The notes below the pieces were generated by a model. It was not told the origin of the DNA. It searched no databases and saw only the letters and a list, made by a program, of their open reading frames with translations. The translations under genes were made by a program, and so were the position numbers. 64,000 bases of DNA, taken from NCBI GenBank assembly GCA_020048915.1, contig JAIFLU010000223.1, positions 8,067 through 72,066 of the forward strand, read 5' to 3'. Position 1 is the first letter of the stretch; each line of letters starts with the position of its first letter. This DNA is from Bacteroidota bacterium. GTDB taxonomy: Bacteria; Bacteroidota; Bacteroidia; Bacteroidales; JAAUTT01. Below are positions 1-64,000 of this stretch, piece after piece.

Positions 1-94
1 AGCTTGTTTCTATTTACCTTAAACTATATTTAATCGATAAATAGCACCAATACAGCTATACAGGTGTTTGTACACAATGCAATCTTAAAATTAA

Positions 95-151
95 CGTACC
101 GATAAATACCGTACATTTGGTTATAAATACGGAAATATTCTGTACATTTGC
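95..151 (+). promoter_or_regulatory. Putative promoter/operator of the toxin-antitoxin operon
   Basis: Direct repeats ATAAATAC (102-109, 123-130) and GTACATTTG (111-119, 142-150). TACATTTG at 143-150 fits the Bacteroidota -7 box TAnnTTTG, about 16 nt upstream of the ATG at 166. Several GTAC cores could be RHH antitoxin operator half-sites. Confidence 0.3.
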
Positions 152-165
152 AAAAAAATGATCCT

Positions 166-450
166 ATGAGTACGGCAAGACAAGATAAAGCGAGATTTGA
201 CACAAGGCTACCCTTAGAACAAAAGCAACTATTTGAGAGAGCTGCTGTATTAGGTGGATATAGAAATCTGACGGATTTTGTGATTGTTACTGTTCAAAGT
301 AAAGCTAAAGAGATTATTGAGGAAAGAGAGCGAATTCTAGCTTCAGAAAAAGACAAAGAATTATTCTTTAATACCTTATTAAATGCTCCAAAGCCAAATA
401 ACGATTTGGTTTCAGCTAAAGACGAATATAAAAAAATTATGTCTAAATGA
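166..450 (+). CDS. DUF1778-type ribbon-helix-helix antitoxin (TacA/AtaR-like)
   Basis: The ORF track gives 148..450 with a TTG start. I prefer the in-frame ATG at 166 because the -7-like box lies inside the longer ORF. The segment RFDTRLPLEQKQLFERAAVLGGYRNLTDFV is typical of DUF1778 antitoxins. Its stop overlaps the next start (ATGA at 447-450). Confidence 0.8.
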   Translation: MSTARQDKARFDTRLPLEQKQLFERAAVLGGYRNLTDFVIVTVQSKAKEIIEERERILASEKDKELFFNTLLNAPKPNNDLVSAKDEYKKIMSK

Positions 451-950
451 ATTATCTAACTGAGCCGTTAGATCCTAAACATGACAGAGGTAATTTCTCA
501 TGCGGTAAAGAATTATTGGATAATTACTTTTGGACTCAAGCAAAACAAGATGTTAAAAGAAAACTATCTGCATGCTTTGTATTAATTGAAAAAGAAACGA
601 CAAGAATTTCCGGATACTACACTCTTTCGAGTAATAGTATTTCAAATAATTTGATACCCGAGTCTTTTAAAAAAAGGTTACCAAATTCGTATTACTCGAT
701 TCCAACAATATTAATTGGACGTTTAGCAGTTGGAAAAGATTTTCAAGGAAAAGGCATTGGCAAGCTCCTTTTGATTGATTCACTAAAACGGTGTTTTGAT
801 TCCTCCACATCCATTGGGGCATTTGCTGTTATTGTAGACCCAATAGATAAGGATGCCGAAAGGTTCTATTCTAAATATGGTTTTGTGAAACTGGTTGATA
901 GTGGAAAAATGTTTTTACCAATGAAAACAATAGAAGAATTATTTGCATAA
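447..950 (+). CDS. GNAT-family acetyltransferase toxin (TacT/AtaT-like)
   Basis: 167 aa with a GNAT acetyl-CoA motif (QGKGIGKLLL) and C-terminal RFYSKYGF. It overlaps the DUF1778 gene by 4 bp, which is the canonical arrangement of GNAT/DUF1778 type II TA modules. Confidence 0.8.
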   Translation: MNYLTEPLDPKHDRGNFSCGKELLDNYFWTQAKQDVKRKLSACFVLIEKETTRISGYYTLSSNSISNNLIPESFKKRLPNSYYSIPTILIGRLAVGKDFQGKGIGKLLLIDSLKRCFDSSTSIGAFAVIVDPIDKDAERFYSKYGFVKLVDSGKMFLPMKTIEELFA

Positions 951-1355
951 TGCACTGTTTACAACAATCATATATATTTTATTGCGCAGAATACGGATCT
1001 TATAGTGCTGGCTTCTAATTTTAGCTCTTACCGTCACGATAGGAAATCGCTTCGAAATCCCCAACAAATTTTATATGTATTGATGTGTGTAATTTTAACC
1101 ACAAAATATGTCCAATAAAAGAGGTATGGCAAATAAATGAGATTGATTATTTGAATATTACAAAAGTTGTTAAGTTGTAGATAACAAATATTCAACAATC
1201 ATTAAAGTGATTGATATTAATGTAAAAATACAAAAATATTTATACGATTTGTTGTTGGCTCTGAATCAGATTCTCCAAGAATACAAAATGGACTTTTCAC
1301 TGAGGCGGCTTACTTAAAGAAAAAAGGACTTCTTGAACCTTATCAGGTAAGTCAA

Positions 1356-1601
1356 GTGAATGAGATATTTACTTTTTTTAATGCAAACTTACCATGTCCT
1401 CCATTCAGCAAAAAGAATTGGTCAATTGATGCCATTTCATGGTTTAAAGATACAGCCACAACTTATATTGACAAAATGAGAGATTTAACAATGATACTTG
1501 AAGAAAATAATCTTATAGTAAGCGTTTTATTAACTGATAAACCAGGAATGATTCTCTATGAAGATGATTTTCAAATAGTGTCCCAAAACAGAACATATTA
1601 A
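1356..1601 (+). CDS. Hypothetical protein, possibly a gene remnant
   Basis: 81-aa ORF with a GTG start. The frame stays open upstream to 1221 but has no ATG, GTG or TTG there. I recognise no motif. It sits in a gene-poor AT-rich stretch. Confidence 0.2.
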   Translation: MNEIFTFFNANLPCPPFSKKNWSIDAISWFKDTATTYIDKMRDLTMILEENNLIVSVLLTDKPGMILYEDDFQIVSQNRTY

Positions 1602-1785
1602 ATAGTAAACAGATAAAAAATACACACAACAAGATTTATATAAATTGTGGAGCATCAGAAAATGATTCGATTTTGCATGAATTGAATCCTGAAACAGAGA
1701 GAATTGAAGTGGAGCATAAATGCCTGTACAAAGCAGATTTAGTAAACTAAGACATTCCTATATGCAACTGTGTTCAAACGTTGTT

Positions 1786-2250
1786 CTAATGCTTTTCCTT
1801 TTCAATCTGTTCATGACTTTTTAAATATAAAGGCAAAGCAGCTGAGCCATACCAACTATACAATTCCGGCTCTAACAGCTTTTCGCTGATAGCCGGATCG
1901 GCGTTTAATAATTCAGTAGCCTCTTCGGTAGTTGCTACATTCAGAATAAAAATTCCCCGATACGTTTTATCGTTCTTCCTCATTGGACCAGCTACAACTA
2001 ATTTTCCCATTTTAGCCAGACGTGTTATATTATTCATATGTCCACGGAACAAACTGTCGATAACTGTTTTGTTATCGGTGGTATTAGTCCCGGTTTTCAA
2101 AATAACTAACACGTATTGTTTCATACCGTATTCGTCGGCACCCAGCGAATCGGCAAGGGCTTTATTGTAATGCACATTGCTGTTCTGGGCATTGCCCATC
2201 AAGCAAAAAACAACCAGGAGAGTCAAAGAGAGTATAGGTTTCATAAGCAA
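1786..2250 (-). CDS. YciI-like (DGPF-type) domain protein with signal peptide
   Basis: N-terminal signal peptide (LSLTLLVVFCLMGNAQ). The body (YVLVILKTG...KLVVAGPM...GIFILNVATTEEATELLNADPA) resembles YciI-family small alpha/beta proteins. An ATG at 2244 is an alternative start. Confidence 0.5.
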   Translation of the reverse strand: MLMKPILSLTLLVVFCLMGNAQNSNVHYNKALADSLGADEYGMKQYVLVILKTGTNTTDNKTVIDSLFRGHMNNITRLAKMGKLVVAGPMRKNDKTYRGIFILNVATTEEATELLNADPAISEKLLEPELYSWYGSAALPLYLKSHEQIEKEKH

Positions 2251-2751
2251 ATTATTTGATTATTTTTTTTCGTTACGTAATAGGTTTAATTGGCAATTTA
2301 TTATAAGGATTTCATTGTATAAATTGTTTAAAAGAGTTCGCAAAATGATTTAAGATATATGACTGATCGAAATTAATATTGTAAAAGCTCTTTAATATTA
2401 ATCGATTATGAATTTCGATACTTCCTGGTCAATCTGGCTGAAAAGTCTGGCAATGGATTAATTTTTTGTGTGTATTTATGAACCCCAATTGACAAACTCA
2501 CTAATTATAAACATATTATAATTTACAGGATTAGAAATATCATAATATGCTTAAAATTCAAATAAATAATTCGACCTTAAACCGGATATATTTTATTCGA
2601 ATAATTGATTAATATTACAAAAATTAACCTGCTTTTTAATAGGGTAATTTCGTCTTCGTCAGTATTAATAGAAATATAGGATTTAACATTAACTAAATGC
2701 TTTGTTGAATGTTTTAGTTTTTGCAAAGCAAAGGAACTAATTACTTTAAAC

Positions 2752-4881
2752 TTGAAATGGGTTAATTTTTCCCACGCAATTTATTCCCCGAACAGTATAA
2801 TGGCTTGCCTATTATGCTGCTTTATAGTTCTATTTGCAAATTTGCCAACCTATTCGCAAAACTCGAATTGCTCCAACCTGGGCTTTGAATTTGGTAATTT
2901 TACCAATTGGATTGGTGAGACCTGGATATACAGCTCTTCGCAACCTTCTTCCAATACTCCCCGGGTAACCGGTTTTGCTACTCGAAGGCATACCATTATG
3001 TCGGATACTTCAGCGCGCGATGCCAATACCGGGTATGCCCTCCGAACAATACCTTCGGGATACAAATACTCTGCCCGGTTAGGCGATGGGTTTACCAGTG
3101 CCGATGCAAGGTTCAGATGTTGGGACCAAAGTTTACGGTATACGATGACCATTGATTCGTCGAATGCGCTTTTGGTTATGAAATTTGCCTGCGTTTTGCA
3201 ATATGCGAGTGGGCACCCCGGCATTGTGGAGCCTCGTTTTCGACTTACCCTTTACGATTCCATTGGAAATATTATCCCCGATTGTTCCAATTACGATGTG
3301 TATTCCACCAACGTGTATGTAAAGGGCTTTAAAACCTACATCCCCCCTGGCACCACCACTCCTGTAAAGTGGAGAGACTGGACTACGGTTGGTGCTAATC
3401 TACTTAACTACTTAGGGCAAACTATTACCGTTGAGTTTATGGCAGCCGATTGTAACGGTCACTTTCATTACGGGTATGCTTATTTTTTGGCCGAGTGCCA
3501 TCCGCTTACTATCGACATGAAATATTGTGCGGGAGATTCAATTGCGAACCTCACTGCCCCCGAAGGTTTTGAAAGATATAGCTGGACTGATAAAAATGGG
3601 TTAGTTGTCGACACCATGCGCTTTTTCCAGGTACTGAAACCAATAGGAGGAGAGACTTATTCGTGTACAATGCTGTCGGCTACTGGTTGCGTTGTGAAGC
3701 TGGATGCAACTATTGCCAAATTTTTACCCGTCGCCAAATTTACTTCCTACATGATCGATTGTAAATCAAACACCGTTCAATTTGCCAATTTATCTACTTT
3801 TACCCAAGGCACTTTGCAATTTGAATGGGACTTTGGCGATGGAAGGACTTCTAATGAAAAGAACCCGCGGTACACATTTCTTACATCGGGGTTACACCCA
3901 ATGACACTTATCGTCAAAAACCCTCCTTCATCGTGTACCGATACGCTGTATAAGGTCGTCGAATCGTTTTCGCCTCCGCTAATTGGCATTTCAGGCGATT
4001 CTACGTATTGTCCCGGTAAGAGTGTTACCATAAAAGCTTATGGAGCTTATGAATATAAATGGAACATTGGTTCCAGCGCCGATTCATTGATAATTTCAGC
4101 TCCCGGAGGTCGTTATTGGCTCCTTGGATATTCGAGTACCGGTTGTGTTTCGGATACGAATTATGTGACAATTGGAGAAGAACCCGATTGGGATTTTATC
4201 TCGTTAAGCGATACCACATTATGCGAAGGCTTTGATACGAAACTTCAGGTTACAGGAGCGGCAAATTATCGGTGGTATAACAACGATACAGCCTCTTTTA
4301 TAACTGTAGGCGAACCGGGGATATATAGCGTTGTTGGTTCGAATAAGCGGGGATGTAAGAAAGACCGAACCTTCCAAGTATTGGAATATCCTATACCAAC
4401 TTCGAACTTTACCACATCGGTTAATACCCTCGATTGGAAACATAACCAACTCATTTGCACTACCATTCCTCAAACCGATGTGCTGTATACCTGGAATATG
4501 GGCGATGGAACCATAAAAACAGGAACCATTGTTCAGCATGATTACCAAATTTCCGCAGCAAATTTACAGTTTACCATTACTCAAACTGCCAGGAGTATTT
4601 ACGATTGTGCCGATAGTACTTTCCAAATAATAGATGTTACTCCTTTTGTTCCAAATGTTTTTTCGCCTAACGGCGATGGAATCAATGATATTTTTATGGC
4701 GGACATTGAACTGCAGGTTTACGATCGTAACGGATTGATACTTTATAAGGGGAATACCGGTTGGGATGGGAAGTATAGGGGACAGCCCATGGAACCTGAT
4801 ACATACTTTTACTCGGTTCAGTATTTAGACCGAAATCAGCACGAACAAACCAAAAAGGGGTATATAACATTAGTGAGATAG
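2752..4881 (+). CDS. T9SS type-B sorting domain (gliding-motility C-terminal domain) cargo protein with PKD domain
   Basis: The C-terminus FVPNVFSPNGDGINDIF...GWDGKYRGQ...TYFY is the signature of T9SS type-B (CHU_C) sorting domains. A PKD-like WDFGDG motif is present. It has a signal peptide (ATG at 2800 is an alternative start). A PorP/SprF gene follows after 10 bp. Confidence 0.85.
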   Translation: MKWVNFSHAIYSPNSIMACLLCCFIVLFANLPTYSQNSNCSNLGFEFGNFTNWIGETWIYSSSQPSSNTPRVTGFATRRHTIMSDTSARDANTGYALRTIPSGYKYSARLGDGFTSADARFRCWDQSLRYTMTIDSSNALLVMKFACVLQYASGHPGIVEPRFRLTLYDSIGNIIPDCSNYDVYSTNVYVKGFKTYIPPGTTTPVKWRDWTTVGANLLNYLGQTITVEFMAADCNGHFHYGYAYFLAECHPLTIDMKYCAGDSIANLTAPEGFERYSWTDKNGLVVDTMRFFQVLKPIGGETYSCTMLSATGCVVKLDATIAKFLPVAKFTSYMIDCKSNTVQFANLSTFTQGTLQFEWDFGDGRTSNEKNPRYTFLTSGLHPMTLIVKNPPSSCTDTLYKVVESFSPPLIGISGDSTYCPGKSVTIKAYGAYEYKWNIGSSADSLIISAPGGRYWLLGYSSTGCVSDTNYVTIGEEPDWDFISLSDTTLCEGFDTKLQVTGAANYRWYNNDTASFITVGEPGIYSVVGSNKRGCKKDRTFQVLEYPIPTSNFTTSVNTLDWKHNQLICTTIPQTDVLYTWNMGDGTIKTGTIVQHDYQISAANLQFTITQTARSIYDCADSTFQIIDVTPFVPNVFSPNGDGINDIFMADIELQVYDRNGLILYKGNTGWDGKYRGQPMEPDTYFYSVQYLDRNQHEQTKKGYITLVR

Positions 4882-4890
4882 CTGTATGAA

Positions 4891-5844
4891 ATGAAATTTA
4901 CGCGCATTTATCTGATATTTTTTGTTTTGCTGGTTCCTGAGCTGAAAGCCTTTGCTCAAGCGGATATCAGCATGGCAACCCATTGGAATAACCGTGCAAA
5001 CTACAATCCGGCAAGTATTGCCCGGACGGATTATTTATATCTCTTTTCGAACCTCCGTCAGCAATGGCTTGGCGTTAATGGTGCCCCCCGGGTTTTTAAC
5101 GTACAGGCATCGCAGTATGTCGATAAAATTCGTTCAGCATTTGGTTTGTCCGTAGTCGGAGATAAAATTGGTGCCGTTAATTCATTCAACCCAATGGCAA
5201 CATACGCTTATCGAATTGCAAAGCATCAGGATTGGGCGCTTTCATTTGGAATTTCGGCTGGGGTATTCTCCAGTTCGGTGAACGGTTCCCTTTTTGAACC
5301 CGATATAGCGAACGATCCTTTCATATACTATGGTAAGGAAAAAAGTATCAGGCCGGATTTTAATGCTGGTGTCGAATTTCAAAATTCAAACTTTGTGCTC
5401 GGGGTTTCTTCTACCCATATATCGTCCGTTTTTAAAACCAATAATCTGTATTTAAATACGAACCACCGATATGGCTATGCGATCTATAAAAACACTGGTT
5501 CTAAATTTTTCAATTACAATGTTGGCCTCCAGGTAGTAAACCGGTCAGATCTTACAGTTATGGAAATAAATACTATCTTTCGAATCAAACACCTGACTGG
5601 GCTGATCGACGGGTTAAGAGAGGTTTTCGATGTGGGGCTCACCTATCGTACATCCCGGCAGATGACTGTCCTATTTGGAGTGAATATTTCTTCTAACGCA
5701 CGAATTGGCTATGCTTACGACCACAGTTTTATGAAAGGGTATAACCCAAATGGAACCCATGAAATTGTGCTGGAGTGCCGCTTTCTCAGGAATGCAGCTT
5801 CTACCCGCCTGAAATGTGGCGACGATTTATTCTGGTATTATTAA
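4891..5844 (+). CDS. PorP/SprF-family T9SS outer-membrane protein
   Basis: Signal peptide plus an N-terminal motif (...HWNNRANYNPASIA...) and a ~300-aa beta-barrel-like composition typical of PorP/SprF. It lies directly downstream of a type-B cargo gene. Confidence 0.85.
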   Translation: MKFTRIYLIFFVLLVPELKAFAQADISMATHWNNRANYNPASIARTDYLYLFSNLRQQWLGVNGAPRVFNVQASQYVDKIRSAFGLSVVGDKIGAVNSFNPMATYAYRIAKHQDWALSFGISAGVFSSSVNGSLFEPDIANDPFIYYGKEKSIRPDFNAGVEFQNSNFVLGVSSTHISSVFKTNNLYLNTNHRYGYAIYKNTGSKFFNYNVGLQVVNRSDLTVMEINTIFRIKHLTGLIDGLREVFDVGLTYRTSRQMTVLFGVNISSNARIGYAYDHSFMKGYNPNGTHEIVLECRFLRNAASTRLKCGDDLFWYY

Positions 5845-5864
5845 AGATCTTTTTATAACGATTT

Positions 5865-8800
5865 ATGAACCTATTCAAATCAACATTCGGGTTAATTATA
5901 CTTGTTTCACAGATATTTATCGTTTCGGCTTTTGGAATATCAGCAAAATTTACCGTTATAAAAAAGAGCAACTGTGCTCCGGCACTGGTCGAATTCACCA
6001 ATACTTCAACTTCCGGAGCCGGAATCACCTATAAATGGAATTTTGGGTTGGGCGCAATTGTCACTACTACCAGCAATTCGTTAAAAAGTCAGCTTTATAC
6101 CACCCCCGGCCAATATAAAATTACCCTGATTGCAACAAATGGAGTGGATACCGATAGCACCAGCGCTATAATAATTATTGCAAAAGGTCCGAAAGCGGAT
6201 TTTGCAGCTGTTCCTGCTTCAGGATGCAGTCCATTGCTGGTAAACTATACCAGTAATTCTGCCCCGGGCGATTCGGCTATTGCAACTACCGAATGGGATT
6301 TCAGAAATGGCGACTACCTCTCCGGAAACGCTGTACAATATACCTATCGTAACTCGGGCATGTATAACATAGCCCTGAAGGTGACCGATAAAAATGGATG
6401 TTCAAATTTTCTGGAGTCCGACAGTATTATTCAGGTTATGAAGAAACCCGTTGCAAATTTTGCAGCGCTGGATACATTTTCATGCACTCCGCCTCTCAAT
6501 GTAAGTTTCGTTAATTTATCGACTGGCACCTCCAATTTAACCTACAAATGGGTATATGGCAATGGACTTACATCGACAGAGATTAGCAATTCAACCCTTT
6601 ATAATTCATTGGGAAGTTTCGATGTGAAGTTAACTGCAACCGATCTGAACGGTTGTTCCGATTCGCTTGTAAAAAAATCGCACATTGTAATTGGAAGTCC
6701 GCAAGGGATATTGTCGGTTTTTGATTCGAACAACAACCCGGTTGATAAATCAATCCTTTGCAGCGGATCATATACATTTGCTTTTTCGATTGGTAATTTG
6801 TCCGATTATACATGGCTAATTAACGATAATAACAAAGTTACCACCATAACCGGTAACAGCACATTAACTTATCTGGTAAAGGATACCGGCATTTTGGAGG
6901 TTACCCTGATTTATGGGAAAAACGGGTTTTGCACCGAAAATATTCAGCGAACATTTGGCAAAAGCGCAATCAAAGCCGAATTTTCAATAGACGACTTCCT
7001 TTTTTGTTCCCTGCCTCACAAAGTTAAATTGCAGAACAATTCAAAAGATGCCACCAGCTATTCGTGGTATATATCCAACCGGTTTATTTCCGATAAAATC
7101 AATACGGATTATACAATTACCCAATCCGACATTCCTCAGGAAACCTATAAGCGATTATACAGTCACGAAACGGATGCTATTCGCATTCCATTTACCCTGG
7201 TGGCTACCAATAAAGAAGGGTGTACCGATGAAATTACCCGGGAAGCAGTTGTTTCGTTTCCGGTAGCGCGGTTTATGCCCGATAAAGTATCCGGTTGTGC
7301 TCCTTTGCAGGTTAGTCTTTCCGATTCGAGCAAATCGGCTTTTAAAATTGACGGATATACCTATAAAATTGGGGCTGAAACAATTTCAGTCCTAGATAAA
7401 ACGCCTGTAAAATACACTTTTACAACCCCGGGCGAATATTATGTTACCGAAATAATTAACAGCTCCGGTTGCCTTGATACCTCTTATGCTGTAAAAATTG
7501 TGGTGGGAGAAAAGCTGAAACCCGACTTTACAGTTACCCCGGCGGAAGTTTGCAACGGCGGCGGAATTCATATTGTTGCCGGTTCAAATAATAATTCGTC
7601 AGTGAGTTTATGGCGTCTAACATCAACCAATATATTCGATCTTAGTTTTGCTTCGATGCCCGATACCACAATTACAATTATTTCGGATACTTTGGGGTTT
7701 AAAAACATCCGCTTACAGGTAGATTATAACGGTTGCATTTCGGATACTACCAAAAAGGCTGTTTACAAAGTAATTGGTTCGGCTGGAAATTTTCTGGAAA
7801 CATTTTCGTGCGACAGCGCATTAACCTATCATTTTAAATCGGGCATGCTACCCGCAACTTCCCTCACATGGAATGTGGATACCGCCATTTTTAAAGATAA
7901 GGATTCCGTAAGGTACACGTTTCCGGCTGGAGGAAACTATACGGTGAAATTAACTGCTATCGACGGAGCCTCGAATTGTTCGTTTACACGGACAAAACTT
8001 ATAAAGGTCCGACAAGTAAAAGCCAATTTTACGCTAAACGACTCGGTATTTTGTGTAGGCGATTCGGTTTTAATGAATGCTACCTCATCTGTCGATTACA
8101 TAAACTCCTGTTACAACGAAGGGTTTTTATGGGATTTTGGTGACGATTCCCCTCCCCGAAGAACGTATTTACCGACATTCGACCATGTTTACACTGCAAG
8201 GGGAAAGTATATCCTTAATTTAATTACCACTGCCGAAAACGGTTGTGTTGATTCTGCCAAAAAGAATGTTTTTGTATACCGCCCTGCCGGAAGCTTTACC
8301 ACCGATAAAAAATTTGGCTGTATGCCTGCCATGGATGTGAAATTTGAGAATACTTCTACCGACAGTACTATTGTTAAATGGATTTGGGATTTTGGAGACG
8401 ATGTAACCAATAATACCAACATCAAAAAGCTTGCGCATTCCTATACCAGTGTCAAGCCCGTAACTTTTAACGCTACTTTGTCCGTTTTCGACGAACACCA
8501 GTGTTTTAGCAGCTTATCCATACCAATTACACTGGTTGGGATAAACGGTGAGTTTCAGGCAAACGACAATGCCATATGTGTAGGGCAAACTGTGAAATTT
8601 ACGCCCGAAGATACCAGTCTTGATAGTATTTTCTGGAATTTCGGGGATGGAAATACTTCAAAAACGCAAAACAGCAATACCTACAATAATCAGGGAAAAT
8701 ATAGTATTTCGCTCACTGCTTATAAAGATGGCTGTAGTAATACAATGACAAAACCCAATTACGTGATTGCCGAAAAGGCTGATGCCCAGTTTGTGGTAAA

Positions 8801-9788
8801 CGACAGTATTTTCAATTGCTACCCGGATACGATAATAGTGCAGCATAAAAACCTGAATGGAAGCCCTGTAATTAACAGGACCTGGACGTTTGACGCAAAA
8901 GAATCGAACAATACCACAAATTCGGTTATGTTTATTTATACCCGTCCCGGAAATTACACGGCGCAATTGAGAGTAAAAACCCTCAATGGATGCGCGGCAA
9001 GCAGTTCCAAAAATATTCTTGTAAATGGGCCAACAGCGGCAGCAAGTTTTAGTCCTTCGGAAATTTGCTATAACGAAGCCGTAAATTTCCAAATCGATTC
9101 CATGAAAAATGTAAGCAGTTTTAAATGGATTTTTGGCGACGGAACCACCTCAACAGTTTCCCCGGCAGTGCACAATTATACCGCACAGGGGTATATCGTT
9201 CCGGCGATACAGTTGATTAATAATAAATGTACCGTTTCGAAATCGCTCGACACGCTCTTTGTTTCCTATCAAAACTTAAAGTTTACCAGGGTGCCTTTGG
9301 GTGACGCCACCATAAATTTTGGCGATAGTATCCGGTTAACAATTCTTGCCGAGGCAAGCAATTTAAATTATGCGTGGTCGCCCGATTACAACATTTCATG
9401 TTTAACCTGCGGCAATCCGATGGTAGCGCCATTAAAGGATTTTACCTATACCGTTGGAATGAAAGATAAATGCTACGACATTACCGAAGAATTTAAGATT
9501 AAAGTAATTGCCGATTTTTATCTCGAAGCGCCATCGGCATTTACGCCTAACGGCGATTTGAGTAACGATATTTTTAAATTCGAGGCTAAGAACATTGCAA
9601 CAATCGACCTGAAAATTTTCAACCGCTGGGGGAAAATCGTCTTCTCTACCAACGATACCAGCGAAGGTTGGGATGGTACCGTGAACGGGAAAGCGCAAAA
9701 TGCAGATACCTATACATATTACATAAAAGCCGAAACCATTACCGGGCATAAGTTTGAGAAGAATGGAAGCTTTCTGCTGTTAAAGTAA
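5865..9788 (+). CDS. Large multi-PKD-repeat T9SS type-B cargo protein
   Basis: 1307 aa. About a dozen repeats of the PKD pattern (C.P..V.F.N.S....W.FGDG......Y...G.Y.V.L.....GC.D). The C-terminus AFTPNGDLSNDIFKF...GWDGTVNG...TYTYYI is a type-B sorting domain. Confidence 0.85.
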   Translation: MNLFKSTFGLIILVSQIFIVSAFGISAKFTVIKKSNCAPALVEFTNTSTSGAGITYKWNFGLGAIVTTTSNSLKSQLYTTPGQYKITLIATNGVDTDSTSAIIIIAKGPKADFAAVPASGCSPLLVNYTSNSAPGDSAIATTEWDFRNGDYLSGNAVQYTYRNSGMYNIALKVTDKNGCSNFLESDSIIQVMKKPVANFAALDTFSCTPPLNVSFVNLSTGTSNLTYKWVYGNGLTSTEISNSTLYNSLGSFDVKLTATDLNGCSDSLVKKSHIVIGSPQGILSVFDSNNNPVDKSILCSGSYTFAFSIGNLSDYTWLINDNNKVTTITGNSTLTYLVKDTGILEVTLIYGKNGFCTENIQRTFGKSAIKAEFSIDDFLFCSLPHKVKLQNNSKDATSYSWYISNRFISDKINTDYTITQSDIPQETYKRLYSHETDAIRIPFTLVATNKEGCTDEITREAVVSFPVARFMPDKVSGCAPLQVSLSDSSKSAFKIDGYTYKIGAETISVLDKTPVKYTFTTPGEYYVTEIINSSGCLDTSYAVKIVVGEKLKPDFTVTPAEVCNGGGIHIVAGSNNNSSVSLWRLTSTNIFDLSFASMPDTTITIISDTLGFKNIRLQVDYNGCISDTTKKAVYKVIGSAGNFLETFSCDSALTYHFKSGMLPATSLTWNVDTAIFKDKDSVRYTFPAGGNYTVKLTAIDGASNCSFTRTKLIKVRQVKANFTLNDSVFCVGDSVLMNATSSVDYINSCYNEGFLWDFGDDSPPRRTYLPTFDHVYTARGKYILNLITTAENGCVDSAKKNVFVYRPAGSFTTDKKFGCMPAMDVKFENTSTDSTIVKWIWDFGDDVTNNTNIKKLAHSYTSVKPVTFNATLSVFDEHQCFSSLSIPITLVGINGEFQANDNAICVGQTVKFTPEDTSLDSIFWNFGDGNTSKTQNSNTYNNQGKYSISLTAYKDGCSNTMTKPNYVIAEKADAQFVVNDSIFNCYPDTIIVQHKNLNGSPVINRTWTFDAKESNNTTNSVMFIYTRPGNYTAQLRVKTLNGCAASSSKNILVNGPTAAASFSPSEICYNEAVNFQIDSMKNVSSFKWIFGDGTTSTVSPAVHNYTAQGYIVPAIQLINNKCTVSKSLDTLFVSYQNLKFTRVPLGDATINFGDSIRLTILAEASNLNYAWSPDYNISCLTCGNPMVAPLKDFTYTVGMKDKCYDITEEFKIKVIADFYLEAPSAFTPNGDLSNDIFKFEAKNIATIDLKIFNRWGKIVFSTNDTSEGWDGTVNGKAQNADTYTYYIKAETITGHKFEKNGSFLLLK

Positions 9789-9827
9789 TTGAACTGAAAA
9801 ACGACTTTCGAACAAAAGTAACACCCT

Positions 9828-10886
9828 ATGAGAGATAGTAATAAAAATAAAAAGCATCCTTCAAACCTTAAATGGGTTCTCGTATTCGCAGTGATTATTG
9901 GGTGTTTATCTCCTGAAATTCATATTCAGGCACAGGATATCCATTTTTCGCAATTTTATGCTGCCCCTCTGCTTACAAACCCTGCCAATACAGGCATGTC
10001 GGGTGAAAACTTTAGGGTAGCAAATAATTTTCGAAATCAATGGGGGAAAATTGGAGTTCCGTTCCGTACTTTTTATACTTCGATTGATAAAAAGCTGAGC
10101 ATTTCGAACCAGTCATTCGGCATTGGGGGAGCTATAGTTCACGACCAATCATCCGCGTTCAACTTAGCTGCTGATGAGTTTTTAGTTTCGGTAAGCTATT
10201 CTAAAATTACAAACAATCACCAGTTTACGGTAGGACTTCAGCCGGGCTTTGCTTATAAATCGTACAATCTTAACAGTTTGACTTTCGGGTCGCAGTTCGA
10301 TGGGTCGAATGAGCTTTTCAACCCCAACCTTCCCAGCTCCGAAAATAATTTAGCTGGTAGTTTACAGTACTTCGACATGAATGTGGGCATATACTGGAGA
10401 ACACTTATTCGGAATATAATGCCCTCGGCTGGTTTGTCCATAAGTCATTTCTTAAGGCCGGTGGTTACCTTTTCTGCATCCGATCAAACTGTCCGCTTGC
10501 CGGTAAAAATTTCGTTTCATGGTCAGGTTAATATTCCCCTTACCAGCAGAATCGATATTGCTCCAACCTTGCTCTATAGCGCTGTTCCTGGAACCAACGA
10601 ATTACTGCTTGGGGCGATGGAAGGATATGCCTTGAATGATTTCTTTATTCCGGTTAAAAAAGTTTATGCCATTACGATGGTTCGGATAAATCCTTTCAAA
10701 AACATCGATGCGTTGATTCTCGGAGGTGGTGTTAAATTCCCGAAATTCGACCTGGGAATTTCGTACGATATTAATGTTTCCCCCTTGGCGCAAGCTTCTT
10801 ATTTTAATGGCGCCTTCGAAGTATCGTTGATATTTACTGGCGACCGGACTAAGAGGAATGCGAATGAACCTTGTTTTATATACTAA
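9828..10886 (+). CDS. PorP/SprF-family T9SS outer-membrane protein (second copy)
   Basis: DIHFSQFYAAPLLTNPANTG is the canonical PorP/SprF N-terminal motif. It has a signal peptide and lies directly downstream of the second cargo gene. Confidence 0.85.
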   Translation: MRDSNKNKKHPSNLKWVLVFAVIIGCLSPEIHIQAQDIHFSQFYAAPLLTNPANTGMSGENFRVANNFRNQWGKIGVPFRTFYTSIDKKLSISNQSFGIGGAIVHDQSSAFNLAADEFLVSVSYSKITNNHQFTVGLQPGFAYKSYNLNSLTFGSQFDGSNELFNPNLPSSENNLAGSLQYFDMNVGIYWRTLIRNIMPSAGLSISHFLRPVVTFSASDQTVRLPVKISFHGQVNIPLTSRIDIAPTLLYSAVPGTNELLLGAMEGYALNDFFIPVKKVYAITMVRINPFKNIDALILGGGVKFPKFDLGISYDINVSPLAQASYFNGAFEVSLIFTGDRTKRNANEPCFIY

Positions 10887-10904
10887 TCATTTATTTAGTT
10901 TTAA

Positions 10905-13055
10905 ATGAATAATCGCAATTTGACCTATATAATTTCAATTTTTAGAAATTTGTTTAGCCCTAAGATGAATTGTTTTGGAAATGTATGGTTTTATTCTATC
11001 ATTGCCTGGTTTTTCCTGACTCCAATGCAACTGATGGCGGCAACAGCGCCAAATGATTCTCTGAAGAAAGTTATAGCCGATTTAAAAGCAAAAGCAATTA
11101 ATTACGACAACAAAAAGGATGTTTACAACGCGATTGATTATTACAGCCGCTACCTTTCGTATGGGGAAAAAGATATAAAGTCGAGTTACCGCCTTGCTTC
11201 GTTATACTTTTTAACCCGGGATTATGCAAAGGCCAATCAGTATTTCGACTCGGTTATTCATATAAAAACCACGAAATATCCACTAGTATTTTATCAAAAG
11301 GGAATTGTATGCATGAGCCTCGAAAAATATGATATTGCGATAGAGGCGTTCACGAAATTCAGGAGGTTGTACAAGGACAACAACGATAGAAACAACTACC
11401 GCAAACTGGCGGCTATTTATATCGAAAGCGCTATCTGGGCAAAAGAACACCCCGAAAAAGATGCTGTTGTTTCGGTGGCACACCCCGGAACATCAATAAA
11501 CCATGATAATATAGACTTTGCGCCATTTCCGGTCGATGAAAATACCCTGATTTACGGAGCTATATATTCGGATGTATCAAAAAGTATAGCACCGGTACGC
11601 CAAATTTATAAAGCCACCAAAATAAATGAACAGTGGGAAACTGCCGGGTTACTGGAGGGCGACGTCAATAACCCCGGATATAATACCGGTAATGCTGTTA
11701 TTTCGGACGATGGGCAACGGTTATATTTTACACGGTCCCGTAAAAACTGGAAAAACGAAGACATCAACGAAATTTTTGTCAGTAACAGCGATGGATACAA
11801 ATGGCTAGCCCCACAAAAACTTCCATATCCGCTAAACGACGAAAATTATACTACTACCCAACCTGCAATTGGCAAAAGTTTGAAGTCGGGAAACGAAATC
11901 TTATATTTTGTTTCGGACCGGCATGGCGGAAAAGGGGGCTTAGATATTTGGTATGCTGAGTTTGATGCAAAAATAAAAGCTTTTAAAGAGCCTCATAATT
12001 TAGGAAGCGCCATAAATACTATTGGAGACGAATGTTGCCCGTTTTACGATGTTACCAACAGCTCACTCTATTTTAGTTCGAAAGGAAAGAAAACAGGTTG
12101 GGGAGGGTATGATATTTATAAGGCGGTCGGTTTTACACGAAAATGGACAGAATCCCTTCCGCTGCCTAAGCCAGTAAATTCGTGTTACGACGATTATTAT
12201 TTTTCTATTCTGAAAAACAGTAAAGAAGGTTTTTTTACTTCTAACCGCCCGGGGTCAATGACATTGGGGAATGGAAGCTGTTGCGATGATATTTTTTCGT
12301 TCCGGTTTAACGAGTGTGCAATGGTTAATGCGTTGGGAACCGTTCGTAATTCACTGGATTATGATATATATAACAGCCTCAACGAAAAATATCACCTCGG
12401 TTTGCAATTGCCCGAAAATAATATCGGCCTTGCCGATGTTCCGGTCGAATTGTATTTGCCGAGCGAAAAGGAAGACGACGATATATTGGTTTCGAGAACT
12501 ACCACCAACAAATTGGGAAATTATCGGTTTGAGCTGGAACGCAACAAAGAATATAAAGTGTTGGTGAAGAACTATGGTTATTTTGAAAAGAAAGTCACGG
12601 TAAAAACCAACGATATCGACTGCAACGATACCGTTAAAATTGGTACAACACTAATCAACTATTTGCCAAAAATAAACATTCGGATTAATATATATTACGA
12701 GATTGATAAATATGCGCTTTCAAACGAAGCACGGCAAACCATTGATACCACCCTTATGCCATTGTTCGACCTGTTTCCCAATGCTATCATAGAAATTGGC
12801 TCGCATACCGATAGTATCGGAACCGAACTGTATAACGTAAAGTTGTCGCAAAAGCGTTCCGAAAGTGTAGTGAATTATTTGATTTCGAAAGGTGTTTTTA
12901 GTGAACGGCTGGTAGCCAAAGGGTATGGGATGAGTATTCCGATTGCGCCAAACACCAATAGCGATGGTACCGATAATCCGGCAGGAAGGCAGCTGAACCG
13001 GCGAACGGAGATTAAAATTGTAGGCGATATATCTACCTTAAATATGGACGAATAA
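10905..13055 (+). CDS. OmpA-family protein with TPR and PD40/beta-propeller-like regions
   Basis: C-terminal OmpA_C motif (GSHTDSIGTELYNVKLSQKRSESVVNYL...NRRTEIKIV). N-terminal TPR-like helices. The central region has WD40-like/PD40 character (LYFTRSR..., LYFVSDR..., LYFSSKG...). M21 at 10965 is an alternative start. Confidence 0.8.
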   Translation: MNNRNLTYIISIFRNLFSPKMNCFGNVWFYSIIAWFFLTPMQLMAATAPNDSLKKVIADLKAKAINYDNKKDVYNAIDYYSRYLSYGEKDIKSSYRLASLYFLTRDYAKANQYFDSVIHIKTTKYPLVFYQKGIVCMSLEKYDIAIEAFTKFRRLYKDNNDRNNYRKLAAIYIESAIWAKEHPEKDAVVSVAHPGTSINHDNIDFAPFPVDENTLIYGAIYSDVSKSIAPVRQIYKATKINEQWETAGLLEGDVNNPGYNTGNAVISDDGQRLYFTRSRKNWKNEDINEIFVSNSDGYKWLAPQKLPYPLNDENYTTTQPAIGKSLKSGNEILYFVSDRHGGKGGLDIWYAEFDAKIKAFKEPHNLGSAINTIGDECCPFYDVTNSSLYFSSKGKKTGWGGYDIYKAVGFTRKWTESLPLPKPVNSCYDDYYFSILKNSKEGFFTSNRPGSMTLGNGSCCDDIFSFRFNECAMVNALGTVRNSLDYDIYNSLNEKYHLGLQLPENNIGLADVPVELYLPSEKEDDDILVSRTTTNKLGNYRFELERNKEYKVLVKNYGYFEKKVTVKTNDIDCNDTVKIGTTLINYLPKINIRINIYYEIDKYALSNEARQTIDTTLMPLFDLFPNAIIEIGSHTDSIGTELYNVKLSQKRSESVVNYLISKGVFSERLVAKGYGMSIPIAPNTNSDGTDNPAGRQLNRRTEIKIVGDISTLNMDE

Positions 13056-13064
13056 TATAAAACA

Positions 13065-13937
13065 TTGAAAAATAATCCAATGATGAAGATAAAATATAGT
13101 GTATACCTAATTGTTTTTGTAGTAAGCCTTCGCAGTTCATTCGGGCAATTTCAATTACCCGATGGTGTAACGGCAACCCCGTCCTTTCTAGATGAAATTA
13201 GAAAAAATTATGCCGGCGAAAACGCGTATCCTTTCGATTTAAATACGGTTTCGCAAACGGTAAAGATTCCTGTTCGGGTGCACATAATAAAAAACAGAAA
13301 TGGATTTGCCGGGGTCAATTTGGTAGATGTGAATAATAGCGTGAGTATTGCAAACAGCTATTTTAAGAATATTGGAATTCGGTTTTTTATCGATTCGGTT
13401 AATTATGTAAACGATTATAACTACGGATACATTACCAACGACAGCAATACTGTTGAACTATTAACCAAATTTGGGTTAGTAAACAGAATTAATTTGTTTT
13501 TGGCCGATTCGGTAAAAAAAGCTCCCTACAGAAGTTACGGATATACATATTTCCCGGATGTAGCCGACAGTAACTATATTTTTCTCGATAAAAATTATAT
13601 TACCGGAAATGCGCTTACCACCTTGCTCGGACATTTTATGGGACTGCTATCTACCCACGAAAACCTGGGAGGCTCTGAACTTGCCAGCGAAAATAACTGT
13701 GCAACCAGTGGCGACTATATTTGCGACACTTATGCCGATCCCGACTTATATAATAAGGTAGACAGTACCTGCAAATACATTGGTACGGCACGGGATAATA
13801 ACGGGAAATATTTTGTACCGTCTGTTGCGAATCTCATGTCGCATTCAAGAGAGGATTGCAAATGTATTTTTTCGCCCCTCCAATATCGGCGTATGTACTA
13901 TTATTATTTGAAATACCGGCAAAATTTGAAGTATTGA
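13065..13937 (+). CDS. M43/pappalysin-like metallopeptidase-fold protein with degenerate zinc motif
   Basis: The overall pattern (IPVRVHII..., NLFLADSV...GYTYFP, GDYICDTYADP, NLMSHS...C...FSPLQ..RM) resembles peptidase M43. The expected HExxHxxGxxH site instead reads TLLGHFMGLLSTH. The TTG start is at 13065; the ATGs at 13080 and 13083 are more likely. Confidence 0.55.
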   Translation: MKNNPMMKIKYSVYLIVFVVSLRSSFGQFQLPDGVTATPSFLDEIRKNYAGENAYPFDLNTVSQTVKIPVRVHIIKNRNGFAGVNLVDVNNSVSIANSYFKNIGIRFFIDSVNYVNDYNYGYITNDSNTVELLTKFGLVNRINLFLADSVKKAPYRSYGYTYFPDVADSNYIFLDKNYITGNALTTLLGHFMGLLSTHENLGGSELASENNCATSGDYICDTYADPDLYNKVDSTCKYIGTARDNNGKYFVPSVANLMSHSREDCKCIFSPLQYRRMYYYYLKYRQNLKY

Positions 13938-14023
13938 GGTTGCTTAAATTTGAGCAGAAGGATATACGCTTAGCACAATATTTACATATCAAAGTTTTCT
14001 ATTGAGAAGTAAGCTTGAATACC

Positions 14024-14082
14024 CAATGTCGTTTAGCTTAGGAATTGAAAAACAATCCCAACCTTTTAACTAAACAACATTG
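14024..14082. repeat. Short inverted-repeat element, an empty copy of the CAATGTCGTTTAG...CTAAACNACATTG family
   Basis: CAATGTCGTTTAGCTTAGG (14024-14042) pairs with TTAACTAAACAACATTG (14066-14082). The same termini recur at 20801-20922 and, degraded, at 24038-24107 and 48190-48208. Confidence 0.5.
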
Positions 14083-14308
14083 TATCACCACCATAATATT
14101 TTCTTTTAAAAAAGCTTTCAGGTTTTAGGGGTATCAATTTTACGATGCATCTATGAGTTATAAAACCAATTATCAGAAACCTAAAAGCCTTGAAATATGA
14201 AAGCAATCACAATTTTAATTCAGATTGAAAAAGACCCTTAACCTTCTTTTTTAGAACTCCTTAATTGATATAATTCTCTCTCTAAGTATTTACTAAAATC
14301 TATTTGTT

Positions 14309-17300
14309 ATGAAAAATTTATCCTTTCTCATACTGGCCGTGCTTTGCCTTCTTTTTCAGGAAGAAACGGATGGCCAAATCCGTCGTGTTACGGGGAAATT
14401 AACTGATCCAACTACCGGTGAGCCCCTCCCGGGAGTGAATGTCTTATTGGAAGGCACTACCACCGGCACGGTAACCAATTTTGATGGTTACTACGAAATT
14501 GATGCACCTGTTGGTTCCGTTCTTTTAGTCAGTTTTGTTGGTTATAGCACTCAGCGTATAGTGGTGGGTCCTGAGCCAGAAAGTGAACGCGTTAAAAGCC
14601 TTACAAAAGTATACCGGCATAGCATCCCCGACAATCCAAATAAGTCTTTATCACCCTACTTCTTTGTACAAAGCGATAATCCATCGTTAGACCGAATGCC
14701 CCTGAAGGCCACCAATGTGGATGTATCCATTGCAGGGGTTATAGCCGACGTAAAAGTAAAACAGTTGTATGTAAACGAAGGAAGGAATACCCTGGAGGCT
14801 ATCTATATTTTCCCCGGTTCTACCAGGGCTGCTGTATATGGCATGCAAATGCAGATAGGCGACCGAATTTTAAAGGCGAAGATCCGCGAAAAAGTTCAAG
14901 CCCGCAAAGAATACGAAACTGCCAAGGCCGAAGGGAAAACAGCTACTCTATTGGAGCAAAAACGCCCTAATGTTTTTCAAATGAACGTAGCTAATATTTT
15001 ACCAGGTGATTCCATTTGGGTAGAGCTTCAATACACAGAATTGATGGAGCCAACCGAAGGGATTTATCAGTTTGTATACCCTACGGTTGTTGGCCCTCGT
15101 TATTCCACCACCGAAGATACCCCGGAAAATAAAGACGAAAAGTGGCTTGAGAACCCCTACCTCACCGAAGGAAAACTGCCAAATTATACTTTTTCCATCA
15201 AAACACACCTGAATGCCGGCGTCCCTATTCAACGACTATCATCCACCAGCCACAAAATAATGGCAACCTATACAAATGCAAGGACAGCAGAAATTGAGCT
15301 GGATCCATTCGAAACTTTTGGCGGTAACCGCGACTATATCCTCAATTACAGTCTTCGCGGCAAGCAAATTGAAACCGGGCTCCTCACCTACCACCATAAC
15401 GATGAAAACTTCTTTCTCCTAATGGTTCAACCGCCAGAAAAGCCAACCGAAAGTGAAATTCCTCCCCGAGAATATATTTTTATTATTGATGTCTCCGGAT
15501 CGATGAACGGCTTCCCGCTGAATGTCTCAAAAAACCTCTTTGAAAGCCTGATTTCGCGCCTTCGAACATACGATAAATTCAATATTTTATTATTTGCTGG
15601 TGGCAATCAGGTTTTCAGTGAAGAATCGGCCAATGCCACCCCCGAAAACATTAAGGATGCCATACGCTTTGTGAATAATCAGAACGGAGGAGGCGGAACA
15701 GAACTACTGCCAGCATTAAAAAGGGCGTTAAACATGCCTGTAGACGAAGAATATGCCCGAACATTTGTAATTCTGACAGATGGGTATGTAAGCGTTGAAA
15801 AGGAAGCGTTTCAGCTTGTGCGAAATAATCGGGCAAAGGCAAATCTGTTTGCCTGCGGAATTGGCTCTTCGGTAAACCGCTATTTAATTGAAGGACTTGC
15901 CAATGCAGGTATGGGAGAACCTTTTATTGCCACCAGCGAATTGGAAGCAAAAAAAGTAGGCAAAAAAATGATTGATATAATTGAAAAGCCTGTATTTACG
16001 CATATCAACATCGATTACCATCACTTTAAAGCTTACGATATTGAACCAACCGTTGCAGCAGATATTTTTGCCGAACGACCACTGATCCTCTTTGGTAAAT
16101 TCGAAGGAAATCCTTCGGGAAACATTACTATCAGCGGGTATTCTGGAAATAAATTAAAATCAATTAACCTTTCAGCCGACAGCTCAACCAAGGAAAGCAA
16201 CCAGGCACTTCGTTATCTCTGGGCGCGAAATAGAATAAAGTATCTGGATGATTTTGCCCAATATTATGAGACTTCGGGAAATTATTACTCTGAAACTAAA
16301 ATACAGCCGAGCGAAGCACACGAAAAACTAATCACCGAACTGGGATTGAAATATAATCTCTTAACCAATTACACGTCGTTTATTGCGGTGGATAGCCTTG
16401 TTCGAAACAAAACAAAACAATACGAAACGGTAAAACAACCTCTCCCTTTGCCGCAAGGGGTATCGAACTTGGCGGTAGGCGATGCAATAAGCCTTAGTCT
16501 AATGCCCGATATTAAAAGTCTCGAAGAAGTAGTTGTGGTTGGGTATGGAACTGTAAGAAAAGCTGATTTGACCAGTGCTGTTTCTTCAGTGAACACCTCG
16601 GAGTTCAGTAATAATGGTAATACCTCAGTACAACAGGTACTGCAAGGGCGCATAAGTGGAGTAGAGGTAATAACCAATCAGGGCGCACCCGGTTCTTCAG
16701 CAAACATACTTATCCGGGGAAATAGCACTATCGGGAGTAGCAACCCACTCTATATTCTGGATGGAGTTCCCGTTAATTCCGAAACAATCACCCAGCTTAG
16801 TCCAACAGAAGTAGAATCAGTCGAAGTATTGAAGGATGCATCATCCACAGCCATTTATGGGGCTCGCGGAGCAAATGGTGTAGTGGTTATTAACAGTAAA
16901 AAAGGGAAGGAACAAAGCAAGTTTCAAATTCAGTTAAATTCAACCGTTGGATTTGATCGGGTGAACAAGCTTCCAAACCGTCAAAATCTATATGCCCAGG
17001 GGCTGACTGAAAATGGGGATACCAAATGGGCAGGAGCCGACCAAAATAATTTGTTTAGCTGGGGACCTGCCATATCAGGACTTACGTACGATGGCAGTAA
17101 TTATTTGTTCGACAAAAACGGGCATCTCATTGCCAACAACGCTACAAACGGCATGAATGCAAAGGTATTTGATCCGTACCAGGTTTTCAAAACTGGCGTA
17201 AAAACTACGAATGAATTTAGCATTTCCTTATCGCACAGGCAGCAAACATTGAGGATTTCGTATACTAACACTCAAAAATCGGGAATTTTGCCAGAATCAA

Positions 17301-19291
17301 ATACCACCCTGAATGCTATAAAACTGCGAAGCAACCATGTTCTCAAATTTGCAAAAATAGGAACCACATTTGCCTACCAGAACAACGATTCGAAAAACAC
17401 GGGCAATCGTTCCTTAAACCCCGGGATGATGTATTCAATTTTGAACAACCCAACAACATTCGATTTATTGAATGGCTTCAACCCAAAAGAAGCTAACCAG
17501 CAAGTTCAGAGCTACATGCTGCCCAATAACCTCCAACGAAGTGCTGCACCAGCATTGGTTAACAATCCCTATTGGATGCTACACCGCAATCTATACAGGG
17601 AAAACAACCGTCAACTGGTAGGAGGATTGGATCTGGATTTCCAACTCATCCATAACCTTCACCTCAAAACCATCAGCAGTTTTGAGCAGTCGGAAAATGA
17701 GATGCAATATGGTATATCCCGAAACTCGGCATCCGTGACGGCAGGTAGCTTATTTTACCGAAACATGAATACCCAAAGTTTCAACCAACGGGTAGAGCTG
17801 AATTTCTCAAAATCGGGCAATCTGGAACTAAACAGCAGCCTTGGGTATCACTTTAACTGGAATAATTCGTCCATTGAAAGAAACAATGGATACGAGCTCG
17901 CAACTGAAACCGGTTATGCCTTAAGCGATGCAAAATTACTCGACACATACTCCTTCAATTTGTACCGCCGGACACATGCCGGATATGGCACGCTGAATGC
18001 AATGTACAATAACCTGGTAGGAATAAACGCTTCCTATCGTCAGGAAAATTCCAGCACCTGGAAGAATTCCGCCGTACCTCTGAAAACATGGTACCTTGGT
18101 GGTTTATTCAAATTCTCCAATCTGCTCAATTCCTCATCCTGGCTAAATAATGGAAAGCTATTTGCCAATGTTAGCTATTGCGACCGGGAATTCACCGCTC
18201 CATTAGCTGATAACGCATGGAATACTTCACAATTCGACCTCAACAATGTCACCAACTTTTATTCGATGCGAGAAGTGAAGGGCTTCGAAAACCTTTCACC
18301 CGAAAAAGTAAGTAAATTTGAAACCGGGTTAACGCTCGATTTTTGGAACAATCGAATTTCGACCAATGTAAGTTTTTATAACTCCATGAGCAAACAATTA
18401 ATAGTCCCATCCATTCAAAATACTGATGTACAATTAATAAACAAGGGCAATTTAAGAACCAAAGGCTTGGATGCCGATCTGACATTTATTGCGCTTCAAA
18501 ATGCCCTGAACTGGAAGATTAAAGCCACATTTACCCGTTACCGGAATAAAGTTACCGGATTAGCTGCGACCGACACTATAAGGATCGCAGGTTTTCAGGA
18601 AGTATCGTCGTGCCTGTTGAACAATCGGCCTTATGGAGTATTGGTGGGATCGAAGTTTCAACGGAACGAACATAACCAGAAGATTATCGGCAATGATGGC
18701 TTTCCTTTGGTTGATTCCAAACCGGGAATTATAGGGAACACCAATCCCGATTGGATTGCCGGTATCGAAAACTCCTTCCGTTGGAAAGGCATTGAACTTT
18801 CCTTTCTATTCGATTTCAAAAAAGGGGGAGATGTTTGGAACGGCACCCGAGCAACCATGAATTATTACGGAACTTCGGAAGAAACAGGGAATGCAAGGAA
18901 TATCAGCGGATATGTTTTTGATGGTGTAACCTCGTTGGGTGAACCGAATATGCTACCGGTCGATTTTTCTAATTCCTCAACCAATACCGCCTTGAATCGC
19001 TGGGTTCGTTATGGGAAAACGGGTGTTGCAGAAGAATCGGTCGAAGACGGCAGTTGGATTCGGCTACGCGAGCTTTCAATATCGTATAGCTTACCTCGGA
19101 ATTTCGTTCAAAAATTAAAAATGAAATCGTTAACAATCACTACTTCCGGACGAAATTTATGGATGCACACCCCTTATACCGGAATCGACCCTGAAACCAC
19201 CCTTACCGGTATGAATAACGGCATTGGCCTGGATTATTTCAACATGCCCAATGTCAGATCGTATGCGATCGGAATAAAGGTTGGGTTTTAA
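14309..19291 (+). CDS. SusC/RagA-type TonB-dependent outer-membrane transporter with inserted VIT-vWA module
   Basis: Signal peptide. A CarboxypepD_reg-like N-terminal extension covers aa 24-86 (GKLTD..GEPLPGVNVLLEGT..GTVTNFDGYYEI). VIT-like region at aa ~117-247. vWA domain with a DxSxS MIDAS motif (DVSGS, aa 394-398, nt 15488-15502). The module ends at NYTSFIAVD (~aa 696). Then comes a SusC TonB-box and plug (LEEVVVVGYG at aa 738, ...YILDGVP...VLKDASSTAIYGARGANGVVVI). The barrel ends in a terminal ...KVGF. Confidence 0.85.
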   Translation: MKNLSFLILAVLCLLFQEETDGQIRRVTGKLTDPTTGEPLPGVNVLLEGTTTGTVTNFDGYYEIDAPVGSVLLVSFVGYSTQRIVVGPEPESERVKSLTKVYRHSIPDNPNKSLSPYFFVQSDNPSLDRMPLKATNVDVSIAGVIADVKVKQLYVNEGRNTLEAIYIFPGSTRAAVYGMQMQIGDRILKAKIREKVQARKEYETAKAEGKTATLLEQKRPNVFQMNVANILPGDSIWVELQYTELMEPTEGIYQFVYPTVVGPRYSTTEDTPENKDEKWLENPYLTEGKLPNYTFSIKTHLNAGVPIQRLSSTSHKIMATYTNARTAEIELDPFETFGGNRDYILNYSLRGKQIETGLLTYHHNDENFFLLMVQPPEKPTESEIPPREYIFIIDVSGSMNGFPLNVSKNLFESLISRLRTYDKFNILLFAGGNQVFSEESANATPENIKDAIRFVNNQNGGGGTELLPALKRALNMPVDEEYARTFVILTDGYVSVEKEAFQLVRNNRAKANLFACGIGSSVNRYLIEGLANAGMGEPFIATSELEAKKVGKKMIDIIEKPVFTHINIDYHHFKAYDIEPTVAADIFAERPLILFGKFEGNPSGNITISGYSGNKLKSINLSADSSTKESNQALRYLWARNRIKYLDDFAQYYETSGNYYSETKIQPSEAHEKLITELGLKYNLLTNYTSFIAVDSLVRNKTKQYETVKQPLPLPQGVSNLAVGDAISLSLMPDIKSLEEVVVVGYGTVRKADLTSAVSSVNTSEFSNNGNTSVQQVLQGRISGVEVITNQGAPGSSANILIRGNSTIGSSNPLYILDGVPVNSETITQLSPTEVESVEVLKDASSTAIYGARGANGVVVINSKKGKEQSKFQIQLNSTVGFDRVNKLPNRQNLYAQGLTENGDTKWAGADQNNLFSWGPAISGLTYDGSNYLFDKNGHLIANNATNGMNAKVFDPYQVFKTGVKTTNEFSISLSHRQQTLRISYTNTQKSGILPESNTTLNAIKLRSNHVLKFAKIGTTFAYQNNDSKNTGNRSLNPGMMYSILNNPTTFDLLNGFNPKEANQQVQSYMLPNNLQRSAAPALVNNPYWMLHRNLYRENNRQLVGGLDLDFQLIHNLHLKTISSFEQSENEMQYGISRNSASVTAGSLFYRNMNTQSFNQRVELNFSKSGNLELNSSLGYHFNWNNSSIERNNGYELATETGYALSDAKLLDTYSFNLYRRTHAGYGTLNAMYNNLVGINASYRQENSSTWKNSAVPLKTWYLGGLFKFSNLLNSSSWLNNGKLFANVSYCDREFTAPLADNAWNTSQFDLNNVTNFYSMREVKGFENLSPEKVSKFETGLTLDFWNNRISTNVSFYNSMSKQLIVPSIQNTDVQLINKGNLRTKGLDADLTFIALQNALNWKIKATFTRYRNKVTGLAATDTIRIAGFQEVSSCLLNNRPYGVLVGSKFQRNEHNQKIIGNDGFPLVDSKPGIIGNTNPDWIAGIENSFRWKGIELSFLFDFKKGGDVWNGTRATMNYYGTSEETGNARNISGYVFDGVTSLGEPNMLPVDFSNSSTNTALNRWVRYGKTGVAEESVEDGSWIRLRELSISYSLPRNFVQKLKMKSLTITTSGRNLWMHTPYTGIDPETTLTGMNNGIGLDYFNMPNVRSYAIGIKVGF

Positions 19292-19313
19292 CCTTTTGAA
19301 CGATTCTCAGAAG

Positions 19314-19353
19314 AAAAAAAACATAGCGGAATTCACACTTCCGCTATGTTTTT
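19314..19353. terminator. Rho-independent, probably bidirectional, terminator
   Basis: An A8 run, then stem ACATAGCGGAA (19321-19331), a 7-nt loop, stem TTCCGCTATGT (19339-19349) and a T5 run. It lies between convergent genes ending at 19291 (+) and 19472 (-). Confidence 0.75.
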
Positions 19354-19420
19354 ACTTTAATAAGAGTGTTTGATAGCAGGTAAGGCGAATAATAAATGAG
19401 TACTACGCTATTTTAAAAAA

Positions 19421-19463
19421 TTACACGGAGGTTCACGGAGAATTTCACAGAGAGCCACAGAGT
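19421..19463. repeat. Four phased CAC(G/A)GAG heptads
   Basis: CACGGAG at 19424 and 19434, CACAGAG at 19446 and 19456, giving 10-12 bp spacing. A related ACGGAGGG...CCCTCCGT pair occurs at 34582-34628. Confidence 0.6.
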
Positions 19464-19471
19464 AAATACAA

Positions 19472-20785
19472 TTACTTTGGAGTTACATAATTATCTTTAG
19501 CTCGCATAAATATCATTCCGATGCGGGTGGGCGATTTTTTCAAATTCTCAACAACCTCTTCAAAGGGCTGATCCATAATTTCGTGAATAGCAGGCAAACT
19601 GTTGGCGTGGCGGAAAATAATATTCCCCCATTCGTCCTTTACAATGATCCCCATATGTGCAGAAATTACACCCGGAATAGTTGTTACAATTGATACAATC
19701 TCCCCTCCTTTTAAATTATCCTTTATTTTTAACAAATCTTCGCGGGGAATATAGTAAGCCGTATCATTTTGAACAGGTATTGAATCTTTTAATTGTTCCA
19801 GACTAATGCCGTTTTTTAAATAAAATGCTTGTCGGTCAATTAACTTGGATATTTTTTGGGTGTAATTGCCCCCTATTTCTTTTGTAGCATCTTCTAATAA
19901 CCAATCGTTATTAGGTAACCATTCGCTTATGGTATAATGGTTTCGGGACACATACCTCACCAGTCCGTTTTTGTACCGGATCTTCTGTAAATTGTCGTAC
20001 ATCAGATTGTATTCGCACGAAATAGACAAGGCAAGTACATGTTCACAAAACGTCATACAATCCATCCGGGCAAAATCAATCACCGGATCGGGATCTGGAA
20101 ATTGGCTTGCGCCTTCGCCCAGATTATCAATCAGGTAAGGTGTACCCTTACATTTTTCGGAATAAAATTGGATACGCTGGCTCATTGTCTCTAGCTTATC
20201 TCCTTCTATCATGAGCTTGTTAAAATCGCGCGCTATCATTTCATGGGTTCCTTTTTCGGGCGAATTTCCATATTCCTGTGAAAAGTGCAACCGCGTTACC
20301 TTATCCATTATTCCACGCACCACAAACACATCTGCAATTAAACAGTCCGGGGTAGTTGATGTTCCGGTAGAATCATCCTGGTAAAAAGATGATTCTCCGA
20401 TATAAATTTGAACGGATGAACTATTTTGATCTGTTATAACGCCATGCGCTAAAAAATAGCCATCGTGAAAAGTCCCGTCGCTGAGCTTTACTCCAACAAA
20501 CTGCGGGATAAACACTATACTCCCCAATAATATCTGACATGGATCCACTGCTACTGTTCTGTAAGGAATCTTTTTATAGTTTAAGTAATTACTCACTGAA
20601 GTGGTATCGGTTGCTTCAATGGCACATGTGCCTTTAAGCAGGTATTCGGAGTTTTTATTGAATAATTGATTGTATTCCTGACTGTAACCAGCGAATACAT
20701 GTATTAGTATCGTAAAATAAAAAATACATTTTTGAGTAGAAAACATCTTCATTTGCAGAATATTAAAGTATCCATCCGGACACAA
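19472..20785 (-). CDS. DUF1460 (N-acetylmuramoyl-L-alanine amidase-like) protein with N-terminal 3D-like domain
   Basis: The C-terminal two thirds (FARMDCMTFCEHVLAL...NHYTISEWLPNN...ISAHMGIIV) resemble DUF1460/Amidase_6. The N-terminal VAVDPCQILLGSIVFIP... resembles a 3D (MltA/RlpA-like) domain. The likely true start is MKMFSTQ at 20752, which gives a signal peptide. Confidence 0.6.
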   Translation of the reverse strand: MCPDGYFNILQMKMFSTQKCIFYFTILIHVFAGYSQEYNQLFNKNSEYLLKGTCAIEATDTTSVSNYLNYKKIPYRTVAVDPCQILLGSIVFIPQFVGVKLSDGTFHDGYFLAHGVITDQNSSSVQIYIGESSFYQDDSTGTSTTPDCLIADVFVVRGIMDKVTRLHFSQEYGNSPEKGTHEMIARDFNKLMIEGDKLETMSQRIQFYSEKCKGTPYLIDNLGEGASQFPDPDPVIDFARMDCMTFCEHVLALSISCEYNLMYDNLQKIRYKNGLVRYVSRNHYTISEWLPNNDWLLEDATKEIGGNYTQKISKLIDRQAFYLKNGISLEQLKDSIPVQNDTAYYIPREDLLKIKDNLKGGEIVSIVTTIPGVISAHMGIIVKDEWGNIIFRHANSLPAIHEIMDQPFEEVVENLKKSPTRIGMIFMRAKDNYVTPK

Positions 20786-20800
20786 TTAGTACACGTTAAC

Positions 20801-20922
20801 CAATGTCGTTTAGTTAAGGATATTCGACCCCGGCTGGGGTCGCCTGTTTGTAGAAAAATTATACATTCTATAAACATCTGACCCCGGCTGGGGTCAAACA
20901 TCGATTCTTAACTAAACGACAT
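20801..20922. repeat. ~120-bp long imperfect palindrome (MITE/REP-like element)
   Basis: The termini are CAATGTCGTTTAGTTAAGGA and TCTTAACTAAACGACAT. It contains two copies of the perfect 16-bp palindrome GACCCCGGCTGGGGTC (20826-20841, 20880-20895). Each is flanked by a CTACAAACAGG-type unit, and the two units are in opposite orientation. Confidence 0.75.
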
Positions 20923-20939
20923 AGATACTTTAACCACTA

Positions 20940-23900
20940 TTAATTAATAGCTTCCGTTGCCTTATCCACCAAATACATGATCGATTTGTACGAAACACCG
21001 CTATGCTGAGTTAACCCAATTTCGCAGGTACGACTATTGCTATAGCCCCCTTCCAATCCTTCGGGGAGTTCTTCTTTCAGGTATTTTAAGGCGCTTTTAT
21101 TTAACTCGGGTAGATTAAACCCTTTGTCACCCGCCCAACCGCAACATGAAGTTTTTTCAGGTTTCACCACTTTTATGGCACACATGTCTGCAAGTAATAC
21201 CAGTTGGTTCTCCAGTCCCATTTTGGTAGTACTGCATGTACTGTGTACCGTAACCGAAATAGGTAATTTTTTAAAGACGAGGCGTTCTGCCAGGTAAGTA
21301 AGCGTAAATTCTACCGGTTCATATAACTTCAACCGTTTATCCATAAGCTCTTTCATGCGCAACAAGCATGGGCTCATATCGCAAAGAACAGGAATTGCAC
21401 CATTTTCGGAGGCTTTCAATAACGCTGCTTCCAATTCCTTCAATTTATTATACCCTTGTTCTTTAAACCCTTTACTATCGAAAGCCATTCCACAACAAAG
21501 ATTATACAATGCGTTGGGATAAATTATGTCATACCCGGCTTTTCGGATAACCGCTTCGGTTTTTTCAATTATCGCAACTTTCTCATCATAATCCTTCGAA
21601 ATGCCAAACATTCGGTTTATACAGGCTGGGAAGTAAACGACCTTTCCCCTTTCCCTCCTCCCTTGCTCTTCTCCCTGGGGAAGAAGAGAGGAGCTTTGCT
21701 TTAATAAAGAAGCATCTCCATTGGTTTTGGTTCCTTTTTGCTCCTCTATCTTTGGCTTGATAGACAAATGGTTTTCTTGCTTCAGATCAGGTTGCTCCTC
21801 ATCTGATTGTATTTGAACAGGCTCAACTTGCTGAGATATTATTAACGAAGGCTGGAGCCTTTGCTGAACCTCAACTTTCTGCCGGACTTTAGGTGCGGCC
21901 TGGGGCATAAATTCGTTCCAGAGCGGAATAGCACGGTTACTGGCTTTATGCAGAAATGTTCCAATGCCTTTCATTACCGAAACCGGAAGGATTTTTTGAA
22001 CAATATAAACAATGCTTAATGCAAACCGGACTATTGAAACCGCTTTCCCAAAATTATTTGCAATGAAGGAGGCTACAGTTAAGGAAAACTTACTTTTCTT
22101 TTCGTACCGGAGTTCCTTCATCAGCTTCCCGGTATTAATTCCTACCGGACAGTCGAGGGCGCATAAGCCGTCAGTAGCGCACGATTCTTCGCCATGATAG
22201 GCATATTCATTTGCAAGTTCTTTCAACTCCCTGCTTTGCCCTTCCTTTCCCAATCGGGTTATTTCGCGAAAAGCAACAATCCGCTGTCGTGGAGTAAGGG
22301 TAAATTCGCGCGAGGGACAATTCCGCTCGCAAAAGCCACATTCGATACAATCGTCGACAATTGGATTGGTTAACGGAAATGGCTTTATGTTTTTAGCAAA
22401 CACTTCCGGGTCGTTATTTATTAAAACCCCCGGATTCAATAAATTGGAAGGATCGAAAGCAGCTTTAATCTGCTTCATGATTTTATATATTTCGTCTCCC
22501 CATTCGTATTGAACAAACGGAGCCATATTTCTTCCGGTTCCATGCTCGGCTTTCAGGCTGCCATTGTATTTCTTTACGACGAGCTCGGCAAGTTCATGCA
22601 TAAACATTTTATAGTTATCCATTTGCCTGCTCTCCTGAAAATCGGGAGAAATAAGAAAATGAATATTGCCATCGAGTAAGTGCCCCCAAATTACAGCGTT
22701 GTCATAATCGTACCGAAATAACAAATCTTGCAGGTCGGTTAAGGCATCTCCCAACACCTCTCCTGCAAATGCAATGTCTTCGATAATACAGGCTGTTCCT
22801 TTTGGTCGGGCGGCCGCTGCCGAAGTAAACAATCCTTTTCGAACCTTCCAGATCGACTGAAACTCTTTTGGATCGCGTGTAAATGATATAGGAAATAAGG
22901 TAGGAATGTGATTCAGCTTTTCCTTTATTTCCTCCATTTGGGCGAGGAGTAATTCCTCCGAAGGAGCCGATGTTTCTATTAAAAGGGCGGCCACAGTTTT
23001 ACCCAGTTCTTTGATTTGCGCGGGCATTCCCGCATTGTTTTCAACCGACCGCAATGCCTTTCTATCCATAAGCTCAGCCGCGCTAACCTTACATTGCCTA
23101 AGCGGCATGATGGCAGTTGTAGCCTCCCGGATATCATGATAATATAAAAGTGCACATGCTTTTAACGGATGGTCTTCTACCGTTTCAAAGGTAACTTCGG
23201 AAATAAAACCCAAGGTGCCTTCCGAACCTATCATCAGGTGAGAAATAATGTCAATGGGATCTTTAAAATCGACAAGCGAGTTAACGCCATATCCACAGGT
23301 ATTTTTTAACTGGAATTTTGAGTTTATTTTCTGGGCAAGCCCGTCATCCGAAATGATATAGTTTCGAAGGTCGGTTAATTTTTTTATCAGCGATTGGTGC
23401 GTTTCAACAAAACGCTTGCGACTATCGGCATTGGAAGTATCCAGCAAAGTACCGTCCCGAAAAATAATTCGCATTGCTTTAACTGTATTGTAGCTATTGG
23501 TAGCAATTCCATAGCTGGCACCACTGGCGTTATTGGCAACAATTCCCCCAATTTTTGCCGAATTGATAGAGGCAGGACTCGGGCCAATTTTGCGGTTATA
23601 TCGTGCCAAAAGTGAATTGGCATACGATCCGCTAATACCAGGCTGAAAGGAAGCGATTTTCCCCTGATCGCGAATAGAAAACTTCGTAAATCCAGGACCA
23701 ATTTCGACCAGTACTGAATCGGTAATGGTTTGTCCGCTTAAGCTGGTGCCTCCTGCTTTAAATGTAACTGGAACGGATAATTTAGAACATTCGTCCAATA
23801 CCGCTTGAACCTCGGTTTCGTTGTTCACCTGAACCACCAATTCGGGAATTAACCGGTAGAAACTGGCATCGGTTCCTTTAGCGAGAAGATAAAGCGGAGA

Positions 23901-23972
23901 AGAATATATCGCAGAAGCATAGCCTTCCTGCTTCAATTTTAATTCAAGATTTCTATATTTATCTAATTTCAT
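20940..23972 (-). CDS. FAD-binding plus 4Fe-4S plus CCG-domain oxidoreductase (YdiJ / Dld-II-like D-2-hydroxyacid dehydrogenase)
   Basis: 1010 aa. N-terminal FAD_binding_4/FAD-oxidase pattern (VTFKAGGTSLSGQ, GGIVANNASG, EGTLGFISEVTF, AEHGTGR). A ferredoxin-type CxxCxxC..CP motif (CIECGFCERNCP, CATDGLCALDCP). C-terminal cysteine-rich CCG-type repeats (FPACINR..., CCGMAF; HSTCS..., SCCGWAGD). A low-complexity Q/E/K linker covers aa ~695-777 (nt 21642-21890). Confidence 0.75.
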   Translation of the reverse strand: MKLDKYRNLELKLKQEGYASAIYSSPLYLLAKGTDASFYRLIPELVVQVNNETEVQAVLDECSKLSVPVTFKAGGTSLSGQTITDSVLVEIGPGFTKFSIRDQGKIASFQPGISGSYANSLLARYNRKIGPSPASINSAKIGGIVANNASGASYGIATNSYNTVKAMRIIFRDGTLLDTSNADSRKRFVETHQSLIKKLTDLRNYIISDDGLAQKINSKFQLKNTCGYGVNSLVDFKDPIDIISHLMIGSEGTLGFISEVTFETVEDHPLKACALLYYHDIREATTAIMPLRQCKVSAAELMDRKALRSVENNAGMPAQIKELGKTVAALLIETSAPSEELLLAQMEEIKEKLNHIPTLFPISFTRDPKEFQSIWKVRKGLFTSAAAARPKGTACIIEDIAFAGEVLGDALTDLQDLLFRYDYDNAVIWGHLLDGNIHFLISPDFQESRQMDNYKMFMHELAELVVKKYNGSLKAEHGTGRNMAPFVQYEWGDEIYKIMKQIKAAFDPSNLLNPGVLINNDPEVFAKNIKPFPLTNPIVDDCIECGFCERNCPSREFTLTPRQRIVAFREITRLGKEGQSRELKELANEYAYHGEESCATDGLCALDCPVGINTGKLMKELRYEKKSKFSLTVASFIANNFGKAVSIVRFALSIVYIVQKILPVSVMKGIGTFLHKASNRAIPLWNEFMPQAAPKVRQKVEVQQRLQPSLIISQQVEPVQIQSDEEQPDLKQENHLSIKPKIEEQKGTKTNGDASLLKQSSSLLPQGEEQGRRERGKVVYFPACINRMFGISKDYDEKVAIIEKTEAVIRKAGYDIIYPNALYNLCCGMAFDSKGFKEQGYNKLKELEAALLKASENGAIPVLCDMSPCLLRMKELMDKRLKLYEPVEFTLTYLAERLVFKKLPISVTVHSTCSTTKMGLENQLVLLADMCAIKVVKPEKTSCCGWAGDKGFNLPELNKSALKYLKEELPEGLEGGYSNSRTCEIGLTQHSGVSYKSIMYLVDKATEAIN

Positions 23973-24037
23973 ACGTTATAGCGGTATTTTTCATGACACA
24001 GTGAGTTTCAGGAAAAATAAAATTTGTTATCCTTAAT

Positions 24038-24107
24038 CAATGTTGCGGACTTAAGTTTATTAGTTTGACTCCCCCGGAGTCGACAAAACCTTAAGTCAAC
24101 TACAATG
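24038..24107. repeat. Degenerate copy of the inverted-repeat element with a central GC hairpin
   Basis: CAATGTTGCGGACTTAAG (24038-24055) pairs imperfectly with CTTAAGTCAACTACAATG (24090-24107). They flank the palindrome GACTCCCCCGGAGTC (24067-24081). Confidence 0.45.
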
Positions 24108-24435
24108 TATCCAAAATTATTACTTTTCACTAAGAGCTTATCAAACAATCGTTAAAAAATATGTATTCGGAGCTGGAAACATTGTATTCAATTAAAATCA
24201 TTATTCCTTTTAACCTGCTTAAATTTAGTAAGTTTTTATTAGGATTTAAAACCCGGTGAATAACAAAAAATGAAGATGTTTCAACTTTCAAAGTTATCAA
24301 ATTATGCTACGAATAACACAACGCGATACCTCTCCAACTGAAACACTTCATCTTTTCTAACTAACTACCTAACCTAAACCAAATTTCAATCTTGAGTCTA
24401 CTAATAAAAGCCAAAAATTCAACGATTCTCATATG

Positions 24436-24520
24436 TTTTACCCCTAACCCTCCATAGAATCATCTGAAAATTATTGAATTTCAAAGTCTCCCAATTGGGG
24501 GGGGGGATTAGGGGGTAAAA
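24436..24520. repeat. Imperfect inverted repeat containing a G10 tract
   Basis: TTTTACCCCTAACCCTCC (24436-24453) pairs with GGGGGGGGGGATTAGGGGGTAAAA (24497-24520). It lies just 3' of the last gene of the SusCD operon (stop at 24554, minus strand). Confidence 0.5.
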
Positions 24521-24553
24521 GACTTTTTGGAGCAAACTCTTTTTTACAAATTT

Positions 24554-25393
24554 TTAAAGCGCTACAAACGAAAATACCGAAGCATTGGGCTTGGCAGATC
24601 GCATTCCGGCCAACGTGTGGTGATATCGCCGGCCAATACCCTGGAGCTTTGCGGCTTCCGAATAACTTACATATTTACTGCTTGCGTTCATAACCTGTAA
24701 GTCTCCGGCAATAGTTCCGTCGGCATTCACCAATTTTATTTTGTAAGTTACATTATTGGTTCCTTGGGTATTAAATTCACTCGGCTTTTTAATTACCTTA
24801 ATCCGCTGCCAACCGGTAGTCTCACCAAACGAAACAGGTTGTCCAACATTTACCATTTCTCCGGTACGGAGATCCTGATACTGATACTGCAATTTGAGTG
24901 AACAAGGCACACCGTCTGTTTCGTAGAGGAAATGATAAAATTTCACATAACAGGCGGAATCAGTATCCGTTGTAATATTCGATTCGTATGGATAACCATT
25001 GTCAAATACAACAGGCTGCTGGTTGAAATCGTGAACAAAAATGTTCTGCTTACCTGCCGCCAGGGTAGTATTTTGATCGTACACCAATGTTGAATCGGTT
25101 CCCTTGTATAATTTAATATTTACATCGCCGGGGTTAGCAGTGAAAAAAGTACCAGCCACCGGAACAGCGCTGTAATTTGATAAAGGTGCTGTTTTGTTTG
25201 AATACAACACGTCATTAATTTTAATTTTATAAATATAGTTGGCCGCATTCGATGTAACAGGAACAACATAATGAATCTGGAATTCTGCTATATCGCTGAC
25301 ACTGGTAGAACCTTTGTAAACGATTTCGTTTTTTTCGCAGGATACTATAAGCGCTACTGCAAAAAATAAACTGATATATTTAACTATTTTCAT
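24554..25393 (-). CDS. Surface lipoprotein of unknown function in the SusE/F-like position
   Basis: The track ORF extends to 25489 and overlaps susD. The start MKIVKYISLFFAVALIVSC at 25393 gives a clean lipobox (LIVSC). The sequence is beta-rich and lies immediately downstream of the SusD-like gene. I do not recognise the family with any confidence. Confidence 0.6.
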   Translation of the reverse strand: MKIVKYISLFFAVALIVSCEKNEIVYKGSTSVSDIAEFQIHYVVPVTSNAANYIYKIKINDVLYSNKTAPLSNYSAVPVAGTFFTANPGDVNIKLYKGTDSTLVYDQNTTLAAGKQNIFVHDFNQQPVVFDNGYPYESNITTDTDSACYVKFYHFLYETDGVPCSLKLQYQYQDLRTGEMVNVGQPVSFGETTGWQRIKVIKKPSEFNTQGTNNVTYKIKLVNADGTIAGDLQVMNASSKYVSYSEAAKLQGIGRRYHHTLAGMRSAKPNASVFSFVAL

Positions 25394-25437
25394 ATACATT
25401 ATTTTTTTATTTGTACTTCTCTGTTTAAACTTAAACA

Positions 25438-27318
25438 CTATTTTGAAGTGGGGAGATCGCCCGGATAAGCAAACCAGGGAATAGAACAATGGTAATTATC
25501 AGCCGTTCCCGATATTGGAAGCAATGTTGATAAGGAGGCTAAATTCCACATATATTCCGAATTATATCGGGGACGTAAACGATAACAGGGCGATCCCTCG
25601 TTTTTGACATTATAGCTCCCTTTCCGGTATTCAACCTGAGCAGGCGCTAAATAAAATCCTTTGTAAACCTTAGTTTCATCCGTATCCAGCTTTTGGTCAA
25701 CCATCGATAGGTTCCATCCGTTACCCGAATTAGGGTAGTTGCCCGAATATTTGATGTCGTAATGATATTTACGCATATCGACCCAAGCTTCCTGGGCTCC
25801 CCATGGGTAAAGAGCAACCCATTTTTGCATCATAATGTGCGAGAGCGAAAAGTCGGCCACCGAAAGCCCATCTACATAAGGCCCTGCTGTATATTGGGTT
25901 GCCAAAGTTGTAAATAAACTCTTGGTAATCTTATCTCCTCCGGTGGGGGTCTTGTTAGTGTTTTCCACAATATATTTGGCAGTAAATTCGATATCGGCTT
26001 TCACCCCTTCTTTAAATGCTGCTAAGGCATTGTCCTTTTGTCCCATTTTCCAGTATGCCTCCGCTAAACAGAATTTTAATTCAGCATAAGTCATCAGGAT
26101 ATATGGGGCATTGTCGCGGTAAAGCCAGCGCCCCATGCCATCGTGGGTAGCTCCAGCATAGGTGGAAGCAGTTTTACGGCCGTAGAAGGATGGGGCAGCA
26201 CCAACAGGCCCATTTGGGCTGGTGAATGAACCGCCATAGTATTTACGGGCTTTAACACTGTCGGCATTGTTTACATACAGGTAATTCGGGTCATCTACAG
26301 TTCCCAGTTTAACGGCTACCCGTGGATCGTAATGTCCGGGGGTATGTACGGCGGTGTCGCAAACAATTTGTTTATCAGCTAATTCCCAAGGATAGTATGC
26401 ATTGCCAGCTACATCCAATCGTTGTCCGGAAGCTTCATCGTATTTAGGGACTGAACCGGTGAAAACCTGCACAGCATAATCATGCTGGAAGTAATTATAT
26501 GTTAAAACCAGTCTGTTTGTACCCCAAAAGTTGTTGTACGCCGCAAATGCTGCTTTATCTGAACCTCCGGCTACTGTAATAGTTGCATCGTCGCTTACTG
26601 ACGCAAATGAATTATTCGCACAAAAAACAAGCGAATCGGCATAATCACTAACGAAATTACTTTTATTAGATAATGAAGCAAAATTACGGACAAGCACACC
26701 GTAGGCAAACTTTTTCCACTTATCCTTATCGCCCGAATAGATATAATCGTTGCTGCTGATTTTGGAACCGTAGCTTGTTTTGTCTTCCATTTCAAGATAT
26801 TTAATGGCTGTATAAGCCCAGGCACGCACCTGTGGGTAGATATCTTTCTGATAATCGTAATCGTGCGATAAAAGTCCGGCCACATACGCATCTTTCATCG
26901 GAAGGTCGCCATGTTCTTTGGTTAATTGGTCCCACGAAAATGCTTTTATAGCATAACCAATACCGGCTAATGTCCAGTTTTCGGCCTTAAGCGACTGGTT
27001 AATGAGGTTTTCTAAGTTCATTCCCTGGTTCCAATAAGACATTCGCCATAATTCACCACCGTTATCGCTTCCTGCACTGTAATAATTGGCAGCAAAAACG
27101 GAAAAGTTTGTGGTTCCCATCATCTGAGTAAGGGGTGCCGTTGCGCGTACATCGTAATACATCCCCTGATAGGCCTGTATTATTCCGGGTAAGTATAAAT
27201 AACCTTCGATATAGTCGGGAGAATCTTCATTTTTATTGACATCGAGATAGTCGTCGCAACTCATGGTTGTAAATAGCAGCGACGCTATTGTTATAGCAGA
27301 AATGAATATTTTTTTCAT
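25438..27318 (-). CDS. SusD/RagB-family nutrient-binding outer-membrane lipoprotein
   Basis: Lipobox (LLFTTMSCDDYLDVN), a typical SusD N-terminus. TPR-like helical composition (ELKFCLAEAYWKMG). It starts 25 bp downstream of the SusC gene. Confidence 0.85.
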   Translation of the reverse strand: MKKIFISAITIASLLFTTMSCDDYLDVNKNEDSPDYIEGYLYLPGIIQAYQGMYYDVRATAPLTQMMGTTNFSVFAANYYSAGSDNGGELWRMSYWNQGMNLENLINQSLKAENWTLAGIGYAIKAFSWDQLTKEHGDLPMKDAYVAGLLSHDYDYQKDIYPQVRAWAYTAIKYLEMEDKTSYGSKISSNDYIYSGDKDKWKKFAYGVLVRNFASLSNKSNFVSDYADSLVFCANNSFASVSDDATITVAGGSDKAAFAAYNNFWGTNRLVLTYNYFQHDYAVQVFTGSVPKYDEASGQRLDVAGNAYYPWELADKQIVCDTAVHTPGHYDPRVAVKLGTVDDPNYLYVNNADSVKARKYYGGSFTSPNGPVGAAPSFYGRKTASTYAGATHDGMGRWLYRDNAPYILMTYAELKFCLAEAYWKMGQKDNALAAFKEGVKADIEFTAKYIVENTNKTPTGGDKITKSLFTTLATQYTAGPYVDGLSVADFSLSHIMMQKWVALYPWGAQEAWVDMRKYHYDIKYSGNYPNSGNGWNLSMVDQKLDTDETKVYKGFYLAPAQVEYRKGSYNVKNEGSPCYRLRPRYNSEYMWNLASLSTLLPISGTADNYHCSIPWFAYPGDLPTSK

Positions 27319-27343
27319 GATATTTTCCTATTAAATTGTTTTA

Positions 27344-30300
27344 TCATTTAAATGTGATGTTTAAACCTACTGATAAGCCTCTTGGACTAGGTAGTGCCCA
27401 AACATCGTACCCTTCGCCACCAACACCTCCGGCCGCTGCCGATACCGTGTTTCCAACAGGATCAAGTCCTGAATAATTGGTCCAGGTAATCAAGTCGTTC
27501 CCTACTACAAAAACACTTGCGTTAGAGATAAGTATTTTTTGCAGCCAGCTGGAAGGGATATTATAAGATAACCTCAATTCCTGCAAATGCAGATAATTAA
27601 CATCATTTTCAATCCAATCCTCATCGCCACCTTCGTAAATTGATGCACCGTATGTTGTATAATTCACAGCGATAGTGTTTTTGGTAGGATTGGCGGTATT
27701 TTCGTTACCATCGGCCAGTACTCCATTAAAAACTACCGGTCCTTGTTCACGTAATTTTACTGATTCCCAACTGGTACCATAGGTCATCATGGTGCGTTTT
27801 GTTCCGTTTACTACCGAAGCCTTGTAACGGCCGGAGAACATTGCCGAAAGGTGAATACCTTTAAAGCTTAAACTGGTTGTTAACCCGAAACGCAATTTAG
27901 GCTCACGGTTCCCAATTACACTCCATTTAGAGTTTTTCATAGGTAAGCCAGTGGTGGGGGAAATTAAAATATCTCCCGCTTCGTTGCGCGTATATGCCAA
28001 ACCTGTTAGGGTAGTGACAGGATTTCCTACCATAATTCCATCGCGAATATTTCCGGAGTTCCATGTATACGCATCGTAATACTCGGTTACATTTTTAGGT
28101 AAACCAACTACTTCCGATTTGGTACCGGAAGCATTAACCCCAACATTCCAGCGGAAACCGTTTGCGGTTCGGATAACATCTCCGTCTACATGAGCTTCCC
28201 ATCCCCAGGTGTCGAACGACCCTACGTTCAGGTTATTTAACACAAAACCTGTGGCATAGCTCAAGCGAAAGCCCTTAACAATCTGATCGGTACACTCTGT
28301 CCAGAAATGAGTAAAGTCAACATTTAAACGGTCATTGAAAAAACGACCCTCGAAACCTATTTCTTTTGATGTTGTAATTTCGGGTCTAAGATTTGGATTT
28401 GGGCCTGTAAAACCGTATTTAAATCCGCCACCAGTTAACCCGGTAGCTTCTAATTGAGGATCGATACTAAGCGGGTCGGTATCCTTACCAACCTGCGCAA
28501 CCGATCCCCGGAGTTTCAAATATGTAATACTGTTGATATTTTTCACAAACGGAAGTTCGGAGAGGACAAATGAACCTTCGATGGCAGGATAAAAGAATGT
28601 CCTGTTTTTTACAGGAAGAGTCGAAGACCAGTCGTTACGTCCGCGAAGGGTAACAAAAGCCATATTGTTATAACCGAGTTCAAATTGACCTGAGAAAGCC
28701 TGAACTCTGCGTTTTGTGGTTGTTTGCTTTGACGACAGGGTTTTTGCATCGCAATTATTGATGGATTGGAAATCGGCCACTAAGAAGTTGGAACCAAACG
28801 ATGCCAGACGGTTTACCCCGTTTTCAACCTGGTGATAACCAACCTGAATGGCAACTGTAAATTTATTAAAGAGCTCTTTGTTATAACCGGCAAGAAGGTT
28901 TAATGTAGGATCGGAAAAGTTTGATTTTGCTATGTTATAAGTACCTGCTCCAGCATTATTTTTAAAATAGTAAGGGTGAATCGAGGTTTGAAAAGTTTGT
29001 GCCCCAACATCCCAACCGGCCTGAGCACGGATAAAAGCATCCCTGAAAGGTGTAATGTTAACCGCTGCCGATGATATGAAACGACTGGACTCATCGTAGA
29101 ATTTATTGTTATACAGACCAAATAAAGGATTCAGAAGATCGGTGTCCGTATAGTAAGCTGGCATACGCATATGGGAGCCATCCTCCTGAAGGTAATTCGA
29201 CATATCGTCAATGTTCGGCCAAATCATCGCCTTGAATAATGGCCCATCGGTTCCCCGGGGCGCTTTATTATTGGACGATTTAATATATTGCATAGACGAT
29301 TCGAAACTCATCCATTTGGTGATCTGAGCCTTACCTGAAAACGAAATGGTCATTCTCTTTAAATCGGTATTCTTTATTGTACCCGTATTATCGAGGAATG
29401 ATGCCGATCCACGGACAGAGATTTTTTCTGTTCCTCCCTCAGCCGAAATATTATGTTTAGAAGTAAAGCCGGTTTGCATTAAAGCATCAATATTATTGTA
29501 AGTTTTTGTTCCCTCGGGAAATAAACTACCATAATGTTTTGTATTATACCAGTTGGTTGTACCATAGGAACCATTGGCATATTTGTTCTGTATTTCCGGA
29601 AAATCGTACGATTTATCCCAACGGAACATATTGCTGTACGTTACCTTACCTTTACCAACCCCTCCCTTTTTTGTAGTGATAATGATGGCCCCGTTTGAAG
29701 CATCCGAACCGTAAAGAGCTGCTGCTGCTGCGCCTTTCAATACGGTCATCGACTCAATATCCTCGGGATTAAAGTCGTTTCCGCGCGACGAGAAGTCTAA
29801 GTTACGAACCGAGAATGCCGCTCCACCGTCAGCCAGGTTAACCGGGTTAAACGTAGAGTTATTCATTGCAATACCATCAACAACATATAAAGGCTGGTTA
29901 TTACCCGATATGGATGTAATACTGCGCAATACCACGGAAGTTGAAGAACCCGGGGCACCGCCACTTGAAGTAACGGTCATACCTGCAACGCGGCCCTGAA
30001 GAGCGGAGATAAAATTATCCCTACCCGATTCGCTAATTTCAGCGGCTTTTACATTCTGAACCGACGACCCAATGGTGCGGGCAACACGCTTCATCCCAAA
30101 CTCGGCTGTAACTACAACTTCGCCCAGGGTTTTCATGTCGGGAACCATGTGAACATCAATATTGGCTGTTCCTGCTACTACTATTTCTTCCGTTACAAAT
30201 CCAATGAAAGAAAAAACAAGCACTTGTCCGTTGGAGACATCGATAGAGTACTGACCATCTATATCCGATACTGTACCTATAGTTGTATTTTTAACAACTA

Positions 30301-30433
30301 TATTGACCCCTATAAGAGGCTCATTGGTTCCAGCATCCGTAATGTGGCCTTTAATGGCAACGTTTTGCGACATTGCGAATTGCGACAGCATTATCCCAAT
30401 TCCGGTTAAACACAAGAATAAAATTGTTCTCAT
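27344..30433 (-). CDS. SusC/RagA-family TonB-linked outer-membrane transporter
   Basis: Signal peptide. CarboxypepD_reg N-terminal extension (IKGHITDAGTNEPLIGVNIVVKNTTIGTVSDIDGQYSI). Plug motifs (LQGRVAGMTV, PLYVVDGI, VLKGAAAAALYGSDASNGAIIITTKKG). The barrel ends in ...NITFK. Confidence 0.9.
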   Translation of the reverse strand: MRTILFLCLTGIGIMLSQFAMSQNVAIKGHITDAGTNEPLIGVNIVVKNTTIGTVSDIDGQYSIDVSNGQVLVFSFIGFVTEEIVVAGTANIDVHMVPDMKTLGEVVVTAEFGMKRVARTIGSSVQNVKAAEISESGRDNFISALQGRVAGMTVTSSGGAPGSSTSVVLRSITSISGNNQPLYVVDGIAMNNSTFNPVNLADGGAAFSVRNLDFSSRGNDFNPEDIESMTVLKGAAAAALYGSDASNGAIIITTKKGGVGKGKVTYSNMFRWDKSYDFPEIQNKYANGSYGTTNWYNTKHYGSLFPEGTKTYNNIDALMQTGFTSKHNISAEGGTEKISVRGSASFLDNTGTIKNTDLKRMTISFSGKAQITKWMSFESSMQYIKSSNNKAPRGTDGPLFKAMIWPNIDDMSNYLQEDGSHMRMPAYYTDTDLLNPLFGLYNNKFYDESSRFISSAAVNITPFRDAFIRAQAGWDVGAQTFQTSIHPYYFKNNAGAGTYNIAKSNFSDPTLNLLAGYNKELFNKFTVAIQVGYHQVENGVNRLASFGSNFLVADFQSINNCDAKTLSSKQTTTKRRVQAFSGQFELGYNNMAFVTLRGRNDWSSTLPVKNRTFFYPAIEGSFVLSELPFVKNINSITYLKLRGSVAQVGKDTDPLSIDPQLEATGLTGGGFKYGFTGPNPNLRPEITTSKEIGFEGRFFNDRLNVDFTHFWTECTDQIVKGFRLSYATGFVLNNLNVGSFDTWGWEAHVDGDVIRTANGFRWNVGVNASGTKSEVVGLPKNVTEYYDAYTWNSGNIRDGIMVGNPVTTLTGLAYTRNEAGDILISPTTGLPMKNSKWSVIGNREPKLRFGLTTSLSFKGIHLSAMFSGRYKASVVNGTKRTMMTYGTSWESVKLREQGPVVFNGVLADGNENTANPTKNTIAVNYTTYGASIYEGGDEDWIENDVNYLHLQELRLSYNIPSSWLQKILISNASVFVVGNDLITWTNYSGLDPVGNTVSAAAGGVGGEGYDVWALPSPRGLSVGLNITFK

Positions 30434-30532
30434 TTCATTTTGTTTAAAGTTAAAAGTGAAGTTGAAGCATTTATAGTGGGCATTGTTGAGGCTTTTTTAT
30501 TTATTATAGTGAATTTCTGTTTTTATTCAATT

Positions 30533-31666
30533 TTATTTAATCTTCGTTATGCCAATCCCAGCCCTGTCGGGAAGGGTTACCTTTCCGTCGACGATTTTTA
30601 CGCCATCAAAAATATCATTGGAAATGAGTAAATTACCGTCCAAATCGGCCCAGTCTGTTAAGGGAGAAAGTTGGGCAGCGGCAGAAACTGCACAGGAGGT
30701 TTCGGTCATACAACCTATCATTACTTTCATCCCCCGGGCACGGGCTATATCGGCCATAATATGGGCAGCCCTTAAGCCACCGCACTTCATGAGCTTAATA
30801 TTTATTCCGCTGTAAATTCCGGAGACCGAATTAACATCGCTTACCGTTTGAACTGCCTCGTCGGCAATAATAGGCAATGGGCTGTTCATGGTCAGCCAGG
30901 CAATATTATCTTTTTCTTCTTTCGGCATGGGCTGTTCCACAAATACAACCCCTTGTTCTTTCAGCCAGAAAATCATATCCAACGCCTCTTTCTTATCTTT
31001 CCACCCCTGGTTTACATCCACACACAGAGGTTTGTTGGTGACAGTGCGGATTGTAGAAATCATCTCCTTATCGGTACTGCGTCCCAGTTTTACTTTCAGA
31101 ATTTTGTAGGGGGAAGCTTCGAGCACTTTTTCTTTCACCACTTCGGGACTATCAATTCCAATAGTAAAGGATGTATTAGGGGTATGTTGCGGATTCAGTC
31201 CCCAAATACGGAACCACGGTTGGTTCATGAGTTTCCCGACCAAATCGTGCAGGGCGATATCAACAGATGCTTTTGCCGCGTAGTTTCCGGGACTGATTTT
31301 GTCGACATAGGCCAAAATATCTTCCATAAAAAATGGATTGGAAAATTGGGAAAGATCAACCTGCTTTAAAAAATTACCCGCCGTTTCGTAGTTTTCTCCC
31401 AAATAGGGAGGCATAGATGCTTCTCCGTAACCAATTATGCCATCGTATTCAATCTCTGTAAGCATTACGGGAGTTGTTTTCCGGCTATTCGATGCCAGGG
31501 TAAACACATGCTTCAATTGAAGTTCGTATGGTCTGAACCGAAAAACCATTTTCGTGCTTTTATTTATAAAAAAATCGGCAGGTCCTCCTTTAATTATAGG
31601 CAATGCGCAGAGGGCGCTGCCGGTTATTAGTCCTGTGTTCTTCAAAAAGTCGCGTCGGTTTTTCAT
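30533..31666 (-). CDS. Dipeptide (L-Ala-D/L-Glu-type) epimerase, enolase superfamily, with twin-arginine signal
   Basis: MLE-subgroup catalytic pattern: KVKLG (KxK), DVNQGW, FVEQP, IIADE, NIKLMKCGG. The N-terminus MKNRRDFLKNTGLITGSALCALP fits the Tat consensus (S/T)RRxFLK. Confidence 0.8.
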   Translation of the reverse strand: MKNRRDFLKNTGLITGSALCALPIIKGGPADFFINKSTKMVFRFRPYELQLKHVFTLASNSRKTTPVMLTEIEYDGIIGYGEASMPPYLGENYETAGNFLKQVDLSQFSNPFFMEDILAYVDKISPGNYAAKASVDIALHDLVGKLMNQPWFRIWGLNPQHTPNTSFTIGIDSPEVVKEKVLEASPYKILKVKLGRSTDKEMISTIRTVTNKPLCVDVNQGWKDKKEALDMIFWLKEQGVVFVEQPMPKEEKDNIAWLTMNSPLPIIADEAVQTVSDVNSVSGIYSGINIKLMKCGGLRAAHIMADIARARGMKVMIGCMTETSCAVSAAAQLSPLTDWADLDGNLLISNDIFDGVKIVDGKVTLPDRAGIGITKIK

Positions 31667-31678
31667 TATGTCTTCATT

Positions 31679-32858
31679 TTAATACCAGGGATGGGTTTTG
31701 ATTGACCTGATTCCTTCGGTGTTTTCCGCTCCAATAATTCGCCTGACGTTTATGAGGCTTATTGAGCGGTACTGACTGTAATTTGTCCGGGTACTATCGA
31801 AACTATTAATTCGTACCCTCCCGGAAGAATGGATAAATTCAGAGTCTCCCAGATACATCCCTACATGTGTAATAGCTGGAGATTGATTGCTCGAGGAAGT
31901 ATGGCCAAAAAACAGCAAATCTCCCGGCAAAAAGTTTTTCCAATCTTTTTCAATAGGTATGTCTGTGCCATAATTTGCTTGTTGAGAAGCATCACGCGAA
32001 AGAATATACCAATTTAAAAAATAGACCGTTTTTGTATACCCACTGCAATCGGCCCCCTTTACAGAAGTCCCCCCCCCAGAGATAGGGTATACCTAAAATG
32101 TTTTCGGCAGTTCTAATCAGGTTTTCCGCTTTAATGCCATCGCTTCGCCGCCATGCTTCAAAATTGAGGACATCTTTCTGTTGAATTTTCCCAACCCTTC
32201 CATCAGGAAGGCGAACCAACACCTCTGTTCCTTTCAGGGAAGTTTGCTGAAGAATGCAGCCAGCCACAACATCGCTAACCGGTTTATTGCTTTTTAAATC
32301 GCTTACTATAGCAAATAAAGAAACAACGACTACCCTTTCAGAATTCTGCCATTGGGCCATTTCAAGGTGTTGTAAACCTGCATATGCATCTTTTTCACAC
32401 CAGGCGAGATACCCATCGGGGGTTTGAACAAAAGCCCAATCACTGGTTTCCTTCAAAATCTTCAAAGGAGTGCCCATCAAAGCCTGTGTGATCATTTCTG
32501 CATCGTGCGAAGCCGAAGACCTTAAGTTTGCAACGCTTAATGTAACCATTCCCCAGGGAGACAATACGTTGTCTGGCAAAACCAAAACACTATCGACCAC
32601 AGAATAAAGCGAATCCTGAAGCCGGGTAATTAAAGCATCAAGGGCTTTTTCATTATCTGTTTCGCCCTTTAATAATAATTTCTTCCCTCCCACTTTGGTT
32701 GCCGTAATGGAGAAAACACCCTCCCGGGAATCGGGTACAAATGTATTACCAACTTCCTGTATAATTTTATCGGGCGAATACTCCTCTACACAACTAATTG
32801 CGAGAATAATAGCTATGAATATGAATATTTTTAATGTAGGTAATTTCATTTGATTCAT
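31679..32858 (-). pseudogene. YkfC-like lipoprotein (2xSH3b plus NlpC/P60 gamma-D-glutamyl-L-diamino-acid endopeptidase) interrupted by a frameshift in a G9 tract
   Basis: ORFs 31992..32858 and 31679..31930 are the two halves of one gene. Reading with 8 rather than 9 G at 32069-32077 gives a continuous sequence: ...PYLWGGTSVKGADCSGYTKTVYF...LLFFGH...ITHVGMYLG..FIHSSG.... That sequence has the NlpC/P60 Cys and His residues and totals 392 aa. Lipobox at the N-terminus (LAISC). Confidence 0.8.
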
Positions 32859-32862
32859 TTAA

Positions 32863-32879
32863 AACATGTAATACATGTT
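32863..32879. promoter_or_regulatory. Perfect 8-1-8 palindrome AACATGTA-A-TACATGTT, a candidate operator
   Basis: It lies 5-21 nt upstream of the ykfC-like start codon at 32858. It contains the core TGTAATACA, which is also present at 55818-55826 and as its reverse complement TGTATTACA at 33167-33175. Confidence 0.35.
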
Positions 32880-33154
32880 AGTTGATTAAAAGATAAACTT
32901 ATTCTAAAAAAGACTGATACTTTTTAACTATTCTAAATTAAAATTTTTACCCCCATTCAATAAAAGCCTTTTGCCAAACTAGTAATCTATTTGACCTATT
33001 AACCCCTCAGATATATACTAATAATTAATTCTTACGTTTTAGATATTAAATAAATTTCTTGAAACATATAAAAGATGGATAATAAAAACTGGTTTTTTTT
33101 CTATCATCGAACATTTCATATAAATTGTATTGCTATTTTTCAGCATAAAAACTA

Positions 33155-33184
33155 AATTTGTAATGTTGTATTACATCTTACAAA
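33155..33184. promoter_or_regulatory. Nested palindromes ATTTGTAA...TGTAAT-N5-ATTACA...TTACAAAT, a candidate operator
   Basis: TGTAATGTTGTATTACA (33159-33175) is a perfect 6-5-6 palindrome. It is nested within ATTTGTAA (33155-33162) and TTACAAAT (33177-33184). It lies 50-79 nt upstream of the namZ ATG. Confidence 0.35.
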
Positions 33185-33233
33185 TATATTTTTTCCATTT
33201 ACAAAAACAAATACATAATACCAGTTTTTTAAC

Positions 33234-34463
33234 ATGAAAGCGAAATTTTTATTTTCTTCATTTTTATGCCTTTTTATATATTCCCAAGCTCAGGTAAAAT
33301 CAGGACTCGAAGTACTTACCTCCCATCAATTCCGCGAGCTAGAGCATAAAAAAATTGGATTGATTACCAATCCTACCGGTGTAGATCGGAATTTACACTC
33401 GACGATAGACTTGTTATTTGATTCGAAAAAAGTAAAGCTGGTTGCACTTTTCAGTCCGGAGCATGGTGTTCGGGGCAACTACGAAGCCGGAGAACATGTA
33501 GCAACTTACACCGATATCAAAACAAATTTACCGGTTTACAGCATCTATGGCGGAACCAATAAGCCCACCCCGGCGATGTTAAAAGGAATTGATATTCTCG
33601 TATATGATATTCAGGATATCGGATCGAGATCATATACTTATATCAGCACATTAGGATTAGCCATGGAAGCTGCGGCTGAAAACAATATTGAATTTATGGT
33701 GCTTGATCGTCCCAATCCACTGGGAGGACTAAAAATGGAAGGTTCGCTGGTCGAGCCCGGATTTGTATCGTTTGTAAGCCAGTTCCCTATTCCTTATATC
33801 CATGGCCTCACTATAGGCGAGCTGGCAACATATCTGAACGAAGAAGGGCTGCTTGCCAATAAAGCCAAATGTAAACTAACCGTTATAGAAATGAAGGGAT
33901 GGAAACGCTCCATGAACTTCGAAGAAACCGGATTGCCCTGGGTGCCATCGTCGCCACATATACCTTATGCTCACTCCCCTTATTTTTACCCTGTAACAGG
34001 AATACTTGGAGAATTATATGTAATGAATATTGGTGTTGGCTACACCTTACCTTTTCAATTGGTTGCAGCTCCCTGGGTGAATGCCGACAGTCTCTCGCAA
34101 AATTTAAATAACCTGAAACTGCCCGGCTTGATTTTTCGACCCATTCATTACAAACCCTATTACAGCACCTCCAAAGGGAAAATGATTCACGGTGTTCAAA
34201 TTCATATTGCTAATTTCGATAAAGCTCCTCTTTCGCTTGTTCAGTTCTATATCTTGCAGGGATGCCATACCCTTTGGCCTGACAAGAATGTTTTTGAACT
34301 ATGCGATTCGTCGAGGTTAAGCATGTTCGATAAAGTTTGTGGAACCGATAAAATCAGGACTGAATTTACGAAGACCTTTAAGGTGGATTCTATATTAACC
34401 GTTTGGTCGCAAGGATTGCAAGCGTATAAGCAAAACGCTCGGAAGTATTTTTTGTACAATTAG
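33234..34463 (+). CDS. namZ: DUF1343 / GH171 exo-beta-N-acetylmuramidase (NamZ-like)
   Basis: Signal peptide plus the hallmark DUF1343 motifs GLITNPTGVD, LFSPEHGVRGN, DIQDIGSRSYTYISTL and VLDRPNPLGG. Confidence 0.85.
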   Translation: MKAKFLFSSFLCLFIYSQAQVKSGLEVLTSHQFRELEHKKIGLITNPTGVDRNLHSTIDLLFDSKKVKLVALFSPEHGVRGNYEAGEHVATYTDIKTNLPVYSIYGGTNKPTPAMLKGIDILVYDIQDIGSRSYTYISTLGLAMEAAAENNIEFMVLDRPNPLGGLKMEGSLVEPGFVSFVSQFPIPYIHGLTIGELATYLNEEGLLANKAKCKLTVIEMKGWKRSMNFEETGLPWVPSSPHIPYAHSPYFYPVTGILGELYVMNIGVGYTLPFQLVAAPWVNADSLSQNLNNLKLPGLIFRPIHYKPYYSTSKGKMIHGVQIHIANFDKAPLSLVQFYILQGCHTLWPDKNVFELCDSSRLSMFDKVCGTDKIRTEFTKTFKVDSILTVWSQGLQAYKQNARKYFLYN

Positions 34464-35003
34464 AGGCTGTTTAAAAATGGAACAAAATTATTTTTTAACA
34501 CAGAGAAATCCGTTTTGATCTCAAAAAGAATTCTGTTCCTTGAAAAATAATGCTATTAAATAATTCAGGATATTGAGAAGGTACGGAGGGCTCAGAGTTT
34601 TAGAAATCGCTGGCGATTGCCCCTCCGTGACCTCTATGTCTTCACAAAAAACAACATCGATTAGTCGCTTTTTGTTATATGCCATCTCAATTGTTGCTTA
34701 AGATTCATAATCACTATTGTCCGGTAAAAAACAGGTCGCCGCTATGCGGCTTAGAGCCATTTGTTGTATTCGTTTGTCTACAAACAGGTCGCAGCTAAGC
34801 TGCTTTTTTTAGTCGTGTAGCGACGTCCTGTTTGTAGTAAAAAATATACCCGTCAAAAATAAACCCCAGCGGGGCGACCTGTTTGTAATCCGTTATATTA
34901 CAAGTTTTTGTAAGAATTAACAACTTTTTACCGGACAACAATGATTCATAATTAATTCTCTGTGTTAAATTTAAACAGTTTCTTCGTATCCTAAAAATAC
35001 TTT
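34464..35003. repeat. 540-bp composite of nested inverted repeats and REP-like units
   Basis: Outer inverted repeat: CTGTTTAAA...TTAACACAGAGAA (34467-34507) with TTCTCTGTGTTAAATTTAAACAG (34956-34978). Inner inverted repeat: ATTCATAATCACTATTGTCCGGTAAAAA (34703-34730) with TTTTTACCGGACAACAATGATTCATAAT (34925-34952). Four CTACAAACAGGTCGC-type units sit at 34728-40, 34778-92, 34820-37 (reverse) and 34874-87 (reverse), with adjacent GC hairpins. It lies between convergent genes. Confidence 0.7.
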
Positions 35004-36446
35004 TTATTTAATCCAGAGCACTGAATTTCCCGTGCCATGTTCATTCTCTTCCCAGAGCTTGTTGGTTGGATCGATTATCCATTTCCCATCAACTATATAT
35101 TTATATAAATGTTTCCCGGGTGACAGATAAACCGGAAAGGTCCATTTACCGTCCACTTTCACCATATGATAGCCATCCGTAACCCAATTATTAAAGTCGC
35201 CGGTAACTTTCACCTCGCGGGCATTGGGAAAAGCATCCAGCGAAAAAGTATAGTTCGGTTTAAAGGCAAGGCACGAGTTCACTTCACTCCCATTTCCAGT
35301 AGTGTAGAGGTTTGAAGGATCGGTCATCCAGCGCCCATCCACAATAAACTTGTACTCGTAATTGCCCGAAGCCAGCTTATAAGGCAGTTGCCAACCATTG
35401 GCGGTTTTTTCCATCATCAACTCATTGGGAGCCCAATTATTGAAATTCCCGGCCAGGAATACTCTTTTGGCATCAGCAAATCCTGTTAACTGAAAAACGT
35501 TTTCTTCACCGGTTCCAATTACCGAATTTTCATTTCCTTTTCCGTCCTTACGGCTATTATTGTTGTTGGGGTCTGTTATCCATTCATCGTCCACCAGGAA
35601 TTTATAGGAATACGTACCATCTTTCAGATACAATGGCAACGACCATCCTTCAGAATTAGGTGACATTCTTAGTTCTTTCCTGTTCCAATTGTTAAAGGTA
35701 CCTGCAACAAATACTTTCCGCGACTTCTGGTATCCCTTTAACAAAAATTGAAAGTTTGGACAATACACGACGGAATTATCATTTCCAGCTCCATCGTTCT
35801 CAATCAGCTTATTATTCGGATCGGTCATCCAATTCCCATCTGCAATATATTTGTACAAATATTTGCCTTCGAGCAATGGAAGCTTTACCACCCAACCCGA
35901 ATCGGCCTTCTCCATGGGTTGCTGATTGGGATCCCAGTTATTAAAAGATCCGGCTATATAAACCTTTTTGGATCGCTGAAATCCGGGCAGAAAGAATTGA
36001 GCCTCGCCATTCTGATATTGAAAATTTTGAGGTTTATTAAAATTATTTGCACCATAAATTACTTTTTCCTGATCTACATATCCGGGAGCCACCTGCCAGT
36101 TATCGTCAAACAAAAAAACATCGTTTACATTAAAATGAAAAACAGGTTTATTTTCGATGACTTTTGATAATTCGACTTCCGACTCCGAAATATGGCTGAC
36201 TTCCCAGGAAACACTATCGAGCATAACCTCTGAAACAGCTGAGTTTATTTTTTGCCAAACAGTGCTATCCAGTTTAAAGAGCTTCTCGACCTCTGTTTTC
36301 TGCGCATCCGTCCAACGCAAATCGAGTAAGATTAATATCTTTCCGTTCTCGACCCGGGTAATAGCCGAGGGATCAAATTGCGCCCAACTCGTTGCCGAAA
36401 TCGCAAAAAAGACAAAAAACATTATGTACTTTCTTAAAAATCTCAT
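35004..36446 (-). CDS. Secreted protein with four tandem AMPK-beta/CBM48-like glycan-binding domains
   Basis: Signal peptide. Four repeats follow the pattern V(Y/F)(I/V/L)AG.FNNW.....M.....GW...L.L..G.Y.YK(Y/F)(I/L)(A/V)DG.W..DP.N, which is typical of the AMPK1_CBM/CBM48 family. Confidence 0.7.
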   Translation of the reverse strand: MRFLRKYIMFFVFFAISATSWAQFDPSAITRVENGKILILLDLRWTDAQKTEVEKLFKLDSTVWQKINSAVSEVMLDSVSWEVSHISESEVELSKVIENKPVFHFNVNDVFLFDDNWQVAPGYVDQEKVIYGANNFNKPQNFQYQNGEAQFFLPGFQRSKKVYIAGSFNNWDPNQQPMEKADSGWVVKLPLLEGKYLYKYIADGNWMTDPNNKLIENDGAGNDNSVVYCPNFQFLLKGYQKSRKVFVAGTFNNWNRKELRMSPNSEGWSLPLYLKDGTYSYKFLVDDEWITDPNNNNSRKDGKGNENSVIGTGEENVFQLTGFADAKRVFLAGNFNNWAPNELMMEKTANGWQLPYKLASGNYEYKFIVDGRWMTDPSNLYTTGNGSEVNSCLAFKPNYTFSLDAFPNAREVKVTGDFNNWVTDGYHMVKVDGKWTFPVYLSPGKHLYKYIVDGKWIIDPTNKLWEENEHGTGNSVLWIK

Positions 36447-37501
36447 TGCCTGCCTTGTGTTATAAATGAAATTCCCATTTGTCTTTTTGCAAAGTTAATA
36501 CAAAATGTTCCTTTCGATAAGAAATCGAAGCCTAAAACTCCGTCAATATGAACACCATAGGCTTCATTTAGATGATCCATATAGGTAATAATTGTTTGCA
36601 TATTGTTTAATGCCGAATCGCCATAGGTAAAGTTATTCATTACCCCATAAATCACTTCGTTAGAAGATGAACCGGCACCTCTCAATTTTAATGTACGCGT
36701 AATCGAAATTGTTTTTAAAATATTCTTATCCAAATCGGTACTGAGCGCATTTGTTTCGGCGCCTGTATCAAAGCAAAACCGAAGTAATTTACCCCCAATT
36801 TTACCTTTCACGAATAGAATATTGTGCGCTACTTCTATATTTTGAGTAAAATCGGCATTGCACAGTTTGGTAGTATCGAGCAAATTGCCTTTCCTGTCGA
36901 TTGGATGAAGAATCAATTTATTATTGACGAGATCGATGGTTATCTGGTGCGTTTTAATAAGCTCGAACCCAAATAATCCCAGTACCTTAACTCCTCTCCG
37001 GTTTTCGATGTGCCCTAAATCGGTCAGGTTTGCCGATAATTTTTTAAATTTCATATTCCCCACAGCCAGGTTATCAACGGTAACTTTGTCGGCCTGCGTC
37101 ACACTTCCCGTAATCCCAGCCGAGGTTTGTTCCCCAACATTAAGATGATCGCGAAAGTATGTTCGATTTAATACCAGCGTGGTTGCTCCCGAATCGAAAA
37201 TCAGATTCCCCGCCTCTCCGTCAATCGTCGCTTCCATCATATACAACCGGCCAATTCGGTTAAGCGGAATAATAAAGGAAGCGGTATCGGGCTTACCGGC
37301 TATTTTCACCAATTTTGAAAGGGACTCTAAAGGGAATTGTGGATTTTTATTGGTGAGCGCTTGTTCAGGTGTATGCATTAATATTTTCTCAGGCTTTAGA
37401 AAAGTCTTCTCTTCTGAAAAGAACAACAAAAAACCTCCAAAAAAGCTTAAAAAAAATAAGAATACGGGAACAATGCCTTTCAAACCTAAAATTTTAGGCA
37501 A
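36443..37501 (-). CDS. Membrane-anchored two-lobed retropepsin-like aspartic protease
   Basis: N-terminal TM helix (IVPVFLFFLSFFGGFLLFF). Two aspartyl-protease motifs are present, LIFDSGATTLVL and FCFDTGAETNAL. It overlaps the downstream CBM48 gene by 4 bp. Confidence 0.65.
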   Translation of the reverse strand: MPKILGLKGIVPVFLFFLSFFGGFLLFFSEEKTFLKPEKILMHTPEQALTNKNPQFPLESLSKLVKIAGKPDTASFIIPLNRIGRLYMMEATIDGEAGNLIFDSGATTLVLNRTYFRDHLNVGEQTSAGITGSVTQADKVTVDNLAVGNMKFKKLSANLTDLGHIENRRGVKVLGLFGFELIKTHQITIDLVNNKLILHPIDRKGNLLDTTKLCNADFTQNIEVAHNILFVKGKIGGKLLRFCFDTGAETNALSTDLDKNILKTISITRTLKLRGAGSSSNEVIYGVMNNFTYGDSALNNMQTIITYMDHLNEAYGVHIDGVLGFDFLSKGTFCINFAKRQMGISFITQGRQ

Positions 37502-37609
37502 GTTAAAACTTTAAGACTAATTGATAATTATTGGAACATAAAATTAGAGAAAGGGTTCACAAAACAAAAAGTAATGGGATAAAACTCATTTAATCCAGAA
37601 TCTCTCCTC

Positions 37610-39469
37610 CTATTTTTTTATACCATCGTATATTGCCTGTTGAATTTTAGTCCGTATGCTCATATCGCTAATCTTCGTATTGGTCCGGGTAGGGTACACC
37701 CGGTTCGTCAACAAAATATAAACTAACTGATATTTGGGGTCGACCCAAAAAAATGTACCGGTAAAACCTGAGTGCCCAAAACTCTCGGGACTTGCATCTG
37801 GCGAAGGGTATGCATCTTTTAAACTTAAGGTATTATTATTAAGTAACGGTTTATCAAAACCTAATCCACGACGGTTATTGTTCTGAGGATATTGAACACT
37901 GATAAACTCCTTTACGGTAGATTCTTTCAAATATTGCACTCCTCCATAACTTCCATATTGCAAGTACATTTGGAGCAATTTGGCTAAATCGTTTGCAGTA
38001 GAAAACAACCCGGCATTTCCTGAAACCCCGCCTAACACAGCAGAAGCTTCGTCGTGCACGGCGCCTTGAACCAATCGTTTCCGAAAATATTGATCATTCT
38101 CGGTTGGAACAAGCCGGTCTATCGAAAACTTCAACGATGGATTATAAGTTATAGTTCTGGCACCAAGTGGTTGGTAGAAGCAAGAATCGAGAAACCTCAC
38201 ATAACTCGTACCTGCCAATTTTGTAATTATCTCGGGAGCTAAAACAAAAAACAAATCGCTATAAACATATTTGCCCCTATCTTTTAATTCCGAAAGACGG
38301 ATTGCTTTATATACCCGCTTCCTGAAATCGTTTTTAAGAAACAATCCTGGCGCAACCATTAATTGGTAACCGCTTTCCTCTTCAACCCGGTACCAAGATG
38401 GAGAAAGCCTGCCATTTTTAACCTTTTTTTTCCAGAAGGGAATGTAAGGGGTCAGCCCCGCTTGATGTGCAAGTAACTCGCGCACGGTAATATCTTCTTT
38501 ATTGGAGGAATGAAATAAACGCTTTTTCCAGTCGGGCCAATAGGTAGAAAGATTTTCGTCCAATTGTATTATCCCGTCTCCATGTAGTTTCATGATAGCA
38601 GGAAGCGCACTACTGACTTTCGTAACGGATGCCAAATCGTATAGATCGTTTTTGCTGGCAGGCACACTATTTTCGTATGTATGAAAACCATAGGCTTTTT
38701 GAAAAATTATCGTTCCATTTTTGGCAACCAAAACATTGCAACCCGGAAATGCTTGTTGTGCAATAGCATCATTTAAAATAGAATCGATTTTTTCGGTTAA
38801 ATGCGCCCCATTAATATCAACTTCCTCCGGAATAGAATACTTTAGCCGAATAGGATTATCAATGGAAATTCCACTTCCAGTAGTGTAATTCCCTGAAGCA
38901 ACCTTCAATTTCCCTTTTGCACCAATGCCTCCAAAAATCATTTGCGCCGATAGCTCCTGACTCAAATTATCATTATCATCGGCCACTATTAAACCATCGG
39001 GCGGTTGATTTTCTAAACTTTTTAGTTCTTCTGCCCCCGAAAATATTACCAGAATACATTTCTTCCTAAACGATTTTAATATGGATATATACCCTTTGTC
39101 TGCAGAATGCGCTCCCAAAATAAGCAGGTTATAGGGTGTAAGTTTCTTGATAAGGGTATTAAGCTGGTTATCCGAAAAATTATCTGGCAGATTGAAATGA
39201 TCCACCCTGGAGTAATTGCCAAGCATCTGCTGAAAAGGAGTGATGGTATTTTCTCCAACCGAAATACTTACAATTTTTAATGTATCCAGTCGTTTGAGAG
39301 GTAACAGGTTTTGCTGGTTCTCAAGCAAAGTAATTGATGCTTCAGTTTGTAAGCGCTGTAAAAAAATATCCTTATTAAATGCTGTAGTAACTGCCACCTG
39401 ACAATCAGCATCTATGTTTCTCAAAAGAGAAACTGATAACAAAAAATAACACAAAAATAATTGCTTCAT
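37610..39469 (-). CDS. Serine hydrolase (beta-lactamase/transpeptidase fold) with N-terminal GH3-C-terminal-like domain
   Basis: Signal peptide. SxxK motif (ASVTKVSS) in a class-C beta-lactamase-like context (FPGCNVLVAKNG...; HSGFTGT). The N-terminal ~200 aa (LLENQQNLLPL..., AQMIFGGIGAKGKL) resemble the non-catalytic C-terminal domain of GH3 NagZ-beta-lactamase fusion proteins. No GH3 catalytic barrel is present. Confidence 0.65.
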   Translation of the reverse strand: MKQLFLCYFLLSVSLLRNIDADCQVAVTTAFNKDIFLQRLQTEASITLLENQQNLLPLKRLDTLKIVSISVGENTITPFQQMLGNYSRVDHFNLPDNFSDNQLNTLIKKLTPYNLLILGAHSADKGYISILKSFRKKCILVIFSGAEELKSLENQPPDGLIVADDNDNLSQELSAQMIFGGIGAKGKLKVASGNYTTGSGISIDNPIRLKYSIPEEVDINGAHLTEKIDSILNDAIAQQAFPGCNVLVAKNGTIIFQKAYGFHTYENSVPASKNDLYDLASVTKVSSALPAIMKLHGDGIIQLDENLSTYWPDWKKRLFHSSNKEDITVRELLAHQAGLTPYIPFWKKKVKNGRLSPSWYRVEEESGYQLMVAPGLFLKNDFRKRVYKAIRLSELKDRGKYVYSDLFFVLAPEIITKLAGTSYVRFLDSCFYQPLGARTITYNPSLKFSIDRLVPTENDQYFRKRLVQGAVHDEASAVLGGVSGNAGLFSTANDLAKLLQMYLQYGSYGGVQYLKESTVKEFISVQYPQNNNRRGLGFDKPLLNNNTLSLKDAYPSPDASPESFGHSGFTGTFFWVDPKYQLVYILLTNRVYPTRTNTKISDMSIRTKIQQAIYDGIKK

Positions 39470-39503
39470 ACGAATTGATTTTCAGCAGAATTTGAGATTT
39501 CTC

Positions 39504-40613
39504 TTAAACTTTAATAAATATTTTCTTTTTATAAAGAAAAAGGCAGATAAGCCAAAAAACAACAATGTGCGAAAGTGCAAAAAGCAACGACCCATTTAAC
39601 TCGCCCGCCCACGAAAGAAATAAGTGTTTGTATGTCCAAGAATTACCGGAGATTATGGTACCATCAGCTTCCGTAATTTTAATGAACCTCGAAAAGCTCT
39701 TTGCCCATAAACCGGCCAGTGCAAATATGAAAAGCGGGTTCATCCCAAAAACCACGAAAAAGGAAGTCCACTTGGTAAAACCTTTTATATCGATAATCCA
39801 GATTAGTATGCCTAGCATTACGCTTGCTAACCCAGCTGTATAAAGTACATAGGAACTCGTCCAAAGCGGTTTGTTAATAGGTAATAATAAACTCCAAACC
39901 AAGCCAGCTGCAACTCCCAAAGCACCAAAAAGCATCAATTTTAATGGAACATCTGACTTCTCGGTTTGCCTGATTAGCCCACCGGCCAAATATCCTAAAA
40001 TAACCGTACCAATGGCGGGTATAGTACTCAACAACCCTTCGGGATCAAAAGGAATTCCAAATCCCTTATACAGGTGGGTGATCCCCAGTATTGCCCCGTC
40101 GACAGCAATAGTAACATTTCCAGTTAAACTGTATGGGTCGGCCCCTCCAAAAAAATAGAGTATTCCCCAGTATAAAAGCAGGATTGAACCAGCCGTGTAC
40201 AGCAAGTATTTTCGGGGTACAGCCAAAACAACCAGTGAACCGATTCCATAAGCCAATGCAATTCGTTGCAAAACTCCTAATATTCGAAGCTTGGAATAAT
40301 CTGCAGACCACTGAGGGAAAGAATTCAGAAATAGACCAATGGCGAAAATTAACAATGTTCGTTTCCCAATCTTAATGAGTGATTCTTTATTAAGGGTAGA
40401 GTTATACTTCGAAAAAGAGAAAAACATGGATACCCCCACAATAAAAAGGAAGAACGGGAAAACCAAATCAGTTGGAGTGCATCCATGCCATTCCGAATGG
40501 CGCAGTGGAGCATAAATATGCGCCCAGCTACCAGGGTTGTTTACAGTAATCATGGATGCGATGGTAATACCCCTGAATACATCCAGGGCCAGGTATCTTT
40601 GTGAATTTGTCAT
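39504..40613 (-). CDS. HGSNAT-like transmembrane acyltransferase (DUF5009/DUF1624)
   Basis: The N-terminus RYLALDVFRGITIASMITVNNPGSW...HSEWHGCTPTDLVFPFF is characteristic of heparan-alpha-glucosaminide N-acetyltransferase-like proteins. It is polytopic, with ~10 hydrophobic segments. Confidence 0.7.
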   Translation of the reverse strand: MTNSQRYLALDVFRGITIASMITVNNPGSWAHIYAPLRHSEWHGCTPTDLVFPFFLFIVGVSMFFSFSKYNSTLNKESLIKIGKRTLLIFAIGLFLNSFPQWSADYSKLRILGVLQRIALAYGIGSLVVLAVPRKYLLYTAGSILLLYWGILYFFGGADPYSLTGNVTIAVDGAILGITHLYKGFGIPFDPEGLLSTIPAIGTVILGYLAGGLIRQTEKSDVPLKLMLFGALGVAAGLVWSLLLPINKPLWTSSYVLYTAGLASVMLGILIWIIDIKGFTKWTSFFVVFGMNPLFIFALAGLWAKSFSRFIKITEADGTIISGNSWTYKHLFLSWAGELNGSLLFALSHIVVFWLICLFLYKKKIFIKV

Positions 40614-42052
40614 TGGTTTTTATTTTTTGAAATCATTAGTAAGCCGAGAAAAGTAAATAAACCATTTAAGAGTAACAGTTCAAATCCGAATTTATACCCT
40701 CCTAGTAAAACCTCGGAATTTACATTAATTATATAGCACAATACGGGCGAAAGTATACCTATAATGGGTACAAACTTATCTTTGACCATCCGTTTTGTAA
40801 ACATCCCAAAAGCAAAAAGCCCCAGCAAAGGGCCATATGTATAACCTGCCACGGTAAAAACTGCCTTCACCACACTATCATCGTTTATAATCCGAAATAG
40901 TATTATCACCAGAAACATTATAAAGGAGAAGGCTATATGCACCATAAAGCGTGTTCGTTTACTCTTGGGGGAGGTGGGGTCGAGTTTTAAAAAATCTATA
41001 CAAAAAGAAGTGGTTAATGCGGTTAAGGCTGAATCGGCACTGGAATAGGCAGCAGAAGTAATTCCAAGCAAAAACATAACTCCCGCGGCAACACCAAAAT
41101 ACCCCAACGCAAGGGTTGGAAAAAGGTCGTCGGATTTGGTGGGGATTTTTATGCCAGTTTTTTCGGCGTAGTAATATAACATAACACCGAGGCTCAAAAA
41201 CAGGAAGTTTGCAAGGATAAATGCAAAGCTAAACCAGTAAAGATTTTTCTGAGCGTCCTTCATACTCCGGCAAGTCAAGCTCTTTTGCATCATATTCTGA
41301 TCCAAACCATTCATAACAATTACAATTCCCAAACCAGCAAAAAACTGCTTAAAAAAGTTCGTCCCCGATTTCCAATCCCAATCAAATACTTTGCTGTAAG
41401 GATGTTCATAAACTACTTTTACAAAATCGACAGGCCCAAAATGAAACTGCTTCGAAATAATAATTAGCGTAATTCCAAGGGATAGCAGTATAAAAAGAGT
41501 TTGAAATGAATCGGTCCAAACAACAGTTTTTATGCCCGCCTTAAACGTATAAAGCCAAATCATAAAAATTGTAAAGAGAACAGTGAGCCAAAACGGAATC
41601 CCTATAGCATTAAAGAAAGCTACCTGCAAAACACCCGACACCAGGTACATCCTAAAAGAAGCCCCAATAGTTTGTGAAATCAGAAAAAAGAACGATCCTG
41701 TTTTATAGGAATTTGTTCCAAACCGTTTATCGAGGTAGCTGTATATTGAAACCATGTTTAACCGGAAATACAAAGGAATTAATACCAGGGCAATAACATA
41801 ATAGCCCACAAAATTTCCCATCAGAAACTGGAGGTAGGTCCAACCACTTTTTCCCACTTCGCCGGGCACAGAAATAAAGGTAACGCCCGAAATAGTGGCT
41901 CCAATCATTCCAAAAGCAACCAAATACCAGGGAGAACGGCGGTTTCCCGTAAAAAAGGTTTCGGAGGTCACCTTCCGCGACGATAAGTACGAAACCACCA
42001 TTAATAAACCAAAGAAACCTACAATAACAAAAAAGGCCAACGTACTGCTCAT
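40610..42052 (-). CDS. Sodium:solute symporter (SSS) family transporter
   Basis: 480 aa and polytopic. The N-terminal FFTGNRRSPWYLVAFGMIGATISGVTFISVPG is typical of the SSS family. It overlaps the HGSNAT-like gene by 4 bp. Confidence 0.75.
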   Translation of the reverse strand: MSSTLAFFVIVGFFGLLMVVSYLSSRKVTSETFFTGNRRSPWYLVAFGMIGATISGVTFISVPGEVGKSGWTYLQFLMGNFVGYYVIALVLIPLYFRLNMVSIYSYLDKRFGTNSYKTGSFFFLISQTIGASFRMYLVSGVLQVAFFNAIGIPFWLTVLFTIFMIWLYTFKAGIKTVVWTDSFQTLFILLSLGITLIIISKQFHFGPVDFVKVVYEHPYSKVFDWDWKSGTNFFKQFFAGLGIVIVMNGLDQNMMQKSLTCRSMKDAQKNLYWFSFAFILANFLFLSLGVMLYYYAEKTGIKIPTKSDDLFPTLALGYFGVAAGVMFLLGITSAAYSSADSALTALTTSFCIDFLKLDPTSPKSKRTRFMVHIAFSFIMFLVIILFRIINDDSVVKAVFTVAGYTYGPLLGLFAFGMFTKRMVKDKFVPIIGILSPVLCYIINVNSEVLLGGYKFGFELLLLNGLFTFLGLLMISKNKNQ

Positions 42053-42058
42053 GCGCTT

Positions 42059-43597
42059 TTATTTAACTTTTGGGGTGGAGGAAACTGATGTTTGCAATTT
42101 GAAGAATACCGGCAAACTTTCAGTATTGGTGTAACTTTGTGAAGCAACCATATAATAATATTTTTCGGGAGTTGTTGTTGCATTTGAAGCAATATGAACG
42201 GTAGTATCGGAGGTTACCAAAACAATATTTGCTGGGTTTGCCGTACTTGCACTCCTCCCCTTCCTGAATTTGTAAACAATAAAATTCTTGACCTCTTTGC
42301 CTGCACTCCATTGTAGTTGAATAATTCCATTTTCAGCAACCATAACTGCATCTATTGGCATATCGGGGGTAATGGCTGCAATTCGACTATTTGGAGGAGG
42401 AAGAGCTGGAAACCGATAAAATTTTCGAAGGAGTTTTTTTTGAAGATTGATCGGATTCTTTCGCAGAATTTTAGCACTAAAAAACATGCTGCCGGCAATA
42501 TTAGGGTAAGTGCGGTTTAGCTTTATCTGACGGATAATTTCTTTGGATGATCTCCAACTTTTGTCCTTTGATTTTTTATTTATCCGGTATGGCGCCTGAC
42601 CGATATAAAGCTGTGTTCCATAGGAATTGTGACTCCACCAATCGGCCAACTCGGTATAATTGGCGACTTTAAAACCTATATGCCAGTATAGTTGGGGAAC
42701 AACATAATCGATCCATCCCTCTTTTTGCCATTTGAGAATATCGGCAAACAAGTCGTCGAAGTTTGTCTGGCCAGCTTTGGTGTTCGACCCTGTGGAATCT
42801 TTTCCAACATTACGCCAAACCCCAAAAGGAGAAATCCCAAATTCGACCCAGGGCTTAAGGGATTGAATGCTATCATGAATTTGTTTAATCACCAAATCGA
42901 CATTCTCGCGCCGCCAATCGTCGCGGTTCTCAACAGCAAATCCTCTAGGATAGCTGGCAAATGATTTATCGTCCGGGAAATTTACATTTGCGATACGATA
43001 GGGGTAAAAATAATCGTCCATATGCACAGCATCAATATCGTAGCGCCGCACCACATCACTTACCACTTTGGCAACAAAGTCACGGGTTTGTGGAATTCCC
43101 GGATCAAAATACCGTGTATTACCATACGTTACAAACCACTCCGGATTAATATTGGTTATATGAGTTGGTGCGGCCGTATTTTTGGAAGTATCTTTAACAG
43201 CCCGATATGGGTTTAACCAAACATGAATATCAATTCCCCGTTTGCGACATTCCTTTATTGCAAAATCCAGTGGATCATAAAAAGGATCAGGAGCTTTCCC
43301 CTGATGACCCATTAACCATTTCGACCAGGGTTCGAGCTCAGAAGCATAAAAGGCATCTGCCGCCGGTCGGATTTGAAAAACGATGGTGTTCATATGGTAT
43401 TGCTTCACCAGATCAAGCAATTCAATTAGTTCGTTTTTTTGTTGATCTACAGTCAAACTATCAGCCGATGGCCAATCGATATTTTCAACTGTTGCAATCC
43501 AAACAGCACGCATTTCGTGTTTGGGGAATTTCTGTGTCCAACCACAGATTGGGATAAAAATTATTATTGCCAGGGCAACTAGTTGTTTCATTTTCAA
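42059..43597 (-). CDS. Glycosyl-hydrolase-like family 10 (GHL10/DUF187, YngK-like) protein
   Basis: Signal peptide. MRAVWIATVENIDWPS followed by a TIM-barrel-like pattern (IHVWLNPYR, VHMDDYFYP) typical of DUF187/GHL10. The C-terminal tail is beta-rich and FN3-like. Confidence 0.7.
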   Translation of the reverse strand: MKMKQLVALAIIIFIPICGWTQKFPKHEMRAVWIATVENIDWPSADSLTVDQQKNELIELLDLVKQYHMNTIVFQIRPAADAFYASELEPWSKWLMGHQGKAPDPFYDPLDFAIKECRKRGIDIHVWLNPYRAVKDTSKNTAAPTHITNINPEWFVTYGNTRYFDPGIPQTRDFVAKVVSDVVRRYDIDAVHMDDYFYPYRIANVNFPDDKSFASYPRGFAVENRDDWRRENVDLVIKQIHDSIQSLKPWVEFGISPFGVWRNVGKDSTGSNTKAGQTNFDDLFADILKWQKEGWIDYVVPQLYWHIGFKVANYTELADWWSHNSYGTQLYIGQAPYRINKKSKDKSWRSSKEIIRQIKLNRTYPNIAGSMFFSAKILRKNPINLQKKLLRKFYRFPALPPPNSRIAAITPDMPIDAVMVAENGIIQLQWSAGKEVKNFIVYKFRKGRSASTANPANIVLVTSDTTVHIASNATTTPEKYYYMVASQSYTNTESLPVFFKLQTSVSSTPKVK

Positions 43598-43640
43598 AGT
43601 GATTAGTATTTAATATATTCCATTCTGTTAGCTGAAACGA

Positions 43641-46112
43641 TTATAGTTTTTGAAAGGAATATCCTTTATGTTTTAATGTATCAATAATATAACCCAGTTT
43701 TGTATAGAATTTATCTGTCCGGTCAGGATGCGTTCCCAAGTGAATAAGGATAATTGCCCCATTCAAGCCCGATTTGTCATTCGATTCAAACTTCATTAAC
43801 TGCTCAATCAGTGCTTCTGACGATTTATAATTGGCAAGGTCGGGTGTTGTATAATCCGCATTAGTTCCTATACCGGGAGTGAAATTTATCAGCTGTAAGC
43901 CCATGTTTCCAGCCCAATTGCAAATAGCGGAATTGTACCATTCGTAAGGCGACAAAAATATTTTAGCACTATCGGCCGTAATCCCAAATTTTAGTAATTC
44001 TGAATAATTCGATTGGAGATCCTTCTCAAATTCTTCCTTCGAAACAATTACCGAATCGCGGTTTTGCCAGGTCATATACAGTAAATGTTTATCCGAGTGC
44101 GCTCCTACATAGTGCTTATCGGCAACCATTCGTTTAATACTTTCGGTAAAGTTTGTATTTCGAAGATAATTTCCTGTTAGAAAAAACGATGCCTTTACTT
44201 TCTTTCTAGAAAGGGTTTTTAAAATATCCGAAGCTCCTTCTCCAAATTCATCGGCCGAAAAGATCAGCCAGATTTTTTTCTTGCTCTTGTTTTTGCGAAT
44301 TACTGCTCCAAATTGGTCCTTTACATCCTGTTTTGTTGATTTATCCTGACTTATTCCATCCACTTCCAGCGAAGACAAATAGTAACTTAGACTTGCGGTT
44401 CCATCCATAGTAGGCTCGTTGGTGCTGTAATCGCCGATATCGTCGTGATAAACGGCCAATCCATTCTGAAACGGCAGATAAGGATCAATTCCAAAAAGTG
44501 AAATACCTTTTAAATTCTTATAGATGGTGCTGTATACCGGTCCATCCACAAATCCTCCAAAGGTAGTTTGACCCATCAATTTTGTAATAGACGAATGGGG
44601 CATTAAAGGGTAATCTCCACCGGCAGGCAACCCACAGATCATAGTGGTTCCCCAGGGATTGCATCCAAAAAGCCAGTCGCGTAATGATGCTTCTAACTCT
44701 ATAAAAGTTGAATCTCCGGTAACATTGAGATAAAGATGAGCCTGAGTCAAGGCGGCAACTACCAGATTGTTGGAGCACCAGATAAAGGGAACCCGAACCT
44801 GAAATGGATCGTTTTTACCTTTTTCGTAAAGACTTCCAAGCCCTTTTCGCATAAAGGCGATGTACTCTTTCGAAATATTATTTTGACCGGAAGCAAGATT
44901 GGCATGACCCAGATTTACAAATGGATAATATTGATAATGCCGTGCCGTATCTTTTTCCATCCAGAGAGTTACGGGTTCTATTGCCCCCCAATAGCTTGCC
45001 TGTTTCAGATATGTTTCTTTTCCTGTAAGTTTAAACATTTCCGATGCTGCCAGTTCCAGATCGTCCACATAATTATCCTCCTCATAGAAATAGGGCGAAA
45101 CCGTGCATGCCGTTTGGGTAACCCCCAAATCAGTCAAGGCAAATTCGAAGGCATCTTCCGCTTTCTTTTCAAGCAATTTTGCAAGTGCCGGATCAAATTT
45201 TTTAAATACCTGCGCTCCCAGGGCAAATGCAGAACTGTACTTTCCTGCAGTAGAGGAAACACCAGTTGAACGGTTTTTAAACTTCCCCAACCCCTGCGGC
45301 TTGCCGGTAATAAAATAAACTGGCCGAAACAACCCGTTTCCATAAGAGGCAGAATCCTTGTTTGGCAGGCGAAATCCCACATGATCGCGGTCGTCGGCAA
45401 TCTGATTGAACATTACCCCGCTGTCGGGATTCATTTTCAGCAACCAATCCAATCCCCATATGGCTTCATCCAGAATATCCGGTATTCCATTCGATCCGTT
45501 TAATCCCGCTGCATTGTAATTATCGCCATACGCTTCGGGGTTCCTGGAATAGGCAAATAACAACTGGTAAACGGCGTTTGCCGAAGTGGTGGTATATTGT
45601 AGGTAATCCGTAGCATCGTGCCATCCACCTTTCACATCAATAATTTCACCCGAGCGCGAGGGATGGTCCACAATAAAGCCATCGTGTGTATGACACGAAT
45701 CTTTCAGAAATGGATTATATCCACAACGCTGCTGGCGCATGTAATGCAAAATAAAATCGGACGCTCCGTTATAGGCCTCCGAAGCAATTCGAAAAACAGG
45801 CGAAGTCACCCCATTGGCTTTGATATAATATCCCCCTTCTTTTTCAACTTTTGAAAAATTGAGACGGGCCGCTGATTTCATTCCCCAAACACTGCCATCG
45901 AAGGTTTTTGCATTTCCTTTAAAAACCACTTCGTTTGTGATGGCGTTGCAAAGTTCAAAATCCGATATCCTTAGCTCATCTGTCGAGATAATTACAGCTA
46001 CTTTTACAGAATGTGGGAGATACCCCATTTGATTGATCCGGATCCAGGTTTCGCTCTTAAGATGTGGGGTTAAAAAAATGGCCAGGAATAAAAACAGCAG
46101 ATTCTTACTCAT
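43641..46112 (-). CDS. GH9 glycoside hydrolase fused to a C-terminal CE4-like polysaccharide deacetylase domain
   Basis: Signal peptide. CelD_N-like Ig domain (IRINQMGYLP...). GH9 motifs (GGWHDATDYLQY, ...YSTNEPTMDGTASLSY). The C-terminal ~200 aa (nt ~43641-44270) read IWLIFSADEFGEG...FFLTGNY...VGAHSDKH...IILIHLG, which is deacetylase-like. Confidence 0.7.
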   Translation of the reverse strand: MSKNLLFLFLAIFLTPHLKSETWIRINQMGYLPHSVKVAVIISTDELRISDFELCNAITNEVVFKGNAKTFDGSVWGMKSAARLNFSKVEKEGGYYIKANGVTSPVFRIASEAYNGASDFILHYMRQQRCGYNPFLKDSCHTHDGFIVDHPSRSGEIIDVKGGWHDATDYLQYTTTSANAVYQLLFAYSRNPEAYGDNYNAAGLNGSNGIPDILDEAIWGLDWLLKMNPDSGVMFNQIADDRDHVGFRLPNKDSASYGNGLFRPVYFITGKPQGLGKFKNRSTGVSSTAGKYSSAFALGAQVFKKFDPALAKLLEKKAEDAFEFALTDLGVTQTACTVSPYFYEEDNYVDDLELAASEMFKLTGKETYLKQASYWGAIEPVTLWMEKDTARHYQYYPFVNLGHANLASGQNNISKEYIAFMRKGLGSLYEKGKNDPFQVRVPFIWCSNNLVVAALTQAHLYLNVTGDSTFIELEASLRDWLFGCNPWGTTMICGLPAGGDYPLMPHSSITKLMGQTTFGGFVDGPVYSTIYKNLKGISLFGIDPYLPFQNGLAVYHDDIGDYSTNEPTMDGTASLSYYLSSLEVDGISQDKSTKQDVKDQFGAVIRKNKSKKKIWLIFSADEFGEGASDILKTLSRKKVKASFFLTGNYLRNTNFTESIKRMVADKHYVGAHSDKHLLYMTWQNRDSVIVSKEEFEKDLQSNYSELLKFGITADSAKIFLSPYEWYNSAICNWAGNMGLQLINFTPGIGTNADYTTPDLANYKSSEALIEQLMKFESNDKSGLNGAIILIHLGTHPDRTDKFYTKLGYIIDTLKHKGYSFQKL

Positions 46113-46167
46113 CGGTATACTTTGAATATAAATACTCTAAATTGTTGAACTCTCTCAGATATCTCAA

Positions 46168-48006
46168 TTATTCCTTTTTCAGGCCAAACTCCGGTTTTAC
46201 TTTTATAAAAAATACCGGAATTACTGCGGGAAGCATACAAAGCATCACCCATACAAAGAAATATTTATACCCGATAATTTCCTGCAGCCATCCCGAGAAC
46301 ATACCCGGAAGCATCATACCCAACGCCATAAAACCCGTGGCAATGGCAAAGTGGGCAGTTTTGTTTTTCCCTTCCGAAATGTAAATCATATAAAGCATAT
46401 AAGCGGTAAACCCGAATCCATAGCTAAACTGCTCGATAGAAACACACAAGCTGATTATAAGATAATTTTCAGGTTGGGCATACGCGAGATAAACATAAGC
46501 TAGGTGCGGAATATTGATTGCAAACACCATCCACCAAAGCCAGTATTTAAAACCCTTCCGGGCAGCGGCTAATCCTCCGAGTATTCCTCCTGCGGTAAGG
46601 GCGAGAATCCCAAACGTTCCATAAACCAATCCCACATCGCCGGTGGTAAGTCCTAATCCTCCCAACTGGCGGGGATCGAGCATAAACGGAGATGCCATTT
46701 TAATCAATTGGGCTTCGCCTACACGGTAAAGTAATAAAAATGATATAATTACGCCAATATCCTTCCTTCTGAAAAAGGATGCGAATGTTGTAAAGAATTC
46801 TTTAAATAAATTTTGCCCCTCGCTTCTAACTGTTTGATCCGATTTCGGGTATGGCAGCATAAACCTGTGATAGAAAGAAAATACCACAAACATCCCGGCA
46901 AGTATTAAAAAGGTGATACTCCATGCCAGATGGATATTTCCTGAAGTTCCTTTAAACACTGCCGTTGTTGAACGGGTCAATTTTGAATCGGCTTGTAATA
47001 AAATGTAGGCCGGTTTGTCCCAGTTCTTTGAGCTAAAGGCTAACCGTTCCCCTTCAATTAGTTTGATGCTGTTATCGCCTTTCCTGAATTTCAGGTTCAA
47101 CACCATTTCTTTATCCTTTTCGGGCTGTTTGGTTAACTTAACAGCTACAACTGCCACATTTCCGGTAAGAGAATTTGCCGAAACCGGGGCAATTTTTGTA
47201 TTTAACTTCTCCTTTAAATAACCTTTTAATGGGGTTGAAATATAGTCGGACCACCAGGAGGATTCATTTTTCAGGTTCGCTGACAATTTCACAAAACCCT
47301 TTGCCTGATTATGTTCTGTAACCATAGTCCGAATTGAATCCAATGTACCCTTGGGGATATTTTGAGTGGACAATTCGACTTGTTGTGGAAAAACCGCAAA
47401 AAATGTGTTGCCCGATTTTAATGAATCGTTTTGATTCACTTCCGGTAAAACAATTTCTTTGGATATTGAAGGATTAGAGATAGCATTAATTTCGATGGGA
47501 GGAAGCCCGGTAGAAGTTTCGAAGAACCCCGCCAGAATAATTAAGAGGCCCTGCCCGGTAATCATGGCAATCCGATAAAAAGTACTGCGGATCCCTACAA
47601 AGTAAGTTTGTTGATGCTCATTTAGCCCTAGCATATAAAACCCATCGGCAGCAATATCGTGCGTGGCAGAACTAAAAGCCAAAAGCCACAAAAATATCAG
47701 CGTAACCTTAAAAAACAGGGGCAACGGTATTGCCAGTGCAACTCCCCCCAAGCCAGCTCCTATCAGCAATTGCATAAAGATAATCCACCAGCGCTTGGTC
47801 TTTAGTAAGTCGACAATAGGACTCCACAACGGTTTTATTACCCACGGAAGGTATAGCCAGCTTGTGTATAAAGCAATATCGGTATTGGATATCCCCAGCC
47901 TCTTGAACATTATAACTGCAACAGTCATTGCAACAACATACGGAATGCCTTCGGCAAAATAGAGGGAAGGTATCCATAACCAGGGATTTCGGGTGGTTTG
48001 TTTCAT
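46168..48006 (-). CDS. ampG: AmpG-family muropeptide MFS permease with a ~190-aa central insertion
   Basis: The N-terminus WLWIPSLYFAEGIPYVVAMTVAVIMFKRLGISNTDIALYTSWLYLPWVIKPLWSPIVD is typical of AmpG. Residues ~165-355 (nt 46942-47514) are hydrophilic and non-TM, and they interrupt the MFS halves. Confidence 0.8.
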   Translation of the reverse strand: MKQTTRNPWLWIPSLYFAEGIPYVVAMTVAVIMFKRLGISNTDIALYTSWLYLPWVIKPLWSPIVDLLKTKRWWIIFMQLLIGAGLGGVALAIPLPLFFKVTLIFLWLLAFSSATHDIAADGFYMLGLNEHQQTYFVGIRSTFYRIAMITGQGLLIILAGFFETSTGLPPIEINAISNPSISKEIVLPEVNQNDSLKSGNTFFAVFPQQVELSTQNIPKGTLDSIRTMVTEHNQAKGFVKLSANLKNESSWWSDYISTPLKGYLKEKLNTKIAPVSANSLTGNVAVVAVKLTKQPEKDKEMVLNLKFRKGDNSIKLIEGERLAFSSKNWDKPAYILLQADSKLTRSTTAVFKGTSGNIHLAWSITFLILAGMFVVFSFYHRFMLPYPKSDQTVRSEGQNLFKEFFTTFASFFRRKDIGVIISFLLLYRVGEAQLIKMASPFMLDPRQLGGLGLTTGDVGLVYGTFGILALTAGGILGGLAAARKGFKYWLWWMVFAINIPHLAYVYLAYAQPENYLIISLCVSIEQFSYGFGFTAYMLYMIYISEGKNKTAHFAIATGFMALGMMLPGMFSGWLQEIIGYKYFFVWVMLCMLPAVIPVFFIKVKPEFGLKKE

Positions 48007-48090
48007 GGGAGTTAGTATTGCTTTTAGTTAAGAGGACGATTAAAGGTTTTTATTTATTAGTAGACTTAAAATTGCAGTTTGCCAAATATT

Positions 48091-48208
48091 CAATGTTATA
48101 AAATCAAATAATTAAGGTTTCTACTATATACCCTTCGACTCCGCTCAGGGTGACACTTTGGTGCATTTCTTATTTGAGCCTGTATATGTTCCTTAACTAA
48201 ACTACATT
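48091..48208. repeat. Partial copy of the inverted-repeat element
   Basis: TCCTTAACTAAACTACATT (48190-48208) matches the right terminus of the 20801-20922 element. The left arm (CAATGTT...TTAAGG at 48091-48117) is weak. The internal TTCGACTCCGCTCAGGGTGACA is GC-rich. Confidence 0.3.
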
Positions 48209-48213
48209 TTCAA

Positions 48214-49560
48214 TTATTTATATAACTCTCTTAATTCTGTTTCCTTAAAATAGTGGTTTAAAATTTCTTCGAAAGAATATCCTTTTTCGCCCATCATGGC
48301 AGCGCCTATCTGGCATAATCCAACCCCATGCCCCCAGCCGGCACCCGTTAATACGAATTCTCCTGGTATTCCATCCACTATGTTATTGCGATCGACTACA
48401 AAGGCAGAACTATAAAGGTGTGATTCGGATAATACCTTGCGAATCTGTAATTCCTTCCCAACAATTAAGGAAGCTTTTGTTCCGATTATTTTTAACCGTA
48501 ATAGCCGACCCGATTTTCCGCGCTGCATTGGAACTAGGTCAACGATAGCACCAAAATCCCTACCCGCTTTCCTGGAAATAAGTTCGGCAATTTTTTCCTG
48601 CGAATACACTACTTTCCATCGGTAAAAATCGGTTGTTTCCTGATCGTAATCATTCAACACCTGCGAAAGTACTTTCTTGTCGCGCGTGTTGCAGAAGGCT
48701 TCGGGAGAATTCCTGATCCATTTCTGAGCCGATTCTTCGTTTGCCAAATCTAAGTCATACAACTTGGGGGCTTTTGGATTATCGAGAATTGCCTGAAGGT
48801 ATGGGTGATTAATAGGCTCCCAAACATTCTCGAAAATTTCGGTTACTCCACCACAGCTCTTATAAAAACGGGCATCACAAACATTGTTATTATTCATCAA
48901 AACTTTTCCGCGGGTCTCGCCAATTGCTTTGCTCACCAACTCGCTCGACTGGCGTGTAATTCCCTGGTATCGCTGGCAATGGTCGTCGGCACATACATCA
49001 AAGTTTGCATGGTCTTCGCGGTCGTACCATCGGATGTATTCATCTTTTGTCTCCGTAATAGTTTGATAAATACTCTTGGACTCTTCCAGTTTTTTCCCTT
49101 TAATCACCTGCGCAATAAGCCAGGACCTTGAAATAATTGCATGCGCTTTCAACAATTCCATGCTGCTGGTAGCGCTCATCTCCGAAGAAATAACACTTAC
49201 CAGGTAATCTTCGAGTGGCAGAACATTTATTGCTGTTAGCTTTTCGTTTTCGACAATAAACTTCAGCGCCCCTTTAAACCGTTGGTTTTCTTTTCGTTCC
49301 CAATGAAATTTTATTCCAATGGTTACATTTAATAAATCGAAGGACGATTCTTCAAACAATACCGGTTCAAAATCAATAATCGCTTTTTCCAGCGCTTCGC
49401 CATTCAACAAAATTATGCCATCGGCAAAGCGAATTTTTTGCTGTCCTTTCAGGGTAATGCCGGTTTGTTTCAAAATGTATGCTCCGTTCAGCGTAAATGC
49501 TATCTCCGGTTCATACATGATCCCGATCTTCAAGTGTGGCTCTTGCATAGTATTTTCCAT
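48214..49560 (-). CDS. SpoIID/LytB domain protein (amidase enhancer / lytic transglycosylase-like)
   Basis: Motifs AHAIISRSW, VCADDHCQRYQG and GAGWGHGVGLCQIGA match the SpoIID/LytB family. No obvious N-terminal signal peptide. Confidence 0.8.
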   Translation of the reverse strand: MENTMQEPHLKIGIMYEPEIAFTLNGAYILKQTGITLKGQQKIRFADGIILLNGEALEKAIIDFEPVLFEESSFDLLNVTIGIKFHWERKENQRFKGALKFIVENEKLTAINVLPLEDYLVSVISSEMSATSSMELLKAHAIISRSWLIAQVIKGKKLEESKSIYQTITETKDEYIRWYDREDHANFDVCADDHCQRYQGITRQSSELVSKAIGETRGKVLMNNNNVCDARFYKSCGGVTEIFENVWEPINHPYLQAILDNPKAPKLYDLDLANEESAQKWIRNSPEAFCNTRDKKVLSQVLNDYDQETTDFYRWKVVYSQEKIAELISRKAGRDFGAIVDLVPMQRGKSGRLLRLKIIGTKASLIVGKELQIRKVLSESHLYSSAFVVDRNNIVDGIPGEFVLTGAGWGHGVGLCQIGAAMMGEKGYSFEEILNHYFKETELRELYK

Positions 49561-49568
49561 TATTAAAA

Positions 49569-50063
49569 TTACACTTCTCTTCTTAAAATAAGTTCCAGAT
49601 AAGGATAGGAAGGATCCTCAAATCCAAATTTCCGGTATAATTGCTCCCCGTCTTTCGAGGTGTGTAATGCCACCTTGCTTATTCCCATGTTCCGGGCTTC
49701 GGCTAATAATTGGGTAAGAATAAGCGACGATATTCCTTTTCTTCTGGCTACAGGTATCGTGTACATATTTAGGATGTCGCCTTCAATGTACGAAGATTGA
49801 TTAAAATCGCCCGGAATAAGCTTGATTACCATTGCCCCAAAAGCAAGTATTTCCCCTTTGTATTCAGCCAGCAGCGCAAAAAAACTCCCTTTATCAATGG
49901 TCATTCTGAAAAAATTATTGAGGTCTTTCCGTAAGGTTGTTTTATATTCGTCGCCCCTTTCCCCTTGCAATTCTGTAAGGTAGTCAATACGGTATTCGGT
50001 CATTGTTTCAATGTCGGCGGCTTCTACTTTACGAATTTTAACTTTTGCTACATCAATATTCAT
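49569..50063 (-). CDS. GNAT-family N-acetyltransferase
   Basis: 164 aa with a GNAT core (VARRKGISSLILTQLLAEARNMG...LYRKFGF). Confidence 0.75.
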   Translation of the reverse strand: MNIDVAKVKIRKVEAADIETMTEYRIDYLTELQGERGDEYKTTLRKDLNNFFRMTIDKGSFFALLAEYKGEILAFGAMVIKLIPGDFNQSSYIEGDILNMYTIPVARRKGISSLILTQLLAEARNMGISKVALHTSKDGEQLYRKFGFEDPSYPYLELILRREV

Positions 50064-50078
50064 CGGTGCTTATTTATT

Positions 50079-51038
50079 TCAAATCCGGTTAATTAATTTG
50101 TGAAGGGTAATCTCGTCCATACAAACCTGTGTAAAAATATCCGCAATGTCATCCATGGAAATCTTATTGAAATCTTCCTCCCTTGGAGTAATAAAAACCC
50201 CTCCCATATCGACACTCGCCGGACTCAGTAAAATTTGCCCCTCTCCCTGCGCAAAATATTGAGCTGGACGGTGCAATATCCGCGGGAAGATATGAACTAT
50301 CCATTCTCCTTTTTCGAAATAGGCGAGGATATTTAACATGGGTTCCACTTCGGTTGGTTGAAGCAGATGAAAGTCGTTATATAATCCAGAAAAAATCAAG
50401 GCAATGCTTTCTTTATTGCTACTCTGAAGGGTAATTGCCGACCGCAAATAGTCTTTCGACTGGTAAATTTTCACCTCCTGTTTCACTTTTACTAATTCAA
50501 CCAGGGCTGTGTTATGAAAGTCTTTTTCGATGGGTAAAAAGCCTTTGGAACCCGCCTGAAAGTGAAAATGATCGGGGGCAGATGCACCACATTTCGGGCC
50601 GTTGTAAAAAACCACGAAGTCGTCCAGACTGTATGCCAGATCGAGCATATCTCCAAAATGTAACTGAATAAGCTGGTCTGTATGCTGCTCCTTTGGAATG
50701 GTTAAATGCCTCGGGAAAATAGGAAATGGATTTACCAATATCTGGTAATCGTCTTTAAAAGGCAGACTGCGTTGCTGCATGGGACGGTTCTGTGCGCATA
50801 GGAAACAGGGCCGCGCTTCGATAGATTTCACATCGACTTTTGCGGCAGATGATGTTATCCGTTTAGGATTAAACTGAACCAAAATTTCAAATCCGTTAAA
50901 CAAAAATGTTTTTGTTTTAACGTTTTTAAGGTCGTTATAATTTGATGAGGCCATCTCCCATTCCGGGAGCTGGGTTTCGATAAAGTGATTTATGTTTTTT
51001 ATAGGTTCCATGTAAAAATTTGTAAAAACCGCATGCAA
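50079..51038 (-). CDS. GalT/Apa2-like HIT-fold nucleotidyltransferase or phosphorylase family protein (DUF4922-like)
   Basis: Contains GASAPDHFHFQAG, i.e. an HxHxQ motif as in GalT, GDP-L-galactose phosphorylase and Apa enzymes. The TTG start is at 51038, and the ATG at 51011 is more likely. I recalled the DUF number from memory and have not verified it. Confidence 0.55.
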   Translation of the reverse strand: MHAVFTNFYMEPIKNINHFIETQLPEWEMASSNYNDLKNVKTKTFLFNGFEILVQFNPKRITSSAAKVDVKSIEARPCFLCAQNRPMQQRSLPFKDDYQILVNPFPIFPRHLTIPKEQHTDQLIQLHFGDMLDLAYSLDDFVVFYNGPKCGASAPDHFHFQAGSKGFLPIEKDFHNTALVELVKVKQEVKIYQSKDYLRSAITLQSSNKESIALIFSGLYNDFHLLQPTEVEPMLNILAYFEKGEWIVHIFPRILHRPAQYFAQGEGQILLSPASVDMGGVFITPREEDFNKISMDDIADIFTQVCMDEITLHKLINRI

Positions 51039-51100
51039 TCCAAATTTTAGCTTTTATTGTATTAAACTAGTGTCATGTCAAATACAAAATATCAAAACTA

Positions 51101-51160
51101 CCTCCCCTGCCCCTCCTTACCCGCGATAGCTATCGGGGGGAGGGGAAACTCCCTCCGTAC
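51101..51160. repeat. GC-rich compound hairpin in a 172-bp intra-cluster gap
   Basis: CCTCCCCTGCCCCTCC...CGATAGCTATCG (a perfect 12-bp palindrome at 51124-51135)...GGGGGGAGGGG...CCCTCC. It lies between the GT2 stop (51211) and the next gene's start (51038) on the minus strand. Confidence 0.5.
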
Positions 51161-51210
51161 AAGGTTATAGCCCCTTTTAAAGGTGTTGGGGTTAATTCGC
51201 CAATTTAAAG

Positions 51211-52680
51211 TTAACATTTCACTAGTTGCCCACCTTTAACATACTGCTGCCGGGCCCAGAATTCTAATGTCCTGATTTTATCTTTGTAAAAATTATGTCC
51301 ATTTAATTTGATAATATCCAACGAGGCATCGGAGTTTTCGTCCCATCGGCGGCATAAATAGAGGGGATCGTAAATGCGTCCAATCTGGTATTTACGACTG
51401 ATATTCAACCCCAGGGCATAGTCCTCGCCATAACTAACATTGGGGACTTTTATATCGCGAATAACAGGGGTGTAGAAAGCACGGGGAGCTCCCAATCCGT
51501 TTATGCGAAGCGCGTTGTTCCGGCCATTGCCGGGAGTCCACTCTTTATGATCGATTAAACCGGGAGGTATTTCTTCGAGCTTGAAATTTACCATGCGGTA
51601 CGAACCTACCAGCATAGCACAATTTTGTTCATAGAATGCAGCAACTATGCGACTGATAACATGGTTGTCGATATACAAATCGTCGCTATCGAGCTGAATA
51701 GCAAACTTACCGCAGGTTGGGTGCATAATGGCTTCGTTCCAGCATCCGCCAATACCGAGATCTTTTCTTTCGGGAATAACCAGTTCTACCCGCTTATCCT
51801 CCTGAGCAAACGACCGGATCAAATCAGTTGTCCCATCGGTAGAAAAATTATCGACAATAATTAAGTTGAATGGAAAGTTGGTTTGTTGACTTAATACCGA
51901 TTTTATAGCATTACCAATTGTCTTAACCCGGTTTCGAACTGGAATGATAACGGAAGCTTCGAAAGGAAAATCCCCCTCATTAAAATGAATTTTTGTAAAC
52001 TCAGGCGCCAGCCAGGCTCCAACATCCTTTAAATGCATTGTACATGCCTGCTCCATTTCAATTTGAACCTGACGGTTTTTGGGATCAACGTAGTCGAACA
52101 TTTTTTCGCCCGATTTACGGACATCGGTTTCTATCACGGAATAAAGCAACTCGGGTAAATGAACCAGTTTGTTTGTTTGAGACACTTTTAAGCGCAAATC
52201 GTACAATCCGGCAAACTTATAATCGACAGTCATCCTTGCTATGGCATCCTTAAGAGCTTTCGTTTTAAACAGCAGGATTGAGCCGAAATCAAAATCGTCA
52301 CGCAAACTTCCATCCTGGTATTCAATTACCGGATGCGGAGTGCGCACTCCCTCCTTTATTTCGAAATAATCGCAGTAAACCATTCCGGCATCGCTATCGT
52401 TGCATACATGCATCATACGCTCCAAGGCGTACTGACCGATATCAAAAGGCAATGCTTTGGTATAAATCAGCGTAAATTCGGAAGTTGCTTTCGCTGCTAT
52501 TTCTTTCAGGGCAGATGTGGTTGACAGGCTTTCGGCTGCTATCCATCCATCAATTCCCAAATCATTTATTTCTGCTTTTCCGACAGCACTAATTTTAGAA
52601 ATACAGCCTGTTTTCTTCAAAACATTCACATTATGAGCCAAATCTTCCGCTGGAGCTGCTGATAAAAAACATGTTATCAT
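51211..52680 (-). CDS. Family-2 glycosyltransferase with an N-terminal extra (GT-A-like?) domain
   Basis: The C-terminal half has GT2 motifs (SVIIPVRNRVKTIGNAIKSVLSQ, NLIIVDNFSTDGT, IQLDSDD). The N-terminal ~240 aa (MVYCDYFEI...) may be a degenerate second GT-A domain. Confidence 0.75.
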   Translation of the reverse strand: MITCFLSAAPAEDLAHNVNVLKKTGCISKISAVGKAEINDLGIDGWIAAESLSTTSALKEIAAKATSEFTLIYTKALPFDIGQYALERMMHVCNDSDAGMVYCDYFEIKEGVRTPHPVIEYQDGSLRDDFDFGSILLFKTKALKDAIARMTVDYKFAGLYDLRLKVSQTNKLVHLPELLYSVIETDVRKSGEKMFDYVDPKNRQVQIEMEQACTMHLKDVGAWLAPEFTKIHFNEGDFPFEASVIIPVRNRVKTIGNAIKSVLSQQTNFPFNLIIVDNFSTDGTTDLIRSFAQEDKRVELVIPERKDLGIGGCWNEAIMHPTCGKFAIQLDSDDLYIDNHVISRIVAAFYEQNCAMLVGSYRMVNFKLEEIPPGLIDHKEWTPGNGRNNALRINGLGAPRAFYTPVIRDIKVPNVSYGEDYALGLNISRKYQIGRIYDPLYLCRRWDENSDASLDIIKLNGHNFYKDKIRTLEFWARQQYVKGGQLVKC

Positions 52681-52707
52681 ATGATCAATATTTATCTTAG
52701 TTAATTA

Positions 52708-55700
52708 CTATTTCTTCAAAAAGTCTAAAACCTGTTTCATTAATCCATTCCGATTATTTTCCTCCAGTATTGTTTCGAAAGGGAACCCCAAAATTAACGT
52801 TTTATAATTCCCCTGAAAAGCTACGCCAGCACTGCTGTTACTATCGGAATACCGAAAGGCGGTAATGGCACCTTTGCCTTCGGGTTCAATAGCATCGGGA
52901 GCTTCTACGGTATAAATGCAAGGATCATATTCAGCATTAAAACTCCATTTTCCGGTTAAACCAGGTTTTGCATAATCGGTCGCATATACCTCTCCTTCTT
53001 TGGAAGCATGATTGGTGCGCCACGAAAAATGCAATACATCGTTTGCAAATTTTACAGCAATAGAATCAGTTGAATTCAACAAATCGGTTCCTACATAAGC
53101 CCCAGAAAGAAATACACTGTTGCCCTGAGCAGTAACTTCCTTTAATTTATCCATAAAATTTGGGGTGTATATTTTGAAGGAAAATTCTTTCGGGTTTTTA
53201 AAATTGGGAATTGACTTTTCTTCTCCCAAAATAACATCAATGATTGGATAGGCAGAGGCATTGAATTGCTTTCCCACAAAAACTTCATCGCTCACCGATA
53301 CAAAGGAATATCCGTTTGCGAGCATGGCTTTGCCATGAATATATGGAAAATCGAATGAATTACCGGGGATTATTTTGCCATCCATATTGTTATAACATGC
53401 TCCCCACCCGGGACTGTCATCGTCGAGCCATTCCGATTTCCGGTCGAAGTCGTATTGGTTTCCAATAAATCCTAACTCGCTTTTATCGGGCACCCCCTGA
53501 TCGTCCCACCAGGCAATTCCTGCCATCTTTCCGGTATCGAAAATTGCCGGGCCACTTATCCGGTCGAATGCGTTTACCACCAATAAAGTCGATGCTGTTT
53601 CATTCTTAAACCCTGCCGACAAAATTTCACTGGGAAAACTTTCTCCACCAGCATTCACTGCAGTTACCTTAAAACTATAAAGTTGGTCGTAATTTTCAAG
53701 CGTTACTTGCAAAACGGTATCTTCCACCAGTGTGCCATTATCAAATCCTCCATCGCCGACCCTTTTATAAACTTTGTATTTATCGGGTTTGGCAGAAATT
53801 TCAAGTGAATCGAAAACCGGTTTCCAAATTAATACTACAGTTTTATTTCCTTTCGATGTAATTGAAAAATGATCTACAGGCAACGGTTGTATTACATAAG
53901 GCCGTCCTTGCTGATATGACAGATATTTGAGCATCCCTTTATAAATAGCCCGGCTTGCGCTGAACCGAAACCTCGGATCGAGGCCAAACCGCATGTCGGC
54001 AATGTTCTGGTGCGAAAGTAGTTCGAGTAACATCGCAGGCACAATTTGCCGAAATGCCTCAGAATAGCCTCTGTCCCACATAGCACGGCGGTTCCATATG
54101 GGGTTGTATAACCGCCTGATATCGTCTACCAGTTGCGTTTGGATAATATCTGTCAGGTCGCGGCTGGTAAGCTTCGATTGTCCGTCGGGAAAAATTCCGT
54201 TGTTTTTTTCGGAACTGTATAGCCCCAATGTACCAATTACCGAATCGTTGGGAGTAACACCCGCATCAGTATGAAATGCCAGCGTCAGGTCGATCGGAAT
54301 GTTTAATCCGTTCTTAAAACTGGTTTTATATTGCGGTTTCGAATTCCCGATCAGGTAGTTTACCCATTCTCCGCGCGACTGCAGATCATCGGCATAATCG
54401 TTTTTATTTTTATTCAGGGTATAAACCAAACTATCGGGCATTCCGGCATATTGAAGGTAATACCTGGCAGCCTCCATGTATCTTGGTTTTCCGCTCTGCT
54501 TCCATTCATATGTTTCGGAATTCGGGTTATTCGAAGTGGAAAGTCCATTTACTCCAACAATAGCATTTGCAGGCCTTCGGGCAACATTACCCTTGCCTCC
54601 GCCAAATCTTACAGCATCGGCTGAAATAAAACCGGATTCCTTTCCGCTAATATTTATAGATACAGAGCCATTTTGCGCATCCAACCCCTGCATAAAATCA
54701 AATGTTCCCAAATAAACCCAGGTACTTCCACCCATTTGTTGGTTTACCAGAAACCGTGTTTTCCCTCCCGAATGCTGCACCACATATTCCACTTCTTTGC
54801 TATTTAAGGTATCCTGAATATAGGTTACATATACCGCATAGCTTCCTTTTTCAGGGATGTTTGGAATAAATTCCACCTTTTTAGTACCATTTATTGGCGG
54901 AACTATTTTCAGGGAATTGCCTTGTTCAAAAAGATTGTCGCCGGGGAACAAAGTATCTTTTGCAGAAAAGCCTTTGGAAAAGATGTCGTACTTCAACCCA
55001 TCGGAAAATATAAATTGAGAATTTGTTGTTGTTGCGTTATCTACAATCACTTCGTTCGATTGGGTATCGCGTTCGCGGGGCAAAAACACTTCTGCTCCGG
55101 CATTTTCGAGCATGGGTACCAAATAAGGCAAAACATAGGTCATTGTATATAAATCTTCTACGGTACCAAATAGTCGGGCGCGTTGAAATTCCCAACGATC
55201 GAGTGAGCTTTCGTAAAAATAACCATGGCTTTGCCATAAAGCAATATTGCAATTATTTAGTCCCAAAGTTGGTTGAACAGCATCAAGTCGCCTAGCAAGC
55301 GGATTTTTTGAAGAGACATATTTAAGCTTTCGTTTTTCATCTACAGGCATGTTTGTTCTCCATATATTCGGAATTAAGTCGTTAATTAAATACCCCCCGG
55401 AATAAATTTGCAGGGAATACCGCTTAAATCTATTTCTCAAGCTATGCAGAACAGATTGGTTCAAAAGATCGCAATCACTTTCGCGGAGAGGGAGGTACGA
55501 AAGATAGGGAGAAAAGAAAAGTTGGATATTTTTATGGAGGGGTGAAACTTCGAATGAATCAACAGGTATAGCTTTATAGATTTTTAGGCTGGTGGTATCC
55601 CTGCGCCATTTAGAAAGTCTTTTTTCTACCTTTTTATGCGCTCTGTCAGTCTTACCGGATTGAGCAAATATATCCTGAGCTGCTAAAGATGCAAATATTA

Positions 55701-55737
55701 CGAATAACAAAAGACATATTCTCAAATAAACATACAT
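52708..55737 (-). CDS. Large secreted protein with Amidase_3 (MurNAc-L-Ala amidase)-like core and FN3-like domain
   Basis: Signal peptide. The segment LAFHTDAG...IGTLGLYSS...SRDLTDIIQTQLVDDI...PAMLLELLSHQNIAD resembles the Amidase_3 pattern (H...G.e.y...S..lA..i...P.vLvE.gF.sN). The downstream beta-sandwich (KYKVYKRVGDG...YSFKVTAVNAGGES) is FN3-like. Confidence 0.5.
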   Translation of the reverse strand: MYVYLRICLLLFVIFASLAAQDIFAQSGKTDRAHKKVEKRLSKWRRDTTSLKIYKAIPVDSFEVSPLHKNIQLFFSPYLSYLPLRESDCDLLNQSVLHSLRNRFKRYSLQIYSGGYLINDLIPNIWRTNMPVDEKRKLKYVSSKNPLARRLDAVQPTLGLNNCNIALWQSHGYFYESSLDRWEFQRARLFGTVEDLYTMTYVLPYLVPMLENAGAEVFLPRERDTQSNEVIVDNATTTNSQFIFSDGLKYDIFSKGFSAKDTLFPGDNLFEQGNSLKIVPPINGTKKVEFIPNIPEKGSYAVYVTYIQDTLNSKEVEYVVQHSGGKTRFLVNQQMGGSTWVYLGTFDFMQGLDAQNGSVSINISGKESGFISADAVRFGGGKGNVARRPANAIVGVNGLSTSNNPNSETYEWKQSGKPRYMEAARYYLQYAGMPDSLVYTLNKNKNDYADDLQSRGEWVNYLIGNSKPQYKTSFKNGLNIPIDLTLAFHTDAGVTPNDSVIGTLGLYSSEKNNGIFPDGQSKLTSRDLTDIIQTQLVDDIRRLYNPIWNRRAMWDRGYSEAFRQIVPAMLLELLSHQNIADMRFGLDPRFRFSASRAIYKGMLKYLSYQQGRPYVIQPLPVDHFSITSKGNKTVVLIWKPVFDSLEISAKPDKYKVYKRVGDGGFDNGTLVEDTVLQVTLENYDQLYSFKVTAVNAGGESFPSEILSAGFKNETASTLLVVNAFDRISGPAIFDTGKMAGIAWWDDQGVPDKSELGFIGNQYDFDRKSEWLDDDSPGWGACYNNMDGKIIPGNSFDFPYIHGKAMLANGYSFVSVSDEVFVGKQFNASAYPIIDVILGEEKSIPNFKNPKEFSFKIYTPNFMDKLKEVTAQGNSVFLSGAYVGTDLLNSTDSIAVKFANDVLHFSWRTNHASKEGEVYATDYAKPGLTGKWSFNAEYDPCIYTVEAPDAIEPEGKGAITAFRYSDSNSSAGVAFQGNYKTLILGFPFETILEENNRNGLMKQVLDFLKK

Positions 55738-55817
55738 CGGATTTCAAATTGAATGATTAACTTATATCAATGAAAATCGGATCAAAAATAAAAAGTCTTT
55801 TTAATATTTCCTATAGT

Positions 55818-55833
55818 TGTAATACATGTTACA
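55818..55833. promoter_or_regulatory. TGTAATACATGTTACA (5-6-5 palindrome), a candidate operator in the divergent control region
   Basis: It shares the 13-mer TGTAATACATGTT with the site at 32867-32879. It lies 81-96 nt upstream of the 13-gene minus block and 138-153 nt upstream of murK. Confidence 0.35.
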
Positions 55834-55970
55834 TATTACGTATGCAATATTAATTAATTTTTATATTTTTGTTTCTTTATATTTCAAAATAAAACAAATA
55901 AACTAATATTTAAATAACTAATTATCAAATTTTAACAATATATCATCTATTTATTAAATTTCGTTTTTTT

Positions 55971-56822
55971 ATGGCAAATATCTTGGTGGCGGACAGTGGT
56001 TCCACCAAAACCGAATGGTCTGTTTTAAGCAACAATAAAAAAGTTCAATCCTTTATTACACCTGGAATAAATCCATATTTTCAGGATACCGAAAGCATTG
56101 TGCAAATTCTAAAATCGACAACCGATTCAAATGCTATACTACAAGTAGACACCCTATATTTTTATGGAGCAGGATGCGCTAATCTACAAAAAAACACCAT
56201 TGTTTCAGCTGCCTTAGAGCAAGTATTTAACACAACCAATATTCGGGTAGGGAGTGATCTGTTAGCAGCCGCAAGGGCTTCGTGCCAAAATAATGCCGGA
56301 ATTGCATGTATTTTGGGAACCGGATCGAATTCGTGCTACTACGATGGAAAAGAAATAATTTCGAATGTCGCCCCACTGGGATATATTCTGGGTGACGAGG
56401 GAAGTGGTGCCGAGTTAGGCAAAAGGCTCGTCGGAAATATATTGAAGAATCAACTTCCCAATCCTGTTAAACAATTATTTTTCGATACCTACCAGCTAAA
56501 TGCTGCTGAAATATTAGATGCGGTTTATAGACAGCCATATCCTAACCGATATTTAGCGCAATTCACAAAGTTTATTTCACAAAATATTGCGATTCCCGAA
56601 ATTGAGGAACTCGTTCTGCTTGGCTTTTCAGAGTTTATCTCCCGAAACATTTTACAATACAAAGATGTTCATATATCTGCTATTCATTTTACAGGCAGTA
56701 TTGCCGTGGTTTTTAAACCTCAGTTAATAATGGCGCTTAATAAATTTAACCTACTGGCCGGCCAAATTACAAAGGCTCCAATGGAGGGACTGCTAACGTA
56801 TCATATAAACACTATCAATTAA
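55971..56822 (+). CDS. murK: BadF/BadG/BcrA/BcrD-type sugar kinase (MurNAc/GlcNAc kinase, MurK-like)
   Basis: The N-terminus ILVADSGSTKTEW and GAGC...ILGTGSN...GYILGDEGSG are ASKHA/BadF-type kinase motifs. It lies directly upstream of murQ, as in the Tannerella forsythia murTKQ operon. Confidence 0.7.
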   Translation: MANILVADSGSTKTEWSVLSNNKKVQSFITPGINPYFQDTESIVQILKSTTDSNAILQVDTLYFYGAGCANLQKNTIVSAALEQVFNTTNIRVGSDLLAAARASCQNNAGIACILGTGSNSCYYDGKEIISNVAPLGYILGDEGSGAELGKRLVGNILKNQLPNPVKQLFFDTYQLNAAEILDAVYRQPYPNRYLAQFTKFISQNIAIPEIEELVLLGFSEFISRNILQYKDVHISAIHFTGSIAVVFKPQLIMALNKFNLLAGQITKAPMEGLLTYHINTIN

Positions 56823-56828
56823 ACTATA

Positions 56829-57701
56829 ATGAAAGTTTCTAAAGAAAAAGAGCTTACGATAAACATTACAGAAGCGCCTTCGCTATTCGACAATTTAGAA
56901 GGAATGTCAGTTTTAGAACTGCTCAATAATATTAATCAGGAAGATGCAAAAGTACACCTTGCCGTTAACAGTGTCATTCCTCAAATTCAGGAATTGGTAG
57001 AACGGATTGTGGAACGGATGAAAAAAGGCGGACGGATTTTTTACATAGGTGCCGGAACCAGCGGCCGCCTGGGAGTATTAGATGCTTCTGAGGTTCCTCC
57101 TACATTTGGGGTTCCCGACACCATGGTAATTGGAATTATTGCGGGAGGCGATTCTGCCTTGCGCAAAGCAGTAGAATCTGCCGAAGACGATCCTCAAAAA
57201 GCTTGGGACGACCTTCAGAAATTTAATATCGGCACTAACGATACCTTGATAGGAATAGCGGCATCAGGAGGAACACCTTATGTTTTGGGCGGATTAAAAA
57301 TTGCCCGGGAATACCATATTTTAACTGGCTGCATTACCTGCAACCCAAACAGCAAAATGGCCGAGATTGCCGAATTTCCTATTGAAGCAGTTGTAGGACC
57401 CGAATTTGTAACCGGTAGCACCCGATTAAAAGCAGGCACAGCCCAGAAAATGATCCTGAACATGATCACCACTTCCACCATGATAAAGCTTGGAAGAGTT
57501 AAAGGGAACAAAATGGTTAACATGCAGCTCACCAATAAAAAACTTATAGAACGCGGAACAAGAATGATTGTTGAAGAACTTCATATTGACCGGATTTTGG
57601 CCAAAGAACTCCTGCTCCAATATGGCTCCGTAAAAAAAGCCATTGAGAATTATAAAAACAATTTAAAATCAATTCCCGACAACGCTGCAAATAAACAATA
57701 G
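56829..57701 (+). CDS. murQ: N-acetylmuramic acid 6-phosphate etherase
   Basis: SIS-domain signature GRIFYIGAGTSGRLGVLDASEVPPTFG plus ...GSTRLKAGTAQKMILNMITT, which is canonical for MurQ. Confidence 0.9.
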   Translation: MKVSKEKELTINITEAPSLFDNLEGMSVLELLNNINQEDAKVHLAVNSVIPQIQELVERIVERMKKGGRIFYIGAGTSGRLGVLDASEVPPTFGVPDTMVIGIIAGGDSALRKAVESAEDDPQKAWDDLQKFNIGTNDTLIGIAASGGTPYVLGGLKIAREYHILTGCITCNPNSKMAEIAEFPIEAVVGPEFVTGSTRLKAGTAQKMILNMITTSTMIKLGRVKGNKMVNMQLTNKKLIERGTRMIVEELHIDRILAKELLLQYGSVKKAIENYKNNLKSIPDNAANKQ

Positions 57702-57771
57702 TCATAAAAAAACGTTTATAATTTCCATTTCAGCCACTTGCTTACAATTTATCATTTCATAAATCATCTAT

Positions 57772-60111
57772 ATGAAAAATTACAAAATTGAAAGTTTAAA
57801 TCTCTCGAAAGTTGAACAGAGATTTATTGAATTACAGGGAATTAAATCAATATCAACCGCAATCCCTTACATTACCGTTGACAACTTCCCCAAATTAGGG
57901 TTCTTAACAGCATTGCGCTTTTTGGAGTGGGTAGCCGAAAACCCCGAAGGTACCATCAGTCTGCCAACCGGGAAAACACCTGAATATTTTATCCGTTGGA
58001 CCCAATACCTTCTCGACAACTGGGATAACAGCAAAGGGGAAAAACTTAGAAACGATTATGGGCTAACCGTTAAAAAGAAACCAGACCTGGGTGGATTGAA
58101 ATTTGTTCAAATCGATGAATTTTATCCCATTAATTCGCAGCAGCAGAATAGCTTCTTCTATTATGTAAACGAATACTATATTAAAGGATTTGGCCTTAAT
58201 CCCAAAACAGCCCTACTCATAAATTCCGATACTATCCCACTGGATAAAGGGAAACACTTTTCTGAAGTTTTCCCCGATGGTGTAGTCGATTTATCGCTTC
58301 GATACCGGGAGGCTAAAACCAAAAAGGAACAATTACAGCAACAATCTATCTTCAAAATCGACGATTGGTGCTGCAATTACGAAACCCAAATAAGAAACAG
58401 CGGTGGTATTGGATTCTTTTTAGGTGGAATAGGTCCCGATGGACACATCGCATTTAACACCCGGGGATCGGATCATTATTCGACTTCGCGGCTAACTTCC
58501 ACCAATTTCGAAACACAAGCAGTTGCAGCCGGAGATCTGGGAGGGATCGAAATATCACGCCAACGACTGGTTATTACCATTGGGTTGGAAACCATTACCT
58601 ATAACAAAGATGCCGTGGCAATTATTTTTGCGGCTGGTGAAGCAAAGGCTGGTATAGTGAGAGATGCACTACAAAATGAGCCTTCAGTGCTTTATCCGGC
58701 TTCCGTATTGAAACGATTACCTAAAGGACGGTTTTATCTCACACAAGGTGCCGCATCGCTTTTAAACGACAGCATCGAATCGTATTACAAAACAGGTAAT
58801 TGGTCGCTCGAAAAAACCGAGCGTGCCATTATCGACCTTTGCATAAAAAGCAATAAATACGGTCATCATCTGGTAATGGACGATTTAAAGGCAGACCCTT
58901 ACTGTAAATTAATCCCAAAGTTGAACAATGAAACTGTTCAACAGGTGATGGATTCGATAAAATCGAAAATTGAAAGAGGATTAAAGGACGAGAACAAGCA
59001 GGTTTATTACCATACCGGTCCCCACCACGATGATATTATGCTGGGGCTTTTGCCTACTATTACCACTCAATTATCGCAAGACGACAATGAATCGCACTTC
59101 TCGGTTTTAACATCGGGATTTACTGCGGTAACGAACCATTTTATTTACGAATCGCTAATCGACACCAAAAAATTTATTGAAGAAGGACTGATACAAATGC
59201 TCGAATACCCCGACTTTTTCGAAAGCGGATATAAATATAAGTGGGACAAGGATGTTTATCATTTTCTTAACAAAGTAGCTTCGGGAGAGCCTCAGGAACG
59301 TAAACGTGGACTGTCGCACCGTTTGGTTCGTGCAATTGTTGATGTTTGGGGAGTAAAAAGCAAAGACGAACTGAGAGATACCATCAACAGCATTTTGGCA
59401 CTTTTACGAGAAAGTTACAGTGGTCAGAAGAACCCTCCAAAAATTCAAAAACTAAAAGGAATGGTTCGCGAATTTGAAGAAGAATTGGTATGGGCGCACT
59501 TTGGTGTTCAGGTGAAAAATGTTCACCACCTCCGTTTGGGTTTTTATACCGGCGACATTTTCACCGAACAGCCAAACAGGGAGCGCGATGTTATTCCTAT
59601 TCTAAACCAACTGAAAGAAGTAAAACCAACAGTTATCAGCTTAGCCTTCGACCCCGAAGGCAGTGGCCCCGACACTCATTACAAGGTTCTTCAGGCAATT
59701 GCAAACGCAGTAAGTTTATGGAGCAAGGAAGAAGATTTGTCGAATCTCCGGATTTGGGGATACCGCAATGTTTGGTATAAATTTCATCCGGCCGACGTGA
59801 ATGTAATTACTCCGGTAACATTAAATTCGCTTGACTTACTGGACAAATCGTTTACCGATTGTTATCTGAGCCAGGTAAATGCCTCGTTTCCAAGCTACGA
59901 ACTCGATGGCAAATTCAGTGCACTAGCGCAACTTACTTGGGTAAATCAACTCAATATGGTTCAATTGCTGCTTGGTAAGGATTATTTTTACACCAATCCA
60001 AATTCAGAAATCAGAGCAAGTCACGGATTGCTGTTTTTCAAGGAAATGAAGGTGGAAGAGTTTCTGAAAGAAGCCCGGGACCTGGAAAAATCGATGGAAG
60101 GAATGATTTAG
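57772..60111 (+). CDS. nagB: Glucosamine-6-phosphate deaminase fused to a C-terminal LmbE/PIG-L-like deacetylase domain
   Basis: The N-terminal half has the NagB motif (LGGIGPDGHIAFN). The C-terminal half begins with YYHTGPHHDDIMLG, which resembles the LmbE/PIG-L motif (A/P)HPDDxxxG. Confidence 0.75.
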   Translation: MKNYKIESLNLSKVEQRFIELQGIKSISTAIPYITVDNFPKLGFLTALRFLEWVAENPEGTISLPTGKTPEYFIRWTQYLLDNWDNSKGEKLRNDYGLTVKKKPDLGGLKFVQIDEFYPINSQQQNSFFYYVNEYYIKGFGLNPKTALLINSDTIPLDKGKHFSEVFPDGVVDLSLRYREAKTKKEQLQQQSIFKIDDWCCNYETQIRNSGGIGFFLGGIGPDGHIAFNTRGSDHYSTSRLTSTNFETQAVAAGDLGGIEISRQRLVITIGLETITYNKDAVAIIFAAGEAKAGIVRDALQNEPSVLYPASVLKRLPKGRFYLTQGAASLLNDSIESYYKTGNWSLEKTERAIIDLCIKSNKYGHHLVMDDLKADPYCKLIPKLNNETVQQVMDSIKSKIERGLKDENKQVYYHTGPHHDDIMLGLLPTITTQLSQDDNESHFSVLTSGFTAVTNHFIYESLIDTKKFIEEGLIQMLEYPDFFESGYKYKWDKDVYHFLNKVASGEPQERKRGLSHRLVRAIVDVWGVKSKDELRDTINSILALLRESYSGQKNPPKIQKLKGMVREFEEELVWAHFGVQVKNVHHLRLGFYTGDIFTEQPNRERDVIPILNQLKEVKPTVISLAFDPEGSGPDTHYKVLQAIANAVSLWSKEEDLSNLRIWGYRNVWYKFHPADVNVITPVTLNSLDLLDKSFTDCYLSQVNASFPSYELDGKFSALAQLTWVNQLNMVQLLLGKDYFYTNPNSEIRASHGLLFFKEMKVEEFLKEARDLEKSMEGMI

Positions 60112-60151
60112 TTTGTTGGGTGAACAGCAAAATTATTTTTCGAATAGACAT

Positions 60152-60187
60152 AAAAAAAGGCGGAGCTTTCATCTCCGCCTTTTTTTA
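60152..60187. terminator. Bidirectional rho-independent terminator
   Basis: AAAAAAAGGCGGAG (60152-60165), a 7-nt loop, then CTCCGCCTTTTTTT (60173-60187). It lies between the convergent nagB-fusion and gntR genes. Confidence 0.8.
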
Positions 60188-60268
60188 TTCCTGACACGCG
60201 CTACAAGCACTCATCAATTATTGGAATAGGTTATTGTAAGATTTTAGTAAAGCTGAACTTTACCTTGA

Positions 60269-60997
60269 TTATTTTAATGTTTCGCGATAGTATTTATCGT
60301 AAATCTCCCGGTTACGTTCGAGCAAATCAACTGAATATTTATAGGCATTGGCCTCGTCCATCGATTTTACAGCCTCTATCAGGTTCAGTTGAAATTTGAG
60401 GGTATACTCCTTTTCACCTTCGATGTTGCCATAAATCAGGTTGCGCATTCGTGGTAAAAGCGAATAAATAGGCTCCATGGTAATAATTACAATAGGATTA
60501 CCGGTAGCTTTGGCCATATTCATATGAAACCGGTTGATAATGTCTGCTTCCAGCTGGGTATTGTCCGGATCGCATTTTACCAGTTCATTGTAATTATCGA
60601 TTAATATTTTTATATCGTCTTCATTTCGGTTTTTTGCAGCCAACCGTGCAATTTCAGGTTCAAATATCCTGCGCACTTCAATAATCTGCATTATTAAATT
60701 CGAGTCAAAACGCAGGTCATAATAAAGGTTAAGCGAATTAATAGCATCTTCGATCCGAATTTCGGTCACATACATTCCGCTGCCCTTTTTAATTTCGATA
60801 AGGCCCCGGGCATTAAGCCGGCGAAGCGCTTCGCGTAAGGCAGTACGACTAACGGCAAACTTTGCACACAATTCTTTTTCTGATGGAAGTTTTGTACCGG
60901 TAATTAATTTTTTTTGCCGGATTGCCTCCTCAATTTTTCGCTCAATTTTTTGACTTAATGTTTGCGTAGTGCCTATTTTCGAAAATATTTCATCCAT
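60269..60997 (-). CDS. GntR-family (FadR/FCD subfamily) transcriptional regulator
   Basis: N-terminal winged HTH (LPSEKELCAKFAVSRTALREALRRLNARGLIEIKKGSGMYV) followed by an all-helical FCD-like C-terminal domain. Confidence 0.85.
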   Translation of the reverse strand: MDEIFSKIGTTQTLSQKIERKIEEAIRQKKLITGTKLPSEKELCAKFAVSRTALREALRRLNARGLIEIKKGSGMYVTEIRIEDAINSLNLYYDLRFDSNLIMQIIEVRRIFEPEIARLAAKNRNEDDIKILIDNYNELVKCDPDNTQLEADIINRFHMNMAKATGNPIVIITMEPIYSLLPRMRNLIYGNIEGEKEYTLKFQLNLIEAVKSMDEANAYKYSVDLLERNREIYDKYYRETLK

Positions 60998-61112
60998 TCA
61001 TTTCAGATTTCAATAAAGTTTCCAAAGTTAATCCATTTTTAATATTGAATTGTAATTATAATTAATTCTGCTGAATTTGAAGAAGGGAAATTCCCTCCCC
61101 TTACCTAACACT

Positions 61113-62441
61113 TTAGTTTTTCTTTTTCATAAAGCCGATCAATTTCTGAGTAAAGTCAGCCATAAAAAGAGGAATATTAAGTAAACCATCGTCTTGCTTA
61201 AGGTTTCTCAACGAATATCGGATTCGGACTTCGGGTTTAAATTCATTATTATACAAAGTCAGGCTTTTTCCAGTCACAGAAGTATCTGATTTTACTTCAA
61301 CCGGAATAATCGTATTTTCGTGCTGGATCAGAAAATCGATTTCAGCCTTATTTCCGGAAGTCCAATAGCGAGGCGGTGTTTCAAATTGAGAGACTAAACT
61401 TTGTAAAATGTAATTTTCACTTAAAGCTCCCTTAAATTCTGTAAACAAGCGGCTTCCTTCCTTTATAGCAATTGGGTCTAAAAGAGAAAGACGCCTGAGT
61501 AACCCAACATCCAGCAGATAAATTTTAAAAGCTGTTACATCATCATAAGCTGATAAAGGTAAGGCTGGTTTAATATTTCGAAAAACTTTGGTAACTAATC
61601 CAGACTGAGAAAGCCACAATAGAGCATCTTCGTATTCTCGTGCGCGTGCTCCAGTTTTAATAGACTGGTATAGGAATTTCTTATTCTCACGGGCGAGTTG
61701 GGACGGAATGGACGACCAAATGAACCCCAACTTGGGGATATCTTTGTTTTCAATGTGTTTCGAAAAATCGATCGTATATGCATTTAATATATTTCGAAGA
61801 ACTTGTTGAGTTAATTCAACATCCTGTTTTTCCAGCAGGGCGACTGCAGCTTCCGGCATTCCTCCGGAGATAAAAAACATCTTGAATTTTTCAACCAACT
61901 GATTAAAGAAAATATCCGGTATAGGTGTAATTTCATCCATTTGATTCAAATAGGATGCTAGTGGCGGATTATCTACTGCCAGAAATTCGGAAAAAGAAAG
62001 TGGGTAGACATTTAAAAAATCTACTTTCCCGACAGGGAACGAGGCTCCCCTCGACAAAGTAACCCCCAATAAGGAACCAGCACTTGCAACTGCATATTCC
62101 GGTCCATTTTCACAAAAATACTTCAGTGAGCTAAGGGCATCATTGCATTCCTGTATTTCATCTAAGATTAGCAGAGTTTTGCCAGGTACTATAGCTTTCC
62201 CATTTACTAATCCAAGGTTTTGAATAATCCTCTTAATATCTTTTGAAGAAGAAAAAAATTGCTTCAGTTCAGGTTGTTCATCAAAGTTAAAGTAAGCAAC
62301 ATTTTCGAACTCTTCATTTCCAAAACTCTTCAATGACCATGTTTTACCAACTTGCCGAGCTCCTTGCAGAATTAATGGCTTACGGTAAGGCGAATTTTTC
62401 CACTCAATAAGTTTTCGGTGAATATTGCGTTCAATTTTCAT
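61113..62441 (-). CDS. AAA-type ATPase with DUF4143-like C-terminal domain
   Basis: Walker A (GARQVGKTW) and Walker B-like (LLILDEIQ) motifs. The 442-aa size and C-terminal region are typical of the AAA_14/DUF4143 ATP-binding proteins common in Bacteroidota. Confidence 0.7.
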   Translation of the reverse strand: MKIERNIHRKLIEWKNSPYRKPLILQGARQVGKTWSLKSFGNEEFENVAYFNFDEQPELKQFFSSSKDIKRIIQNLGLVNGKAIVPGKTLLILDEIQECNDALSSLKYFCENGPEYAVASAGSLLGVTLSRGASFPVGKVDFLNVYPLSFSEFLAVDNPPLASYLNQMDEITPIPDIFFNQLVEKFKMFFISGGMPEAAVALLEKQDVELTQQVLRNILNAYTIDFSKHIENKDIPKLGFIWSSIPSQLARENKKFLYQSIKTGARAREYEDALLWLSQSGLVTKVFRNIKPALPLSAYDDVTAFKIYLLDVGLLRRLSLLDPIAIKEGSRLFTEFKGALSENYILQSLVSQFETPPRYWTSGNKAEIDFLIQHENTIIPVEVKSDTSVTGKSLTLYNNEFKPEVRIRYSLRNLKQDDGLLNIPLFMADFTQKLIGFMKKKN

Positions 62442-62461
62442 AACATCACATGTTATATGTT

Positions 62462-62487
62462 AATTGTGTGATTCAAATCACATAATT
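62462..62487. promoter_or_regulatory. 26-bp palindrome containing a perfect TGTGA-N6-TCACA (CRP/FNR-type) site
   Basis: AATTGTGTGATT-CA-AATCACATAATT, with 11 of 12 arm positions matching. The core TGTGATTCAAATCACA is at 62467-62482. It lies 26-41 nt upstream of the ATPase start codon at 62441. Confidence 0.4.
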
Positions 62488-62789
62488 AGCACTTAATGTG
62501 CAAATGTAAAAATTTAGACTGGGAATACAAGCGTTAATTGGAGAGTATTCTCATTTCTCAATTTGTGGTTTCACTTAATCTTCAGGACTATTTAGGAATA
62601 ATCGGGATTACTTATATTTAAAAAATCATCCTTTATGAAGCTTTTAAGCTTCAAGCTTCTGTTCTGAGTAGATCGTTCTTTTTTCAAATGGAAATAATTG
62701 CTAAGTATGCTGAACACCCTCCCTGTATTTAGATTCGGCAGCTTTTGATTTACTTTATATTTATGCATGGGGGAAATGCATTTATTGAA

Positions 62790-63179
62790 TTATTCGACAT
62801 AAATCGTGTCGGTAGTTATCTTCTCCTTACTCTTTACAATGTGGAAATAATAAATTCCTTTCTTGTCCGGTAAAAAATCAATTATTGAATCCTTATAAAC
62901 CATAATATCCGGACAAACTCCATTGCCTTCATAAGTGCCTAATGCCAATAAATTATACTCAAAATTGTTTTTCCTGTCCAAAACAAAGTAAAGATCTCTC
63001 CAACAACCATTAGATTCTTCCGCTTTTGCCCTAATCTGAATAATATTTAGATTTACAGATGTATCAGGAATTAGTTCTTCACTTATTCGAACAATATCAG
63101 TTTTTTTAATATAATTATCGCGCTCGTCCAAACAAGAGACCGACAATACAATTAGCGCAAAACATAAAATTATTCTCAT
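62790..63179 (-). CDS. Small hypothetical lipoprotein
   Basis: 129 aa. The signal peptide has a lipobox (IVLSVSCLDE). No recognisable domain. Confidence 0.55.
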   Translation of the reverse strand: MRIILCFALIVLSVSCLDERDNYIKKTDIVRISEELIPDTSVNLNIIQIRAKAEESNGCWRDLYFVLDRKNNFEYNLLALGTYEGNGVCPDIMVYKDSIIDFLPDKKGIYYFHIVKSKEKITTDTIYVE

Positions 63180-63225
63180 AAAAGTTTTTAGAATAGATGC
63201 AAAAATTATCGCATGGTTGCGTCAA

Positions 63226-63609
63226 TCACAATTCCACTCTTTTCGTAAATTCAATTAACTCAATTGGAACTCCGTTGTGCTCAATCATTGCAACCCTAAT
63301 TCCTTCGGCCGGTGGATTGAGTGGTGCAATCAACTTTAACTTGTGTATTGCTAACTCGTAGTCTAAATCGGCTACTTCAAATGCTATATGCGGAACTGTT
63401 TGAATCAGCTTATCCATAGGACTATCTTTCTCGAACCGCATCCACTCTATGCCAAACGGACTGCTACTAAAGCCCGAAACGTAAAATTTGAATTGGGGTA
63501 AATATACTTCGTTGGGCATTTGTTTATCGGTTGGAATTCCTAAATGGTGATATTTCCAACCCCATTGTTCAATTGATTCGGGAAGTTCGTGCTCTTGCCT
63601 TATTTTCAT
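63226..63609 (-). CDS. VOC (glyoxalase/bleomycin-resistance fold) family protein
   Basis: The track ORF runs to 63870, but its N-terminal 87 aa overlap the neighbouring GNAT gene and look non-coding. Starting at MKIRQEH (63609) gives a 127-aa protein with a VOC-like pattern (YHHLGIPT...HIAFEVADLD...ELIEF). Confidence 0.55.
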   Translation of the reverse strand: MKIRQEHELPESIEQWGWKYHHLGIPTDKQMPNEVYLPQFKFYVSGFSSSPFGIEWMRFEKDSPMDKLIQTVPHIAFEVADLDYELAIHKLKLIAPLNPPAEGIRVAMIEHNGVPIELIEFTKRVEL

Positions 63610-63706
63610 ACTATCTGTTATTTTTTTGTTGAATTTCTTCAAGCCAAGCTTGTGGGCTTTGATCGCCCAAAAAATTGCTTTTTCAGGTTCTCGCAGGATA
63701 AGTATT

Positions 63707-64000
63707 CTATTCCGCTTTGTAATTATCATTATAATAACGAACCATTGGCCTGTTTTTCGATGTCCGGTCGACAATTTCAAATCCTGCACGCTCAAACGAT
63801 TTGTATAAACCAATCCAGGCAAACGAATCAGGAAGTCTTTCCTGTGTTGGAGTTGTTGGATATGCTTCAATAATTTTTATTCCATTTTTTTTGGCATATT
63901 GCACCACTCCTGTTAAAAGCGCAGTAGAAACCCCATGCCGTCGGAAGTCTTTATTGATAAAAAAACAAGGAATTGACCAAACAGGTTTATCGTCGATACG
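63707..64000 (-). CDS. GNAT-family acetyltransferase, 5' end truncated by the window edge
   Basis: The frame is open to the window end. The translation ...CFFINKDFRRHGVSTALLTGVVQYAKKNGIKIIEAYP... contains the GNAT acetyl-CoA motif (RRHGVSTALL). Confidence 0.7.
   Translation of the reverse strand, partial: RIDDKPVWSIPCFFINKDFRRHGVSTALLTGVVQYAKKNGIKIIEAYPTTPTQERLPDSFAWIGLYKSFERAGFEIVDRTSKNRPMVRYYNDNYKAE

Follow-up and report, generated by a model that had tools for sequence, protein, structure and literature searches.

A SusC/RagA-type TonB-dependent transporter of Bacteroidota with an ITIH-like VIT-vWA unit between its N-terminal extension and its TonB box

[quoted passage not shown] What, then, does a VIT-vWA unit of about 640 residues do in the middle of such a transporter? 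This question is raised by a gene at positions 14309–19291 (plus strand) of a 64,000-nucleotide stretch of Bacteroidota DNA, which was analysed at its full length and is referred to here as the window. A first, sequence-only reading had described the gene as one uninterrupted ORF coding for an orphan SusC-like protein of unusual domain order, and our ORF reading of the window agrees with it: the interval, stop codon included, is a single ATG ORF of 1660 aa with zero internal stops. The encoded protein begins with a signal peptide (about aa 1–22, 14309–14374), recognised by sequence inspection and by alignment to family N-termini, and continues through an Ig-like NTE, the VIT-vWA unit, a TonB box and a plug to a 22-strand SusC barrel. 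This is also the order that had been claimed, and profile searches against Pfam and NCBIfam gave significant matches to the VIT, vWA, CarboxypepD_reg-like and plug domains at the expected places. All these features lie on the plus strand. On the 3′ side, a hairpin with the character of a bidirectional intrinsic terminator (19317–19353) separates the gene from the next one, which is convergent and encodes an AmiA-like amidase. The upstream 290-aa ORF (13065–13937) has no Pfam match, and as a candidate homologue of the GldM-C-like gene of Dysgonomonas it was rejected for want of similarity (E 0.99). A scan for sigma-70-type promoters over 13–21 kb found sites to be rarer than in shuffled sequence.

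An ORF of such unusual length in a solitary position might have arisen by chimeric assembly or by read-through from one gene into another, or might be a pseudogene in decay, and the sequence-only reading had already asked for a chimera to be excluded. Beyond length and position we found no support for an artefact of this kind. Three contigs from independent assemblies code for the identical 1660-aa protein (ENA ERZ27248460, ENA ERZ27248459 and JGI 3300033446), the GC content is level at 0.40–0.45 over both module junctions, and every domain is intact and confidently folded in the AlphaFold2 (AF2) models. The same architecture was found in about 80 protein clusters at 90% identity, or about 20 at 50%, from Cytophagales, Dysgonomonas, Bacteroides, Prevotella and Pontibacter, and homologues are present in isolate genomes (Rhodocytophaga rosea CP048222, Dysgonomonas spp. 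and Bacteroides spp.). An artefactual origin is thus effectively refuted, with next to no probability left to it. Nor is the protein an isolated oddity, as it had first appeared, but a member of a recurrent family, and what the gene encodes is a real protein of the outer membrane with a mass of about 185 kDa.

The C-terminal 935 residues of this protein are a complete SusC/RagA-type TonB-dependent transporter, consisting of TonB box, plug and 22-strand barrel; that TonB box, plug and a full barrel are present had been stated in the sequence-only reading. The SusC/RagA model TIGR04056 matches aa 726–1660 over model positions 66–981 with 497.6 bits (cutoff 368.25), and the SusC signature TIGR04057 matches aa 834–864 with 55.4 bits (cutoff 46.2). 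The TonB box LEEVVVVGYG (aa 738–747, 16520–16549), read from the sequence, consists of residues that are nearly invariant in the family, and because of this near invariance TonB coupling appears to be retained. It is followed by the plug (aa 751–858, 16559–16882; PF07715, 6e-19) with the SusC/RagA signature within it, and by the barrel (about aa 870–1660, 16916–19288), which was delineated by TIGR04056, AF2 and Foldseek. The AF2 model of plug and barrel reaches a pLDDT of 85.7 and a pTM of 0.87 and contains 22 long strands, and the barrel part matches the solved structures of BT2264 (top, TM 0.83), BT1763, RagA and ButC (TM 0.7–0.83).

With its signal peptide, CarboxypepD_reg-like NTE, EVVVVGYG-type TonB box, SusC-signature plug and 22-strand barrel, the protein has the same parts as the NTE-bearing SusC/RagA transporters, such as SusC, BT1763 and BT2264 of Bacteroides thetaiotaomicron and RagA of Porphyromonas gingivalis. 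Its NTE, a CarboxypepD_reg-like Ig-fold (aa 27–92, 14387–14584; PF13715, CarbopepD_reg_2, 8e-17) modelled with a pLDDT of 74–83, shows 49% identity to its counterpart in a canonical SusC encoded on the minus strand of the same window (27344–30433), whose NTE reaches to aa 108 and whose plug begins at aa 119. Whereas NTE and TonB box are roughly 10–25 aa apart in canonical SusC, the gap amounts to about 645 aa in the window protein, and it is here that the VIT-vWA unit of ~640 aa, foreign to the SusC/RagA transporters, is located. The protein also differs from SusCD systems in its surroundings: as had been noticed, no SusD gene follows, and neither a SusD partner next to the window gene or in any of the 13 other homologue loci examined nor a PUL context was found.

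The VIT-vWA unit extends from SLSPYF to the TSFIAVD motif (aa 113–695, 14645–16393), as delimited by TIGR03788, PDB profiles and AF2; the motif itself, which had been pointed out as the usual end of such proteins, occupies aa 689–695. Within the unit lie a VIT domain (aa 132–242, 14702–15034; PF08487, 2.7e-34) and a vWA domain (aa 390–536, 15476–15916; PF13768 (VWA_3), 1.9e-17, and PF00092, 5e-10). The DxSxS motif of the MIDAS reads DVSGS and is found exactly where it had been reported (aa 394–398, 15488–15502), with T464 and D491 completing the site. All five residues (D394, S396, S398, T464 and D491) are invariant in family alignments of 8 and of 60 sequences; the MIDAS is intact and is predicted to bind metal. 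MIDAS sites of vWA domains coordinate divalent cations and acidic ligands. AlphaFold modelling, which the sequence-only reading had suggested as a check, gave a confident VIT-vWA unit (pLDDT 85–95) with disordered linkers on either side, and also a confident plug and 22-strand barrel. Behind the unit, the disordered segment aa 709–724 (16433–16480; pLDDT 29–49) carries a conserved linker motif, KQPLPLPQGVSNLAVG, that is common to stand-alone VIT-vWA proteins of other phyla.

A PDB profile search with the whole unit returned PARP4 (3e-53) and ITIH4 (2e-35), and its AF2 model can be aligned along 622 columns (E 8e-32) with ITIH1 (6FPY), like ITIH4 a heavy chain of the human inter-alpha-inhibitor. 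The homology to these VIT-vWA regions comprises the entire unit, including VIT, the vWA domain with its MIDAS and the C-terminal segment. Unlike ITIH and PARP4, however, the unit of the window protein is bacterial, probably periplasmic and embedded in an outer-membrane transporter, and there is no sign in the protein of either the C-terminal cleavage or the transesterification chemistry of ITIH proteins. The best-matching curated VIT-vWA model is TIGR03788, the sortase target of marine proteobacteria (aa 135–722, 402.7 bits, 2.7e-120), in which VIT-vWA is likewise followed by a tethering device. We rejected membership in this family, as the score is below the cutoff of 551.65 and an LPXTG-type sorting signal is absent; where TIGR03788 proteins continue into an LPXTG motif and a transmembrane tail, the window protein has TonB box, plug and barrel.

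Conservation is unevenly distributed over the protein. Identity to family members is 53–63% in the VIT-vWA unit, 37–54% in the plug and 29–36% in the barrel, the loops of which are weakly conserved. Since the VIT-vWA unit is better conserved than the transporter part, the key function is probably a periplasmic one, and selection acts on the periplasmic VIT-vWA module. We infer the periplasmic location, which had been proposed before on the strength of SusC topology, from the position of the module N-terminal to the TonB box and from orthologues in which it is joined to TonB_C or LysM domains, both of them periplasmic. One conceivable periplasmic function is the capture of cargo. In that case the protein would be an ordinary nutrient importer with VIT-vWA as a built-in binding domain, which catches a metal chelate or an acidic ligand as it leaves the barrel. 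The completeness of the TonB-dependent transporter and what is generally known of MIDAS sites would suit such a role. Yet the module is conserved across phyla on proteins without any barrel, no inner-membrane transporter or catabolic gene is linked to it at any locus examined, and the lack of SusD and of a PUL context speaks against nutrient import as well, which makes cargo capture a very improbable explanation.

How widely the module is distributed is illustrated by VIT-vWA orthologues of 52–61% identity in at least 552 species genomes, from Bacteroidota, Desulfobacterota, Acidobacteriota, Nitrospirota and other phyla. At their C-terminal ends these orthologues carry TonB_C (PF03544, 6e-13), an AgmX/PglI TonB-like tail (NF033768, 3e-19), two LysM domains, or TonB-dependent transporters of the SusC type, of the Oar type or of other types. 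The stand-alone proteins ending in TonB_C or in the AgmX/PglI tail, which are encoded in ECF sigma operons, have a module orthologous to that of the window protein at this same identity and the KQPLPLPQGVS linker motif in common with it; they are soluble and possess a domain that binds TonB boxes, whereas the window protein possesses a TonB box, plug and barrel instead. Fused forms that lack an NTE also exist (P0082, P0090 and the Oar-type fusion P0092), as do barrel-less proteins with the order NTE-VIT-vWA-plug or VIT-vWA-plug and soluble NTE-TonB-box-vWA proteins. In view of these NTE-less, barrel-less and soluble forms, NTE plus TonB box behaves as a portable module. The sequence-only reading had taken the architecture for an internal insertion: VIT-vWA does lie between parts of a SusC, but with NTE-less and barrel-less forms at hand insertion is only a possible origin, alongside end-to-end fusion.

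The variety of these ends invites a further explanation, according to which the barrel would mainly be an outer-membrane anchor and VIT-vWA an effector that stabilises the envelope or traps something in it. By analogy with the ITI heavy chains and with co-regulated alpha-2-macroglobulin, sortase signal, LysM, TonB_C and TonB-dependent transporter would then be lineage-specific tethers. Such an anchor would agree with C-terminal tethers that are interchangeable while the module is constant at 50–60% identity, with the sortase-anchored TIGR03788 as the closest NCBIfam model, with the poor conservation of the barrel loops and with a putative promoter motif, described below, that also precedes alpha-2-macroglobulin genes. 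A pure anchor, however, could dispense with the TonB box, plug and SusC signature, all of which are well conserved, and even the barrel-less VIT-vWA-plug proteins still have a TonB box. We thus regard anchoring as the main task of the barrel as distinctly unlikely, if less so than cargo capture.

The sequence-only account had missed the linkage of relatives to ECF sigma and anti-sigma factors, the orthologues fused to TonB_C and the common promoter motif. An ECF sigma factor gene is present within 5 kb in 34 of the 65 VIT-vWA loci having upstream sequence. In Desulfobacterota the order is ECF sigma, zf-HC2 anti-sigma and VIT-vWA, while Bacteroidales combine an ECF sigma factor with a TonB_C protein. 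In Dysgonomonas (L005/L024, L029 and L036) and Bacteroides UBA939 (L040) the VIT-vWA-SusC gene is the last of an operon, behind genes for an ECF sigma factor, FecR, a CarbopepD_reg_2 protein and a GldM-C-like protein, and a variant operon (L092) has the same first four genes. In the 64-kb window, tblastn and Pfam searches found no ECF sigma, FecR or other operon partner. Sigma and FecR genes are also missing next to the members of its nearest clade, and at the orphan-clade loci there is no conserved neighbour, with different flanks at every locus.

The FecR-type operons call to mind the cell-surface-signalling transducers of the FecA type. If the family belonged there, VIT-vWA would take the role of the STN domain and contact the periplasmic domain of an anti-sigma factor, such that a substrate at the surface changes plug and TonB box, the ECF sigma factor is freed and the system is induced. 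STN transducers (FecA/FpvA and the anti-sigma-linked SusC-like proteins of Bacteroides) have an extra periplasmic domain before the TonB box, just where the window protein has its module, and the Dysgonomonas and Bacteroides UBA939 genes close an operon headed by an ECF sigma factor and a FecR-type anti-sigma. A precedent for vWA in anti-sigma factors is given by ECF289, whose anti-sigma factors contain vWA and DUF3520 (PMC7826278). However, the extra domain of the window protein is a 70-kDa MIDAS-bearing unit and no STN domain was detected in the protein (Pfam and NCBIfam, E ≤ 0.01), there is no sigma or anti-sigma gene adjacent to the window gene or its nearest clade, and the FecR-type operons are without the TTATGGAAT motif. 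Moreover, the module mostly occurs on soluble proteins encoded downstream of sigma/anti-sigma genes, for which a regulated product fits as well as a sensor. On balance a FecA-like transducer seems unlikely, although it deserves more weight than an anchor. Periplasmic vWA domains tied to ECF signalling or to TonB/Tol family machinery are also known from E. coli YfbK and from the TM-anchored 'force transducers' proposed in PMC12204202; like the ECF289 anti-sigma factors, these differ from the window protein in having no VIT domain and no fusion to a TonB-dependent transporter, and in their anchoring.

Regulatory linkage in the orphan clade can be sought in an ECF-type motif, TTATGGAAT-N13-(G/T/C)CATC, that lies 27–160 nt before the start codon, in the orientation of the gene, and has the consensus TTATGGAAT-N13-GCATC before close orthologues. 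It precedes four of the five orphan-clade orthologues for which DNA was available (L004, L090, L091 and, with 1 mismatch, L213) and also five Bacteroidales VIT-vWA-TonB_C operons, so that stand-alone TonB_C proteins of Bacteroidota have the same motif as the VIT-vWA-SusC orthologues. The exact 11-base core occurs six times in 1.47 Mb of retrieved loci, and five of these matches are orthologue or operon sites. From its position and co-occurrence only, the motif may be the promoter recognised by the ECF sigma factor of these operons. Upstream of the window gene itself there is only a degenerate copy, TTTTAGGGGTA-N13-GCATCT (14122–14157, plus strand), which is unconvincing on its own: with a PWM score of 6.9, against 27–40 at true sites, it ranks 23 of 127,930 window positions, and the chance probability for the interval is about 0.06, which is not significant.

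A blind scan of metagenomes for the motif, in which the majority of the matches listed were chance matches inside ORFs, yielded at least 30 intergenic instances with an ORF start within 100 bp downstream. At least 12 of these ORFs follow one theme, encoding VIT proteins (VIT-NTE-plug included), alpha-2-macroglobulin/MG2, NTE-TonB-box-vWA-YfbK_C or DUF4140/DUF4139 proteins. At least 10 further instances lie within sigma-sized ORFs (~200 codons), with a gene following after about 200 bp. Of seven such downstream genes that were scanned, five code for proteins that have an anti-sigma-like N-terminus and an NTE, a TonB_C domain or both. A published precedent is offered by TonB7 and TonB11 of B. 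thetaiotaomicron, in which CarboxypepD_reg is combined with TonB_C and which are encoded near regulators (10.1101/2023.07.07.548152).

From the observed anatomy, folds, conservation pattern, fusion partners, sigma linkage and orthologue promoter motif we tentatively favour, with somewhat less than even confidence, a TonB-dependent outer-membrane protein that belongs to an envelope system under ECF control and whose periplasmic VIT-vWA unit interacts with a partner close to the TonB box. The NTE and the compact ITIH-like unit would hang in the periplasm on two flexible linkers, the transporter would work without a SusD lid, and the unit would bind a periplasmic partner in a manner dependent on divalent cations. 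Since VIT-vWA is only about 40 residues away from the TonB box, it would act where TonB-type C-terminal domains dock, possibly those of TonB itself or of anti-sigma factors that resemble it. The VIT-vWA-SusC protein would be the member of the system that is embedded in the outer membrane, together with periplasmic VIT, YfbK-like vWA, alpha-2-macroglobulin and DUF4139 proteins, each bearing a TonB box, often with an NTE before it, or a TonB_C domain. The system may serve in surveillance, trapping or signalling; a pairing of TonB box and TonB_C would link its components, and a ligand of the MIDAS would take part. The completeness and conservation of the SusC barrel point to a transport function as well, which the envelope-system model leaves unexplained.

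A more specific version is possible but rather doubtful. Here the protein would serve as the node in the outer membrane of a Bacteroidota envelope system that has so far gone unrecognised and in which a TonB-like anti-sigma factor of the form TM-NTE-TonB_C holds the ECF sigma factor and this sigma factor controls a periplasmic, 'innate-immunity-like' regulon of VIT-vWA, YfbK-type vWA, alpha-2-macroglobulin and DUF4139 proteins. Wiring by TonB-box:TonB_C pairing would replace the classical STN-FecR contacts, and the system might sense or intercept events at TonB-dependent transporters, such as exposure of the TonB box or toxins that parasitise these transporters.

Our search of the literature for links of VIT or vWA to TonB, SusC or ECF retrieved no description of the NTE-VIT-vWA-SusC architecture, and the statement of the sequence-only reading that no function had been described for it holds to this extent. 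The family adds a third periplasmic add-on to the two recognised ones, a 70-kDa integrin/ITIH-like adhesion unit beside the TonB box. The comparative evidence joins the role of the NTE, the NTE-bearing TonB paralogues such as TonB7 and TonB11 of B. thetaiotaomicron, bacterial alpha-2-macroglobulins, YfbK-type vWA proteins and an ECF sigma factor in one testable system, and genetic work is feasible because hosts that can be cultured exist in Rhodocytophaga rosea, Dysgonomonas and Bacteroides spp. If the envelope-system model is true, pairing of TonB box and TonB_C would be a novel principle of signalling or defence across the envelope, and as the outer-membrane node of such a system VIT-vWA-SusC would stand for a class of its own among TonB-dependent transducers or traps.

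Pfam and NCBIfam searches confirmed that an N-terminal extension, a VIT domain, a vWA domain, a plug and a SusC barrel lie in one ORF, as the sequence-only reading had claimed. The window gene is a single uninterrupted ORF of 1660 aa (14309–19291, plus strand), in which Pfam recognizes the CarboxypepD_reg-like N-terminal extension (NTE; aa 27–92, 8e-17), the VIT domain (aa 132–242, 3e-34), the vWA domain (aa 390–536, 2e-17) and the plug (aa 751–858, 6e-19). Among the NCBIfam models, the SusC/RagA model TIGR04056 covers aa 726–1660 and exceeds its cutoff of 368 with a score of 497.6 bits, the SusC signature is found at aa 834–864, and the VIT-vWA model TIGR03788 matches aa 135–722 under its cutoff. 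The MIDAS motif DVSGS (nt 15488–15502), the TSFIAVD motif (aa 689–695) and the TonB box LEEVVVVGYG (aa 738–747) were all found where they had been placed before. Only 10 residues separate the end of the NTE from the plug match in the canonical SusC of the window (27344–30433, minus strand). The earlier view that the gene is followed by no SusD, and by a terminator and a convergent gene, also held: no SusD was found 3′ of the gene, a bidirectional terminator lies at 19317–19353, and the next gene encodes a convergent AmiA-like amidase. No sigma, FecR or related gene was found across the 64-kb window.

Elsewhere in the window, two tandem pairs each combine a T9SS cargo gene with PKD repeats and a CHU_C sorting domain (2752–4881 and 5865–9788) with a PorP/SprF gene (4891–5844 and 9828–10886); a PorE-like TPR/PD40/OmpA protein (10905–13055) and a 290-aa ORF without family match (13065–13937) are also encoded. 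Peptidoglycan- and MurNAc-recycling genes are scattered near SusCD pairs (19472–20785, 30533–34463 and 55971–57701) and encode an AmiA-like amidase, an MR_MLE-type epimerase, an SH3/peptidase protein, a NamZ exo-MurNAc-ase, a BadF-type kinase and a MurQ-like SIS protein; this region looks like a muropeptide-scavenging locus. A 779-aa ORF at 57772–60111 gave no Pfam match.

Three separately assembled metagenome contigs encode a protein identical to that of the window, and the GC content is level over both module junctions. Moreover, about 80 protein clusters (90% identity) share the NTE-VIT-vWA-SusC architecture with an overall identity of 38–46%, including isolate genomes of Rhodocytophaga rosea, Dysgonomonas spp., Bacteroides spp. 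and Pontibacter. On these grounds, an artefact was rejected. Forms fused to a TonB-dependent transporter (TBDT) make up about 20 of the best 150 representatives in a library clustered at 50% identity. The only labels that members bear in databases are 'SusC/RagA family', 'VIT domain-containing' and 'Ca-activated chloride channel family' protein.

In an AlphaFold2 model of aa 22–870, built on an alignment of 60 sequences, a moderately confident NTE is followed by a low-confidence linker and by the VIT-vWA part as a compact unit (pLDDT 85–95), while aa 707–762, which hold a conserved KQPLPLPQGVS motif and the TonB box, are disordered. The modelled unit matches the ITIH1 crystal structure 6FPY over its whole length (622 columns, E 8e-32), and sequence profiles match PARP4 (3e-53) and ITIH4 (2e-35). 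The model of aa 726–1660 comprises the plug and 22 long strands (pLDDT 85.7, pTM 0.87), the nearest solved structures being SusC BT2264 (TM 0.83), the levan SusC, RagA and ButC. By these models and matches, the N-terminal and the barrel half are each complete and native-looking; they are joined via flexible linkers, the lengths of which differ from member to member across the family.

Compared region by region with its family, the window protein is 53–63% identical in VIT-vWA, 40–63% in the NTE, 37–54% in the plug, 29–36% in barrels of the same type and 20–28% in barrels of other types that share this N-terminal part; in the family alignments, the MIDAS residues and the TonB box show little or no variation. 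This identity of the VIT-vWA part and the invariance of both motifs indicate that the conserved business end of the family is probably periplasmic and that TonB coupling is kept. The VIT-vWA unit may be an effector that traps or stabilizes a periplasmic component, with the barrel as a tether, but conservation of the TonB box and the plug speaks against a pure-anchor barrel.

A genome scan with the VIT-vWA alignment revealed orthologues of the unit (52–61% identity) in at least 552 species genomes of Bacteroidota, Desulfobacterota, Acidobacteriota, Nitrospirota, Nitrospinota and others. Most are about 790 aa long and consist of a signal peptide, VIT-vWA, the same KQPLPLPQGVS linker and a small C-terminal domain, which is TonB_C in Bacteroidales (PF03544, 6e-13; TIGR01352 above cutoff) and an AgmX/PglI TonB-like tail, as in GltG/GltJ, in Desulfobacterota (NF033768, 3e-19). 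In Microscillaceae (loci L011, 9899–12391, and L013), a TonB-box-like LQEVVVTAIG precedes two C-terminal LysM domains, which may be what is left of a TBDT fusion, or else a variant tethered to peptidoglycan. Further forms are SusC-type fusions without NTE (proteins P0082 and P0090), VIT-vWA on an Oar-type barrel (P0092, 1949 aa) and barrel-less VIT-vWA-TonB-box-plug proteins of 933–939 aa. One module thus appears in two sorts of fusion, either to an element bearing a TonB box or to a domain predicted to bind one, which suggests that it may work where TonB box meets TonB_C. As all fusion partners are periplasmic, the periplasmic placement proposed from the sequence is supported. That interpretation was largely right, but the protein is one of a sizeable family, and either an insertion, as preferred there, or an end-to-end fusion may have produced it, because NTE and TonB box together form a portable module. 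The unit may also capture imported cargo; a binding domain specific for such cargo is disfavoured, however, as the unit occurs on barrel-less proteins across many phyla.

ORF clustering covered 80 genome loci and some others. An ECF sigma gene lies within 5 kb in 34 of the 65 loci for which the upstream sequence extends to 2 kb or more. The operon order in Desulfobacterota is sigma, zf-HC2 anti-sigma and VIT-vWA; in Bacteroidales, a 409-aa protein with terminal TonB_C is encoded after sigma, and a divergent operon opposite this unit encodes a 232-aa TonB_C protein and VIT-vWA-TonB_C. In Dysgonomonas and Bacteroides UBA939, NTE-VIT-vWA-SusC is the last gene of an operon, preceded by ECF sigma, FecR, a CarbopepD_reg_2 protein and a GldM-C-like protein. 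The same four genes in L092 (ENA ERZ19996873 scaffold_8_c1) precede two adjacent barrel-less plug proteins (6739–10802), NTE-TonB box-plug (380 aa) and VIT-vWA-TonB box-plug (933 aa). Both the window gene and the clade nearest to it, which includes Rhodocytophaga and several metagenome contigs, are orphans with unrelated neighbours. The VIT-vWA unit may signal in a transducer-like role; a classical FecA-type transducer is disfavoured by the missing STN domain and by the lack of an adjacent sigma gene in this clade. Wza-like (Poly_export/SLBB) and Wzc-like polysaccharide-export genes follow the gene in two close orthologues (P0002 and P0011 contigs, JGI 3300071358) and were not found at the other loci.

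The upstream regions of the orphan orthologues at L004, L090 and L091 share the motif TTATGGAAT-N13-GCATC, 35–70 nt 5′ of the start codon, and L213 carries it with one mismatch. Six copies of its exact 11-base core are present in 1.47 Mb of the loci analysed versus about 0.7 expected by chance, and five of these sites lie directly 5′ of VIT-vWA genes or operons, including one in the sigma-adjacent intergenic region of L088. The same intergenic region in L027, L032 and L066 holds one-mismatch variants. A blind metagenome scan with a 14-base pattern returned at least 120 loci. Most matches listed sit in long ORFs and reflect chance; 30 of those listed are intergenic with an ORF start within 100 bp downstream, and 12 of these ORFs share one theme. 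They encode VIT proteins (L093, L120, L160), a VIT-NTE-plug protein (L168), DUF4140/DUF4139 proteins (L118, with internal NTE and TonB box, and L162) and, with the motif directly upstream, a complete alpha-2-macroglobulin of 2111 aa (L111, 5821–12153), an MG2-domain protein (L150, 3–2270) and NTE-TonB-box-vWF_A-VWA-YfbK_C proteins (L159, 31–1893; L196, 132–1988; partial in L116 and L155). This arrangement suggests that alpha-2-macroglobulin/MG2 genes may be co-regulated with VIT and vWA proteins. The soluble proteins of L159 and L196 (about 620 aa, signal peptide first, TonB box DELVVTGYG or EECVVVGYG) seem to carry the N-terminal 'address' of SusC on a YfbK-type vWA protein.

Ten more of the matches listed fall within ORFs that, at about 200 codons, equal an ECF sigma gene in size (exact motif in L098, L099, L116, L149, L155, L188, L193 and L208), and in all ten another gene, an anti-sigma-like gene where identified, begins about 200 bp past the motif. 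Such a site could be an internal autoregulated promoter or a coding constraint. At two other loci, L134 and L185, the short ORF after the motif represents the 3′ part of an ECF sigma gene, 65–72% identical to known ones. Five of seven downstream genes scanned with Pfam encode NTE and/or TonB_C behind an anti-sigma-like N-terminus (three NTE-TonB_C, one plug fragment-NTE-TonB_C, one NTE and TonB box); of the other two, one has an NTE and ends at the contig edge and one lacks a Pfam match. The downstream gene at a comparable site in L156 has TonB_C alone. Anti-sigma-like proteins follow sigma in L027 (7218–9043), L099, L149, L155 and L188, their periplasmic part being mostly NTE and TonB_C. The post-sigma NTE-TonB_C proteins may be 'TonB-like anti-sigma factors' and resemble TonB7 and TonB11 of B. 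thetaiotaomicron, which carry a CarboxypepD_reg-like domain and TonB_C and are encoded near regulators (10.1101/2023.07.07.548152). We infer from these sites that the motif is a putative target promoter of this ECF sigma, with a candidate regulon of periplasmic VIT, vWA, alpha-2-macroglobulin and DUF4139 proteins with NTE, TonB-box or TonB_C modules. Upstream of the window gene itself, only a degenerate copy is present (14122–14157), with a PWM score of 6.9 versus 27–40 at true sites and a chance probability of about 0.06.

Full-text literature searches yielded no description of TonB-dependent transporters with a VIT or vWA domain or of VIT-vWA proteins in ECF operons, in agreement with the earlier reading, which knew of no function described for this architecture. 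The closest leads in print, besides TonB7 and TonB11, are ECF289 anti-sigma factors, which carry vWA and DUF3520 (PMC7826278), and TM-anchored vWA 'force transducers', which have been proposed (PMC12204202). The best-supported reading is a TonB-dependent protein with a partner-binding MIDAS, tied to an ECF-controlled envelope system: the window protein would be a TonB-dependent outer-membrane protein, the periplasmic VIT-vWA unit of which would bind a partner via its MIDAS beside the TonB box, and which would functionally be part of such a system. The window protein represents a TBDT that bears a periplasmic domain of a third type, and the family offers a credible lead towards a larger system so far undescribed.

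Follow-up and report, generated by a model that had tools for sequence, protein, structure and literature searches.

In YkfC, or dipeptidyl-peptidase VI, SH3b domains are followed by an NlpC/P60 catalytic domain. The catalytic triad of the Bacillus cereus enzyme (BcYkfC, PDB 3H41) consists of Cys238, His291 and His303; gamma-D-Glu is recognised by Tyr226, Trp228, Asp237 and Ser239, and Asp256, in an R/P-R-D motif, is the residue that marks the subfamily (PMC2954226). A YkfB-type epimerase gene adjoins ykfC, and the same arrangement is found in Bacteroides thetaiotaomicron (PMC2954226).

Inactivation of a non-essential gene by slippage of one base in a homopolymer is well known. It has been described for the poly(A) tract of inlA in Listeria monocytogenes (PMC2831843) and for the 7C/8C tract of glpK in Mycobacterium tuberculosis, a mid-gene switch in a metabolic gene (10.1101/717272). 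In these alleles the downstream frame stays intact and reversion is possible in principle; both tract lengths occur among isolates and switching has been measured. The poly-G and poly-C loci of Neisseria, Haemophilus, Campylobacter and Bordetella (PMC5084427, PMC1891110) carry G/C runs of at least 8 within the ORF, and their tracts are conserved between strains, variable in length, usually 5'-proximal and present in dozens per genome. The locus described here is a further instance of the inlA and glpK kind of event and shares the intact downstream frame of those alleles, but a run of nine G (G9) is the only length found and a sister lineage, L008, lacks the tract. It resembles the poly-G and poly-C loci in having a long G run inside the ORF of a probably surface-located protein, whereas none of their other properties was seen.

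The run lies on the minus strand of the window, which is the whole 64-kb stretch of Bacteroidales DNA that was analysed. Positions 32083..32061 of the coding strand read CTC TGG GGG GGG GAC TTC TGT, and the plus strand shows C9 at the tract. The G9 sits within the conserved Y-x-W-G-G active-site motif of an NlpC/P60 gene (Table 1), and the frameshift parts the translated Tyr and Trp from the untranslated Asp-Cys-Ser and both His residues. When one G is removed, a single uninterrupted ORF of 392 aa spans 32858 to 31679; its product reads ...PYLWGGTSVKGADCSGYTKTVYF...GDLLFFGH...ITHVGMYLG...FIHSSG, and the peptide across the junction is ...GIPYLWGGTSVK.... A tblastn search of the window with this repaired protein gave two matches, one in frame -3 (residues 1-269) and one in frame -1 (residues 258-392), and the frames of the N-terminal and C-terminal pieces overlap by 8 + 25 codons around the tract. 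An earlier sequence-only reading of this DNA had placed the run at these coordinates, with a stop 25 codons past it and the split just upstream of the catalytic cysteine, and had claimed that loss of one G would join the two ORFs without a stop and restore the Cys-His-His residues; all of this was borne out, and the three residues align with the triads of 3H41, 3NPF and 3PVQ.

Table 1. Positions of the features of the ykfC locus in the window.
Feature	Position	Strand	Remarks
G9 homopolymer	32069..32077	-	last two bases of Trp261 (TGG), Gly262, Gly263 and one extra G; frameshift site
Truncated ORF	31992..32858	-	288 aa from ATG 32858; 285 aa from ATG 32849 (gene callers' choice)
Out-of-frame tail of truncated product	31992..32068	-	25 codons (DFCKGGRLQWVYKNGLFFKLVYSFA) and TGA at 31994..31992
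Rest of NlpC/P60 catalytic domain	31679..32068	-	129 codons and TAA; +1 frame relative to N-terminal ORF
Lipobox Cys23 codon	32790..32792	-	lipoprotein signal peptide of N-terminal ORF
Catalytic Cys271 codon	32045..32047	-	392-aa numbering; BcYkfC Cys238, by alignment to YkfC
His331 codon	31865..31867	-	BcYkfC His291, by alignment to YkfC
His343 codon	31829..31831	-	BcYkfC His303, by alignment to YkfC
Trp283 codon (Gly to Trp)	32009..32011	-	GGG to TGG relative to L008; 392-aa numbering (280 in 389-aa numbering)
YkfB/YcjG-like L-Ala-D/L-Glu epimerase	30533..31666	-	enolase superfamily, intact; MR_MLE_N/MR_MLE_C
SusC-like TonB-dependent transporter	27344..30433	-	
SusD-like lipoprotein	25438..27318	-	
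Hypothetical lipoprotein	24554..25489	-	last operon gene; the whole rest of the operon spans 24554..30433
NamZ exo-beta-N-acetylmuramidase	33234..34463	+	divergently transcribed; NamZ_N E 8e-86, NamZ_C E 1e-36
Intergenic C10/G10 run	24497..24506		

By itself, the G9 run is statistically unremarkable. Dinucleotide-preserving shuffles gave a mean of 0.56 matches per window, and the three overlapping matches observed were reached in 8 of 100 shuffles. What exceeds chance is that the run falls exactly where the frame of a conserved gene breaks. The run is the sole intragenic G/C run longer than 6 in the window, the C10/G10 run being intergenic, and GGG makes up 19.5% of the Gly codons.

The repaired protein matches the Pfam family NLPC_P60 (PF00877, E 7e-20; MEROPS family C40) and, at residues 108-157, SH3_16 and SH3_3; a match to SH3_YKFC_2nd scored 22.9 bits, under the 27.4 cut-off of that model. 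Residues 99-392 align without a break, through the junction and across both SH3b domains, to two structures of Bacteroides dipeptidyl-peptidase VI, PDB 3NPF (E 2e-60) and 3PVQ (E 7e-59); 3H41 is a more distant match. The segment P-Y-L-W-G-G...A-D-C-S...S-R-D-A-S aligns to P-Y-I-W-A-G...F-D-C-S...P-R-D-S of BcYkfC. Counterparts of Tyr226, Trp228, Asp237, Ser239 and Asp256 are all present, and the counterpart of Ser257 is Ala, as it is in the Bacteroides structures. Cys271, His331 and His343 are invariant among the 43 closest sequences; in an alignment of 121 sequences the Cys and the first His still do not vary, and conservation of the second His is 90% or more. None of the three lies in the translated frame of the G9 allele. 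From these alignments the repaired gene appears to be the Bacteroidota orthologue of YkfC/dipeptidyl-peptidase VI, with the same order of domains, the same triad and the same S1 residues (Tyr, Trp, Asp and Ser). It differs from the described enzymes in an N-terminal extension of about 95 residues with a lipoprotein signal, in being embedded in a SusC/SusD locus, in the +1G that breaks its ORF between the Y-x-W-G-G and D-C-S motifs, and in a Trp that replaces a conserved Gly six residues ahead of the R-D motif.

The gene had been claimed as the first of a peptidoglycan-peptide operon, and its neighbours agree with this: ykfC is followed on the same strand by the ykfB-type epimerase gene, susC, susD and the lipoprotein gene. 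The ATG of the epimerase gene lies 12 nt past the stop of the repaired ykfC and 325 nt past the premature stop. Neither a C-rich stretch like a Rho-utilisation site nor an internal Bacteroidota promoter (TAnnTTTG) was found in this 325-nt untranslated segment. The window as a whole is rich in peptidoglycan-turnover genes.

Homopolymers are the classic place for indel errors, and homopolymer sequencing error was among the explanations that the sequence-only reading offered; the true tract would then be G8 and the gene intact. The G9 is, however, identical in five further public assemblies of this clone, which represent at least four submissions and at least three assemblers: ERZ2286707 (NODE/SPAdes-style contig), ERZ27248460 (k141 MEGAHIT-style contig, 163 kb), ERZ27248459 (k141 MEGAHIT-style contig), JGI 3300033519 and Logan SRR10915309. 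These contigs, which come from differing samples, were retrieved by exact-protein look-up and all span the tract. Four of them match the window at 100% identity over as much as 7.1 kb and the JGI contig does so at 99.73%, so that the G9 copies (99.7-100% identical) are separate sequencing and assembly events but one evolutionary event. The 285-aa truncated product is on record from NCBI WGS JFJP01, JGI, Logan and ENA. The window is 90% coding, with ORFs of 1660, 1307, 1029, 1010 and 1009 aa and no other broken gene, and its twin contigs likewise have none. Four A8/T8 runs lie within uninterrupted ORFs of the window and are consistent across assemblies, and the intergenic C10/G10 run has the same length in three of the other assemblies.

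In the same database, error-prone long-read assemblies often show ykfC-like genes in pieces, and two such contigs were checked (L014 and L015). In contrast to the window, these hold many broken genes, among them Cpn10 and the epimerase, each in two ORFs, and their ykfC-like breaks are not at the W-G-G site; to judge by their 'contig_N' names, they are probably long-read assemblies. The many proteins of about 139 aa beginning MGIPYLWGG, considered as recurrent splits of ykfC-like genes, were rejected as a biological pattern on this account, the two that were checked lying in these contigs with other split genes. Because the same G9 was recovered by different assemblers and as an NCBI WGS product, and because the other genes are unbroken, sequencing error is effectively excluded. 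The G9 consensus is genuine, and an intact G8 gene behind it has next to no chance of being the true state.

The protein collection that was searched held about 15 billion public proteins, and lineages were counted from 90% clusters. Clusters of the truncated protein, the epimerase and NamZ came only from the present clone and from L008 (the Logan SRR29063591 locus), which is 93.6% identical in nucleotides over 4.45 kb. The ykfC of L008 is intact (389 aa; P0122) and is followed by the epimerase gene, as in the window, and by susC. At the position of the tract L008 reads TGG GGA GGT ACT, so that the run is interrupted. Compared with it, the window has A to G, T to G and one extra G, the synonymous A-to-G and T-to-G differences being such that they cannot be polarised to either lineage. 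The indel in the G tract is the sole coding-sequence indel between the two. The next homologue after L008 has 54% identity, and a search of the GTDB species representatives with the repaired protein returned only Thermophagus xiamenensis, at 44% identity, and no conspecific match. A comparison of tract length among relatives, as the sequence-only reading had proposed, thus gave G9 in every assembly of the clone, an interrupted run in L008 and TGG GGG GGT, or G7, in Thermophagus. On this comparison the poly-G run is lineage-specific and not a conserved feature.

Rates of substitution between the repaired window and L008, estimated by the method of Nei and Gojobori, bear on the age of the lesion. 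The dN/dS was 0.135 for the mature N-terminal part (dS 0.15), 0.12 for the 129 codons past the tract (dS 0.27) and 0.039 for the epimerase (dS 0.15). Since dN/dS past the tract is as low as before it, the frameshift is young relative to the divergence of about 6% from L008, and the catalytic part did not evolve neutrally for any sizeable portion of that divergence. The repaired protein keeps 30 of the 30 columns that are invariant across 121 sequences. At the 95 columns with conservation of 85% or more among 119 outgroup homologues, L008 departs nowhere and the window twice. Both departures fall past the tract (2 of 46 columns, against 0 of 49 before it), as would be expected once selection had stopped there, although the numbers are too small for significance. 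One is Phe to Tyr and is also found in seven homologues. The other is the Gly-to-Trp change at residue 283, where all 119 homologues, L008 and BcYkfC have Gly; it is a radical, clone-specific change in the untranslated part. The Bacteroides structures carry Asp at this site, so the position is not universally intolerant.

Recent pseudogenisation, also among the explanations offered by the sequence-only reading, is favoured because the frameshift is present in every sampled copy of the clone, because L008 has an intact gene with an interrupted tract, and because the downstream Gly-to-Trp change is unique. As in a pseudogene, the ORF is disrupted in reality relative to intact orthologues. We put a probability of about 0.65 on a recent +1G slippage mutation, fixed in the clone, that left a null allele or young pseudogene and is reversible in principle. 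Both Gly codons of Y-x-W-G-G would have become GGG in one lineage, giving G8 together with TGG; replication slippage would then have inserted one G to give G9, and the insertion would have become fixed in a clone that occurs in many metagenomes. All that the cell would make is an SH3b lipoprotein stub of 285/288 aa that lacks Asp-Cys-Ser and both His residues, and the phenotype would be null for this enzyme.

The same gene could be a contingency locus in which G9 is the OFF state and G8 the ON state of a probably surface-exposed YkfC-like lipoprotein, and premature termination in the OFF state may also lower expression of the downstream epimerase and SusCD genes. With nine bases inside an ORF, the run is as long as a contingency locus needs, for which some 7-8 bases in a promoter or an ORF suffice, and falls within the range of proven poly-G switches. 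The downstream frame is wholly open, keeps all catalytic residues and has the low dN/dS given above, which is how a switchable gene would look as well. The mature N-terminus, C-V-E-E, resembles the acidic surface-export signal of Bacteroidota lipoproteins, and this also counts for switching. Against it stands the lack of any length polymorphism: G9 is found in the window and in the five other assemblies, although assemblies give the consensus only and would hide G8 if it were the minority form within a sample. Exact look-up among the 15 billion proteins found none of the G7, G8 and G10 products (from both starts), nor the G11 product (from the 32849 start only), nor the 83-aa product of the downstream ORF; a search with the catalytic domain only gave no in-frame fragment of this domain above 62% identity. 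The tract is not maintained, L008 having GGA GGT, and since it encodes an active-site motif, G8 is the sole possible ON length. It lies at codon 262 of 392, two-thirds into the gene, whereas regulatory homopolymers are preferentially 5'-proximal (PMC2831843). The Gly-to-Trp change at an otherwise invariant Gly downstream of the tract also counts against switching, and the other long G/C run in the 64 kb is intergenic and invariant, so that the region is unlike the genomes that carry contingency loci. To our knowledge, invertases drive the phase variation that has been described in Bacteroidota, and our literature searches found no homopolymer-based case in this phylum. Slippage on a run of nine G is raised in every bacterium and G8 revertants must therefore appear here too, but this is chemistry and not evidence of a switch. 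Adaptive phase variation, which the sequence-only reading had set beside error and pseudogenisation, is thus unsupported, with no length polymorphism and no conservation of the tract, and we regard it as unlikely. Its fuller form, a homopolymer switch that toggles a surface muropeptide endopeptidase and, by premature termination, the SusCD uptake operon, is improbable. If it were true, one clone of environmental, non-pathogenic Bacteroidales would keep 'scavenger' and 'non-scavenger' subpopulations, and if reads held G8/G9 mixtures the locus would be a rare Bacteroidota candidate for phase variation by a homopolymer.

Other routes would give the G9 allele a product of some use. Independent expression of the catalytic domain was rejected: upstream of the tract the C-terminal frame stays open for just 8 codons, and the first start codon of any kind (ATG, GTG or TTG) in it is the TTG at 31930, past the catalytic Cys. 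Some enzyme might be made by recoding, with RNA polymerase dropping one G or the ribosome shifting +1 (or -2) on GGG GGG G. After a shift, tRNA-Gly or the nascent RNA would again find a perfect match on the homopolymer, and the frames overlap around the tract with the downstream frame intact. The slippery run is accordingly there, but a stimulator is not: RNA structure around the tract was nothing unusual (z = +0.64), and a frameshift-stimulating structure was rejected on that value. In the 0 frame, the A-site codon that follows the run is GAC, which is neither a stop nor rare, and the frameshift is not conserved, the 119 homologues and L008 all being single ORFs. Efficient transcriptional slippage in bacteria is documented chiefly for A/T runs, which also counts against recoding, and we consider it very improbable. 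The 285-aa lipoprotein might instead have been kept, and loss of catalysis selected, as a non-catalytic binder of peptidoglycan peptides for SusCD. Its ORF retains the signal peptide, lipobox and SH3b domains, and the fixation of G9 in all samples despite the frequent reversion expected suggests that the loss is not costly. Such a truncation is without known precedent, however; SH3b1 of YkfC contributes to the active-site pocket and does not act alone (PMC2954226), the 25-residue hydrophobic out-of-frame tail is likely to be destabilising, and the frameshift is too young for a signature of selection. To this reading we attach scarcely any weight.

On the preferred reading of a young, clone-fixed null allele, a widespread clone of uncultured Bacteroidales would recently have lost the endopeptidase step of peptidoglycan-peptide salvage and kept the epimerase, the transporter and NamZ. 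Reversion is easy, yet G9 is the consensus in every sample, which suggests that where this clone lives it is no worse off, or even better off, for having lost the enzyme. The locus is also a worked example of how a genuine homopolymer frameshift can be told from an assembly error with public assemblies alone, by replication across assemblers, an intact sister lineage, a control tract and dN/dS flanking the break. In NlpC/P60 enzymes the W-G-G motif (TGG GGN GGN), which is universally conserved, may be a built-in hotspot of poly-G runs and slippage; the G7 of Thermophagus illustrates how readily such a run arises.

The stretch from 19472 to 49560 of the window is a peptidoglycan-scavenging island. 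It encodes an AmiA-like amidase, SusC/SusD, a YkfB-like epimerase, the split YkfC and NamZ, together with a beta-lactamase-fold protein, an SSF symporter, a GHL10 protein, a GH9 and polysaccharide deacetylase fusion, an AmpG-like MFS transporter and a SpoIID-like protein. Other features of the window are listed in the table.

Features of the window within and around the island
Feature	Window position	Description
1660-aa protein	14309..19291	CarboxypepD_reg, VIT, VWA and TonB-dependent-receptor Plug domains
480-aa protein	35004..36446	four AMPK1_CBM/CBM48-type modules in tandem, of the kind that binds glycogen or starch
Two type IX secretion cargo genes	2752..10886	709 and 1307 aa; PKD repeats and CHU_C sorting domain
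G10 run	24497..24506, within 24436..24520	C10 on the operon strand; intergenic
112-nt difference cluster	34547..34658	positions 9..120 of the JGI 3300033519 contig

The conserved W-G-G motif of NlpC/P60 enzymes naturally lends itself to seeding poly-G tracts. Proteins of about 139 aa that begin with 'MGIPYLWGG' are numerous in the database but are not enzymes in their own right; the two that were checked are C-terminal pieces of broken ykfC-like genes (L014 1729..2920; L015 2107..2917). The breaks in these two genes lie elsewhere than the W-G-G site, and both contigs carry further split genes. The intact gene of Thermophagus xiamenensis has TGG GGG GGT at the homologous W-G-G codons, which makes a G7 run (L007 4716..4722).

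The ykfC remnant of the window carries TGG (Trp) at 32009..32011; the corresponding codon of the sister lineage is GGG, and 119 of 119 homologues encode Gly there. This is a radical, clone-specific substitution in the untranslated catalytic part. Also within the remnant, contigs from two different assemblies, ERZ2286707 and JGI 3300033446, have adjacent ends, at 31831/31832; the two may derive from a single read set of low coverage (2.6) that was assembled two times.

Besides the G9 tract of ykfC, the intergenic G10 run is the window's sole G/C run of more than 6. It lies about 48 nt past the stop codon of the last operon gene, is the same in three other assemblies, and makes up one arm of an inverted repeat (ACCCCCUAAUCC... 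/ ...GGAGGGUUAGGGGU), which is imperfect and whose fold was not significant (z -1.45).

Variation between the window and the JGI 3300033519 contig, another assembly of the same clone, is concentrated downstream of NamZ, where 13 of the 14 differences fall within 112 nt; the other 5 kb hold a single SNP. The cluster resembles either the edge of a recombination event or a hypervariable patch.

No catalytic domain was detected in the 480-aa protein with tandem binding modules. The domain fusion of the 1660-aa protein is unusual among outer-membrane transporters. Each of the two type IX secretion cargo genes is followed by a PorP/SprF gene, forming two pairs.
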